A stretch of 32,000 bases of DNA from Clostridiaceae bacterium (GCA_018432235.1 JAHDLO010000012.1:1461-33460); one strand, 5' to 3'; shown: positions 1-32,000, counted from the first letter of the stretch. The notes: generated from the letters alone by a model not told the origin. Numbers and translations: made by a program.

Positions 1-2
1 GC

Positions 3-320
3 GCTCTCAGCCATAAGGTATCGCTGGGTACGGATATTCACGGCAACATTACCCGCCTTAATAATGCCCTTGCTGAAATCCCCAAAAAGCTGGAGTATTG
101 CCGGGAGCAGTTAAGTACCCTTCATCATCAGATGGAAACAGCCAAGGAGCAGATTGACATTCCCTTTGAAAAGGAACAGGAGTTGCAAACAAAATCCGCG
201 CGTCTGGCTGAATTGAACATTTTGCTCAATATGGATAAGCGGGAAAACGAAATGGTTGACGGCGAACCTGACGAGGATATGGACATTCCCCAAAAGAAAG
301 CTGTTGGCTATGAAAGATGA
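3..320 (+). CDS. 3' end (about 105 codons) of a larger ORF entering from upstream. It is a coiled-coil tail, and function cannot be determined from this fragment. It may be the large helicase/methylase-type ICE protein that often precedes the toprim gene.
   Basis: Frame 3 is open from nt 3 to the TGA at 318-320. The track ORF 132..320 is only the part after an internal Met. The stop lies 11 nt before the next gene. Confidence 0.6.
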   Translation, partial: ALSHKVSLGTDIHGNITRLNNALAEIPKKLEYCREQLSTLHHQMETAKEQIDIPFEKEQELQTKSARLAELNILLNMDKRENEMVDGEPDEDMDIPQKKAVGYER

Positions 321-331
321 GGTGATAAACT

Positions 332-1288
332 ATGCCCTATGTAACACCGGAGCAGATCGAGCGCGCAAAGCAAATGGATCTGCTGACGTATCTTCAATAT
401 TACGAGCCGCAGGAACTGGTACGCTTTTCAGGTAATGTCTTTACCACACGAAGCCATGACAGCCTGAAAATCAGCAACGGTAAATGGAACTGGTGGTCAC
501 ACGGCATCGGTGGGCGCTCTGCTCTGGACTATCTTATCAAGGTGCGGGGCATGACCCTCCCCGAAGCGGTGCTTCAGATAGACGGACAGGCGGCCATCAC
601 GCCGCCTATCCTGTCAAGAAAACTGGAAGCCGCAGAGCCGAAAAAGCTGCTTTTGCCAGAAAAGAACGAGAATAACGACCGAGTGGTTGATTACCTCTTA
701 GGACGCGGCATACAAATCACGCTGATTGACTACTGCCTTGATACCGGGCGGCTGTATGAAAGCCAGCCTTACCATAATGCAGTCTTTATCGGCTTTGACC
801 GCAAAGGCACACCGAAATATGCAACCCTTCGGGGAACCACAAACCGGCGCTATATGGGAGAAGCCAACGGCAGCGACAAGCATTTCTCCTTCTCAATTCC
901 CTCACGGGAAGAAAGTCACAGTCTGCACCTGTTTGAAAGCGCCATTGACCTGCTTTCCTATGGCACATTGGATCTGCTTTCCGGCAGAGATTGGCGAAAG
1001 GAAAACTACCTGTCCCTTGCGGGGATTTATAAACCGAAGAAGAACATTGAGGAAAGCACACCACCTGCCGCTTTGATGCAATACTTAAAAGATTTCCCAC
1101 AAATTAAGGAAATCGCTTTACACTTGGACAACGACACAGCCGGACGTCTGGCGGCAGAGACTATCAAGACACTTCTTTCCCCCTCATATGTCATTTCCGA
1201 TGAGCCGCCGAAGCGTGGAAAGGACATGAATGACTACTTAAAAATTTCGTTGGGATTGCAACGCCCGCAGGAAATTGAAAGACTGTAA
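332..1288 (+). CDS. DUF3991/toprim domain protein (primase-like ICE replication/processing protein)
   Basis: 318-aa ORF with a GAGGTG RBS upstream. It carries the toprim acidic motifs FESAIDLLS (conserved Glu) and LHLDNDTAGR (DxD). The N-terminal pattern SHDSLKISNGKWNWWSHGIGG is typical of DUF3991-toprim proteins of Firmicutes conjugative elements. Confidence 0.8.
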   Translation: MPYVTPEQIERAKQMDLLTYLQYYEPQELVRFSGNVFTTRSHDSLKISNGKWNWWSHGIGGRSALDYLIKVRGMTLPEAVLQIDGQAAITPPILSRKLEAAEPKKLLLPEKNENNDRVVDYLLGRGIQITLIDYCLDTGRLYESQPYHNAVFIGFDRKGTPKYATLRGTTNRRYMGEANGSDKHFSFSIPSREESHSLHLFESAIDLLSYGTLDLLSGRDWRKENYLSLAGIYKPKKNIEESTPPAALMQYLKDFPQIKEIALHLDNDTAGRLAAETIKTLLSPSYVISDEPPKRGKDMNDYLKISLGLQRPQEIERL

Positions 1289-1299
1289 CCAAATATCGA

Positions 1300-1328
1300 T
1301 TGAATTCATAGCAAGAAAGGGGTATAAT
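1300..1328 (+). promoter_or_regulatory. Sigma-A type promoter for the TA (and probably STAND) operon
   Basis: TTGAAT (1300-1305), a 17-nt spacer, then TATAAT (1323-1328). It lies 37 nt upstream of the antitoxin ATG. Confidence 0.55.
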
Positions 1329-1364
1329 ATGGTTAGAATGTTACTACAAGGAGTTGATGATATC

Positions 1365-1655
1365 ATGCAGATTAAACCGTCCGCAAGCATCCGACAGAAT
1401 TACAACGAAATCGCGGATTTATGCAGATCTACCGGGGAACCTGTGTATCTTACGAAAAACGGCGAGGGTGATCTTGTGGTTATGGATATAGATACGTTTG
1501 CCCGCCGTGAAAAAATGCTAAAGCTGCGTGAAGAACTGTTGGCTGTCGAGGAAGATCGTCTGGCAGGCCGCACCGGAACTACACCGGACGAATTAGACAG
1601 CTATCTGGAAAGCATTATTGATGAGGTGGAACATGGAAAAAAAGCCTCAATATAA
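1365..1655 (+). CDS. Type II antitoxin, Phd/YefM family
   Basis: I moved the start to the ATG at 1365 (MQIKPSASIRQNYNEI...), which follows an AAGGAG RBS. The pattern ...EPVYLTKNGEGDLVVMDIDTF... is the classic Phd/YefM N-terminal fold signature. It overlaps the downstream toxin gene. Confidence 0.8.
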   Translation: MQIKPSASIRQNYNEIADLCRSTGEPVYLTKNGEGDLVVMDIDTFARREKMLKLREELLAVEEDRLAGRTGTTPDELDSYLESIIDEVEHGKKASI

Positions 1656-1950
1656 GGTGATTGTCTCCGACCGTGCCCGTCAGATGCTGGCGGGCCATGT
1701 TCGTTTTCTGGCGCAGAAAAGCCCTTCTGCCGCCCGCAAAACAAAGAATGAATTGATGGATGCCATCCGTTCCCTTTCCACCATGCCGGAGCGATTTCCT
1801 TTTCTCAATGCAGAATTTATACCGCTGAACAAATATCACAAGATGTTCGTTGAGAAATGGTATTTGATTCTGTATCAGATCAAGGATCAGACGGTGTACG
1901 TTGACTATATAGTGGATTGCAGGCAGGATTATGGATGGTTGGTACATTAG
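1633..1950 (+). CDS. Type II toxin, RelE/ParE family
   Basis: Start at the ATG at 1633 (MEKKPQYKVIVSDRARQML...). It is about 105 aa and overlaps the antitoxin by 23 nt. Size, order and sequence pattern (...MPERFPFL..., ...YLILYQIKDQTVYVDYIVDCRQDY) fit ParE/RelE-fold toxins. Confidence 0.75.
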   Translation: MEKKPQYKVIVSDRARQMLAGHVRFLAQKSPSAARKTKNELMDAIRSLSTMPERFPFLNAEFIPLNKYHKMFVEKWYLILYQIKDQTVYVDYIVDCRQDYGWLVH

Positions 1951-1971
1951 AGAATAAAGGGGAGTGAGAGT

Positions 1972-4900
1972 ATGAACTGGCAACATTTTCAAACTTATAA
2001 CGAGGCACCAACACGAGCTTTTGAATGTATGTGCAATCAATTGTTTGAATTGTGGTGCAAAAAAACATATCCTGACTCTTTAAAGGTCGTTACAATTGTA
2101 AATGGTGCTGGAGGAGATGGAGGAGTTGAATCCTTTGCAATAAAAAAAGATGATACAATTATCGGAATGCAAGCTAAGTGGTTTTCAAATAGTATTACCA
2201 CAGGCCAGTTCGCTCAAATTAGCAGTTCGATTAAAACTGCTCTTAGAGTAAGACCATTGATAAGACAATATATTGTATGTGTTCCTCGTGATTTATCATC
2301 AGATCGCATTGGTAGAGGAAAGAAGGTTATAGAAGATACTGAATTAAATCGTTGGCAACAGTTAAAAAATAAATTAGAAGATGATTATCCAGGATTGAAT
2401 ATTGAGTTATGGAATGAAACTCAACTTTTAACTAAATTGCAAGATAGTGATGCTACAGGGATATACCGATATTGGTTTGAAAAATCCGAGATATCAAAAG
2501 AGCTTATTGTGTACTCTTACGAGAAACAAAAAAGTGGATGGTTATCGCAGAAATATACTCCTTGTCTGCATATTCAAGGACAAATGCAAAAAAGCATTTT
2601 AAAATTCGTAGGAACATTAGATAATCGTCAAAGCAGTATAAGTACGCTGAGTGCTATGAGCCAGCAATGCAGCAAATTTTTGAAAGCGTGTGATGACTAT
2701 TTACAATTTGTTCAAGATCATTCATCGCAGGAGCAGTTAATACATGAAATTCAGAGAACTCAAGAGCAAGTAATTAAGTTATTAGGTGAGATAAAATGTA
2801 TTATAGATGCTTTAAATAATGACCAACAAGTTGCATCCTCAATTAACGAAAACAATTGGTATATTGATTTTGCTATGCTAATAGAGTTGTTAAAACAAAA
2901 CGAGCAATTAAGAAAAAATTACTTTCACATTAGCGAGATTAAAAAAACTGCCGAAGCACTTCAGGAAAATGAAATCCATACTATTATTTCGGATATTCGT
3001 TTTCAATTAGATAATAAAAAATATCTGATATTAGGTAATCCTGGTTCGGGAAAAACACATGGAATAGCTAACCTGGTGGAATCATTACTAAATGAAAATT
3101 TACATATCCCGATATTAATTCGTGCGAAAGATGTCAATCCAAATAGCAATTGGGCTGATATCTTAAAAAAATCTTTAGGGTTAGCTTCGGTTTGGAATGA
3201 AACAGAATTGTGGCAGGCTTTAGAAGCATTGTCGTATCGTGCAGAAGTTAATAATGTCTATACAGCAGACATTGTTGTAGCTAAAATCATTCCGAAGATA
3301 TTAATTTGCATTGATGGGGTGGATGAATCTAAACCATATGACTTATGGTATGATCGCCTTAGAGAGATAGAAGCAATATGTTACAAATATTCCAGGCTGA
3401 GGTTTTGTATTACAAGTCGACCATATGTATTTAGAGAATTGGCATATGATGATAGCTTATTAATTAATACATTAAGACTACCTTCTGATGGCGATGTTCC
3501 GGTAAACGAATTATTTCTAGAATATATTGAATATTTTCATATAAATATCGAAGGGTGCTCTTGGATTAAATGGAGCTTAAAGACTCCTCTTGCATTGCGT
3601 GTTTTTTGTGAGAATTATAGGCATAGAAGTATATACGGCGTAGAAAAATCTTCTGTTACTATTACTAATCTTTTATCGAAGAAGTTTCATATAATTGAAA
3701 AAGAATTTAACTCCAAATATGAAACGGGGTATGGAGATAGAGAGCTTATTGTGCAAAATTCATTATTAGCAATAGCCAGAAAGCTTCTAATAAATACAAC
3801 GGTGTATAGAAATGATTTAATTGATTCTCTGAAAGACGTTTCAGGGCTTATTACCGCTGCCAATGATTATCGAAGAGAACTTATTGATTTTATCGAAGAT
3901 TATGGAATACTGCAGAGCTATACAATAAATTCAGATACTATATTTGAGCCTCCAAAAACATATTATTCTATTGGCGTTCAGCCCTTTTTTGATTATATAC
4001 TGGCACTATTAATTACTAATCAAATACAAGATCCATCAGAGGTCACACTTACAGATACATTAGTAGACCACGAGGGTGCTCTGCAAATGGTATCTATTCT
4101 TCTTTTGGAAGATTATTGCTACTTGATAACTGAGAATAAAAGTTTCAGAGATAATTTAAGTAATAACGAATTATTTGATTTAGTTTGCTTTTCATTATCA
4201 AACGTATCACCAACCCCTACATCTAAATATATACCTTTGGTCAAAAGGATGATGAATTATAATTCGGACTGTTTAAAAAGTGTTGTGAATAAAATTGTTC
4301 TTCCGGTATCACGAATTGAGAATCATCCTCTTGGTGCACAGATGTTACATGAGTACCTTATGAGTTTTGAAACTGCGGGAAAACGTGACGTTATATGGTC
4401 TGTACCTAGCTATTTAAGGTATCCAGGAGATGCTCCTTGGAAATGTTACACAAAAATTGATTTAAACGACAAAAGATATAAATTATGTGGTGAGGACAAG
4501 CATAATAGTATTCCCTTAGTCTATGCATGGATGCTAACCACTGTTAATAATATTGAAAGAGTGAGTTATAGGCGAGAACTAATGAAATGGGCTTTTAGGC
4601 AACCTTTTGAATTTTATAAAATGTTCGAGCATACATGGTGCACTAACGATCCTCAGATGAAAGAAGATTTATTTTCAGTAGCAATGGGGACTGTATTTAT
4701 GCTTGAAAAAGGACATCCCTGTATTAAATTATTCAGTGATTGGATGATAAAAAATATTTTTGCTTCAGATAAAATTAGTATGCATTATAATTGTGCTATT
4801 CGATATTACAGCAGAGCTATTGTTGAACGGTCCTATGCATTTGGTAACATAAATGATGAGGATGTAAGTAAGAGCCGTCCACCATTTCATACAAGTGGAA

Positions 4901-6531
4901 CTATCCCTCTTAATCGTGAGGCTACTTCTGGTACCCGGATGGGTGGCTTTGGGCCAATTGATTATGATTTGGCAAGATATGTTCTGTGTGATCCTATGGA
5001 TAGAATGTTTTTCAGCCGCCACGGTAGTGATAAAACTGCTGAAGAGATTGACTATACATGGCATTTTTCTGAGAAAGAAATTGAAGATATATTGACTAAC
5101 GAAGAAATTTTTCTTAATGAGAAATGTAGAGAAAAATTGAGAGAGATTCAGCTTGCATACAAAAAGCAAAGGAGATTTTGGGATCATCTGGATGATTTGA
5201 TTGATGACGGTGAAGATACCACCACTCCAAATTCGAAATCGCCTGCTTACAAATACAATAAAGAAGCAGACAGCTTCTTGTTAGAACATGCGCGAATTAT
5301 GGAAATGGAATCACTTGAACCTAATCAATTTGTCCTATCAGCTGCATATGCTTACATTCTACTACAGGGATGGAATGAAGAAGAGTTCTACGGTTGTCCT
5401 AATGGAGGTAAACCTGGGGAAGTAATCGGTGTTGATATTGCAATTTTGCGCCAACACCATCCCGCAACTCACGGTTCCAAAAGTAGCATAATGACTTTTT
5501 GTGAGAAGTATACATGGTGCGCTCGCAATGAAATTTTAGGATATTTATCAGATCGGTTACCATTTAGAGATTTTGAGAGAGCGCCATCATTACTGAACGA
5601 TTATGGTTTACTTGATGATTTCCCAAATCCAGCGCAAGAATTATATCAAGAAAATCCAGATAGCATTATGGAAAAAACCTCTTGGTTTGTCCCAGAGGAA
5701 CTATCACCTTTAATTAACGAAAATGTGGGAGAAAATGCCATAAGATATTGGATAATAAATGCTCCTACTCCTAATTTTGAAAAATGGATTGATATTCGTG
5801 ATTTCAACCATGAAATTGTACAAGAAGAGAAAAAGAATTGGATACCATTATATAGTTTTAATTCTGTATCTAATACTTTGGGTGGAGAATCACTTATGTG
5901 GATTTCTTCAGCAATAATCACAAATGAGCATTTTAAATACTTAAAAAATGACATAATGAATCGAAAAGACTCCTTAGTTTATAATTTAAGCAATCCTGAG
6001 GATTTACATTCATCTACTGAGACTCAATGCTATATAACCCCTAAAGAGATATGCTGGATGAATTGGAAAAATGAGTGTTACAATAAAATCTATAATATTT
6101 CTATTGATGATGGCGATTTTGTGGAATATACAATTGATAAGACAGTTGAAGAGTGTACAGCTAATTATCCTGAATTTGGTGATGTATATTATAAACTACC
6201 TTCCCGAATTATACGAGAATTGCTGGGCATATGTGATGGGGATGGGTATAAGTACTGTAATGGAGAAAAACAGCTTGAAGCAATTAGGTTTGAAGCAGGA
6301 GAAAAGTGGCATGACTCACAATCATATTTATGTGTTAATCGAGAAAAACTGCTTTTGCAATTAGAGCATCTTAAATTACAGATTTTTTGGACTGCTAGAT
6401 TACTCAGACAAGCTACTTCAAAAGCGCTTGAGAAATATCCTAAACTGCGGAGTCGAAATGACAAATGCTGGTTAGTTTGGTTTGAAGATGGAGAGTTAAG
6501 AACTCTTCTTTTTTCAGAGCAGGTTGATTAA
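1972..6531 (+). CDS. Giant NACHT-type STAND NTPase (bacterial NLR-like/Avs-like) with an N-terminal Mrr-like PD-(D/E)xK nuclease-type domain and a C-terminal region of about 900 aa of unknown fold
   Basis: 1519-aa uninterrupted ORF with a GGGGAG RBS, beginning 21 nt after the toxin stop. Walker A is GNPGSGKTH (nt 3034-3060). Walker B is the NACHT style ILICIDGVDES (nt 3301-3333). The NACHT signature RFCITSRPYVF follows. The N-terminus reads FECMCNQLFELW...GDGGVESFAI...GMQAKWF, matching the Mrr_cat pattern FExL...DGGID...QcK. Confidence 0.8.
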   Translation: MNWQHFQTYNEAPTRAFECMCNQLFELWCKKTYPDSLKVVTIVNGAGGDGGVESFAIKKDDTIIGMQAKWFSNSITTGQFAQISSSIKTALRVRPLIRQYIVCVPRDLSSDRIGRGKKVIEDTELNRWQQLKNKLEDDYPGLNIELWNETQLLTKLQDSDATGIYRYWFEKSEISKELIVYSYEKQKSGWLSQKYTPCLHIQGQMQKSILKFVGTLDNRQSSISTLSAMSQQCSKFLKACDDYLQFVQDHSSQEQLIHEIQRTQEQVIKLLGEIKCIIDALNNDQQVASSINENNWYIDFAMLIELLKQNEQLRKNYFHISEIKKTAEALQENEIHTIISDIRFQLDNKKYLILGNPGSGKTHGIANLVESLLNENLHIPILIRAKDVNPNSNWADILKKSLGLASVWNETELWQALEALSYRAEVNNVYTADIVVAKIIPKILICIDGVDESKPYDLWYDRLREIEAICYKYSRLRFCITSRPYVFRELAYDDSLLINTLRLPSDGDVPVNELFLEYIEYFHINIEGCSWIKWSLKTPLALRVFCENYRHRSIYGVEKSSVTITNLLSKKFHIIEKEFNSKYETGYGDRELIVQNSLLAIARKLLINTTVYRNDLIDSLKDVSGLITAANDYRRELIDFIEDYGILQSYTINSDTIFEPPKTYYSIGVQPFFDYILALLITNQIQDPSEVTLTDTLVDHEGALQMVSILLLEDYCYLITENKSFRDNLSNNELFDLVCFSLSNVSPTPTSKYIPLVKRMMNYNSDCLKSVVNKIVLPVSRIENHPLGAQMLHEYLMSFETAGKRDVIWSVPSYLRYPGDAPWKCYTKIDLNDKRYKLCGEDKHNSIPLVYAWMLTTVNNIERVSYRRELMKWAFRQPFEFYKMFEHTWCTNDPQMKEDLFSVAMGTVFMLEKGHPCIKLFSDWMIKNIFASDKISMHYNCAIRYYSRAIVERSYAFGNINDEDVSKSRPPFHTSGTIPLNREATSGTRMGGFGPIDYDLARYVLCDPMDRMFFSRHGSDKTAEEIDYTWHFSEKEIEDILTNEEIFLNEKCREKLREIQLAYKKQRRFWDHLDDLIDDGEDTTTPNSKSPAYKYNKEADSFLLEHARIMEMESLEPNQFVLSAAYAYILLQGWNEEEFYGCPNGGKPGEVIGVDIAILRQHHPATHGSKSSIMTFCEKYTWCARNEILGYLSDRLPFRDFERAPSLLNDYGLLDDFPNPAQELYQENPDSIMEKTSWFVPEELSPLINENVGENAIRYWIINAPTPNFEKWIDIRDFNHEIVQEEKKNWIPLYSFNSVSNTLGGESLMWISSAIITNEHFKYLKNDIMNRKDSLVYNLSNPEDLHSSTETQCYITPKEICWMNWKNECYNKIYNISIDDGDFVEYTIDKTVEECTANYPEFGDVYYKLPSRIIRELLGICDGDGYKYCNGEKQLEAIRFEAGEKWHDSQSYLCVNREKLLLQLEHLKLQIFWTARLLRQATSKALEKYPKLRSRNDKCWLVWFEDGELRTLLFSEQVD

Positions 6532-6578
6532 ATTAATTATAAAAGGGATCTATCTTTGGATAATTCAAGCGGGTCTAT

Positions 6579-6705
6579 CAGTTTATACCATTGAATAAGC
6601 TCACAAGATGTTTTTGAAAAAAGTGGTATGTGATTCTATATAAATCAAGGATCAGAGCTATGACTATAACGTGGAGTCGGAAGGTAGTAACCGTTTATAA
6701 GGAAT
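6579..6705 (+). pseudogene. Decayed duplicate of the 3' end of the RelE/ParE toxin gene
   Basis: It aligns by eye with 1818-1940. Shared strings are TTTATACC, TCACAAGATGTT, TGATTCT and ATCAAGGATCAGA, in the same order and spacing. It contains a 1-nt deletion and in-frame stops (e.g. TAA at about 6640). Confidence 0.6.
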
Positions 6706-6711
6706 AGGGTA

Positions 6712-6996
6712 ATGGGAGAAGAACCGTATGATTTGTTCGGTACATTTTTAGCTGCCAGCAAGTTTGAAGGTATTGTGTTTGCTAAGAACCAGGACCATGG
6801 GGAAGAATTAGTTAAAAAATTGATTTCTGGCTATCCACTTGAGGCTGGAGAACCTTTCAGTATTATCGGAGGCTTAGATAAGACTTTGGAAGAAATCTAT
6901 AATGAACGTCCGGAGCTTATTGGAATAACATCGGAGCAAGGGGATATTTATAATGAATTCATGCACAGAAATTCTATAAGCAAGTACGTTCGATAA
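6712..6996 (+). CDS. Hypothetical 94-aa protein
   Basis: ORF lying between the STAND gene and the HNH-like gene on the same strand. I recognise no motif. It could be a fragment of something larger. Confidence 0.4.
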   Translation: MGEEPYDLFGTFLAASKFEGIVFAKNQDHGEELVKKLISGYPLEAGEPFSIIGGLDKTLEEIYNERPELIGITSEQGDIYNEFMHRNSISKYVR

Positions 6997-7015
6997 AAGT
7001 AATAGGGGGTTCATA

Positions 7016-8323
7016 ATGTGCAGATGTATATATTGTAATTCAGATGATTTATCAGTCTCTGACATCATTTCATATGCTTTAACTGGTGCTAAAGTAACAA
7101 AAAAATTTGTGTGCCATGAGCATAATGCATTTACAAACGAAAACTTTGAAAGATTTGCAATAGCCAATCTTGATTTTTTCAGGAACTCATTAGGCTTGTC
7201 TGAAAGAAGAAGCGGTAAGGATATTAAATATAGAGCTAATTTAGTTATTGATGGAATTACCATACCAAATGTTGCGGTAAGCGGTAGAACGTCAATTTAT
7301 GAAGACAAGAAAAGACTTTTTTCTGCCGAGCATGATGGTAAAAAAGTTTTGATTGGCAATGTGGATAAGCTAAAGCAGAAAAAAGGTGTCTGCGCTGGTA
7401 ATATAGATACTTTAGATATGAGCGACACAGTTGTAAGTGTTACGTTTTCCATCGAACAATTATTTGCTTCTGATGAAATGTTAAGGACAATCGCTAAAAT
7501 TGCTTACGAGTGGTATTGCTATTCTAATAAAATCAATAGTTTTATACCTGAAATATATCAAGACATCGTTGATTGCGTTCTAATGAAACGAAACGTTACA
7601 GAATTTGTAGAAATTGTTGTTGACGGAAATCTTGATTATGCATTAAAAGATATTTGTTATTTGGGAAGTCACGGATTGTTTGAGTACGTTGATATAGATG
7701 GATATAAATATGTCATTCTAAATTTTTGGGGCATTATCTATTATAAAATTCGTATTTGTAATTTAAATAGTCCTAATTTTAATTTGGCTAATTATTATAA
7801 TCTTTTTTTATATGCAATAGACGGAGAAAAATCAGAGACCTGTTTTGGTACAATGGGAAAATCGAACTTTATTTCAATGCCCGCCAAACAGGCAATGCAA
7901 AAATTCAATAAGGTATATGCCTCAAAGCTGGAACAGCTTGTAAAAACCACTGTTCTATCTCTTGCTAAGATGAAAGAGTTAATTGATGAATTGCGAAAAG
8001 CTATTACAATATATAAGCAACCACCTTATGATTTTGCTCGTCTTGTTGAATATGAATGTAATGAGCGAATAACGACAATTCATGTATTATTATTTCTTTT
8101 GGGGCATGAAGAAAACTATATATTTAGTAGTAGTTTTAATGAAAACCTTAAATCATTCTACAAGATTGATGATACACTAACCGTGACGGTAGAGGAAAAC
8201 AAGGAATATCTTAGATATTTGCTGCAACTCCATGAAAGTGGTACGCTACTAAACTCTATAGAAGAAGGAATAACGTTTTTTGATAAAATATATTTATATG
8301 AAAAGAGTAACATAAAAGATTAA
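7016..8323 (+). CDS. 435-aa protein with an N-terminal HNH_5-like Cys motif (degenerate catalytic His) and an uncharacterised C-terminal domain
   Basis: AGGGGG RBS and low GC like the STAND gene. The N-terminus is CIYCNSDDLSVSDIISYALTG...VCHEHN. This parallels the HNH pattern CxYC...(E/D)HIIPxxLGG...C..CN, but has Ile where the catalytic His is expected and CHEHN in place of CxxCN. Confidence 0.6.
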   Translation: MCRCIYCNSDDLSVSDIISYALTGAKVTKKFVCHEHNAFTNENFERFAIANLDFFRNSLGLSERRSGKDIKYRANLVIDGITIPNVAVSGRTSIYEDKKRLFSAEHDGKKVLIGNVDKLKQKKGVCAGNIDTLDMSDTVVSVTFSIEQLFASDEMLRTIAKIAYEWYCYSNKINSFIPEIYQDIVDCVLMKRNVTEFVEIVVDGNLDYALKDICYLGSHGLFEYVDIDGYKYVILNFWGIIYYKIRICNLNSPNFNLANYYNLFLYAIDGEKSETCFGTMGKSNFISMPAKQAMQKFNKVYASKLEQLVKTTVLSLAKMKELIDELRKAITIYKQPPYDFARLVEYECNERITTIHVLLFLLGHEENYIFSSSFNENLKSFYKIDDTLTVTVEENKEYLRYLLQLHESGTLLNSIEEGITFFDKIYLYEKSNIKD

Positions 8324-8531
8324 TTCGAGCTTCTGCTATCTATTATGTGAGCATAATGGGAGCTTGGCTAAGGCGTTGAGAAATCAGCACCTTTTTTTTA
8401 TGCCCAAAAATCAAGAAAGGTGGTTTAGCCCATATGAATGCTATCAGGTGGAAACTAATAGAAACCCTTTGTATGATTGGCAGAGCTTCTTTTTCGGCCA
8501 GTAATATTTGAAATCAAATGTAACCATATTT

Positions 8532-8609
8532 CAACACAAGACTGCTGTCTTGTGTTGTAGCAAGCACTGAATAATGCCAGCATTATTCGCTTGTCAGGGA
8601 TAATCCCTG
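8532..8609 (+). other. Candidate oriT: three consecutive inverted repeats upstream of mobC/relaxase
   Basis: IR1 is CAACACAAGAC-tgct-GTCTTGTGTTG (8532-8557, a perfect 11-bp stem). IR2 is GAATAATGC-ca-GCATTATTC (8569-8588). IR3 is CAGGGA-taa-TCCCTG (8595-9609 region, precisely 8595-8609). They lie 29 nt upstream of the mobC start, the usual oriT position. Confidence 0.5.
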
Positions 8610-8637
8610 AAACCCTTAAAAGAACAGGAGGTTATAT

Positions 8638-9009
8638 ATGCTTAAACGAAGCATAAAAGTGACATTTCGTATGAATACTAGAGAATTTCAGCGATTAAAA
8701 ACTCAGGTGAAGAAAACCGGACTTTCGCAGGAAGCTTTTATTCGTTCACTTATAAACGGTTATATGCCCAAGGAACTGCCTCCTATCGATTACTTCTCTA
8801 TGATGCGAGAGCTTCACGCTATTGGAAACAATTTAAATCAACTTGCGGCTAAGGCTAATGCCACAGGGCATATTGATAAAGCTGTTTTTCAGTATGAAGC
8901 AAACCGACTTAGAAGGGCTGTACAGGATATACAAGAAGCAGTTATATCACCGGAAAGGAGAGAAAACTATGGCAACCACAGCAATATGGGATGTGACAGA
9001 CCGCCTTGA
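8638..9009 (+). CDS. mobC: MobC-type relaxosome accessory protein (ribbon-helix-helix)
   Basis: 123-aa ORF with a GGAGG RBS. The pattern KVTFRMNTREFQRLKTQVKKTGLSQEAFIRSLI...ELHAIGNNLNQLAAKAN is typical of MobC/RHH mobilisation proteins. It overlaps the relaxase start. Confidence 0.75.
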   Translation: MLKRSIKVTFRMNTREFQRLKTQVKKTGLSQEAFIRSLINGYMPKELPPIDYFSMMRELHAIGNNLNQLAAKANATGHIDKAVFQYEANRLRRAVQDIQEAVISPERRENYGNHSNMGCDRPP

Positions 9010-10360
9010 CCGAGTAATTGATTATGCCACTAATCCCAACAAAACAGAGAACCTTGATTTTTCCAGTCCTGATTTTCAGGATTTGCAGAAGGTGCTGGAT
9101 TACACACAGCAGGATGCCAAAACCGAAAGGCAATTTTATGTAACGGGAATCAACTGCGACCCGGTCACTGCCTGCGAACAAATGAGCCGGACAAAGTTCC
9201 AGTTTCAAAAGACGGAAGGCATACTGGCTTTTCACGGTTACCAAGCCTTTGCACCGGGAGAAGCCACACCTGAAACCGCTCATGCCATCGGCGTAAAGCT
9301 GGCGCAGGAGCTATGGGGCGACCGTTTTGAGGTAGTGGTTTCCACCCACCTTGACAAGCAGCATCTTCATAATCATTTTGTGCTGAACTCTGTGTCCTTC
9401 ATGGACGGCAAGCGGTATTATGATAATAAGGCTACTTATGCCCTCATGCGGCAGACCTCCGACCGGCTGTGCCGGGAATACTCCCTTTCCGTTATTGAAA
9501 ACCCAAAACGGGGAAAATCGAAGCATTATGCCGAATGGAAGGCCGAAAAGGAAGGTAAGCCCACCTGGCGGGGACAGATCCGGGAGGATGTTGACAGTAT
9601 GATTGCCGCCTCCATGACTTTCACACAGTTTATCGCCACTCTCCGCAAGCAGGGATATGAAGTTAAAACCGGTGTGAAATACATGGCGGTGCGTCCGCCG
9701 GGCAAGGAGCGTTTTGTCCGGCTGAAAACCTTGGGGGACGATTACACTGAGGAAGCCATTAAGCAGCGCATCCTGCAAAACCGCAGCCCAAAGCGGGAGC
9801 AAATTCTCCCGGAACCTAAACGAAAACGGTATATCTTAAAAGGTTCTTTCAAGACAGCGAAGAAAATAACCGGACTGCAAGCTCTTTACTTTCATTACTT
9901 ATATAAGATGGGGATTCTGCCCCGAAAACGTGCGTCCAGCAAAAGGACGCATTTTTTATTGCGGGAGGACCTCCGGTACCTGGAGGAAATCACCGAACAA
10001 ACCAAGCTGCTTTGTGCTCACCATATTTCGAGCAAGGGGCAGCTTTTCACATATCAGTTAGCCGCGGAGCAGGAAATGAGCAGACTGTATGCCGACCGCA
10101 AAGCCCTTTACAACCGGATACGTCGCTGTAAGGACGATGAGCTGGTAACGGCATATAAGGAGCAGATTGCCGGACTTTCCAAAAAACTTTCCCTGCTCCG
10201 CAAGGAGGTGAAGCTCTGTACGGGCATCCTGTCCCGTTCCGAGGAAATGAAGCGGAAGTTGCTTCAAGTCAGACAGGAAGAAATCCAACATGGAAAGGAG
10301 GAAAAAACTTATGAACAACGGAGCCGACGCAGCGGACCAAATCGTAAATATGAGTTTTAA
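8969..10360 (+). CDS. Relaxase/mobilisation nuclease (MobA/VirD2-type)
   Basis: I moved the start to the ATG at 8969 (MATTAIWDV...), which follows GGAGAG. The histidine-triad motif is STHLDKQHLHNHFVLNSV. The C-terminal half is coiled-coil. Confidence 0.85.
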   Translation: MATTAIWDVTDRLDRVIDYATNPNKTENLDFSSPDFQDLQKVLDYTQQDAKTERQFYVTGINCDPVTACEQMSRTKFQFQKTEGILAFHGYQAFAPGEATPETAHAIGVKLAQELWGDRFEVVVSTHLDKQHLHNHFVLNSVSFMDGKRYYDNKATYALMRQTSDRLCREYSLSVIENPKRGKSKHYAEWKAEKEGKPTWRGQIREDVDSMIAASMTFTQFIATLRKQGYEVKTGVKYMAVRPPGKERFVRLKTLGDDYTEEAIKQRILQNRSPKREQILPEPKRKRYILKGSFKTAKKITGLQALYFHYLYKMGILPRKRASSKRTHFLLREDLRYLEEITEQTKLLCAHHISSKGQLFTYQLAAEQEMSRLYADRKALYNRIRRCKDDELVTAYKEQIAGLSKKLSLLRKEVKLCTGILSRSEEMKRKLLQVRQEEIQHGKEEKTYEQRSRRSGPNRKYEF

Positions 10361-11114
10361 AGGAATTGAGGTGCTGGCTAAAATCTCCGGTGAGGGAGCA
10401 AAAAACCTGGCTACCTATCTCTATGCTGTGCTGAAAGACCAGAAAAAGACCAGAGGTAAGACCCGTCTGGAGGGGCTTTTGCGCAGTGGTAAGGAACTGA
10501 AAGTCTTTGCAGTCAAGAACGAAGATTTACAGAAATTCACCCAGGAGGCAAAACGTTACGGCGTACTCTATTGCGCTCTCCGTGACAAAAATGATACTGA
10601 CGGCATGTGCGACATTATGGTGAGGGCGGAGGATGCATCCAAAATCAATCGCATTGTGGAACGTTTCAAGCTGGCTACTGTGGATACGGCAAGCATCAAG
10701 AGTGAAATCGAAAAATCCAGAGCTGCCAAGGAAGAGGAAAAAACTCCTGTCGAAAAAGGAACGCCCACCGAAAAAAGCACGGATGATTTTCTGGACGAAC
10801 TCATGGCAAAGCCCGAACAGCCGGAGCCGGTAAAGGAGCAGCCCGACAACCCAAACCCCACCACGGCGACGACGGAGAAATCCCATCCGTCCGAGCCTAT
10901 CTCAGAGCGCAGCGGGAAAGCCGCCGAGGGTACTATTGAGCGGCCAAGAAGATCCGTCCGCGAAGAATTGTGGGAAATCAAGGCCGCTCAAAAGGAGCAG
11001 GCGGCACAGCCCAAGCGCGAGCCTGCCAGAGAACAGCAAACTGCCGCAAAACAAAATGTCAAATCTGACAGGCAGCAAACGAAATCCATAAAACCAAAAT
11101 CGAAAGCGAGGTAA
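10311..11114 (+). CDS. pcfB: PcfB/DUF3801 family conjugation protein with a Pro/Glu/Lys-rich tail
   Basis: Start at the ATG at 10311, after GGAAAGGAGG. The pattern IVNMSFKGIEVLAKISGEGAKNLATYLYAVLKDQKKTRGKTRLEGLLRSGKELKVF...AKRYGVLY matches my memory of the PcfB family. Confidence 0.65.
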   Translation: MNNGADAADQIVNMSFKGIEVLAKISGEGAKNLATYLYAVLKDQKKTRGKTRLEGLLRSGKELKVFAVKNEDLQKFTQEAKRYGVLYCALRDKNDTDGMCDIMVRAEDASKINRIVERFKLATVDTASIKSEIEKSRAAKEEEKTPVEKGTPTEKSTDDFLDELMAKPEQPEPVKEQPDNPNPTTATTEKSHPSEPISERSGKAAEGTIERPRRSVREELWEIKAAQKEQAAQPKREPAREQQTAAKQNVKSDRQQTKSIKPKSKAR

Positions 11115-11119
11115 GCTTT

Positions 11120-12019
11120 ATGAGTAATTTCGATGATTTGTTCAAACAGGAAAATGCGCAACCTCCTTCCTCAAACGACCAGCCCTTTGATAAGGAAGCA
11201 TGGAAGCAGCAGAAGCAGGAACAGCGGGAAACGGTTTACGCCATGATTGATGACACGGCGGAAGCCGTGGCTAAGGACGGCACAAAATTTCAGAGCTATC
11301 TGGATGTACAAAGCCGTTTTGACCGTTACAGCGTTGCCAATGCCTTGTTAATCCTTGCGCAGCGGCCGGACGCTACCCGCATAGCGGATTTTGACACTTG
11401 GAAGGAGCAAGGTGTTTACATCCGCAAAAAGGAAAGTGGCTTCTACATCCTGGAGCCGGGCGAGGAATATCAGCGTGAAGACGGCACCACCGGCATCAGC
11501 TATAACCCTAAAAAAATGTTTGATATCACGCAGACCGGGAACAGCCGTAAGGGGGAGACGCCGTCCTATCCCGACGACCGTACTCGCATTAAAGCATTAA
11601 CGGCCCATTCACCTGTTCCCATCCGTATCAGCGATTCCTTGCCTGAAGGTGCAAACGCCCTATACCAGCCGGAAACAAGGGATATTATAATCCTTAAGGG
11701 CATGGACGCGGGCGATATTTTCCGCGCCCTTTCCCAGGAGCTTGCCCATGCGGAAATGGATACGGAAAATGGAAGCTACAGCCGTTCCGACCATGCCTTT
11801 CATGCCTACTGTACATCATACATGCTTTGCAAGCAGTATGGCGTGGACACGGACGGCTACCGTTTTGACCGTGCCCCCGAAATGCTGGAGAGCATGGATA
11901 CCCAGGAAATCCGGGCTGAGCTCTCTGTCATCCGGGATGCCAACTGTGAAATCTCAGGCAGGATGAACCGGGTGCTGGCGCAGCAAAGACAGCAAAAACG
12001 GCAGGAGCCGGAACGTTAG
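11120..12019 (+). CDS. ArdC-like ssDNA-binding (antirestriction-type) protein
   Basis: RYSVANALLILAQRPDATRIADFDTWKEQGVYIRKKESGFYILEP resembles the ArdC N-terminal/DUF1738 pattern (YS..N.lLI..Q.P.AT.va.f..Wke.Gr.vkKGEkGi.IlaP). The C-terminal part has QELAH where an HExxH metalloprotease motif would sit. Confidence 0.5.
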   Translation: MSNFDDLFKQENAQPPSSNDQPFDKEAWKQQKQEQRETVYAMIDDTAEAVAKDGTKFQSYLDVQSRFDRYSVANALLILAQRPDATRIADFDTWKEQGVYIRKKESGFYILEPGEEYQREDGTTGISYNPKKMFDITQTGNSRKGETPSYPDDRTRIKALTAHSPVPIRISDSLPEGANALYQPETRDIIILKGMDAGDIFRALSQELAHAEMDTENGSYSRSDHAFHAYCTSYMLCKQYGVDTDGYRFDRAPEMLESMDTQEIRAELSVIRDANCEISGRMNRVLAQQRQQKRQEPER

Positions 12020-12031
12020 GAGGAATTGCAC

Positions 12032-12217
12032 ATGAAAGAAGAAAGGGTGCTTACCCTGAACGATTACGAATACGGCGTTGTGGTAAACGCTTTAAACGAA
12101 ATGCGCAACGACCTGATTAAAGAAGAACGGCCCACCGACGCAGTAGACGAACTGCTTCTCAAAACCATCGACGCCCCAAGCAAAAAAGTAAAAAGAAGAA
12201 ACCATGAAACGCGCTGA
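12032..12217 (+). CDS. Small conserved-looking hypothetical protein (61 aa) preceding the coupling protein
   Basis: ATG at 12032, 8 nt after a TAGGAGG RBS. It overlaps the start of the next gene by 14 nt, which suggests an operon. Confidence 0.5.
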   Translation: MKEERVLTLNDYEYGVVVNALNEMRNDLIKEERPTDAVDELLLKTIDAPSKKVKRRNHETR

Positions 12218-13967
12218 AACCGCAAGGAGTAACCTGATACTCTTTGCGGTTTTTTTAATTCCGGTGGTATGGGCGGCTTTGCTTACCGCCCCTTCTCTGT
12301 CAGGAGGACTTCCCGAAATTCTTGCCAACCTAACGGCGGCAATGGATAATCCCTTTCACGTCCAATGGGTTGACGATTCATTAAAGTGCATCCTGCTGTT
12401 TGTTGCTGCCTATGGGATGGGCATCGGGATTTACCTTTCCACCAAACGCAATTACCGGCGAAGGGAGGAACACGGCAGCGCCCGCTGGGGCGGCGCGGTG
12501 GCTGTCAATAAAAAATACAGGGATAAGATCCACTTCCGGAATAAAATCCTGACTCAGAATGTCCGTATCGGCCTGGATGGAAGAAAGCACAGACGGAATC
12601 TGAATGTGCTGGTGGTAGGCGGCTCCGGCTCCGGTAAGACGAGATTTTACGCCAAGCCTAACATCATGCAGGCCAACACCTCTTTTGTTGTGCTTGACCC
12701 CAAGGGGGAGATCCTGCGGGACACGGGAAATCTGCTCAAAGCCAAGGACTATGAAATCAAGGTGCTGGATTTAATCAACATGCACCTGTCCCACTGCTAC
12801 AATCCCTTTTCCTACCTACAGGACGACAAGGACGTGCTGAAGCTGGTGACCAACCTGATTAGAAATACCACGCCCAAAGGCAGTAATACCAACGACCCGT
12901 TTTGGGAGCGTTCTGAAACGGCCCTGCTGGAAGCATTAATCCTGTACCTGCTTTACGAAGCCCCGCCGGAGGAACAAAACTTCCCGATGGTCATGGAAAT
13001 GATTGCCGCAGCCGAGGTCCGGGAGGATGACGAAACTTATCAAAGTCCTTTGGATGAACTGTTTGAACGGCTGGAAATGCGGGAGCCGGAGCATCTGGCG
13101 GTCAAACAGTATAATATCTTTAAGCTGGCGGCAGGCAAGACTGCCAAAAGTATTCTTATCAGCTTGGGGGTGCGGCTGGAGAAATTTAACTTGGCTTCCA
13201 TAGCCGGAATTACCACCACGGACGAACTGGATCTGGCCTACATCGGAGAAAAGAAAACGGCACTTTTTGCCGTCATACCGGACAACGATTCATCCTTTAA
13301 TTTCATTATCGGTATGCTTTATACACAGCTATTCCAACAGCTCTACTTTCTTGCCGACCATAGGTACGACGGACGGCTCCCTATTCACGTCCATTTTGTC
13401 ATGGACGAGTTTTCCAATGTCGCTTTGCCGGATGAATTTGACAAGCTGCTTTCCACCATGCGGTCTCGTGAAATATCCGTTTCCATTATTCTGCAAAACC
13501 TAGCGCAGCTAAAAGCCTTGTTCAAGGATACCTGGGAATCCATCGTGGGCAACTGTGACGAATTTCTGTACCTGGGCGGCAACGAGCAAAGCACCCATAA
13601 GTATGTATCCGAGCTTTTGGGCAAGGAAACCATTGACACCAATTCCTACGGGCAGAGTAAGGGCAGAAACGGCAGCTATTCCATCAATTATCAATTGTCG
13701 GGGCGTGAGCTTCTGACTCCTGATGAAGTGCGAATGCTGGACAACCGCTATGCCTTGCTGTTTATCCGGGGAGAACGTGCGGTGATGGATGACAAGTACG
13801 ATATTTTAAAGCACCCCAACCTCAAGCTGACCGTTGACGGCAACAGCGAAGCTTTCCGTCACGGAGGCACGGAAAACGCCCTGGATTGGAAAGCTGTAAC
13901 CTTAAACGAGAACAGCGATTACGAGCTTCTCACCGAGGAAGAACTCGAAATCCTGCTGCAATCCTGA
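12204..13967 (+). CDS. virD4: Type IV coupling protein (VirD4/TraG family)
   Basis: 587 aa with two N-terminal TM segments. Walker A is VVGGSGSGKT and Walker B is VHFVMDEFSN. A conserved ILQNLAQL block is also present. Confidence 0.9.
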   Translation: MKRAETARSNLILFAVFLIPVVWAALLTAPSLSGGLPEILANLTAAMDNPFHVQWVDDSLKCILLFVAAYGMGIGIYLSTKRNYRRREEHGSARWGGAVAVNKKYRDKIHFRNKILTQNVRIGLDGRKHRRNLNVLVVGGSGSGKTRFYAKPNIMQANTSFVVLDPKGEILRDTGNLLKAKDYEIKVLDLINMHLSHCYNPFSYLQDDKDVLKLVTNLIRNTTPKGSNTNDPFWERSETALLEALILYLLYEAPPEEQNFPMVMEMIAAAEVREDDETYQSPLDELFERLEMREPEHLAVKQYNIFKLAAGKTAKSILISLGVRLEKFNLASIAGITTTDELDLAYIGEKKTALFAVIPDNDSSFNFIIGMLYTQLFQQLYFLADHRYDGRLPIHVHFVMDEFSNVALPDEFDKLLSTMRSREISVSIILQNLAQLKALFKDTWESIVGNCDEFLYLGGNEQSTHKYVSELLGKETIDTNSYGQSKGRNGSYSINYQLSGRELLTPDEVRMLDNRYALLFIRGERAVMDDKYDILKHPNLKLTVDGNSEAFRHGGTENALDWKAVTLNENSDYELLTEEELEILLQS

Positions 13968-13992
13968 AAAATCTACATGGAGGTATAATTCT

Positions 13993-14298
13993 ATGAAAAT
14001 GTCCAAAAGAACCAAAACGGCTTTTGCCGTATACTGCGCACTGGTATTAATGACTGCCCTTTTTACCGCACCAGCCTATGCCGCAAATGACCCGCTGACC
14101 GTCGTTAATAATCTATCCGATTTTATCTTCGGACTGATCCGCGCCATCGGGATGATCCTACTTGGTTTTGGTATAGTGCAAATCGGCCTTTCCCTCAAAT
14201 CCCACGACCCGTCTCAGAGAGCAAATGGGTTTCTCACTCTTGCCGGCGGCATCATTATTACCTTTGCCAAAGAGATTTTAAATCTCATTACAGGCTGA
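13993..14298 (+). CDS. Maff2 family small membrane protein (pilin/VirB2-like candidate)
   Basis: 101 aa with a GGAGG RBS. It has a signal-like N-terminus ending AYAAND, followed by two hydrophobic helices. This is the typical Maff2 position, directly after the coupling protein. Confidence 0.7.
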   Translation: MKMSKRTKTAFAVYCALVLMTALFTAPAYAANDPLTVVNNLSDFIFGLIRAIGMILLGFGIVQIGLSLKSHDPSQRANGFLTLAGGIIITFAKEILNLITG

Positions 14299-14376
14299 TA
14301 TGAAGCGCCTCAAATATAAGGGGAACTGGCCGGTAAAAGCCTGTTCCCCAAATTTCTTCAAGGAGGTGGTTTTGTT

Positions 14377-15216
14377 ATGTCAAGCGGCAACTGGGTAATC
14401 GACAACTTGAACAACGCCCTGCAGACATGGAATGAAAAGCTGGCGGAAATCTGGCAGCTTGTGGCCCAATCTCCCACAGAATTTAAAGGCGGCGGTATTT
14501 GGAACGTTATTGTAAATATCCATGATGCATTGCAGGCCATCGGCCTTGCTCTGCTGGTACTGTTCTTCGTAATCGGTGTGGTTAAAACCTGCGGCAGCTT
14601 CGCGGAAGTCAAAAAGCCCGAACACGCTTTGAAGCTGTTCATCCGCTTTGCCCTGGCCAAAGGCGTGGTGACCTATGGGCTGGAGTTGATGATGGCACTG
14701 TTCAACATTGTGCAGGGCATAATCTCTACTATTATGACCAACGCGGGCTTTACGACTACCACCCCAACCGTCCTGCCAGACACAATTGTGCAGGCTGTCG
14801 AGGATTGCAGCTTCCTACAGAGCATACCGCTGTGGGCGGTGACCCTGATCGGAGGTCTGTTCATTACGGTGCTGTCCTTCATTATGATTCTGTCGGTGTA
14901 CGGGCGGTTTTTTAAATTATATTTATACACAGCAATCGCCCCCGTACCTATGGCCTCCTTTGCGGGAGAACCGAGCCAGAGCATCGGCATATCCTTCTTG
15001 AAAGGCTATGCCGCCGTCTGTCTGGAAGGGGCAATCATTGTCCTTGCCTGTGTTATTTTTTCCGTCTTTGCAGTGTCACCGCCGGTGGTGGATAGCAGCG
15101 CCAGCGCCGTTACAATGGTGTGGAGCTATGTAGGAGAACTTATTTTCAATATGCTGGTGCTGGTCGGTGCCGTCAAGATGGCCGACCGGGTGGTACGGGA
15201 GATGATGGGGTTGTAA
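14377..15216 (+). CDS. VirB6/TrbL-like polytopic membrane protein of the T4SS
   Basis: 279 aa with an AAGGAGG RBS and at least 5 hydrophobic helices. It lies between the Maff2-like and PrgI-like genes, as in Clostridia ICEs. Confidence 0.7.
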   Translation: MSSGNWVIDNLNNALQTWNEKLAEIWQLVAQSPTEFKGGGIWNVIVNIHDALQAIGLALLVLFFVIGVVKTCGSFAEVKKPEHALKLFIRFALAKGVVTYGLELMMALFNIVQGIISTIMTNAGFTTTTPTVLPDTIVQAVEDCSFLQSIPLWAVTLIGGLFITVLSFIMILSVYGRFFKLYLYTAIAPVPMASFAGEPSQSIGISFLKGYAAVCLEGAIIVLACVIFSVFAVSPPVVDSSASAVTMVWSYVGELIFNMLVLVGAVKMADRVVREMMGL

Positions 15217-15405
15217 TGCTGTCAGCCGTTGATATTTCTCTCGTACTGATTTTGTTCCCGCTTGCTCCTGCACAAAGTCCGGAAAAAGAATGGAGACAAA
15301 AAGAGCATAGAGCAGTGGTATCCCAAGCCATAAGAAAGATGCGATTTTAAACATGGAGTTTAACAGAAGCATTAATAAAAATATGAAAATGGATATGTAC
15401 ATCAT
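15076..15405 (-). CDS. Possible small two-TM membrane protein encoded antisense. Its tail overlaps the 3' end of the virB6-like gene.
   Basis: On the minus strand, a strong RBS (GGAAAGGAGGG) sits 8 nt before ATGATG (the start at 15405). The product begins MMYISIFIFLLMLLLNSMFKIASFLWLGIPLLYALFVSILF. The reading frame only closes at 15076, inside the convergent gene. Confidence 0.3.
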   Translation of the reverse strand: MMYISIFIFLLMLLLNSMFKIASFLWLGIPLLYALFVSILFPDFVQEQAGTKSVREKYQRLTALQPHHLPYHPVGHLDGTDQHQHIENKFSYIAPHHCNGAGAAIHHRR

Positions 15406-15494
15406 AAATAAACCCTCCTTTCCTAATTCCATTATCACCCATGGAAAAAGAAAATGGAAGGATATCACAGTGATAAATCAAAAGGAGGTTTTGC

Positions 15495-15692
15495 ATGAAA
15501 TCTAATCATTACAATAAGCAACTGGAAAAAGAGAAAGAAAAGCTCAACAAGCTTGCGGATGAAGCCTTGAAAAATGGTATCCCACTTAATCAGCATGTGG
15601 CTTTTATGGAGCAGAACCGTAAGGTTGACGAATTGGTAGTGAGGATACAAAGGGAAAAGGAACGGCGAAAGAAGAACCAACAGGAACGATAA
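15495..15692 (+). CDS. 65-aa helical protein, tentatively Spo0E-like
   Basis: AAAGGAGG RBS. LEKEKEKLNKLADEALKNGIPLNQHVAFMEQNRKVDELVVRIQ loosely follows the Spo0E-family helix-hairpin pattern (L..L......G..l......S..LD.LI..y). It lies in a low-GC insert between T4SS genes. Confidence 0.35.
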   Translation: MKSNHYNKQLEKEKEKLNKLADEALKNGIPLNQHVAFMEQNRKVDELVVRIQREKERRKKNQQER

Positions 15693-15752
15693 GGCAAACA
15701 ACCCCACAAAGCTTCATTGCACGGAGCTTTTTTTATTTGGAGGTGATTATAA

Positions 15753-16118
15753 TTGGAAGTTAAAATCAACCGGGAAATCCGGGATTATACGGAAAGTATG
15801 TTTTTTGGACTGTCCATGCGGCAGTTCATTTTTTCTGTACTGGCCGTAGGAATTGCCGTGGGCTTCTATTTCGGTTTGCGGGACTACTTCGGAACTGAAA
15901 CTGTGAGCTGGATGTGCGTTTTGGGTGCAGCCCCTTGTGCTGCCCTGGGCTTTATCAAATACCACGGCATGACTGCGGAGCAGTTTTTATGGGCGTATAT
16001 CAAATCGGAGTTTCTCATACCTAAAAAGCTGACATTTTATCCTACCAACGTGTATTACGAAGCATTGAAGCCGAGCATTGAGAAACACGAGAAGGAGGAA
16101 TACAAAAGCCATGATTAA
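15753..16118 (+). CDS. PrgI family/VirB3-like T4SS membrane protein
   Basis: TTG start 8 nt after GGAGGTG. The N-terminus EVKINREIRDYTESMFFGLSMRQFIF plus two TM helices fits the family. It overlaps the virB4 start. Confidence 0.7.
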   Translation: MEVKINREIRDYTESMFFGLSMRQFIFSVLAVGIAVGFYFGLRDYFGTETVSWMCVLGAAPCAALGFIKYHGMTAEQFLWAYIKSEFLIPKKLTFYPTNVYYEALKPSIEKHEKEEYKSHD

Positions 16119-18447
16119 GACTCTGCAAAAAATTATGAAGCAGGATAAGGAGAAATTTATAGTCCCCAAAGGCGTCCAGCAAGCTATCCCTATACGCGCC
16201 ATCTGGCCGGATGGGATTTTTCGTGTTGGCAACAAATTTTCCAAATCCTTTCGCTTTGAAGATATAAATTATGCAGTAGCCTCCAAGGAGGATAAGGAAG
16301 CTATGTTTTTATCCTATTCGGAGCTTTTAAATTCCTTTGACAGCGGAGCCACCACTAAAATCACCATCAACAACCGGCGTTTGAATAAAACAGACTTTGA
16401 AAACTCCATCCTGATTCCTTTAAGGAACGACCGGCTGGACGAGTACCGCAGTGAATATAATCAGATGCTCATGGATAAGGCCAGCGGCGCAAATAGCATT
16501 GTACAGGACAAATATGTGACAGTCTCTGTAATGAAAAAGAACATTGAGGAAGCGAGAAACTACTTCTCCCGTATCGGCACCGACCTGATTACCCATTTTT
16601 CTCATCTTGGTTCCAGATGTGTAGAGCTGAACGCCATTGATCGGCTTAGAATCCTGCACGACTTCTTCCGTTCCGGTGAGGAAACGGATTTTCGTTTTGA
16701 CCTGTCCGAAACCATGAGAAAAGGGCACGATTTTAAAGATTATATCTGCCCCGACACCTTTGAGTTTGAAAAAGATCACTTTCGCATGGGCAGCAAATTC
16801 GGGCGTGTCATCTTTCTGCGTGAGTATGCCAGCTACATCAAGGACAGTATGGTATCCGAATTGTGCGATTTAAACCGTAATATGATGTTGTCGCTGGACA
16901 TTATCCCCATCCCCACCGACGAAGCTGTGCGGGAGGTGGAGAACCGGCTGCTGGGAGTGGAAACCAATATCACCAACTGGCAGCGCAGGCAGAACCAAAG
17001 CAACAACTTTTCCGCCGTGGTGCCCTATGACATGGAGCAGCAGCGCAAGGAAAGCAAAGAATTTCTTGACGACCTGACCACCCGCGACCAGCGGATGATG
17101 TTTGCCGTGCTGACGATGATACACATTGCGGACAGCAAAGAGCAGCTTGACGGTGATACCGAAACCCTGCTGACCACGGCACGAAAACACCTATGCCAGT
17201 TTTCCCCCCTGACCTATCAGCAGATGGACGGCTTGAATACGGTACTGCCATACGGTTTGCGAAAAATCGACGCCATACGGACACTGACCACTGAAAGCAC
17301 GGCGGTGTTCATTCCATTCAGGGCACAGGAGATTGCTCACAGCGGCGGTATCTATTACGGCCAGAATGTTATCAGCAAGAACATGATTATCGCCAACCGC
17401 AAGCACCTGCTAAACGGCAACAGCTTCATTCTGGGGGTGTCCGGCTCCGGTAAGAGCTTTACTGCCAAGAGGGAAATCGTCAATCAGATGCTTGCCAGTG
17501 ACGACGACATTATCTTAATCGACCCCGAAAGGGAGTATTCCTCCCTTGTCAAAGCGATGGGCGGTGAGATCATTCACATCTCTGCGACCTCTCCCAATCA
17601 TATCAACGCAATGGACATGAACAAGGATTATGGTGATGGTGCAAACCCCGTTATCCTAAAATCTGAATTTGTACTGTCCCTGTGTGAGCAGCTCATAGGC
17701 GGACAAAACCTGGGCGCGAAACAGAAATCCTTGATTGACCGCTGTACAGCAAGTGTCTACCGGAAATATCTGCAAAACAATTTCAAGGGAACACCGCCCA
17801 CCTTGCAGGACTTTCATGGGGAGCTTTTAAAGCAGGATGAACCTGAGGCCCAAGAAATTGCCCTTGCCATAGAATTGTTTACCAGCGGCAGCCTGAACAC
17901 CTTTGCCAAACACACCAACGTGGATGTGAACAACCGCCTGATCTGCTATGACATTCTTGATTTAGGAAAACAGCTTCTTCCCATCGGGATGCTGGTGGTG
18001 CTGGACAGCATACTAAACCGCATCACGCAAAACCGGGCAAAAGGCAAGAACACCTTTATCATTATTGATGAAATTTATCTGCTGTTCCAGCATGAGTACA
18101 GCGCCAATTTCCTGTTCACTCTCTGGAAGCGTGTTAGGAAGTACGGCGCTTTTTGCACGGGCATCACACAGAATGTGGACGATCTTTTGCAGAGCCATAC
18201 GGCACGGACCATGCTGGCCAACAGTGAGTTTATTGCCATGCTCAATCAGGCTTCTACGGACAGAATGGAGCTTGCCAGGTTAATAAATATTTCCGACCTT
18301 CAGCTTTCCTACATCACAAACGTAGATGCCGGTAACGGACTCATTAAGGTGGGCAGCTCCCTTGTGCCCTTCAAGGACCAATTCCCGCACAATACAAAGC
18401 TCTATAACTTGATGACCACCAAGCCGGGAGAGCAGGCGACAATATGA
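16111..18447 (+). CDS. virB4: VirB4-type conjugation ATPase
   Basis: Start at the ATG at 16111, after GAAGGAGG. Walker A is GVSGSGKS and Walker B is TFIIIDEIY. It is about 778 aa. Confidence 0.9.
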   Translation: MIKTLQKIMKQDKEKFIVPKGVQQAIPIRAIWPDGIFRVGNKFSKSFRFEDINYAVASKEDKEAMFLSYSELLNSFDSGATTKITINNRRLNKTDFENSILIPLRNDRLDEYRSEYNQMLMDKASGANSIVQDKYVTVSVMKKNIEEARNYFSRIGTDLITHFSHLGSRCVELNAIDRLRILHDFFRSGEETDFRFDLSETMRKGHDFKDYICPDTFEFEKDHFRMGSKFGRVIFLREYASYIKDSMVSELCDLNRNMMLSLDIIPIPTDEAVREVENRLLGVETNITNWQRRQNQSNNFSAVVPYDMEQQRKESKEFLDDLTTRDQRMMFAVLTMIHIADSKEQLDGDTETLLTTARKHLCQFSPLTYQQMDGLNTVLPYGLRKIDAIRTLTTESTAVFIPFRAQEIAHSGGIYYGQNVISKNMIIANRKHLLNGNSFILGVSGSGKSFTAKREIVNQMLASDDDIILIDPEREYSSLVKAMGGEIIHISATSPNHINAMDMNKDYGDGANPVILKSEFVLSLCEQLIGGQNLGAKQKSLIDRCTASVYRKYLQNNFKGTPPTLQDFHGELLKQDEPEAQEIALAIELFTSGSLNTFAKHTNVDVNNRLICYDILDLGKQLLPIGMLVVLDSILNRITQNRAKGKNTFIIIDEIYLLFQHEYSANFLFTLWKRVRKYGAFCTGITQNVDDLLQSHTARTMLANSEFIAMLNQASTDRMELARLINISDLQLSYITNVDAGNGLIKVGSSLVPFKDQFPHNTKLYNLMTTKPGEQATI

Positions 18448-18521
18448 TAAACCATACAAGCCTTAAACGACTATCCATATTTACGGTCAGCCGTTTATTT
18501 ATTAGTAAGGAGGAAAACACA

Positions 18522-18926
18522 ATGGAAAATATCAGTTTTTCAAGCAAGGAGCATAAGGATTTTTATTGTCAAATGCTTCTCAAAACCCACAATTTTGACC
18601 CTTATCACCGGGCGTTTTTCTATACAATGGGAATTTGTGTGGAAACAAGACGTAATATAGACACCCTTTTTGATTTCAAAAATGATGGTATTAACCCAGA
18701 CGGCTTATCAGCTCCGTGGCAGACCGGCGGCACTCGCCGTTTGTGCCGTTTAGCCTTTAATCTCTGGAACGGCTTTACGGAGGAAGGTAATGAAAACCGT
18801 TCCTCCCCCTATGAGTTATTCGACTGCGACTTTGCACCCTACTTTTTTGAAGCCGTCCGTCTGCGATATCCTGAATACTGCCGGAACATAGGACGTACCA
18901 TCCATATATCTGTGATAGAGCGGTAA
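18522..18926 (+). CDS. Conserved conjugative-element protein of unknown function (134 aa)
   Basis: ATG at 18522 after TAAGGAGG. It sits in the T4SS operon directly after virB4. No catalytic motif is recognised. Confidence 0.6.
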   Translation: MENISFSSKEHKDFYCQMLLKTHNFDPYHRAFFYTMGICVETRRNIDTLFDFKNDGINPDGLSAPWQTGGTRRLCRLAFNLWNGFTEEGNENRSSPYELFDCDFAPYFFEAVRLRYPEYCRNIGRTIHISVIER

Positions 18927-18957
18927 GTCAACAAATTATGAAAAGGAGGTGCGCGCG

Positions 18958-20604
18958 TTGAAAGAAATCAAAACCAAGTCCACCATAAAGGACATTAAAG
19001 TGCTGGATAAAACAATAGATGTTTCCCACAGGATGAAAAAAGCCTATATCCGCACTAAAGATAAAGCTGAACAGCTTGGGCATAACAAGGACGATAACTA
19101 TGTAGATGAAGCCGAAAGCAGCATCCAGGAAGGCATGGAAACTGTTGCCCGAAAAGCCGGACATACTGCGGGAATCTACGGAAAAAAATCAATTCAAAAA
19201 ACAAAGGAACGCCGCGCACCGGATACAAATGCACCGCGTTCAGATTCACCTAACGGAGAGGGTGCACGGCAGGCTCCTGATAATGAAGCAAAGGAATCCG
19301 TGTACCAAAATGGCGTTCCAACTGAAACAAAACAAGCAGCAAAGCGGAATGCTTCCCCCTTCAAAACTAAAAAAACAGGGAAGGAAAACGTTTTTCAACC
19401 CGTATCAGAGACAGCAGAAAAACATAATGCTATCCAATCCACAGCTAAAAAAACCACAACGAAACAAACCTCAAAACGGAAATTTACTCTATCCAAACCA
19501 AGCGAATTGGCAAGACGCAGGTTTGTTCAAAGCAGAACGAAACAGCAGCTTTCGCAAGCCAGTGAAATTCGGACGGTAAGTCACAATTTCAGTGCAATAC
19601 ATTCACAACAAATATCCAAGCCAATATCTTTCCAACACTCCCTCTTTCAAACGGTCAGGAGAGCAGCACCACAGACCTTCCGTGAATACGGGGAAACAGG
19701 CCGATCCATAAAGCAGTCTGCCAAAACCGGTGGCAAAACCCTAAAGAAATCTGCTAAAGGTACGATTAAAGCAGTACAAAAGTCGGTAAAAACTGCTGAA
19801 CACACTACCAAGGCTACCGTAAAAACCACCAGGGCAGCGACAAAAACCGCTGTCCGCACCGCACAGACGGCTCAAAGAGCGGCACAGGCGGCACGGATGG
19901 CGGCAAGAGCGGCGGCAGTTTCTGCAAAGGCGGCATTGAAAGCGGTATTGGCCTCTATCAAAGCAATTATCGCAGCGGCAAAAGGTTTGATTACCCTAAT
20001 TACCGCCGGTGGATGGATAGCTTTTATCATTATTCTTGTGATATGTCTTGCGGGGCTTTTTACAAGCTCTGTCTTCGGTGTTTTCTATTCCAATGAAAGC
20101 TCCGGCGAAAACACTCCGGTCATGACAGAGGTAGTCCAGCAGCTAAATGAGGAATTCACGGTAGAACTAGAGCAAATACAGGATGAAAATTCCCATGACA
20201 CGCTAGAGATGTCTGACAGTATCACAACTATAGGCAACTGGCGGGACATCCTGGCGGTCTATGCAGTCAAGGTGGCAACCGACCCCAAAAATGGTATGGA
20301 GGTTGCCACTCTTGATGATATAAAGGTGGGAATTCTACGAGATGTCTTTTGGGATATGAACATAATCGACTATTGGATAGAAACTATTGAGCATATAGAA
20401 ACGGTAACATCTACCGATGAGGACGGTAACGAAACCCAGGAAACGGTTACTACCACTGAGACTATTTTACATATCAGGTTAATATCAAAATCCTATACGG
20501 ATATGATTGCCGAGTATGATTTCAATGCGGAACAGGCAGAGATGCTGGACGAATTAATGCAGGATAAATACCGGGAATTATTTATGCGGCTGATCGGCAG
20601 TTAA
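18958..20604 (+). CDS. Membrane-anchored T4SS protein. It resembles the N-terminal two thirds of the ICE cell-wall hydrolase (CD1108-type), but I see no hydrolase domain.
   Basis: Likely TTG start at 18958, 8 nt after AAGGAGG. It has a basic Lys/Thr/Ala-rich region and an Ala-rich helix, then one TM helix (GGWIAFIIILVICLAGLF) and about 190 aa of extracytoplasmic sequence. It ends exactly where GC and gene content change. Confidence 0.6.
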   Translation: MKEIKTKSTIKDIKVLDKTIDVSHRMKKAYIRTKDKAEQLGHNKDDNYVDEAESSIQEGMETVARKAGHTAGIYGKKSIQKTKERRAPDTNAPRSDSPNGEGARQAPDNEAKESVYQNGVPTETKQAAKRNASPFKTKKTGKENVFQPVSETAEKHNAIQSTAKKTTTKQTSKRKFTLSKPSELARRRFVQSRTKQQLSQASEIRTVSHNFSAIHSQQISKPISFQHSLFQTVRRAAPQTFREYGETGRSIKQSAKTGGKTLKKSAKGTIKAVQKSVKTAEHTTKATVKTTRAATKTAVRTAQTAQRAAQAARMAARAAAVSAKAALKAVLASIKAIIAAAKGLITLITAGGWIAFIIILVICLAGLFTSSVFGVFYSNESSGENTPVMTEVVQQLNEEFTVELEQIQDENSHDTLEMSDSITTIGNWRDILAVYAVKVATDPKNGMEVATLDDIKVGILRDVFWDMNIIDYWIETIEHIETVTSTDEDGNETQETVTTTETILHIRLISKSYTDMIAEYDFNAEQAEMLDELMQDKYRELFMRLIGS

Positions 20605-20687
20605 GGGATATTAGACTGTGCCTGCAGAAAATCAAAAGGAATATACCGTGAAAAAATTAATGAATCATACGAAAGGTGGAAGAATGG

Positions 20688-20927
20688 ATGGATCTAGAGA
20701 AATTAAGAGAAGTGGAATATATAAAGTGCGTGGATTTACTGACTGAGTTGCTTGATCTGGATGCCGACGCAAAAGAAAAAATCCATAAATGCTTTCAAAA
20801 GATGGGGATTAAAAGCTTTTTTCTTCGCCTTGAATCGTTGGACTTACCTCCTCAAATTTTCGAGAAGTTGAATAGCATTAAATCCATTATTGATTTAGTT
20901 GAGAGAAAAAGGGGGCAGGTATTATGA
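20688..20927 (+). CDS. Small protein (79 aa) translationally coupled to radC. It may be RadC N-terminal-like.
   Basis: ATG at 20688 after GAAAGGTGG. Its stop overlaps the radC ATG (ATGA). Confidence 0.45.
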   Translation: MDLEKLREVEYIKCVDLLTELLDLDADAKEKIHKCFQKMGIKSFFLRLESLDLPPQIFEKLNSIKSIIDLVERKRGQVL

Positions 20928-21628
20928 AGCAAGACATACGGCATACTGATAATTTTTTAAAAGGGCTGACAACCTTAACAGGACTGTCCTATAAAAAAGT
21001 TCAGCGGTATGTAAAAGAAAATAACCCCTTTAATATCCTGGAGCATCCCCATATCATGGAGCCAAATGAAAAGCAGCTTGAAAAGATAGGCTTGCTCAAT
21101 GAGTTTATTGCCTCGTACAACATTTTGAAAATCTATGAGAGCAATGAAAAGGTAGTGCTTAATTCATCAACCTTATCAGGTCAGTATTTCTTAGCCCTTT
21201 TGGGGGGAATGAAGGATAAGGAAAGGTTTATGGTGGCTTTTTTAGACAGCGGCAATAATATAATCGAAGCAAAAACCATGTCGGAAGGAAGTATCGGACA
21301 AACAGCAGTATATCCAAGAGAAATATTGAAATATGCTCTTGCCTGTGATTGTAATGCAATGATTTTAGCCCATAACCATCCCGGAGGCTCCAAAAATTTT
21401 TCTCCGGATGATAAGGCATTGACACAGAGGATTGTTGATATTTTTCATCCCTTAGAAATAAAAGTTTTAGACCACATAATTGTGAGCGGCGCAAGCTATT
21501 CTTCCATGGCGGAAAAAGGGATACTTCCGCATCAATGCAAAGGTACGGCAAATTATGAACAGATTTCTTTAGGCCCAATACCCGTGAAAGAAAATCGGAA
21601 TAGGTTTAAACATACACATTCGCGTTAA
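20924..21628 (+). CDS. radC: RadC-like JAB/MPN domain protein
   Basis: It has the JAMM motif ILAHNHPGG followed by S.DD (FSPDDKALT), and a VLDHIIV block. Its 234-aa length is typical of RadC. Confidence 0.85.
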   Translation: MKQDIRHTDNFLKGLTTLTGLSYKKVQRYVKENNPFNILEHPHIMEPNEKQLEKIGLLNEFIASYNILKIYESNEKVVLNSSTLSGQYFLALLGGMKDKERFMVAFLDSGNNIIEAKTMSEGSIGQTAVYPREILKYALACDCNAMILAHNHPGGSKNFSPDDKALTQRIVDIFHPLEIKVLDHIIVSGASYSSMAEKGILPHQCKGTANYEQISLGPIPVKENRNRFKHTHSR

Positions 21629-21869
21629 GTATCTTATCAAATCACAAAATAGTCAATGCAATATTATTGTAAACGCCAAAATTAAAGCCTAAATAGACCA
21701 GGTTATATTATCATAACGGGGGATAACCATAATTACATGTCTATTTTTATATAATTGTTTGCAGTTTATATTCTGGCTGATAATCTTGTTTGTCAATATG
21801 TGTTCAGGCGTTCTAATAGGTATATTTATTAAAAGGCTTCACCATGGAGCAAACACAGACTCATGAACA

Positions 21870-22260
21870 GACTTATATAGTTAACTGTACTTTTACGACA
21901 GGAGCGACTATGAAATAAAAAGAATGAAGCCTGCAATATTGTTGTTATCATTTGCATTAATAGACATAGGCAATTTCATAACTATTAACGATATCTAAGG
22001 GCATCTGGAGGGTGACAAGGTTCTGGTAGTGATTGCCAGAATATTTAAAACACAGCGCAGGTCGGATGATACATTGTCCGTTGGGGTGATGAATAGTTTG
22101 TAATAATTTTACATGGAACCGATAAAAGCGGAGCGTTGGCTTTTGTTGAACGTATCAGGAAGTTGGTAGAATTCTCAAACTGCAAGTTTCAAGTATAAAG
22201 TAACCGCCTGCGTATGAATTACGACAGTATACCAAGATCATGATATAGAAAAAATTATGT
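21870..22260 (+). pseudogene. Decayed GGDEF diguanylate-cyclase fragment
   Basis: Translation across frames gives LIDIGNFITINDI*GHLEGDKVLVVIARIF..RRSDDTLS / RWGDE*FVIILHGTDKSGALAFVERIRKLVE...YKVTACVGITT. This is the DIDxFKxINDxxGHxxGDxxL ... RxGGDEF ... SxGIA order of a GGDEF domain, broken by stops and at least one frameshift. Confidence 0.65.
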
Positions 22261-22493
22261 TTGTACCCGGCGGGGCATTATGACTAATAGCAAAAGAATA
22301 GAAGAACACGGTTGTATATTCCGTTCAACGCAAATGCTTCAGTTGTGTTTTGGCAAATTGGGTTTTGAAAAAGTGAGAATCGAGCCAAAACTACCTTATC
22401 TTGTAATAGTTAATATATACAGAATAAACTTACCATGCCATGGATTATCTGTGCAGACTCCACAAAAATTATTAAAAAAAGAATTTTTCTTAT

Positions 22494-22553
22494 ATGAGAT
22501 ACTTCTCATTTTTAACATAATATGTTATAATGCAAACGTGAGAGGTATCTCAT
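22494..22553 (+). promoter_or_regulatory. Promoter flanked by two inverted 16-bp operator-like sites (candidate TetR operators)
   Basis: Site 1 is ATGAGATACTTCTCAT (22494-22509). Site 2 is GTGAGAGGTATCTCAT (22538-22553). The reverse complement of site 2 matches site 1 at 14 of 16 positions. Between them lies an extended -10, TGTTATAAT (22523-22531), with a -35-like TTCTCA (22503-22508). Confidence 0.55.
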
Positions 22554-22576
22554 ATTATTTGATTGGAGGTGTGATT

Positions 22577-23170
22577 ATGCCAAAGGAAACATTTTACAAT
22601 CTGAAGGACGAAAAAAAGCAGCGCATATTTGAGGCAGCAGTTCAAGAATTTGCATCGCGCAAGTTCAGCGAGGCGTCCCTTAATCAAATTGTCAAGGTTG
22701 CGCAGATACCATGGGGCAGCTTCTATCAATATTTTGATGGTAAAGAAGACCTTTACCTCTATGTTATAAAGGAAATATCAAGAGATAAATGGGATGCTCT
22801 GGAACAAGCTGGTGCAGAGGATATGGATGAGGATTTTTTTGACACAATTCGGGGAAAAATCGGAGCGCTGTTTGAGTTGGGAAAACGTAATGCAGACTAT
22901 GCACAGATTGTCCTGCTCCAAGAGATGGATGACAATGAATTTATCAGGAAGCTACGTAGAGGTTCTACCAAACGCTGGAAAGACATTATTGAACGCGATA
23001 AGGAGCGTAGTCTAATCAAACCGGAAGTCGATGCTGATGTAATGATAGATATGTTTTACAATTTTGTTCTGCTAAATTATTACCGGGTCGGTCTAGATGA
23101 TGAAGAGAAATATTTGGACACGCTGGATAAAGCCATCAAAATAATGCGGGATGGAGTAAGTGCAAATTAA
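22577..23170 (+). CDS. TetR/AcrR family transcriptional regulator
   Basis: I moved the start to the ATG at 22577 after GGAGGTG. The N-terminal HTH is IFEAAVQEFASRKFSEASLNQIVKVAQIPWGSFYQYFDGKEDLY. The upstream part of track ORF 22280.. is AT-rich promoter DNA. Confidence 0.85.
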   Translation: MPKETFYNLKDEKKQRIFEAAVQEFASRKFSEASLNQIVKVAQIPWGSFYQYFDGKEDLYLYVIKEISRDKWDALEQAGAEDMDEDFFDTIRGKIGALFELGKRNADYAQIVLLQEMDDNEFIRKLRRGSTKRWKDIIERDKERSLIKPEVDADVMIDMFYNFVLLNYYRVGLDDEEKYLDTLDKAIKIMRDGVSAN

Positions 23171-23214
23171 TAATTATCTAATAGAGCAATCAAACTTTAA
23201 GGAGGGATAAAAAA

Positions 23215-25758
23215 GTGGGAAAATATATTATTAACCTAAAAGACAATGAGGCATGTAAACTGTCCATTTCAGGTGGGAAAGGCGCAAACCTTTCCAAACT
23301 GCACAGTATCCCCGGTATTCCTGTACCGGATGGCTTTGTTGTTAGTGCCCAGGGTTATAGCGATTTGGTCTTGTCCATGCCGGAAGTAAAAAGCTTACTT
23401 TCCCGGTTGAGATCGATTACCGTAGATCAAACAGAAGCCGTCTCACAATTAAGTAAACAAATAAGAGAGACAATCGAAAAAATCAGTTTTCCCTTAGAGT
23501 TCACAGAAGAAATTAACAAGGTACTATCAAAATATGGCAATTCATTCCCATATGCCGTGCGCTCCAGCGCAACTGCAGAGGATTTACCTGGAGCTTCCTT
23601 TGCCGGGCAGCAAGATACATTCTTGAATGTCAAGGGGCTTAAAAACATTTGCGAGGCAATTGTTAAGTGTTGGGCGTCTCTGTTCAACGAACGGGCTGTT
23701 GCTTACCGTATTAAAAACGGTTTTCCCCATGACAAGGTTACAATCGCTGTGGTTGTACAAAAAATGGTTAATTCTGAAGTATCTGGCGTACTGTTCACAG
23801 CCGATCCGATGACCTCCGACCGTTTTACAACCGTTATTGAAGCGGTCAGGGGTTTAGGAGAGGATTTGGTATCCGGGCGCAAAAACCCCTTTGAGTGGAA
23901 GCTGCGGCACGGCAAGCTGCAAAAAACCAGCGACGGCGAAGGGGAAATGCCCCTTGAAGAAGCACGTCTTTTGGAATTGTCACAGATTGGTAAAAGAATA
24001 GAAAAGGCTTTCGACTGCGAGCAGGATATTGAATGGTGTTATACCAAGGACGGTTTTTCTATCGTACAGGCACGGCCCATCACTACCTTGTTCCCCCTGC
24101 CGCAAAGTCCTGATGGCTATAAGCATTGTGCTATATCTGCCGGTCACCTGCAAATGATGACGGACATTATTCTGCCATTAGGAATTTCTGTGTTACAAAA
24201 ATCTGCATTTTTTCCGGTAATGGAATTGGGTGGCCGGATGTATATGGACGTGACCCATGACCTTGGCACAAAAAAAGGGCGGCGAAAAGTTTTATCGGAA
24301 GCAAAAATAAAAGATCCTCTTATGTATTCCACATTAGCAAAAATCATGGAAAGAAAGGAATATATAAAAAATATTCCCAGTGGTCCCAGTGGGTTTCTGG
24401 CCATTGAGGGAATAGGCAAAATATTGGTAACAGCGGTCCGTACCTATTTTCGCAACAACGAAGCAGACATTGACGCTTATGTGAACAGGCAAAAAGCGGA
24501 AATAGAAGCCATGCGTAGCAAATTGGAACGTCTTTCCGGAACAAAAGCCTTGCAATTTATTATGGACGATCAGGAGCGTTTTCGCAAAGTTCTATATGAC
24601 CCTTCGGGAACGGGTGCAACTGTTATGACGATTATGGTTGCGAGACTTTTGGATAAATCGGTGGAAAAGCTCACCGGCGAAAAGACAATTACCAACCGTC
24701 TGGCAAAATCAGTAAGGCACAATTCTTCATCAGAAATGGGGTTGAAACTTTGTGAGGTGTCAGATATCGTACGAAATTATCCTCAGGTTGTGGCTTATCT
24801 TGAAGAAGCCGGCGAGGATTTGTCACTTGAGGCACTCAGAAAGCTGGAGGGAGGCAATCAGGTAGCCAACAAGTTTGCGGAGTTTCTGAAGGAATACGGT
24901 ATGCATTGCGCCGGGGAATTAGATATAACTCGTGAACGTTTCCGCGAACGTCCAGGCATACTTTGTACTTCCCTGCTGAATAATATTAAAAATTTGCCTG
25001 CCGGACACGCGGAAATTTCCTTTGAACAGGGTAAGCAGGAAGCTGAACAATTAGCGAAAGAGCTTGTGGCAAAAATGGAGGCCGAGCATGGTAGACTCAA
25101 AGCAAGGAAGCTAAAAAAGAGAATTGAAAAATACCGAAATTTTGTGGGTGTACGGGAATATACAAAATATTTTTGGATGGCTCACTATGATGTTTATAAG
25201 CAAGCCATTATGCGAGAAGTGCACAACCTTGTCGAGGCTGGTGTACTGAAGAAATCGGAGGATGCCAATTACCTGTCAATGGATGAACTTTTAGATGCGG
25301 TAAAAAGCGGGTGTGTAAATCAGAATTTGATTGAGGAACGTAAGGACGCTTACCGTTCTTATGAAACACTTACACCGCCTCGTATCATTTTCTCCGATGG
25401 TGAAGTACCGCCTGTATCTTATTCAGTGAATATTCCGAGCGGTGCGCTTGCAGGACTTGCAGTATCAACGGGTATCGTGGAGGGGCGCGCTCGTGTGGTG
25501 GAAAACCTTGAGGATGCTCATATCGAAAAGGGGGATATTCTCGTTACCACATTCACAGATCCCAGTTGGACACCGATATTCGTATCTCTTTCAGGACTTG
25601 TTACTGAGGTTGGGGGCATGATGTCGCATGGCGCAGTAATTACCCGCGAATATGGCCTGCCTGCGGTAGTTGGCGTGGTGAACGCTACCAGGCTGATTAA
25701 AGATGGACAAAGAATTCGTATAAATGGAACAGAAGGATATATAGAAATTTTGGAATAG
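23215..25758 (+). CDS. rph: PEP-synthase-like antibiotic phosphotransferase, rifampin phosphotransferase (RPH) family
   Basis: 847 aa, with a GTG start after AAGGAGGG. The N-terminal ATP-grasp block is AVRSSATAEDLPGASFAGQQDTFLNV...CWASLFNERAVAYR...VSGVLFTADP...DIEWC...IVQARPITT. The C-terminal swivel His domain is TDPSWTPIFVSLSGLVTEVGGMMSHGAVITREYGLPAVVGV. The architecture and these blocks match RPH enzymes as I recall them. Confidence 0.7.
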   Translation: MGKYIINLKDNEACKLSISGGKGANLSKLHSIPGIPVPDGFVVSAQGYSDLVLSMPEVKSLLSRLRSITVDQTEAVSQLSKQIRETIEKISFPLEFTEEINKVLSKYGNSFPYAVRSSATAEDLPGASFAGQQDTFLNVKGLKNICEAIVKCWASLFNERAVAYRIKNGFPHDKVTIAVVVQKMVNSEVSGVLFTADPMTSDRFTTVIEAVRGLGEDLVSGRKNPFEWKLRHGKLQKTSDGEGEMPLEEARLLELSQIGKRIEKAFDCEQDIEWCYTKDGFSIVQARPITTLFPLPQSPDGYKHCAISAGHLQMMTDIILPLGISVLQKSAFFPVMELGGRMYMDVTHDLGTKKGRRKVLSEAKIKDPLMYSTLAKIMERKEYIKNIPSGPSGFLAIEGIGKILVTAVRTYFRNNEADIDAYVNRQKAEIEAMRSKLERLSGTKALQFIMDDQERFRKVLYDPSGTGATVMTIMVARLLDKSVEKLTGEKTITNRLAKSVRHNSSSEMGLKLCEVSDIVRNYPQVVAYLEEAGEDLSLEALRKLEGGNQVANKFAEFLKEYGMHCAGELDITRERFRERPGILCTSLLNNIKNLPAGHAEISFEQGKQEAEQLAKELVAKMEAEHGRLKARKLKKRIEKYRNFVGVREYTKYFWMAHYDVYKQAIMREVHNLVEAGVLKKSEDANYLSMDELLDAVKSGCVNQNLIEERKDAYRSYETLTPPRIIFSDGEVPPVSYSVNIPSGALAGLAVSTGIVEGRARVVENLEDAHIEKGDILVTTFTDPSWTPIFVSLSGLVTEVGGMMSHGAVITREYGLPAVVGVVNATRLIKDGQRIRINGTEGYIEILE

Positions 25759-25865
25759 TAAGAGTGATATTTTTTTGTTAATGAATGAATAAAGGATGAC
25801 AAACTATTAAGCGACCCATTGAAGGTCGCTTTCTCAGACATAAAAAGAATTGAGGTGTTTCGATT

Positions 25866-27122
25866 GTGGAAAAAGATAAGAAAGCTACAAATACAAATCT
25901 AATATTGTTATTGCTTGGAAGGATGGTTTCCGATACTGGAACGAGCCTCCAAATGGTGATTATCCCTCTGTATATCATTGATGTCGGGGGCTCAGCAGCT
26001 ACTGTGGGACTGTTTTCATTTCTGGCTTTAATGCCGGCGCTTCTCGTATATCCCCTTGCCGGAGTGATAGGTGATAGGTTGAACCGAAAGACAATCATGG
26101 TGGCAACAGATTTCGCCAGTGCCGGGATAATACTTGGATTAGCTTTTGCCTCCTATTTAGGTAAAATGAGTCTTGTTTTACTTTTGACGGTTCAGGTTAT
26201 AGTATCTTTGCTGAACGGTTTGTTTGATCCGGCCACAAAGGGAATGCTTCCCCAGTTGGTAGAACAGGATAAACTGACACGGGCCAATTCTGCTGTAGCA
26301 TCCCTTAGAACATTGTCATCTCTTCTCGGACCTGTCATCGGGGCTGCTTTGTATGTAAAATTGGGGATTACGGTACTATTTTTTATTAATGGTATATCAT
26401 TTTTGTTGTCGGCAACTAGTGAGATGCTCATAAAGTATAAGCATTCCAAGCGAGAAGTGGGCAAAGGTATACAGGGAATAGTAGCAGATTTGTCTGAAGG
26501 CCTCAAGTTCATCTTGGATAATAAGTTGATTCGTAAACTATGTGTTTTTTTCTTGATAATATATGCCTTGATTCAGCCTATATTTACCGTAGTGTTACCT
26601 CTGTTTTTTAGAACCCGGCTTAATTACTCTGATACACAGTACGGCTATTTACAAATGATAATAATATTGGGTGCACTCCTTGGAAGTATTCTGGTGGGAC
26701 TGTTGTTTGGTAAAGAGAAAAAGGTGATTAAATCGCTTATGATCGGCTGTAATCTGCTCATGGGTATGATGCTGGCATTTTCGGTGTTATTGTTCCCATC
26801 CAGCTTATCTCAGCTGGGAAAAGACACGCTTTTGTATTTTTCCTTGCTGTCGGGAGTTCTTTGTCTGTTAAGTGTTTCTATCATGTTCATCCATGTTCCG
26901 GTACAGGCACTTATACAAAGGAAAACGCCGAACGAATATATGTCTCGAATATTTTCAATAGTTGGAATAATTACTAAGGGTGGAATTCCTCTCGGTGCAT
27001 TAATGTATGGATTTATCCTCAACACCATTGAAATGCACTGGACGATATTTTCGTCTACATTACTGATGATGTTGGTTTCAGTTGTGTTTTTAATCTCATT
27101 ATCAAAAGCACATGATATTTAA
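25866..27122 (+). CDS. MFS transporter (12-TM efflux type)
   Basis: 418 aa, with a GTG start 8 nt after GAGGTG. It is hydrophobic throughout. The motif GVIGDRLNRK lies in the loop 2-3 position (MFS motif A-like). Confidence 0.8.
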   Translation: MEKDKKATNTNLILLLLGRMVSDTGTSLQMVIIPLYIIDVGGSAATVGLFSFLALMPALLVYPLAGVIGDRLNRKTIMVATDFASAGIILGLAFASYLGKMSLVLLLTVQVIVSLLNGLFDPATKGMLPQLVEQDKLTRANSAVASLRTLSSLLGPVIGAALYVKLGITVLFFINGISFLLSATSEMLIKYKHSKREVGKGIQGIVADLSEGLKFILDNKLIRKLCVFFLIIYALIQPIFTVVLPLFFRTRLNYSDTQYGYLQMIIILGALLGSILVGLLFGKEKKVIKSLMIGCNLLMGMMLAFSVLLFPSSLSQLGKDTLLYFSLLSGVLCLLSVSIMFIHVPVQALIQRKTPNEYMSRIFSIVGIITKGGIPLGALMYGFILNTIEMHWTIFSSTLLMMLVSVVFLISLSKAHDI

Positions 27123-27182
27123 ACATAGATCCTTTTTAGTTTTTCACTAATAGTTGTGAATAATATAAAAATTGAATTATCA

Positions 27183-27268
27183 GAGTTAAGGGCAAACCTG
27201 TCGAAAGGTAGGGACGCAAAGCCAAAGGGTCTAATGTGCTCGATGCACTATGACAGCCGGTTGCCGCA
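27183..27268 (+). promoter_or_regulatory. Cyclic-di-GMP-I (GEMM-I) riboswitch aptamer
   Basis: The core is AAGGGCAAACCUGUCGAAAGGUAGGGACGCAAAGCC. The P2 hairpin CCUGUC-GAAA-GGUAGG is capped by a GNRA loop. It is followed by ...GACAGCCGGUUGCCG. GGCAA (27191-95) pairs with UUGCC (27261-65). This matches the conserved GEMM-I core (compare Vc2: GGGCAAACC....GAAA....GGGACGCAAAGCC ... GGGGUUACCG). Confidence 0.75.
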
Positions 27269-27283
27269 TTACTATGTGACTAA

Positions 27284-27317
27284 GACCTGCCCTTTTTTGC
27301 GGCAGGTTTTTCATTTT
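27284..27317 (+). terminator. Intrinsic terminator forming the riboswitch expression platform
   Basis: Stem ACCTGCC (27285-91) / GGCAGGT (27301-07), followed by TTTTTCATTTT. The right arm GCGGCA (27299-304) can alternatively pair with TGCCGC (27262-67) at the aptamer 3' end. Confidence 0.6.
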
Positions 27318-27362
27318 GTATGGGATAGCATATGGCTGATGCGATATTGGAGGTGAAACAAC

Positions 27363-27695
27363 ATGCATAATGATAATATGGACAAGCTGGGGAAAATTAT
27401 TAAAACTGCTCGGAAAGAAAATAACCTCACTCGAGAGCAGCTAGCTGAGAAAATTAATATTACACCTCGCTATCTCATGGCTATTGAGAACGAAAATAAG
27501 AAGCCGAGCTATCATGTTCTTTTTAATCTTATACGCGAATTAGGCATATCCGCAAATATGATCTTTTTTTCTGAAAAACTACATGCAGATACAAAAACTG
27601 AGCTGCTTATTCAATTATTATATATGTGCGATGAGAAGGAACTCAAGGTTATAACTGCAACAATAAAAGCTTTGTTGGACAATAAAAAAGAATGA
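27363..27695 (+). CDS. XRE-family helix-turn-helix transcriptional regulator
   Basis: 110 aa with a GGAGGTG RBS. The HTH_3 pattern is LTREQLAEKINITPRYLMAIENENKKPSYHVLFNLIRELGIS. Confidence 0.85.
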   Translation: MHNDNMDKLGKIIKTARKENNLTREQLAEKINITPRYLMAIENENKKPSYHVLFNLIRELGISANMIFFSEKLHADTKTELLIQLLYMCDEKELKVITATIKALLDNKKE

Positions 27696-28076
27696 ATACA
27701 TAGAAGCGTGTTATTCAAAGAAGTCTTATAGCAAAACAGTAGAAAATGAAGAGGCATATTGTAAGTAAGAAATAGCTTTTTAATGTAACGGGCTGTGCCG
27801 TTAAATAAAAAAGGTGAGTTTGTGGGACTTCCTGTGCTTGAGTATAGCCCCCTTATACTCACAAGTTTGGAGGGTATTTTTATGCTTATTCAGTATGTCA
27901 TAATTCGACAACCGCTATTGAATAGCGGCCAGGCGTGATAAAGCAGACATTGTTTTATACTTTATAGCTAATGTTGAACTATTAAAAAAAGCCTATTTCG
28001 GGCAAGGGGCAAATATGACCAACAAGTAGAACTACCAGACCCTAAAAATAGGAAATGTAAAAACATAAGTGTTGTA

Positions 28077-28113
28077 AAAGCTCATTTGGATTGTACCCAA
28101 GTGAGCTTTTTTT
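28077..28113 (+). terminator. Rho-independent terminator
   Basis: Stem AGCTCATTTGG (28079-89) / CCAAGTGAGCT (28097-107), 11 bp with one G.U pair and a 7-nt loop, followed by a T6 run. Confidence 0.6.
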
Positions 28114-28197
28114 GTCGCATAAAGCGGAATTGCGTCGGTTGTCGTTCTCCGCCCTCTGTTTTGGTTTTCCAAAGAAATCAAAACGGAGGTTAGGAAA

Positions 28198-28620
28198 ATG
28201 AAAAGGATCAATTTGCGGGATTATTACCCGTTTTATAAATCTGATTTTTTTATTGAAGTAGCTGATGAAATCGCACTATCCCTAAAACGCTTTGAATTGG
28301 ACGAGAGTGCCTATCGACTACGAACATACAGGCACAAAGCGTACTACTCTCTTGACCGGAACGACGGTATAGAAAATGAGATTATATTTATATCATTATC
28401 TCCCCAGGAAATTTACGAAAGAAGAATTACAAATAATGAGCTTTATGCTGCAATCAACAGCCTGCCGGAAAAACAGGCAAAGCGGATTTACGCATATTTC
28501 TTTTTAGGTATGAGTAAAGCGGATATTGCAAAAGCGGAAGGTGTTCGAGAAAGTGCAGTCAGAGAATCCATTGAGCGTGGACTTAAAAATATTGAAAAAT
28601 TTCTAAAAAACTTTTTATAA
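28198..28620 (+). CDS. Small sigma-70 region-4-like regulator (ICE/transposon sigma-like factor)
   Basis: 140 aa with a GGAGG RBS. The C-terminus LPEKQAKRIYAYFFLGMSKADIAKAEGVRESAVRESIERGLKNI is a region 4.2-type HTH. Confidence 0.7.
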   Translation: MKRINLRDYYPFYKSDFFIEVADEIALSLKRFELDESAYRLRTYRHKAYYSLDRNDGIENEIIFISLSPQEIYERRITNNELYAAINSLPEKQAKRIYAYFFLGMSKADIAKAEGVRESAVRESIERGLKNIEKFLKNFL

Positions 28621-29154
28621 CACCCTGCGGTTTTGCCTTAAAAATGAACTGGTTATTAGAGGGACAACTTCTACCCCCCTCAATTGAACCTTGACAATTA
28701 AATAATTGTTTTCCGGTACGTTCCCCGTATGTCCTGAAAGGGAAAGCCAGATTGCAGGTACGCCAAGACCACCTGTTCGATATCAATCACAATATAAGTG
28801 ATGTATTCACGCTAATGCAAATCTGAAAGGAAGGTGCGAGCGATCAATACCCGTGCAATAAATAGATGATGGTTACGCTTAAGGCGATGATACATGCGAG
28901 GGATAATGATACTTCCGTCCAGCCACAGCCCCGCGAAGCGGGAACACGCAATGGGGGCGGCTCGGTGAGAACCACGGAGAGGTGTAATTCCTATGAGGAT
29001 GGTTAACCGCCATCTGCCGGATAAACATAATGAAAATAAAACCAAAACAGAAATGTAGGTTAGGGGTGCGCTTTAATATATGACTATTTAAAAAGGCGTA
29101 CCCTTGATACTGCAAGAATATAGAAATTAGTGATTGTGAGGATGGAGGGGTTTT

Positions 29155-29301
29155 ATGAGAGATAAATTGATTCGATATAGCATGCAAATTGCTATGTTGA
29201 GGCAATTATTGACCTTGGCTTTGATCACTGAGAAGGAATTTGCATTAATCAAAAATAAGCTTATGCAGGACTATGGTGTAGTTTCAGACTTGACATCTTA
29301 A
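29155..29301 (+). CDS. 48-aa SHOCT-like small protein immediately upstream of the recombinase (not in the ORF track)
   Basis: ATG at 29155 after GGATGGAGGGG. The translation is MRDKLIRYSMQIAMLRQLLTLALITEKEFALIKNKLMQDYGVVSDLTS. The L..glITekEF..iK.kL pattern resembles SHOCT. Confidence 0.45.
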   Translation: MRDKLIRYSMQIAMLRQLLTLALITEKEFALIKNKLMQDYGVVSDLTS

Positions 29302-29373
29302 TTTACACATTTGTGAAATATTCAATAGATTATTATACTGATTCCGTAATAATAAAAGCTGAAAGGGGGATTT

Positions 29374-31089
29374 ATGATGCATGAAGTTGAAGTGATTAGA
29401 GCAAATAGGAAGATATCTGAACGTACAGCAGGGAAGCTGACGGATATATTGCGTGTTGCTCCTTATGCCAGAGTTAGTACGGATTCAGAGGAACAATTAA
29501 GCAGTTATAAATCACAGGTTGCTTATTATACGGACTTGGTGGAAAAGCGCAAGGATTGGGTTTTGGTAGACATTTATGCTGATGAAGCCATAACAGGCAC
29601 ACAGGTGACAAAGCGTGAAAATTTCCAGCGGATGATTAATGATTGTATGGACGGAAAAATCGATATGATTATTACAAAATCCATATCAAGATTTGCAAGA
29701 AATACCCTGGATACTCTGAAATATGTCCGTATGTTAAAGGAAAGAAACATTGCCGTATTTTTTGAGGATGAGAACATCAATACGATGACAATGGACGGCG
29801 AATTGCTGCTTGTCATACTAAGCTCTGTCGCACAGCAGGAGGTTGAGAACATTTCCGCCAATGTGAAAAAAGGCTTGAAGATGAAAATGAAGCGCGGTGA
29901 ACTGGTTGGATTCCAAAGCTGTTTGGGGTATGATTATGATCCGACTGATAAGAGTATTTCTATAAATGAAGCAGAAGCAAATGTTGTTAGATACATATTC
30001 GACCGGTATGTTGACGGTGCCGGTGCTTATGTTATTGCAAAGGAGTTAACCAGCCTTGGATATAAAACCAGGTATGGAAATACGCAATGGCATGACACGA
30101 CTGTTTTAGGAATAATTAAAAATGAAAAATACAAAGGGGATGTTTTGCAGGGCAAAACATTTACTGTTGATCCTATATCAAAAAGAAGACTGGATAACTA
30201 TGGTGAGGAGGATCAATTCTACGTAAAAAATCATCACGAGCCTATTGTCAGTGAAGAAGTTTTTGAAAAAGCACAGGCAATTTTAAGCAGGAGAGGAATT
30301 AATCGCCGCGGTGTTGAAAAGGGAAAGCGTGAAAAATACAGCAGAAAATTTGCTTTTAGCAGCAAGCTGGAGTGTGCTTTTTGCGGTGGAAATTTATCGC
30401 GTCGGAACTGGCATAGCGGCACTGTACATGAAAAAGTCATCTGGCAGTGTGTAGCTGCTACGAAAAAGGGCAAAAAATATTGTCCGAACAGTAAAGCAAT
30501 TGAAGAAAAAATTCTTGAGGATGCTTTTGTTGAATCGTACAAGCTGTTGTGCGATAATAATTCTGATGTGCTGGATGAACTTGTTAAGAGGATGGAAGCT
30601 GTTTTGAAAAGCAATGATTTCCAAAAGAGGCTTGTAAAAGTGGAAAATGAAATTCACGCCGTTGAACAGAAGCGAAACCGGCTGATTGACCTTCACCTGG
30701 AGGAAAAGATAGATAAAGCTGCTTATGAAAAGAAGTACGAAGAGTTTGAAATGATTTTGGATGACCTTCTGAGTGAAAAGGAGCAATTGGAGCAGTCTTC
30801 ACAAGAAGAAATTGACCTTGGAAAACGGATCGAGCATTTCCGGAAAGTGCTTGAGAAGAATGAAGTTTTAACGACTTTCGACCGATGTGTCTTTGAAAGC
30901 ATTGTTGAGAAGGTTATTATCGGAGAAGTAGATAAAGATGGAAAGCCTAACCCATATAAGCTTACTTTTGTTTATAAGACAGGATTTTATAATGCTGTGC
31001 AGAGCAAAATGCATAAGCAGTTTAAAAAAAAGAGACGGCAAAATGATGTGGTAGATTTGCCTTCCTATTCATCGGCCGACACATGTTGA
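29374..31089 (+). CDS. Large serine recombinase (integrase of the element)
   Basis: 571 aa. The resolvase catalytic domain has YARVSTDSEEQ (nucleophile Ser) and ITKSISRFARN. It also has a recombinase domain, the zinc ribbon CAFCGGNL...WQC...KYCPN, and a C-terminal coiled coil. Confidence 0.9.
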   Translation: MMHEVEVIRANRKISERTAGKLTDILRVAPYARVSTDSEEQLSSYKSQVAYYTDLVEKRKDWVLVDIYADEAITGTQVTKRENFQRMINDCMDGKIDMIITKSISRFARNTLDTLKYVRMLKERNIAVFFEDENINTMTMDGELLLVILSSVAQQEVENISANVKKGLKMKMKRGELVGFQSCLGYDYDPTDKSISINEAEANVVRYIFDRYVDGAGAYVIAKELTSLGYKTRYGNTQWHDTTVLGIIKNEKYKGDVLQGKTFTVDPISKRRLDNYGEEDQFYVKNHHEPIVSEEVFEKAQAILSRRGINRRGVEKGKREKYSRKFAFSSKLECAFCGGNLSRRNWHSGTVHEKVIWQCVAATKKGKKYCPNSKAIEEKILEDAFVESYKLLCDNNSDVLDELVKRMEAVLKSNDFQKRLVKVENEIHAVEQKRNRLIDLHLEEKIDKAAYEKKYEEFEMILDDLLSEKEQLEQSSQEEIDLGKRIEHFRKVLEKNEVLTTFDRCVFESIVEKVIIGEVDKDGKPNPYKLTFVYKTGFYNAVQSKMHKQFKKKRRQNDVVDLPSYSSADTC

Positions 31090-31182
31090 GTGCGTTGTCT
31101 TGATAGCAAGAAACGCAAGTCCAGAAAATCCTTTAAAATACTAGGTTTTATAAAATAAAAGTAAATCTATCCACTCGATTTA

Positions 31183-31227
31183 TACCCTTGATATGTGTTC
31201 ATGGAAGCATATCGAGGGTAATTTTTT
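31183..31227 (+). terminator. Rho-independent terminator downstream of the recombinase
   Basis: Stem TACCCTTGATATG / CATATCGAGGGTA (13 bp with one G.U pair), followed by ATTTTTT. Confidence 0.6.
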
Positions 31228-31341
31228 AGCAAAAAAGAAGCTAAATTAATTCTTTTTTAATTTTTAAATCCTTTTGTTCTTATATTCGTTAATATAAGTA
31301 TAAGGTATTTTACAAACTAAGAGTGGAAGGAGGCGGTTACC

Positions 31342-31884
31342 ATTGAGGATTATATATTAATACGCCAAATACAAAAAGGTGATAAGCATGCATTTGACAC
31401 TTTAGTAAGAAAGTATTATGGGAATATTTACAGCTATTGTATTAGACGGATTGGTAATCAAGTGGTGGCCGCCGACTTAACTCAAGATATTTTTCTAAAG
31501 CTGATAAAGAGTATCTATCATTACCGATTTACGGGAAAGTTCATTAACTTTTTATTTACAATAGCCGTTAATACCTGCAACGACTATTACAAAAAGCCCC
31601 TGCAGAGCTATGAAGATGTCGACAGCTTACAGAAAAGTGGCAGCGAACCTGAACCTATAGACGGGGTCATTCAGAATGAGGAAGCAAAGGCTATCAAGAA
31701 AAAAATAGATAATCTTCCTGATTTTCAAAAAGATACCATTATTCTTTATTACTATCATGATATTAAGGCCAAGGATATTGCAAAGATTATGGGAGTAAGT
31801 TTACCTACAGTAAAATCACGATTGAAGCAAGGAAAGGATAAGCTTAAAAAAATGTTAAGTGAGGAGGATTACTTTGAAAGATAG
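31342..31884 (+). CDS. ECF-type sigma-70 family factor. The start is probably the non-canonical ATT at 31342.
   Basis: The frame is open from 31321. Region 2 (IRQIQKGDKHAFDTLVRKYYGNIYSYCIRRIGN..AADLTQDIF) lies upstream of the track's GTG at 31462. Region 4 reads DFQKDTIILYYYHDIKAKDIAKIMGVSLPTVKSRL. The GGAAGGAGG RBS ends 8 nt before ATT. Confidence 0.7.
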   Translation: MEDYILIRQIQKGDKHAFDTLVRKYYGNIYSYCIRRIGNQVVAADLTQDIFLKLIKSIYHYRFTGKFINFLFTIAVNTCNDYYKKPLQSYEDVDSLQKSGSEPEPIDGVIQNEEAKAIKKKIDNLPDFQKDTIILYYYHDIKAKDIAKIMGVSLPTVKSRLKQGKDKLKKMLSEEDYFER

Positions 31885-32000
31885 AGATCGCTTTAAGGAA
31901 ATGCTTCATCAATATCACGTGCCCTATGGCGCAGAAGAGGATATTGCTAGGACTATATTGGAAGGACAAAAAGTTATGACGGGAATAGTATCTTCTAAAA
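31874..32000 (+). CDS. 5' end of a probable anti-sigma factor gene (partial; it runs off the window)
   Basis: TTG at 31874, 6 nt after GAGGAGG, overlapping the sigma stop. The frame is open to the window end (MKDRDRFKEMLHQYHVPYGAEEDIARTILEG...). Confidence 0.4.
   Translation, partial: MKDRDRFKEMLHQYHVPYGAEEDIARTILEGQKVMTGIVSSK

Follow-up and report, generated by a model that had tools for sequence, protein, structure and literature searches.

The low-G+C segment at 1952-8347 of the window (the whole 32,000-nucleotide stretch of Clostridiaceae DNA that was analysed) is very probably a mosaic of independently acquired single-gene cassettes, lodged in a slot of a Clostridia-type ICE where the cargo is hypervariable; a Phd/ParE addiction module borders the slot on one side and an oriT-NikA-relaxase module on the other. 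Judged from sequence comparison, defence function would reside in one canonical Avs2 gene, and the other two genes, orf94 and a gene encoding a 435-aa protein, would be separate passengers. An earlier sequence-only reading had joined the toxin-antitoxin (TA) pair, the STAND gene and the HNH-like gene into a single undescribed system; that proposal found no support, and homologues of its two large proteins did not co-occur at any of the other loci surveyed.

The G+C content was 33.7% (0.337) across 1952-8347, compared with 0.476 over 1-1951 and 0.476 over 8348-20500. Recounting reproduced exactly the earlier hand counts of 19/60 at 2041-2100 and 35/60 at 9301-9360, and the three + strand genes listed before were confirmed at 1972-6531 (1519 aa), 6712-6996 (94 aa) and 7016-8323 (435 aa). 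In blastn comparisons with the ICE relatives L088, L071 and L084, homology stopped exactly at 1951, just past the ParE stop, and restarted at 8370; in L097 and L012 the backbone restarted at 8348. Within this variable slot, the blastn junctions marked out separate + strand cassettes: Avs2 with its ribosome-binding site at 1957-6538, orf94 at about 6750-6997 and the 435-aa gene at 7002-8316. The complete three-gene arrangement was found in one other contig only (L008), which was identical to the window, so selection for the combination in this lineage may still be at work.

The description of the segment as low-GC cargo in an ICE, adjoining an oriT/mob module, was supported by G+C content, Pfam matches, ICE genes and inverted repeats. 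Upstream of the TA pair, a primase-like DUF3991-Toprim backbone gene (332-1288, + strand; Pfam DUF3991 E=1.3e-12, Toprim_2 E=5e-10) was conserved in the ICE relatives L012, L071, L088, L138 and L145. Past the cargo, the intergenic stretch of backbone that precedes the mob genes (8348-8637, + strand), where homology to all ICE relatives restarts, carried three perfect oriT-like inverted repeats of 11, 9 and 8 nt at 8532-8557, 8569-8588 and 8594-8610. A NikA/MobC-type relaxosome accessory protein (8638-9009, + strand; Pfam NikA-like E=6.9e-15, MobC E=2e-6) and a MobA/VirD2-type relaxase (8969-10360, + strand; Pfam Relaxase E=7.9e-39; 463 aa as called on L008) followed, and further ICE genes encoded a T4CP, a VirB4-like ATPase, an ArdC-like protein and a serine recombinase. 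The cargo slot is probably the leading, oriT-proximal region, a placement based on gene order relative to the relaxase and not on a mapped nic site.

The TA pair in front of the slot consisted of a Phd/YefM-type antitoxin (1365-1655, + strand; Pfam PhdYeFM_antitox E=2.2e-10, 40.6 bits against a cut-off of 29.8; NCBIfam phd_fam) and a ParE/RelE-type toxin (1633-1950, + strand; Pfam ParE_toxin E=1.5e-7, 32.3 bits against a cut-off of 23). Gene calling on L008, the contig identical to the window, made the antitoxin 96 aa long from ATG 1365, and the ORF lister placed its start at TTG 1275. The toxin was 105 aa long from ATG 1633, overlapping the antitoxin stop, with TTG 1618 as the alternative start. 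At least 434 close ParE relatives were present in metagenomes. When 80 relatives of the pair (78-96% identity) were fetched, 54 had at least 1.5 kb of downstream sequence and were informative; Avs2 lay downstream in one of these 54. Elsewhere the downstream cargo was type III R-M, MADS, AriA, DRT, IetA or PDC-S73, some relatives had none, and in L138 the site was empty, NikA lying about 275 nt past ParE. By this comparison the Phd/ParE pair is a separate, widely shared module with a variable downstream cargo site, and not part of an Avs2 system. Its role would be to stabilise the element.

A promoter-like site, TTGAAT-17-TATAAT (1300-1328, + strand), was recognised upstream of the pair by consensus match only. 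It had been called the only good promoter of the island; it did top the list at 10/12 consensus positions, but six other sites tied with it at 10/12. Promoter-like sites in 1000-9000 numbered 28 against a shuffle expectation of 33.8 +/- 6.7, and since this count was not above the shuffle, promoter calls here are weak evidence. The 21-nt gap reported between ParE and the large gene was exact (ParE stop TAG 1948-1950, ATG 1972), and the scan agreed that nothing terminator-like lay between the two. The gap contained the AAAGGGGAG ribosome-binding site, and its length makes co-transcription of the TA pair and Avs2 plausible. Because Avs2 was inserted directly past the ParE stop with a ribosome-binding site alone, read-through from the TA promoter probably drives its transcription, as judged from its position; such read-through would reflect the insertion site, not functional coupling.

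The 1519-aa protein (1972-6531, + strand) matched the PADLOC Avs2 (AVAST type 2) profile PDLC02164 at E=7.3e-78 and 260.6 bits, with residues 1-1484 aligned to profile positions 4-1465 of 1504. Another three Avs2 models matched with E=9e-55 to E=5e-27, so that the top four matches were all Avs2, and no other Avs type was listed in the PADLOC search. Pfam NPHP3_N was found at residues 348-483 (E=7.7e-8). The N-terminus carried a Mrr-like nuclease motif, D49/E53/Q67/K69 (GGDGGVE ... QAKW; nt 2116-2178), and had no nuclease match in Pfam, placing the nuclease assignment at the motif level. Walker A (GxPGxGKT, with K361 at nt 3052-3054) and Walker B (DGxDE, with D451-E452 at nt 3322-3327) were present, and D49, E53, Q67, K69, G358/G360/K361 and D451-E452 were invariant across 20 homologues down to 35% identity. 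The profile match began at residue 1 and covered the large C-terminal sensor region of about 1000 aa; no solved structure was detectable by sequence for this sensor or for this Avs2. The Avs-type architecture of nuclease, STAND NTPase and C-terminal sensor that had been read from the sequence is thus borne out end to end with its motifs intact, and the protein is, by profile and motif, a clean member of the named single-gene family Avs2.

Avs2 is an established single-gene system that senses terminase and tetramerises, and most Avs2 homologues have Mrr-like dsDNA nuclease effectors (PMC13601566). By homology to characterised Avs2 proteins, the C-terminal sensor, TPR-like in that family, would bind a phage protein, typically the large terminase, and the STAND ATPase would then drive tetramerisation. 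The N-terminal Mrr-like PD-(D/E)xK nuclease would thereby be activated, degrade dsDNA and abort infection, as family membership and intact motifs suggest.

Relatives of this Avs2 with 76-90% identity occurred in six other contexts, and their neighbours differed on both sides. When carried by the same ICE in L097, Avs2 was followed directly by NikA and the relaxase, with the backbone restarting 14 nt past the gene; in L012, also the same ICE, a 309-aa gene and an ars operon came after it. L009 and L010 shared only 1957-6538 with the window (blastn, 88% identity), showing that the cassette occurs alone in another context. These two loci had no TA pair; serine-recombinase fragments lay upstream of Avs2, and DUF3800 and Gabija-like OLD-TOPRIM/UvrD genes lay downstream. 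The Niallia locus L011 had Avs2 followed by GmrSD, again with no TA pair. In L139-L141, as read from the sequence, only a Phd/ParE remnant preceded Avs2, and orf97 and a transposase-like ORF followed it. The 435-aa gene was absent from all six contexts. Avs2 is accordingly taken, from these comparisons, to be an autonomous single-gene module with no conserved partner.

The small gene orf94 (6712-6996, + strand) had 24 homologue clusters of about 97 aa and no profile match at E<=0.1 in Pfam, PADLOC, NCBIfam or PHROGs. In the alignment, its first 15 or so residues departed from the family consensus. Homologues lay past Avs2 in L139-L141. In L145 the homologue was embedded in different cargo, and in the Paenibacillus locus L143 small ORFs surrounded it. 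The Avs2 in L139-L141 was 87% identical to that of the window, making this a second, partly independent Avs2-orf94 adjacency. As far as these contexts indicate, orf94 is an independent cassette and a separate passenger, not tied to the 435-aa gene.

The 435-aa protein (7016-8323, + strand) began with a beta-beta-alpha zinc finger derived from HNH_5 (residues 1-60, nt 7016-7195), as supported by its homologues, the AF2 model and an invariant motif. Its homologues formed 131 clusters, none of them annotated, and 394 representatives were found in a 1.84-billion library, almost all of them from Clostridia or further groups of Bacillota. The motif C4xxC7 ... S15-D16-I-I ... C33xxH36-N37 was present in the protein and invariant across the family. 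At the position of the HNH catalytic His (D16), Asp was found in 185/190 family members, His in 4/190 and Asn in 1/190; the His was kept in four distant members, P0302, P0338, P0343 and P0371. P0371 gave the best Pfam HNH_5 match among the distant relatives, at a sub-threshold level (E=5.7e-5, 23.4 bits against a 27.5-bit cut-off). The window protein itself had no Pfam match at E<=0.1, and neither it nor orf94 had a match at this level in PADLOC-DB v2 (including the PDC candidates), Pfam or PHROGs; one NCBIfam match to the 435-aa protein was at chance level (E=0.062, 13 bits against a 200-bit cut-off).

The AF2 model was confident (pLDDT 90.9, pTM 0.86), with finger strands at 12-18 and 27-33, a helix at 34-50 and block pLDDT of 85-96. 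Beta-rich, alpha/beta and helical domains were predicted past the finger. Foldseek found no match to the model at E<=1e-3 in PDB or BFVD, and the remaining 370 or so residues had no recognisable relatives. Across 37 aligned members down to 32% identity, 35 columns were invariant; in the family the full length of about 430 aa was retained. A canonical 339-aa HNH_5 protein occupied the same ICE slot in L145, and hhalign of the 435-aa protein against it was not significant (E=0.65). The HNH-like finger without its catalytic His, which had been noticed from the sequence, is therefore well founded in the invariant Cys motif, D16 and the P0371 match, and the protein is placed by these features in an uncharacterised family derived from HNH_5, in which Asp replaces the catalytic His.

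Neighbourhoods of the 435-aa family were surveyed within 10 kb at 46 genome loci and seven metagenome loci (L001-L007, three distinct contexts); L001 shared with the window only the part that holds the 435-aa cassette (blastn). No Avs2 or orf94 homologue was found in any of them (0/46 genome loci, none in L001-L007). The homologue lay directly past same-strand LmuB of Lamassu LmuC/LmuB pairs in L039, L042 and L052, with gaps of 18-19 nt in two and an 8-nt overlap in L052, and past the GajB-like helicase of Gabija-like OLD-TOPRIM/UvrD pairs in L041 and L044, with gaps of 42 and 28 nt. Others followed Avs5 (L016) or PDC-M60C (L056) or adjoined a ThsA/SIR2-like protein (L040). The homologue beside Avs5 was 48% identical, so STAND neighbours occurred twice among some 40 contexts of the family. 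DUF3991-Toprim or ICE relaxase genes adjoined it in L001, L015, L021-L023 and L045, and it lay directly behind tyrosine-recombinase genes in L007 and upstream of serine-recombinase genes in L004-L006. A same-strand ORF preceded the homologue at 29/40 loci (median gap about 70 nt). About nine loci adjoined defence systems and most had no known defence gene alongside; among ten further neighbours tested, nine had no PADLOC match and one had a short local match only. None of 50,697 phage genomes contained the family, and in IMG/VR it was rare (6 contigs). On this comparison the family travels through ICEs and defence islands as a lone gene, in most cases placed behind a same-strand neighbour, and Avs2 and the 435-aa gene are not partners.

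These surveys bring close to refutation the reading that unites Phd/ParE, the STAND gene, orf94 and the HNH-like protein in a single new defence system of several genes, with the TA pair regulating the STAND gene and the 435-aa protein as partner or effector; it is now extremely improbable. The shared strand of all the genes, the close spacing (21 nt from ParE to Avs2 and 19 nt from orf94 to the 435-aa gene), the uninterrupted ParE-Avs2 junction and its retention in L012, L097 and L139 are what such a system would predict. However, the kept junctions all belong to one ICE lineage, the TA pair is missing from L009 and L011 and reduced to a remnant in L139, and the ICE in L097 carries Avs2 without the downstream genes. 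Homologues of the two large proteins were together nowhere else in 46 genome loci, seven metagenome loci and six Avs2 contexts, and the main gene was assigned cleanly by PADLOC to a named single-gene system. The sequence-only reading had itself named both outcomes as evidence against it. A looser link, in which the 435-aa family serves as an add-on effector or regulator, repeatedly joined to the 3' end of unrelated defence operons (Avs2, Avs5, Lamassu, Gabija, PDC-M60) and cooperating with whatever sensor is encoded upstream, is unlikely. The LmuB, GajB-like, Avs5 and PDC-M60C adjacencies, the frequent same-strand upstream ORF and the mere 14 nt or so upstream of the cassette ATG point that way, and recurrently acquired add-on modules have a precedent (PMC12799240). 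Against it, known defence genes are not adjacent at most loci, many copies sit amid ICE backbone or recombinase genes, the upstream partners are unrelated in mechanism, and in the window orf94 and 485 nt separate the gene from Avs2.

It is doubtful that orf94, the 435-aa protein or both are ICE establishment or anti-defence factors expressed early from the leading region, for example with the altered HNH finger binding or masking DNA or countering recipient nucleases. Leading regions of conjugative elements are described as enriched in TA modules and anti-defence genes encoded on the T-strand (PMC11541004), and the layout of the window matches: the genes are separated from the relaxase by the oriT-like repeats and all share the orientation of the downstream mob genes. 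The conjugation-gene neighbours of 435-aa homologues elsewhere, and orf94 homologues in runs of small ORFs in a mobile-element-like Paenibacillus region, are also consistent with such a role. However, the slot is shared with Avs2, a bona fide defence gene, so that anti-defence does not follow from position alone; the 435-aa family is found outside conjugation-gene surroundings as well, its adjacency to defence systems is a signature used for finding defence and not anti-defence genes, and it is nearly lacking from viral sequences. Descent from an HNH-type finger, tight cassette boundaries and diverse insertion contexts could also describe a selfish, homing-endonuclease-like or degenerating HNH element, a promoter-less cassette of no host benefit. 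This is very unlikely: no target-site pattern was seen, and although the catalytic His is replaced in 186/190 members, the invariant columns and retained length argue for purifying selection on a non-canonical function. Our best guess, a tentative one, is that the 435-aa protein is a putative stand-alone, nucleic-acid-directed defence or exclusion factor. It is possible, if short of probable, that the family is new in kind, a gene for defence or exclusion that acts alone or a module added to defence operons, combining an altered HNH_5 finger and about 370 residues of unmatched predicted fold in a compact cassette with almost no upstream sequence.

The mosaic reading carries a caution, namely that a tight same-strand array in a hotspot of this kind can turn out to be a mosaic of unrelated cassettes rather than a functional operon. 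The locus adds a Clostridia, ICE-borne Avs2 to a well-studied family and documents a cargo hotspot between Phd/ParE and oriT/mob through which defence genes are shuffled between the ICEs of Firmicutes from anaerobic digesters and the gut. The orphan 435-aa family, conserved, with a confidently predicted fold and an altered His-Me finger, and found beside Lamassu, Gabija, Avs2 and Avs5, merits testing of its own; should it turn out to act in defence or counter-defence, its active site would be unusual and the protein type new.

Compared with EcAvs2 and KpAvs2, the window Avs2 shares the full-length profile match, the Mrr-like motif, Walker A/B, the C-terminal region of about 1000 aa and the habit of moving alone between defence islands. 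It differs in being of Firmicutes/Clostridia type, ICE-borne, placed directly past a ParE stop and probably driven by the TA promoter. The 435-aa protein resembles HNH_5 (PF14279) in its CxxC ... S-x-I-I-P/S ... CxxH-N start, its predicted beta-beta-alpha fold and invariant C4/C7/C33/H36, and is unlike it in having Asp for the catalytic His in nearly all members and CxxH instead of CxxC as the second zinc pair. The Phd/ParE pair is like other type II TA modules of conjugative elements in its overlapping genes, above-threshold Pfam matches and very wide distribution; here a variable cargo site, often holding defence genes, lies directly past the toxin, and no specific Avs2 link was found. Defence hotspots of mobile elements are known from hotspot 5 of SXT ICEs and from P2/P4 hotspots. 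As in these, conserved flanks (the TA pair and oriT/mob) bracket interchangeable cargo, several of the cargoes being defence genes, and cargo G+C was lower in the window and in part of the related elements. Unlike these, the slot belongs to a different element family with different flanks and is accompanied by non-defence cargo too, including unknown genes and, beyond the slot in L012, an ars operon.

The three ORFs of the low-GC island were all present as the sequence-only reading had described them, and all lay on the + strand: the 1519-aa ORF (1972-6531), the 94-aa ORF, here orf94 (6712-6996), and the 435-aa ORF (7016-8323). They were preceded on the same strand by gene calls for a Phd antitoxin (from its ATG, 1365-1655) and a ParE toxin (1633-1950). 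The hand counts of G+C made earlier (19/60 and 35/60) were exact, and the drop in composition was borne out over the whole segment, with a G+C of 0.337 across 1952-8347 vs 0.476 on either side. As reported, 21 nt, with AAAGGGGAG among them, separated the ParE stop codon (TAG, 1948-1950) from the ATG of the large gene. The promoter-like site at 1300-1328, singled out as the only good promoter, did head the scan list with a score of 10 of 12, but it was tied with six others. Such sites were no commoner in the region than expected by chance (28 observed vs 33.8 ± 6.7 in shuffles), so that the promoter counted as weak evidence. A terminator-like hairpin with a T-run at 6490-6508, within the last 40 nt of the large (Avs2) coding sequence, might lower the read-through that reaches orf94 and the 435-aa gene.

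The surroundings of the island were those of an ICE. The upstream gene encoded DUF3991-Toprim; the genes 3' of the island encoded NikA/MobC, a relaxase, an ArdC-like protein, a T4 coupling protein and a VirB4-like ATPase, and a serine recombinase was found further 3' of these conjugation genes. This large recombinase (29374-31089; Resolvase, Recombinase and Zn_ribbon_recom) is probably the ICE integrase. Perfect inverted repeats immediately 5' of nikA (8532-8557, 8569-8588 and 8594-8610) fit a putative oriT, and megablast of window 1-12000 against plasmids gave no match. A second lower-GC stretch of the ICE (20500-28000, G+C 0.37-0.44) held four genes, encoding RadC (20924-21628), a TetR-family regulator (22280-23170), an 847-aa protein with PPDK_N and PEP-utilizers domains (23215-25758) and an MFS transporter (25866-27122). 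We take the architecture of the 847-aa protein to be that of rifampicin phosphotransferases; the stretch may be a resistance cargo module.

The claim of an undescribed system failed at the largest gene, which fell cleanly into the named Avs2 family. The 1519-aa protein matched the PADLOC Avs2 model PDLC02164 over its full length (E=7.3e-78, residues 1-1484 on profile 4-1465 of 1504), and the next three PADLOC matches were likewise Avs2 models. Pfam detected the NTPase core alone (NPHP3_N, residues 348-483), and a PDB sequence search returned no match. Across 20 aligned homologues, with identity down to 35%, the N-terminal GGDGGVE...QAKW motif (D49, E53, Q67, K69), Walker A (G358, G360, K361) and Walker B (D451, E452) were invariant. 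Avs2 tetramerises and senses the phage large terminase, KpAvs2 senses other phage proteins too, and the effectors of most Avs2 homologues are Mrr-like dsDNA nucleases (PMC13601566). Profile match, invariant motifs and these published features together identify the protein, at the level of sequence, as a mainstream Avs2, and an Avs2-type mechanism would follow from its intact motifs and its place in the family.

Relatives of this Avs2 with 76-90% identity occurred in six other contexts. Among the fetched loci, L097 carried the same ICE, was collinear with window 769-6534 and returned to backbone 14 nt past Avs2, where the sequence corresponds to window 8348, with neither orf94 nor the 435-aa gene. 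At L012, again the same ICE, the slot was filled by a 309-aa gene, with an ars operon beyond it. L009 and L010 had only 1957-6538 in common with the window, followed by DUF3800 and OLD-TOPRIM/UvrD (Gabija-like) genes, and GmrSD followed Avs2 in Niallia (L011). In L139-L141, a cut-down Phd/ParE remnant lay 5' of Avs2, with an orf94 homologue and a transposase-like ORF 3', indicating that Avs2 has outlasted the decay of the TA pair there. Avs2 is predicted from these contexts to work without dependence on neighbouring genes. The remnant in L139-L141 (550-770) fused Phd residues 29-51 to ParE residues 61-110 and preceded Avs2, 87% identical; the transposase-like ORF 3' of Avs2 appeared IS256-like when read by eye.

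Coupling of the TA pair to the STAND gene, as first proposed, was not upheld. A metagenome scan gave at least 434 close relatives of ParE; 80 were fetched, and 54 of these were informative, with at least 1.5 kb downstream. Avs2 lay downstream of the pair in one of the 54, L097. Other loci differed in what followed the toxin: nikA and the relaxase came only ~275 nt after ParE in L138, which is thus an empty site, and L088 and L090 had other low-GC cargo. Genes pooled from 3' of the pair included type III R-M, MADS components, AriA, DRT-type reverse transcriptases, IetA and PDC-S73. Homology to ICE relatives in blastn ended at window 1951 and was back at 8348-8370. The variable downstream genes and this break point to the slot, flanked by ParE (1951) and the oriT/mob backbone (8348), being a hotspot for recombination and cargo, and the TA pair appears to be a shared module, 3' of which lies a site of variable cargo. 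Avs2 would then stand directly behind ParE because of the insertion point, and it is probably driven by a borrowed TA promoter. Throughout the ParE loci L059-L138, the pair abounded in metagenomes of digesters and fermentation (the same at least 434 matches), and the DNA right after the toxin stop was hypervariable, often low in G+C and frequently with defence genes; this looks like a TA-anchored defence and cargo hotspot.

orf94 encodes a real conserved small protein (24 clusters, ~97 aa), for which the AF2 model was poor (pLDDT 63). Homology spanned window ~6750-6997, and the first ~15 residues of the window copy differed from the homologues. Its 5' end (6712-6760) was unlike all 21 homologues (MGEEPYDLFGTFL vs consensus MIYSVHFYYHK); a difference of ~25 nt from L145 accounts for this, and the window copy may be an altered or decaying version. 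Homologues followed an Avs2 in L139-L141, lay among small ORFs in Paenibacillus, and in L145 occupied the same ICE slot, with unknown genes on one side and, on the other, a HEPN protein and a canonical HNH_5 protein. L145 (3888-10900) is a related ICE without the TA pair (Toprim 81%, relaxase 84% identical), and its slot held unknown genes of 556, 444 and 339 aa, the orf94 homologue, the 422-aa HEPN protein and the 339-aa HNH_5 protein.

The 435-aa protein belongs to a family of 131 homologue clusters in a 5.8-billion collection, all unannotated and none with a Pfam domain, and of 394 representatives at E<=1e-3 in a 1.84-billion library. Its N-terminus was invariant at C4xxC7, S15-D16-I-I, T23-G24, C33xxH36-N37 and T40-N41, and formed strand-strand-helix in the AF2 model (pLDDT 90.9, pTM 0.86). 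Distant members retained S-H-I-I; one of them, P0371, matched Pfam HNH_5 (E=5.7e-5, under the curated cut-off), and the catalytic-His position was Asp in 185 of 190 members. On these grounds the earlier description, HNH_5-like but lacking the catalytic His, was correct. The whole protein had no match in Pfam, PADLOC or PHROGs and one chance-level match in NCBIfam (E=0.062); a PDB sequence-profile search gave at best formin FH2 helices by chance (E=0.28), and no structure in PDB or BFVD reached E<=1e-3 in Foldseek with the pLDDT-91 model (top TM<0.13 over the query). The ~370 residues beyond the finger likewise had no match in Pfam, NCBIfam, PHROGs, PADLOC, PDB sequences or Foldseek PDB/BFVD. 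The middle domain was considered as a PD-(D/E)xK nuclease and dropped, the conserved D...ExK pattern being absent. In hhalign, the family profile was not significantly similar to the L145 HNH_5 and HEPN proteins (E=0.65 and 0.17), with the CxxHN and CxxCN helices aligned. The family was nearly absent from IMG/VR, tblastn against 50,697 phage genomes gave no match, and plasmid matches were confined to two B. thuringiensis megaplasmids, partial and to a sister subfamily. That subfamily (P0292-P0377, 450-470 aa, within the 394) had only residues 1-275 in common with the 435-aa protein, keeping finger and middle domains with a different C-terminal region; one megaplasmid copy is NZ_CP076541.1 280402-281130.

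The proposed partnership of this protein with the STAND gene found no counterpart elsewhere: neither Avs2 nor an orf94 homologue lay within 10 kb in 46 genome loci or in the L001-L007 contexts. In Proteiniborus (L001, protein 75% identical), window 7002-8316 was the sole shared segment, indicating that the gene travels alone. Known defence genes stood immediately upstream of homologues on the same strand: LmuC and LmuB (L039, L042, L052), OLD-TOPRIM/UvrD (L041, L044), Avs5 (L016), PDC-M60C (L056) and a ThsA/SIR2-like protein (L040). Further copies adjoined ICE DUF3991-Toprim or relaxase genes, or recombinase genes; of ten further neighbours, nine had no PADLOC match and one a short local match. 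We conclude that the gene is an independent passenger, enriched in defence and ICE cargo regions. The Lamassu-linked homologues (L039 10004-11290, L042 10004-11296, L052 5968-7260; 33-35% identity) came from three different MAGs in the order 317-aa unknown, LmuC, LmuB, homologue, the last 18-19 nt past LmuB or overlapping it by 8 nt. This could be a four-gene Lamassu variant.

The observation behind the sequence-only reading thus stood, and its single new system did not: the two large proteins co-localised in none of the other loci covered, and the main gene is a named Avs2. The island reads as a mosaic of Avs2 (1957-6538), a spacer, orf94 (~6750-6997) and the 435-aa gene (7002-8316). An integron-like array was also considered and dropped, the junctions showing no attC-like repeats. 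A live rival to a defence role for orf94 or the 435-aa gene is one in establishment or anti-defence. Anti-defence and TA genes abound in the leading regions of conjugative elements (PMC11541004), and the island genes match the layout of those regions in being all co-oriented and in lying on the side of the putative oriT away from the relaxase. For the locus as a whole we retain the reading of an ICE-borne Avs2 accompanied by unrelated cargo. The remaining interest lies mainly in the uncharacterised His-to-Asp HNH_5-derived family and the TA-anchored cargo hotspot; the 1519-aa protein itself belongs to the Avs2 family, matching the profile end to end with its motifs intact.

Follow-up and report, generated by a model that had tools for sequence, protein, structure and literature searches.

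The 1519-aa protein encoded on the + strand at positions 1972..6531 of the window (the whole 32,000-nucleotide stretch of Clostridiaceae bacterium DNA that was analysed) is an ordinary, intact, full-length Avs2 (AVAST type 2) anti-phage sensor of an already known family, and its gene is low-GC cargo of an integrative conjugative element (ICE). The family assignment, the folds of the domains, the intactness and conservation of the motifs and the genomic surroundings were computed directly. The reading we favour as a whole, with a probability of roughly 80%, is of a single-protein Avs2 anti-phage pattern-recognition receptor carried as ICE cargo in a Clostridia/Bacillota host and acting through the terminase-triggered mechanism proposed below. 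Avs2 sensors of this known kind detect the phage DNA-packaging enzyme and then cut DNA.

The open reading frame and all motifs listed in an initial annotation, made from the sequence alone, proved real and lie where it had placed them, with the acidic stretch found at nt 5182-5241 against 5180-5240; its description of a tripartite Avs/NLR-like protein was also borne out. The features are as follows.

1959..1964, + strand: Shine-Dalgarno-like GGGGAG, read from the sequence, 7 nt 5' of the ATG
1972..6531, + strand: complete Avs2-family gene, ATG start, 1519 aa plus stop codon
1972..2541, + strand: predicted PD-(D/E)xK (Mrr-like) nuclease effector, aa 1-190 (AF2, Foldseek, profile search)
aa 17-28: N-terminal motif FECMCNQLFELW
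aa 48-59: N-terminal motif GDGGVESFAIKK
aa 65-71: GMQAKWF motif
2542..3006, + strand: helical extension from effector to NTPase, aa 191-345, aligning to EcAvs2 from residue 181 on
3007..4041, + strand: predicted STAND NTPase module (nucleotide-binding domain, helical domain, winged helix), aa 346-690 (Pfam, motifs, Foldseek)
3034-3060, + strand: Walker A GNPGSGKTH, aa 355-363
3298-3330, + strand: Walker B ILICIDGVDES, aa 443-453
3406-3432, + strand: CITSRPYVF with the TSRP arginine motif, aa 479-487
4042..5826, + strand: irregular α-solenoid ('TPR') of the sensor, aa 691-1285 (all-helical in AF2, pLDDT mostly above 90)
4966..4980, + strand: D999-L-A-R1002-Y1003 motif (alignment to EcAvs2)
5026..5328, + strand: length-variable acidic helical insertion, aa 1019-1119, 26% D+E
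5182-5241, + strand: acidic stretch DHLDDLIDDGEDTTTPNSKS, aa 1071-1090, a disordered loop at the tip of the insertion
5827..6528, + strand: β-strand-rich C-terminal sensor domain (CTD), aa 1286-1519 (DSSP strands, pLDDT above 90)

Database searching identified 328 proteins resembling the 1519-aa protein at E<=1e-5, many along their full length. E18, D49, E53, Q67 and K69 showed no variation in the aligned relatives (32-117 relatives), and G355/G358/G360/K361, D451/E452 and R483 were likewise invariant, while position 448 of Walker B was either D or E. Given this invariance and the number of homologues, these motifs are therefore not chance occurrences.

Family assignment and known relatives

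Four PADLOC Avs2 models (PDLC02164, 02162, 02161 and 02166) matched the protein, and PDLC02164 aligned aa 1-1484 to profile positions 4-1465 of 1504 (E=7.3e-78), thereby covering the CTD as far as aa 1484. The PADLOC models for Avs1, Avs3 and Avs4 gave no match at E<=1. Searching the PDB with a family profile recovered the EcAvs2 cryo-EM chain 9O4E, whose residues 181-1118 align to aa 191-1131 at E=1e-32, and Avs3 and Avs4 chains were not matched by sequence in this search. The order of domains is that of the published Avs layout of effector, helical extension, ATPase, TPR and CTD (PMC13601566).

Comparison with characterised systems showed that EcAvs2 is homologous to our protein through the helical extension, the NTPase and the greater part of the TPR domain (aa 191-1131) and has the same domain order, which includes a β-rich CTD. 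It differs in its unrelated, apparently non-enzymatic N-terminal effector, to which aa 1-190 do not align, and in a CTD whose sequence similarity is undetectable by profile. KpAvs2 is reported to combine an Mrr-family nuclease head, a STAND NTPase and a long Avs2 sensor (PMC11564622), as found here, although it belongs to an Enterobacteria host rather than to Bacillota and lies in an operon of three genes, the other two being Avap1 (radical SAM) and Avap2 (DUF6375), neither of which was found next to the Avs2 gene in the window. SeAvs3 (8DGC) has the C-terminal sensor fold and would have the trigger class in common with our protein (PMC13601566), but its TPR is longer, its nuclease is of the Cap4 type and its tetramer is elongated, and our protein matched neither the PADLOC Avs3 model nor SeAvs3 by sequence. 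EcAvs4 (8DGF) carries the nuclease head that best matches aa 1-190 in both structure and sequence, while its sensor, which detects portal protein, and its NTPase are unrelated at the family level.

Nuclease head and NTPase

The AF2 model of aa 1-190 (pLDDT 90.2) has an α-β-β-β-α-β topology (H13-32, E37-42, E54-58, E63-68, H77-93, E97-103) and retains the conserved acidic residues and (E/Q)xK motif of the PD-(D/E)xK superfamily. Its predicted catalytic residues are E18, D49, E53, Q67 and K69, with the D49-K69 core at nt 2116-2178. The top Foldseek match was EcAvs4 8DGF (E=3e-5, TMq 0.58), followed by EcoO109I, NucS/EndoMS, LlaBIII, EcoT38I and Card1/Can2, and the sequence profile of the head matched a single PDB entry, residues 5-108 of EcAvs4 (E=0.002), in which E22/E49/Q63/K65 align to E18/E53/Q67/K69. 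The Avs literature calls the EcAvs4 head Mrr (bioRxiv 10.64898/2026.08.25.746987). The modelled fold thus supports the assignment of aa 1-190 to the restriction-endonuclease PD-(D/E)xK fold of the kind named Mrr-like in Avs proteins. The Mrr_cat-like head that had been proposed stands as to its fold (AF2, Foldseek and profile search), but Pfam Mrr_cat (PF04471) had no match in the query at E<=10 and none among 32 relatives at E<=0.01, so that the label 'Mrr-like' refers to the fold and to EcAvs4 similarity.

The helical extension that follows corresponds in place to a 'large helical extension' of EcAvs2 that lies close to terminase (PMC13601566). The next module carries the NACHT-type motifs GNPGSGKT (aa 355-362), ILICIDGVDE (aa 443-452) and TSRP (aa 481-484), and Pfam NPHP3_N was matched above threshold in the query (E=7.7e-8, 33.1 bits against a cut-off of 24.8). 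Across 32 relatives, NPHP3_N was matched in 29, nSTAND3 in 11, NACHT in 3 and NB-ARC in 2. Pfam NACHT (PF05729) had no match in the query at E<=1, and its best E-value among the three relatives was 2.3e-5. The motifs that Koonin and Aravind reportedly gave for NACHT NTPases in 2000 are GxxxxGK[ST], an hhhhDGhDE Walker B and a downstream TSRP arginine. By these models and motifs the domain is an NTPase of the STAND type whose Walker B and TSRP motifs are of the NACHT type, as the initial annotation had noted.

C-terminal sensor

The C-terminal region had been described as unassignable, and this is true by eye and by Pfam, which had no match beyond aa 483, but PADLOC, the PDB profile search and structure prediction all assign it. 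The region is the usual sensor of Avs2 proteins rather than a novel one. AF2 modelled aa 600-1519 as one unit (pLDDT 91.6, pTM 0.88) comprising a winged helix, also matched by Foldseek at the beginning of the model, the irregular α-solenoid and the β-rich terminal domain. The suggested Trp and Cys richness was mild (W 2.3%, C 2.3%) and no greater than in the entire protein. The only significant PDB neighbour of this model, in a Foldseek library without 9O4E, was SeAvs3 with terminase (8DGC; E=1.6e-7, probability 1.00, at a low TM of 0.28 and high rmsd), so the region is not structurally unrecognisable.

Profile searching aligned the α-solenoid up to aa 1131 to the TPR domain of EcAvs2, and Foldseek gave weak matches to ARM/HEAT proteins. 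Within the solenoid, D999-L-A-R1002-Y1003 aligns to EcAvs2 D979-G-D981-F-S-R984-Y985, where D981, R984 and Y985 correspond to D999, R1002 and Y1003 (EcAvs2 residue numbering was verified by Walker A K348). Among relatives, D999 and Y1003 do not vary, and at least 90% have R1002. D981 of EcAvs2 touches the bridging-ATP Mg2+ and R1130 (PMC13601566), and D1045/R1048/Y1049 of VcAvs2, with identical spacing, touch terminase and ATP (bioRxiv 10.64898/2026.08.25.746987).

The CTD lies beyond a change from helical to β-rich fold near aa 1285 in the AF2 model, and a β-rich C-terminal sensor is common to Avs2 and Avs3 (PMC13601566). A profile of aa 1100-1519 matched 361 representative proteins; among the 150 of these listed, the match fell at or near the C-terminus of full-length proteins of 1365-1751 aa, and the shorter matches look like fragments. 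All six distant CTD carriers tested were Avs2 by PADLOC, and the CTD also recurs in proteins of Avs2-type architecture whose effectors are swapped. Neither the aa 1100-1519 profile nor that of aa 960-1290 matched any Avs chain in the PDB, including EcAvs2 and SeAvs3, and for this reason the bridging-ATP residues T1128/R1130/R1132 and E1364 of EcAvs2 have no mapped counterparts here.

Genomic context, proposed mechanism and alternative readings

We propose that the resting protein would be an auto-inhibited monomer. When a phage infects, its large terminase subunit would dock by the ATPase domain in a sensor pocket to which the helical extension (aa 191-345), the α-solenoid (aa 691-1285) and the β-rich CTD (aa 1286-1519) all contribute, and there the invariant D999-x-x-R-Y motif probably takes part in ATP-mediated terminase contacts. 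Binding would free the STAND NTPase, with its Walker A K361 and Walker B D448/D451/E452, for ATP binding and tetramerisation, and the tetramer would gather four PD-(D/E)xK heads (E18, D49/E53, Q67-x-K69), whose non-specific DNA degradation may then kill or arrest the cell ahead of phage release. By analogy with characterised relatives, from which the terminase trigger, tetramerisation, DNase activity and abortive outcome are all drawn, we infer that the most likely function is terminase-triggered tetramerisation leading to non-specific DNase activity and abortive infection. In KpAvs2, either of the mutations K71A and K337A abolishes defence, and infection leads to DNA degradation (PMC11564622). 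Judged by position only, K71 and K337 would be equivalent to catalytic K69 and Walker A K361 of our protein, and a similar output of non-specific DNA degradation with abortive infection may be expected.

It is unlikely, though not negligibly so, that the Avs2-fold sensor has been retuned to a non-terminase trigger with its nuclease output unchanged, the main activator in its natural hosts being either another phage protein with a terminase-ATPase-like fold, as with Ksap1/2 or vs.8, or something unrelated. KpAvs2 and EcAvs2 take non-terminase activators, and the non-terminase triggers answered by some Avs2 proteins are Ksap1/2 and vs.8 (PMC11564622, PMC13601566). Beyond about aa 1010 the sequence, CTD included, has diverged too far for a match to EcAvs2 or SeAvs3; of the structured sensor segments the helical extension shows the lowest conservation, with a mean identity of 22% to distant relatives, and the CTD (36%) falls below the adjoining solenoid segments (41-45%). 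The overall sensor architecture is nevertheless kept, as is the invariant D-x-x-R-Y motif, through which EcAvs2 and VcAvs2 touch terminase-bound ATP. The new trigger specificity suggested in the initial annotation does not follow, because the sensor is family-typical. That annotation had also seen in the C-terminus a pair of independent modules, sensors or effectors (aa ~600-1075 and ~1090-1519), possibly of a new type, joined by a flexible acidic linker. The acidic, low-confidence stretch at aa 1071-1090 is real, and the lack of Pfam matches in this region would suit such a division, but we consider it very improbable. The only segment with pLDDT below 50 comprises model residues 480-484 (aa 1079-1083), and the disorder, ~5-12 residues long, sits where a helical hairpin has its tip, within a single confident model whose fold changes at ~aa 1285 and not at aa 1080. 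F1013 and G1133 are spaced by 119 aa in our protein; the spacing falls to 43-45 aa in the ~1420-aa Lachnospiraceae/Clostridia relatives and is 99-143 aa in other relatives, and relatives without ~75 aa of the insertion retain collinear and conserved flanks. One Avs2 HMM moreover spans both halves, and the listed matches to aa 1100-1519 at the ends of full-length proteins also speak against a separate module. The stretch is better described as a disordered loop within an insertion of variable length that is present in some relatives and missing from others.

A terminase-sensing Avs2 also accounts for the gene better than a role in serving the conjugative element itself, for example as an addiction or exclusion module with the Phd/ParE pair rather than in phage defence, to which we give very little credence. 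Phd and ParE are the genes 5' of Avs2, the Avs2 start lies 21 nt past the ParE stop codon (1948-1950), and the same toxin-antitoxin/Avs2 adjacency recurs in two sister elements (L009 and L010). The neighbouring ORFs at 6712-6996 and 7016-8323 had no Pfam, NCBIfam or PADLOC match, and no conserved partner gene was seen around close homologues. Against an element-serving role, homologues with 76-85% identity (P0004, P0010 and P0012) lack both this toxin-antitoxin pair and the conjugation genes of the window and adjoin known defence genes, and the Avs2 family is anti-phage by experiment (PMC11564622, PMC13601566). Close homologues occur as lone genes beside Gabija-like OLD/UvrD, GmrSD, PLD, SLFN/AlbA and HipA genes.

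Family assignment and gene integrity

PADLOC analysis of the 1519-aa protein encoded at window positions 1972..6531 (+) returned Avs2 models only, the best of which (E=7.3e-78) was matched along its whole length, with aa 1-1484 aligned to positions 4-1465 of a 1504-position profile. A PDB search with the single query sequence gave no match; a profile of 39 family members matched aa 191-1131 (E=1e-32) to chain A of 9O4E ('AVAST type 2 anti-phage system protein Avs2'), the EcAvs2 cryo-EM structure. As a check on numbering, the Walker A lysine of the query was paired in this alignment with K348, which was mutated in the EcAvs2 study; that paper describes an order of effector, large helical extension, STAND ATPase, 'elaborate α-helical TPR domain' and β-strand-rich 'C-terminal sensor' (PMC13601566). 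A trypsin-fused Avs2 has the same layout, with boundaries at 1-203, 204-700, 701-1170 and 1171-1461 (bioRxiv 10.64898/2026.08.25.746987). The query is a further Avs2 protein with intact architecture and conserved nuclease, NTPase and sensor residues. NCBIfam gave noise only and no matching model for the query, and a DNA search of E. coli genomes and plasmid collections returned no match. Membership in Avs3 was also considered and ruled out: the likeness to that family is confined to structure, and neither HMM nor sequence matches were found.

The gene is an uninterrupted ORF with a Shine-Dalgarno-like GGGGAG 7 nt 5' of its start, and a promoter and terminator scan was uninformative (28 promoter-like sites vs 33 expected). 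The motifs quoted in the initial annotation were all found in place in the sequence:

aa 17-28, FECMCNQLFELW
aa 48-59, GDGGVESFAIKK
aa 65-71, GMQAKWF
aa 355-363, GNPGSGKTH
aa 443-453, ILICIDGVDES
aa 479-487, CITSRPYVF
aa 1071-1090 (nt 5182-5241), acidic stretch DHLDDLIDDGEDTTTPNSKS

A total of 328 proteins matched the query at E<=1e-5, many of them full-length and 35-90% identical. Alignments with 32-117 relatives showed that the predicted catalytic residues E18, D49, E53, Q67, K69, G355/G358/G360/K361 of the P-loop, D451/E452 and R483 are invariant, with residue 448 being D or E among relatives. Judged by these 328 matches and the invariant residues, the Avs2 gene is real and under selection. 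The significance of this assignment extends little beyond annotation. In public records the names given to the query and its relatives are 'hypothetical' or 'NACHT domain-containing', and Avs2 is a correct functional label for the query.

Nuclease head and NTPase

The model of aa 1-190 (pLDDT 90.2) showed an α-β-β-β-α-β restriction-endonuclease core, for which the best Foldseek match was the N-terminal nuclease head of EcAvs4 (8DGF; E=3e-5, TMq 0.58), followed by EcoO109I, NucS/EndoMS, LlaBIII, EcoT38I and Card1/Can2. At the sequence level the profile of this domain matched only residues 5-108 of EcAvs4 (E=0.002), in an alignment that pairs E18/E53/Q67/K69 of the query with E22/E49/Q63/K65. 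An EcAvs4 Q63A/K65A mutant was reportedly used by Gao et al. in 2022. The earlier call of a nuclease head was correct, the fold being that of a restriction endonuclease closest to EcAvs4; the Pfam Mrr_cat model that had been proposed as a check matched neither the query nor any of 32 relatives, so that the 'Mrr-like' label rests on fold and literature and not on the Pfam model. HHpred placed the head of KpAvs2 in the Mrr family, and defence is lost in the K71A mutant of KpAvs2 (PMC11564622). The head of EcAvs2 is a different, apparently non-enzymatic domain, which explains the failure of aa 1-190 to align to 9O4E.

The NTPase had likewise been identified correctly. Pfam NPHP3_N scored above threshold in the query and was found in 29 of 32 relatives, with nSTAND3 in 11, NACHT in three and NB-ARC in two, so the suggested NACHT model held for three of these relatives and failed for the others. 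A Walker B of the form hhhhDGhDE together with TSRP are classical NACHT signatures. These are said to go back to Koonin and Aravind in 2000. The NTPase is firmly a member of STAND, and its motifs support a putative placement in the NACHT clade; neither the preprint of Kibby et al. nor the Nature paper of 2026 comments on whether the NTPase of Avs2 belongs to that clade.

The C-terminal sensor and its probable trigger

Modelling of aa 600-1519 from a 117-sequence alignment gave a mean pLDDT of 91.6 and a pTM of 0.88, with a winged-helix start, helices up to ~aa 1285 and a strand-rich domain at ~aa 1290-1519. The only significant Foldseek matches in the PDB, using a library that predates 9O4E, were two chains of 8DGC, SeAvs3 bound to the PhiV-1 terminase (E=1.6e-7, probability 1.00), where low TM-scores indicate likeness of parts and not of overall pose; the remaining matches were weak ARM/HEAT or winged-helix noise. 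The initial annotation had divided this region into two modules by an acidic linker; the sole residues of the whole model with pLDDT <50, aa 1079-1083, lie inside that linker. The invariant residues F1013 and G1133 lie 119 aa apart in the query, 43-45 aa apart in ~1420-aa relatives from Lachnospiraceae/Clostridia and 53 or 99-143 aa apart in others, and the flanks are conserved and collinear across relatives. The supposed linker is therefore a disordered spot within a length-variable insertion, and the region is one confidently modelled sensor with a decorated loop rather than a pair of modules. Description of the C-terminus as Trp/Cys-rich was mildly true (2.3% each), these values being no different from the remaining protein.

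When 1.84 billion representative proteins were searched with a profile of aa 1100-1519, 361 of them matched. Among the 150 matches listed, full-length proteins (1365-1751 aa) carried the match at or near their C-terminus, and the shorter ones appear to be fragments. Six more distant carriers of this domain were all assigned to Avs2 by PADLOC (6/6), with effectors that were Mrr-like, LmuA/Cap4-like or a GT4-conflict glycosyltransferase. This result agrees with the published description of the Avs2 sensor as clade-specific (PMC13581612), and the earlier view of the C-terminus as unassignable and new was an over-reading of the standard Avs2 sensor. Among distant Avs2 proteins with the same sensor, P0221 has an N-terminal GT4-conflict glycosyltransferase and P0160 an LmuA/Cap4-like head; in another distant Avs2, P0235, an extra GNAT acetyltransferase domain follows the sensor.

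The 9O4E alignment pairs D997-Y-D999-L-A-R1002-Y1003 of the query with D979-G-D981-F-S-R984-Y985 of EcAvs2. D999 and Y1003 do not vary within the family, where R1002 is conserved in at least 90%. EcAvs2 D981 contacts the 'bridging ATP' Mg2+ as well as R1130, a residue that holds the ATP of the terminase (PMC13601566). In VcAvs2, D1045, R1048 and Y1049 contact the terminase or its ATP (bioRxiv 10.64898/2026.08.25.746987), and are likened to D999/R1002/Y1003 by their identical spacing alone. By analogy with EcAvs2, KpAvs2, VcAvs2, SeAvs3 and EcAvs4, the terminase ATPase domain would bind a pocket formed by the solenoid, C-terminal domain and helical extension through ATP-mediated contacts, the NTPase would then tetramerise, and the four assembled nuclease heads would cut DNA non-specifically, with abortive infection as the expected outcome.

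The main rival to terminase recognition is the same machine responding to a different or additional trigger, which we consider improbable. Neither EcAvs2 nor SeAvs3, nor any other Avs chain in the PDB, was detected with a profile of aa 1100-1519 or of aa 960-1290, and as a consequence T1128/R1130/R1132/E1364 of EcAvs2 are without mapped counterparts in the query. Divergence of the C-terminal domain past sequence recognition from both proteins leaves room for another trigger, and there is a small chance that the Bacillota/Clostridia clade has a retuned pocket with a range of triggers, or a trigger other than the terminase, undescribed for Avs2. An acidic insertion of ~100 aa (aa 1019-1119), which some sister clades have and others lack, could be an element of specificity or auto-inhibition, for example by filling or gating the cavity for the terminase nuclease domain. 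As for terminase recognition itself, comparison of sensors with and without this insertion, and of the invariant D-x-x-R-Y that the clade has in common with the structurally characterised EcAvs2, could help define the features essential for terminase and ATP recognition. The query protein opens no new type of sensing.

The conjugative element and neighbouring genes

The window represents a Bacillota-type integrative conjugative element, with genes for a DUF3991/Toprim primase-like protein, Phd/ParE, Avs2, NikA-like protein and relaxase, DUF3801, ArdC, VirD4, VirB2-like, VirB4-like (VirB4/TraG-like), DUF6075 and RadC; no tRNA was found in the window. Located features are:

1275-1950 (+), Phd/YefM antitoxin and ParE toxin pair, ending 21 nt before the Avs2 start
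6712-6996 (+), 94-aa ORF directly 3' of Avs2, no family match
7016-8323 (+), 435-aa ORF in the low-GC island with Avs2, N-terminus MCRCIYCN...VCHEHN
8638-20604, conjugation genes, NikA-like/relaxase through RadC
22280-23170 (+), TetR-family regulator
23215-25758 (+), PPDK_N and PEP-utilizers protein of 847 aa, rifampin phosphotransferase architecture
25866-27122 (+), MFS transporter
29374-31089 (+), large serine recombinase

The genes at 22280-27122 (+) are probable antibiotic-resistance cargo, and the element documents an Avs2 lineage of anaerobic Bacillota travelling with such likely cargo. GC content at 2000-9000 is 32-36% in comparison to ~50% in the flanking conjugation genes, indicating that the Avs2 island was acquired from a lower-GC donor. 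The island consists of Avs2 and two small ORFs without family assignment, with 33-35% GC. At the same site, sister elements from Clostridia MAGs and Desulfosporosinus carry an Avs2 with 90-92% identity to the query. Recurrence of the toxin-antitoxin/Avs2 spacing in L009 (Desulfosporosinus) and L010 (a Clostridia MAG) suggests that Phd/ParE and Avs2 are co-transcribed and occupy a fixed cargo hotspot, flanked by the primase-like gene on one side and the relaxase module on the other.

Copies of the 94-aa ORF (78-88% identity) follow Avs2 in three other loci (L008, L010, L011), and its absence beside the 85%-identical homologue P0004 indicates that it probably belongs to the element backbone or fills the hotspot. 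The 435-aa ORF is restricted to the window and L001, an identical contig; its N-terminal Cys/His motif looks HNH- or zinc-ribbon-like, Pfam, NCBIfam and PADLOC gave no match, and it may represent further cargo, either a defence or a nuclease gene. Both ORFs were ruled out as Avs2 partners, the 435-aa ORF being missing in sister elements and neither lying beside the 85%-identical homologue.

Homologues of 76-85% identity reside in unrelated defence islands with no common neighbour, and Avs2 here is therefore a stand-alone system, unlike KpAvs2 with its three-gene operon. In loci L002-L007, the surroundings of the close homologues P0004, P0010 and P0012, Avs2 adjoins pairs of Gabija-like OLD-TOPRIM and UvrD helicase genes and DUF3800, PLD-like, SLFN/AlbA_2, GmrSD and HipA genes, a setting typical of defence islands.

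Follow-up and report, generated by a model that had tools for sequence, protein, structure and literature searches.

Genetic organization of the locus

All long ORFs of the window (the whole 32,000-nt stretch of DNA that was analysed) lie on the plus strand, and their gene content is that of a conjugative element. The conjugation-side genes encode Toprim/DUF3991, a 1519-aa STAND NTPase, a MobA/VirD2 relaxase, DUF3801, ArdC, a T4SS coupling protein (T4CP), VirB4, DUF6075 and RadC; relaxase, T4CP and VirB4 are situated upstream of the riboswitch described here. Cargo follows the conjugation genes and precedes the riboswitch: a TetR regulator, a PEP-utilising enzyme of 847 aa and an MFS transporter. 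Four metagenome assemblies (L089–L092) contain almost identical copies of this part of the element, and the L089 copy of the 847-aa protein carries an Rph_4th domain; the cargo enzyme is rifampicin-phosphotransferase-like. The switch is located at the boundary between the cargo and a regulatory/recombination module, with the following features:

27154–27180, plus strand: AT-rich conserved stretch (..TTGTGA..AATTGAATTAT), recognized by similarity to relatives
27181–27268, plus strand: c-di-GMP-I (GEMM-I) aptamer, RF01051, full length
27265–27278, plus strand: small hairpin of the aptamer 3' tail (CGCA) and the linker (UGUG); 83% of cells pair, two of four pairs with compensatory changes
27282–27317, plus strand: intrinsic terminator T1 (−15.0 kcal/mol when folded alone, z = −4.66; none of 200 shuffles as stable)
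27363–27695, plus strand: XRE-family HTH regulator, 110 aa (Pfam HTH_19, 4.7e-13; HTH_3, 4.9e-12)
27857–28197, plus strand: non-coding leader of the sigma-like gene, 72–80% identity across elements
28076–28115, plus strand: second intrinsic terminator T2 (−18.6 kcal/mol, z = −4.95)
28198–28620, plus strand: sigma-70 region-4-like regulator, 140 aa (Pfam Sigma70_r4_2, 1.3e-9)
28903–28996, plus strand: pemK RNA motif RF02913 (71.9 bits; gathering score 34.8)
29155–29301, plus strand: SHOCT_2 small protein, 48 aa (PF20612, 2.4e-6)
29374–31089, plus strand: large serine recombinase, 571 aa, at the end of the element (Pfam Resolvase, Recombinase, Zn_ribbon_recom)

Pfam assignments and gene order agree with the original prediction, which had placed the switch and its XRE gene upstream of a sigma-like regulator and the serine recombinase. 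The Tn916-type succession of an XRE-like HTH protein, a sigma-70 region-4-like protein and a terminal recombinase is present, the recombinase being a large serine enzyme and not Xis/Int, and the sigma-like gene matches orf7 of Tn916 in position. The 140-aa sigma-like protein of the window and its 149-aa counterpart in the related element L085 give no significant BLASTP match to each other; we rejected homology between them and regard them as positional analogues only.

XRE and the sigma-like gene are separated by 500 nt of non-coding DNA. The leader within this stretch (∼340 nt) is better conserved than the recombinases, which are only 37% identical between the window and L085. It contains a conserved small ORF (27882–27938, MLIQYVIIRQPLLNSGQA), a hairpin CCGCUAU/AUAGCGG at 27912–27928 and another hairpin able to sequester a GGAGG sequence. 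T2 can pair in each of the 13 aligned elements, and both of its arms show sequence changes. Because T2 separates XRE from the sigma-like gene, transcripts that pass T1 would not automatically reach the recombinase, and effects on excision may be indirect. Further downstream, the pemK RNA has the same position in L002, L003, L081, L085, L093, L095, L106 and L124, and the SHOCT_2 gene is syntenic in relatives. Annotated phage and plasmid collections do not contain the module; the plasmid matches are unrelated GEMM-I aptamers and an HTH fragment.

Aptamer and terminator

Rfam cmscan returns two above-threshold matches in the window, the pemK RNA and c-di-GMP-I (RF01051). The latter scores 82.9 bits, far over the gathering score of 35, and spans model positions 1–87 of 87 (E = 3.9e-15), which confirms the GEMM-I aptamer originally claimed at 27183–27268 and extends it slightly at the 5' end. 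The core motifs quoted in support of that claim, GGCAAACC, GGGACGCAAAGCC and AGCCGGUUGCCG, are all present, and the first hairpin is capped by a GNRA tetraloop (GAAA, 27203–27206). Residues G27191, A27218 and CC27264–65 align with conserved positions of the RF01051 model, and G27191 is the unpaired position just 5' of a G-C pair. From the numbering map, we take G27191 to be the equivalent of Vc2 G20, A27218 that of A47, and C27264/27265 the C92 region. A47 contacts the ligand in Vc2, as do G20 and C92 (PMC6140456 for the latter two).

Adenine at the G20 position is the mark of GEMM-Ib aptamers and is found in L106 (aptamer at 4014–4103), L124 and other relatives. The window has a guanine (G27191), and by this mark its aptamer is of the c-di-GMP type, not GEMM-Ib.

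T1 has the sequence AAGACCUGCCC-UUUUUU-GCGGCAGGUUU, followed by the U-run UUCAUUUU. Its hairpin starts 14 nt 3' of the aptamer. The left arm, ACCUGCC(C) at 27285–27292, pairs with a right arm, G-GGCAGGU, formed by 27299 and 27301–27307 with C27300 bulged, and the U-run occupies 27307–27317. The intrinsic terminator originally called at 27284–27317 is thus both strong and conserved. A simple consensus terminator scan with a loop limit of 8 missed T1, presumably because its 9-nt loop exceeds that limit.

Conservation was judged from an alignment of 33 distinct aptamer-plus-platform sequences, for which RNAalifold predicts both the terminator and the helices of the aptamer, with compensatory changes in 12 of the 27 predicted pairs. 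Both aptamer hairpins are backed by covariation: pairs of P2 and P3 covary, compensatory column pairs include 30/43 and 33/40, and column pair 30/43 is CG in 17 sequences and UA in 14. In the T1 helix, 98.3% of cells pair, and four of nine pairs show compensatory changes. Changes on both sides are found in six pairs of the tested structure, a number reached by none of 500 shuffles. One relative, L138, has an unrelated hairpin and U-run at the place of T1, indicating that termination itself, and not a particular sequence, is conserved. Taken together, sequence and covariation make it almost certain that 27181–27317 is a functional c-di-GMP-I riboswitch consisting of aptamer and T1.

Alternative helices

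In the full leader, the fold with aptamer and terminator is 6–10 kcal/mol more stable than any terminator-free fold. The terminator fold is thermodynamically dominant, and any switching must therefore be kinetic; the folding calculations also allow that T1 may terminate constitutively.

The original prediction proposed that the right arm of the terminator pairs alternatively with the 3' strand of the aptamer. These strands are indeed complementary: the tail UGCCGCA (27262–27268) can form 7 bp with UGCGGCA of the right arm (27298–27304), and 88% of cells in the relatives are pairable. Covariation in this helix is, however, no greater than in shuffled controls. The helix is made of nucleotides fixed by the aptamer and by T1, and we retain it as a possible pairing. 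The small hairpin at 27265–27278 also uses the aptamer tail and is a candidate competitor of the closing helix.

As the anti-terminator, folding favours a different pair of strands, the 5' core strand of the aptamer and the left arm of T1, over the 3' tail and the right arm. AAGGGCA (27188–27194) of the 5' core is complementary to UGCCCUU (27288–27294) of the left-arm region. In folds of transcripts that end just short of the right arm, the left arm is paired with the 5' core strand in 22 of 33 relatives, with a mean probability of 0.6–0.7; in the remaining truncated transcripts, it is mostly paired with another aptamer segment. This helix is built of invariant nucleotides, which places it beyond the reach of covariation, and it is lost in relatives with A at the G20 position. 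Both the G20 equivalent and the basal G-C pair of the first hairpin fall within the 5' core strand.

We also considered a strand swap between P2 and T1, since P2 (CCUGYC/GRCAGG) resembles T1 (CCUGCC/GGCAGG). This was rejected, because changes in P2 are not mirrored in T1 and the resemblance is missing from L093.

The XRE gene and its transcription

XRE is the first gene 3' of the switch. Its ATG lies 45 nt from T1, and its Shine-Dalgarno sequence, GGAGG, is at 27349–27353. With a gap of only 45 nt, we judged it unlikely that XRE has a promoter in this interval, and the best −10-like match there (TGCGATATT, 27340–27348) would start the mRNA 3' of the Shine-Dalgarno sequence. As far as the sequence can tell, XRE most likely has no room for its own promoter.

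The promoter scan found no promoter-like site on the plus strand between 26800 and 29002. A sigma-70-like promoter upstream of the aptamer was likewise not found by the scan on this strand, and inspection by eye gave only weak matches in the window. The conserved AT-rich stretch at 27154–27180 is a possible weak promoter or −10 region. Some relatives have TTGAAG and AATAAT separated by 17/18 nt just upstream of the aptamer, a better match than those of the window.

Conservation of the switch in related elements

The XRE protein has hundreds of homologues. We gathered loci from genomes, from contigs encoding particular XRE homologues and from metagenomes, and scanned them with Rfam as well as a covariance model derived from eight aptamers that Rfam had confirmed. 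The aptamer-terminator unit is kept in more than 40 related elements and always faces the module of leader, sigma-like gene, pemK RNA and recombinase. The carriers are anaerobic Bacillota, mostly from digester, bioreactor and fermentation metagenomes. With both models, an aptamer was found to adjoin XRE in every sampled homologue of ∼65–73% identity. Among sampled loci with XRE proteins of ∼45–58% identity, an XRE-adjacent aptamer was found in L159 alone. In L006, L007 and L043, the aptamer lies some kilobases from XRE.

The relative orientation of switch and XRE is variable. The co-directional layout of the window, with the switch directly 5' of XRE on the same strand, occurs only in the closest relatives, whose XRE is at least 71% identical: L001, L002 (Petroclostridium sp. 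X23, the closest cultured carrier that we found), L003 (Anaerovirgula multivorans, decayed), L089–92, L135 and L154. In a convergent layout, the aptamer is on the strand opposite XRE, 50–270 nt past the stop codon, and points into the 3' end of XRE; this is found in all sampled homologues of ∼65–73% identity, namely in L004, L081–88, L093–94 (Desulfofarcimen acetoxidans DSM 771) and L095–100. In a third layout (L006 and L133), leader-like sequence comes after the switch, and XRE is encoded on the opposite strand behind the switch. In L120, the switch is upstream of XRE on the other strand, and there is no leader match. Among 38 metagenome loci with XRE of at least 60% identity, 30 are convergent and one is co-directional; the switch is elsewhere in two, the contig is too short in three, and two are without a switch. 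The window belongs to a minority clade with co-directional XRE. The original designation of XRE as the controlled gene is right for this clade, where XRE is directly downstream, but does not carry over to most relatives, in which XRE is inverted, or to some others, in which it is displaced.

In blastn alignments of 26901–29400 of the window with L085 and L081, the matches to switch plus T1, leader and pemK RNA are in unchanged order on one strand, and XRE alone matches on the other. The homology of XRE to the convergent elements L081, L085 and L004 is on the opposite strand and, with L081, starts 18 nt before the ATG. The alignments indicate that an XRE cassette is inverted between clades. A phase-variable invertible cassette was considered and rejected, the sole flanking inverted repeat being 11 nt long and AT-rich (27310–27320/27740–27750); the inversion looks evolutionary, separating clades.

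Similarity between elements starts ∼25 nt upstream of the aptamer, and the cargo beyond this point differs. The order that remains constant is cargo, switch with T1, XRE in either orientation, leader, sigma-like ORF, pemK RNA, SHOCT and recombinase, with XRE missing from its place between switch and module in some relatives. Since XRE is rearranged and the order of switch and module is constant, the switch is conserved relative to the module and not relative to XRE. The switch unit is also carried by L095–L097, with a module of Sigma70_r4_2, HTH_16, HTH_17 and a tyrosine integrase, a gene order that we take to be that of orf7-orf8-xis-int in Tn916.

Proposed mechanism

We propose that the riboswitch is a c-di-GMP OFF switch that gates transcription into the regulatory/recombination module, with XRE as the first gene here; for the mechanism as a whole, our confidence is somewhat better than even. 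Control would be exerted at the level of transcription, during RNA synthesis. Without ligand, AAGGGCA of the 5' core would pair with UGCCCUU of the T1 left-arm region, and the polymerase would read on. With c-di-GMP, the 5' core strand would be held in the binding pocket, T1 would form and transcription would stop. The location of the G20 equivalent and of the G-C pair in this strand is the basis for the direction of the switch: ligand binding should withdraw the strand and free the left arm for T1. We infer the OFF logic from these folding models, and it is in line with the finding that most class I c-di-GMP riboswitches of Clostridium difficile are OFF switches (PMC6200980).

In the window, the read-through RNA would be the XRE mRNA, because no promoter fits the 45-nt gap and none was found by the scan. 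Past XRE, the RNA would enter the conserved leader, where T2 would act as a second checkpoint before the sigma-like gene, the pemK RNA, SHOCT and the serine recombinase. The switch of most relatives would read antisense across the inverted XRE and yield an antisense XRE RNA. The conserved role would then be to link the level of c-di-GMP to whether transcription enters the module governing excision and transfer. If XRE is a repressor in both layouts and the switch is OFF, XRE would be lowered in the convergent elements when c-di-GMP is low, and in the clade of the window when it is high. It is a speculation that the inversion of XRE could in this way flip the sign of the response to the second messenger.

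The sign of the switch itself could be the opposite, with c-di-GMP preventing T1 and turning expression on, for example as activation in the biofilm state. One class I riboswitch of C. difficile, Cdi-1-1, is associated with increased expression (PMC6200980), and the aptamer 3' tail of the window can pair with the right arm as well as with the linker, so that there are more alternative helices than a simple OFF design needs. We nevertheless consider an ON switch improbable. Such designs normally have a terminator that overlaps the aptamer, whereas T1 is self-contained, lies 14 nt past the aptamer and shares no strand with it, and free aptamer strands can only compete with T1. It also seems unlikely that the switch controls the XRE protein only, and that XRE regulates the cargo or an immunity function and not excision or transfer. 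In favour of this reading, XRE is the sole ORF between T1 and the strong T2, and it adjoins the cargo genes for TetR, the rifampicin-phosphotransferase-like enzyme and the MFS transporter. However, the cargo varies among relatives, while switch, XRE, leader, sigma-like gene and recombinase stay linked; moreover, the switch is antisense to XRE in most relatives and directly precedes leader-like sequence in L006 and L133.

The thermodynamic dominance of T1 would also suit a short terminated RNA (∼135 nt) that acts as an sRNA or c-di-GMP sponge, or that is an inert relic, with no control in cis, and several class I riboswitches of C. difficile have no detectable downstream transcript in RNA-seq (PMC6200980). 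Two of that organism's riboswitches, Cdi1_4 and Cdi1_5, were once called non-functional but later showed c-di-GMP-dependent read-through (PMC7699646). Aptamer and terminator are both under structural selection here, and the orientation towards the module is retained through the rearrangements of XRE, making this the least probable of the explanations considered. We conclude that the switch most likely gates transcription into the regulatory/recombination module, with XRE as the first gene in the window.

More tentatively, and with doubt outweighing confidence, the element may belong to a lineage of Tn916/Tn1549-like elements in anaerobic Bacillota in which a GEMM-I riboswitch serves as the entry checkpoint for excision and transfer, at the place of the tet(M) attenuator. 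The different aptamer types of this lineage (c-di-GMP; A at G20, maybe cGAMP-bispecific; an orphan GGC variant, as in L095 at 6404–6489) could sense different cyclic dinucleotides, and the inversion of XRE, from antisense silencing of a repressor to sense co-expression, may reverse the sign of the response.

Beyond Tn916 and ICEBs1, little is understood about how conjugative elements of Gram-positive anaerobes come to excise and transfer. Here, a well-characterized ligand sensor is wired into the regulatory module of many elements that carry resistance-type cargo, and the level of c-di-GMP probably helps to decide when the mobile DNA becomes active. If true, horizontal transfer would be coupled to the c-di-GMP state that governs motile versus biofilm life. 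The two orientations of XRE are a natural experiment on antisense versus sense control, and the variant aptamers of sister elements provide a genetic context for variants with unknown or uncertain ligands.

Comparison with known systems

The RNA itself is a typical c-di-GMP-I riboswitch, its terminator platform is of the standard kind, and examples of the class on mobile elements are already known. In its build, it resembles Cdi-1-3 (Cd1) upstream of C. difficile flgB, where a GEMM-I aptamer is followed by an intrinsic terminator and c-di-GMP causes premature termination (PMC6200980). Both are from Clostridia hosts, but Cdi-1-3 belongs to a chromosomal flagellar operon and has been shown to be an OFF switch, whereas the switch of the window faces the module of a mobile element and its OFF behaviour is predicted.

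Cdi1_4 and Cdi1_5 are c-di-GMP-I riboswitches on mobile elements, namely two prophages of C. difficile, phiCD630-1 and phiCD630-2. Read-through there yields the type I antitoxins RCd11 and RCd12 in their long form, an antisense RNA that becomes less abundant at high c-di-GMP (PMC7699646; PMC3649979). Antisense read-through parallels the convergent layout of the relatives, but the layout of the window is sense, and the prophage riboswitches have toxin-antitoxin targets and no cascade of XRE, sigma-like regulator and recombinase.

In the model proposed for Tn916, read-through via tet(M) makes antisense RNA to orf9, the gene of an XRE-like repressor, and this de-represses the sigma-like orf7 as well as xis and int (PMC7288454). 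A conditional terminator upstream that gates the regulatory module, and the order of XRE-like protein, sigma-like regulator and recombinase, are common to Tn916 and the window. The convergent relatives match the proposed orf9 layout; where Tn916 has the ribosome-mediated tet(M) attenuator, they have a cyclic-dinucleotide riboswitch. The window differs further from Tn916 in its serine recombinase, pemK RNA and SHOCT protein, and its XRE is co-directional with the incoming transcript, not antisense to it.

GEMM-Ib aptamers, which bind 3',3'-cGAMP or are bispecific, have the same fold and carry A at G20 (PMC6140456), as does a subgroup of the related ICE-linked aptamers; the aptamer of the window differs in having G.

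A search of the open-access literature found no conjugative element described as having a cyclic-dinucleotide riboswitch in its regulatory module, consistent with the earlier suggestion that this mode of control is undescribed. What would be new is Tn916-type read-through control with a riboswitch as the sensor, in a regulatory context that is conserved in more than 40 elements. A link between c-di-GMP signalling and integrative conjugative elements also exists in the SXT/R391 elements, which encode diguanylate cyclases; those elements make c-di-GMP, whereas the element described here would sense it.

Aptamer variants of the related elements

The c-di-GMP-I riboswitch varies among related loci, and a subgroup of the ICE-linked aptamers has UUAAUAGCAAAC in place of UUAAGGGCAAAC, with A at the G20 position (Vc2 numbering). 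We list two of these loci, L106 and L124, together with a second variant from locus L095:

L106 4014-4103, minus strand, aptamer with A at the G20 position
L124 4015-4104, minus strand, aptamer with A at the G20 position
L095 6404-6489, minus strand, c-di-GMP-I-GGC aptamer (RF03167, 65.8 bits; gathering score, 59)

The same subgroup includes L109-L112, L116, L123, L128, L129, L131 and L159, all on the minus strand. A at G20 is the signature of GEMM-Ib riboswitches, which are cGAMP-binding or bispecific, and the L106/L124 subgroup has it in common with them. Despite this substitution, the L106 and L124 aptamers score 75-78 bits on RF01051. For L095, and likewise for L096 and L097, the top-scoring family is the orphan variant c-di-GMP-I-GGC. 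The L095 aptamer occupies the position of the aptamer in the other elements, and the module of this element comprises a Sigma70_r4_2 protein, HTH_16, HTH_17 and a tyrosine integrase.

Architecture of the module and its cargo

The following features of the window, all on the plus strand, lie outside the riboswitch:

1972-6531, 1519-aa STAND-type NTPase (NPHP3_N; weak nSTAND3 match)
22280-27122, cargo block of TetR regulator, 847-aa PEP-utilising enzyme and MFS transporter
27857-28197, non-coding leader of the sigma-like gene (72-80% conserved)
27882-27938, conserved 18-aa ORF in the leader
28076-28115, strong intrinsic terminator in the leader (-18.6 kcal/mol)
28903-28996, pemK RNA motif (RF02913, 71.9 bits)

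The leader is better conserved than the flanking proteins and also contains hairpins; it has no Rfam match, and it looks attenuator-like. The pemK RNA motif follows the sigma-like ORF and precedes the genes for SHOCT_2 and the serine recombinase, a position that is the same in many related elements. No pemK gene lies 3' of the motif in the window, unlike in locus L009, where it is followed by a 126-aa ORF (366-746) whose own sequence reads as that of a putative PemK/MazF-like protein.

Since the 847-aa enzyme of the near-identical copy L089 contains an Rph_4th domain, we regard this enzyme as rifampicin-phosphotransferase-like and as likely antibiotic-resistance cargo. The STAND-type NTPase gene is also situated within the conjugative element and is possibly a defence or accessory gene.

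Rearranged, decayed and displaced copies

Relative to the window's clade, most related elements have the XRE cassette, and only this cassette, in the opposite orientation (window 27345-27693 versus 5012-5330 and 3531-3877 in relatives L085 and L081, respectively). A look for inverted repeats on either side of the cassette yielded none that convinces, the best being 11 nt.

Some copies of the element are decayed. In L004 (563-2198), the XRE gene is truncated and adjoins a putative transposase gene (406-aa ORF). In L003 (5001-5261 and 6930-7715), XRE and recombinase are both broken, and the aptamer and its terminator are still intact.

XRE-homologue fragments also occur in MAGs labelled Enterobacterales, Thermoplasmatales archaeon or Bacteroidales (L001, L015, L025 and L023). 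These most likely reflect mis-binning, wide transfer being the less probable explanation. The L001 fragment carries an aptamer besides the XRE homologue.
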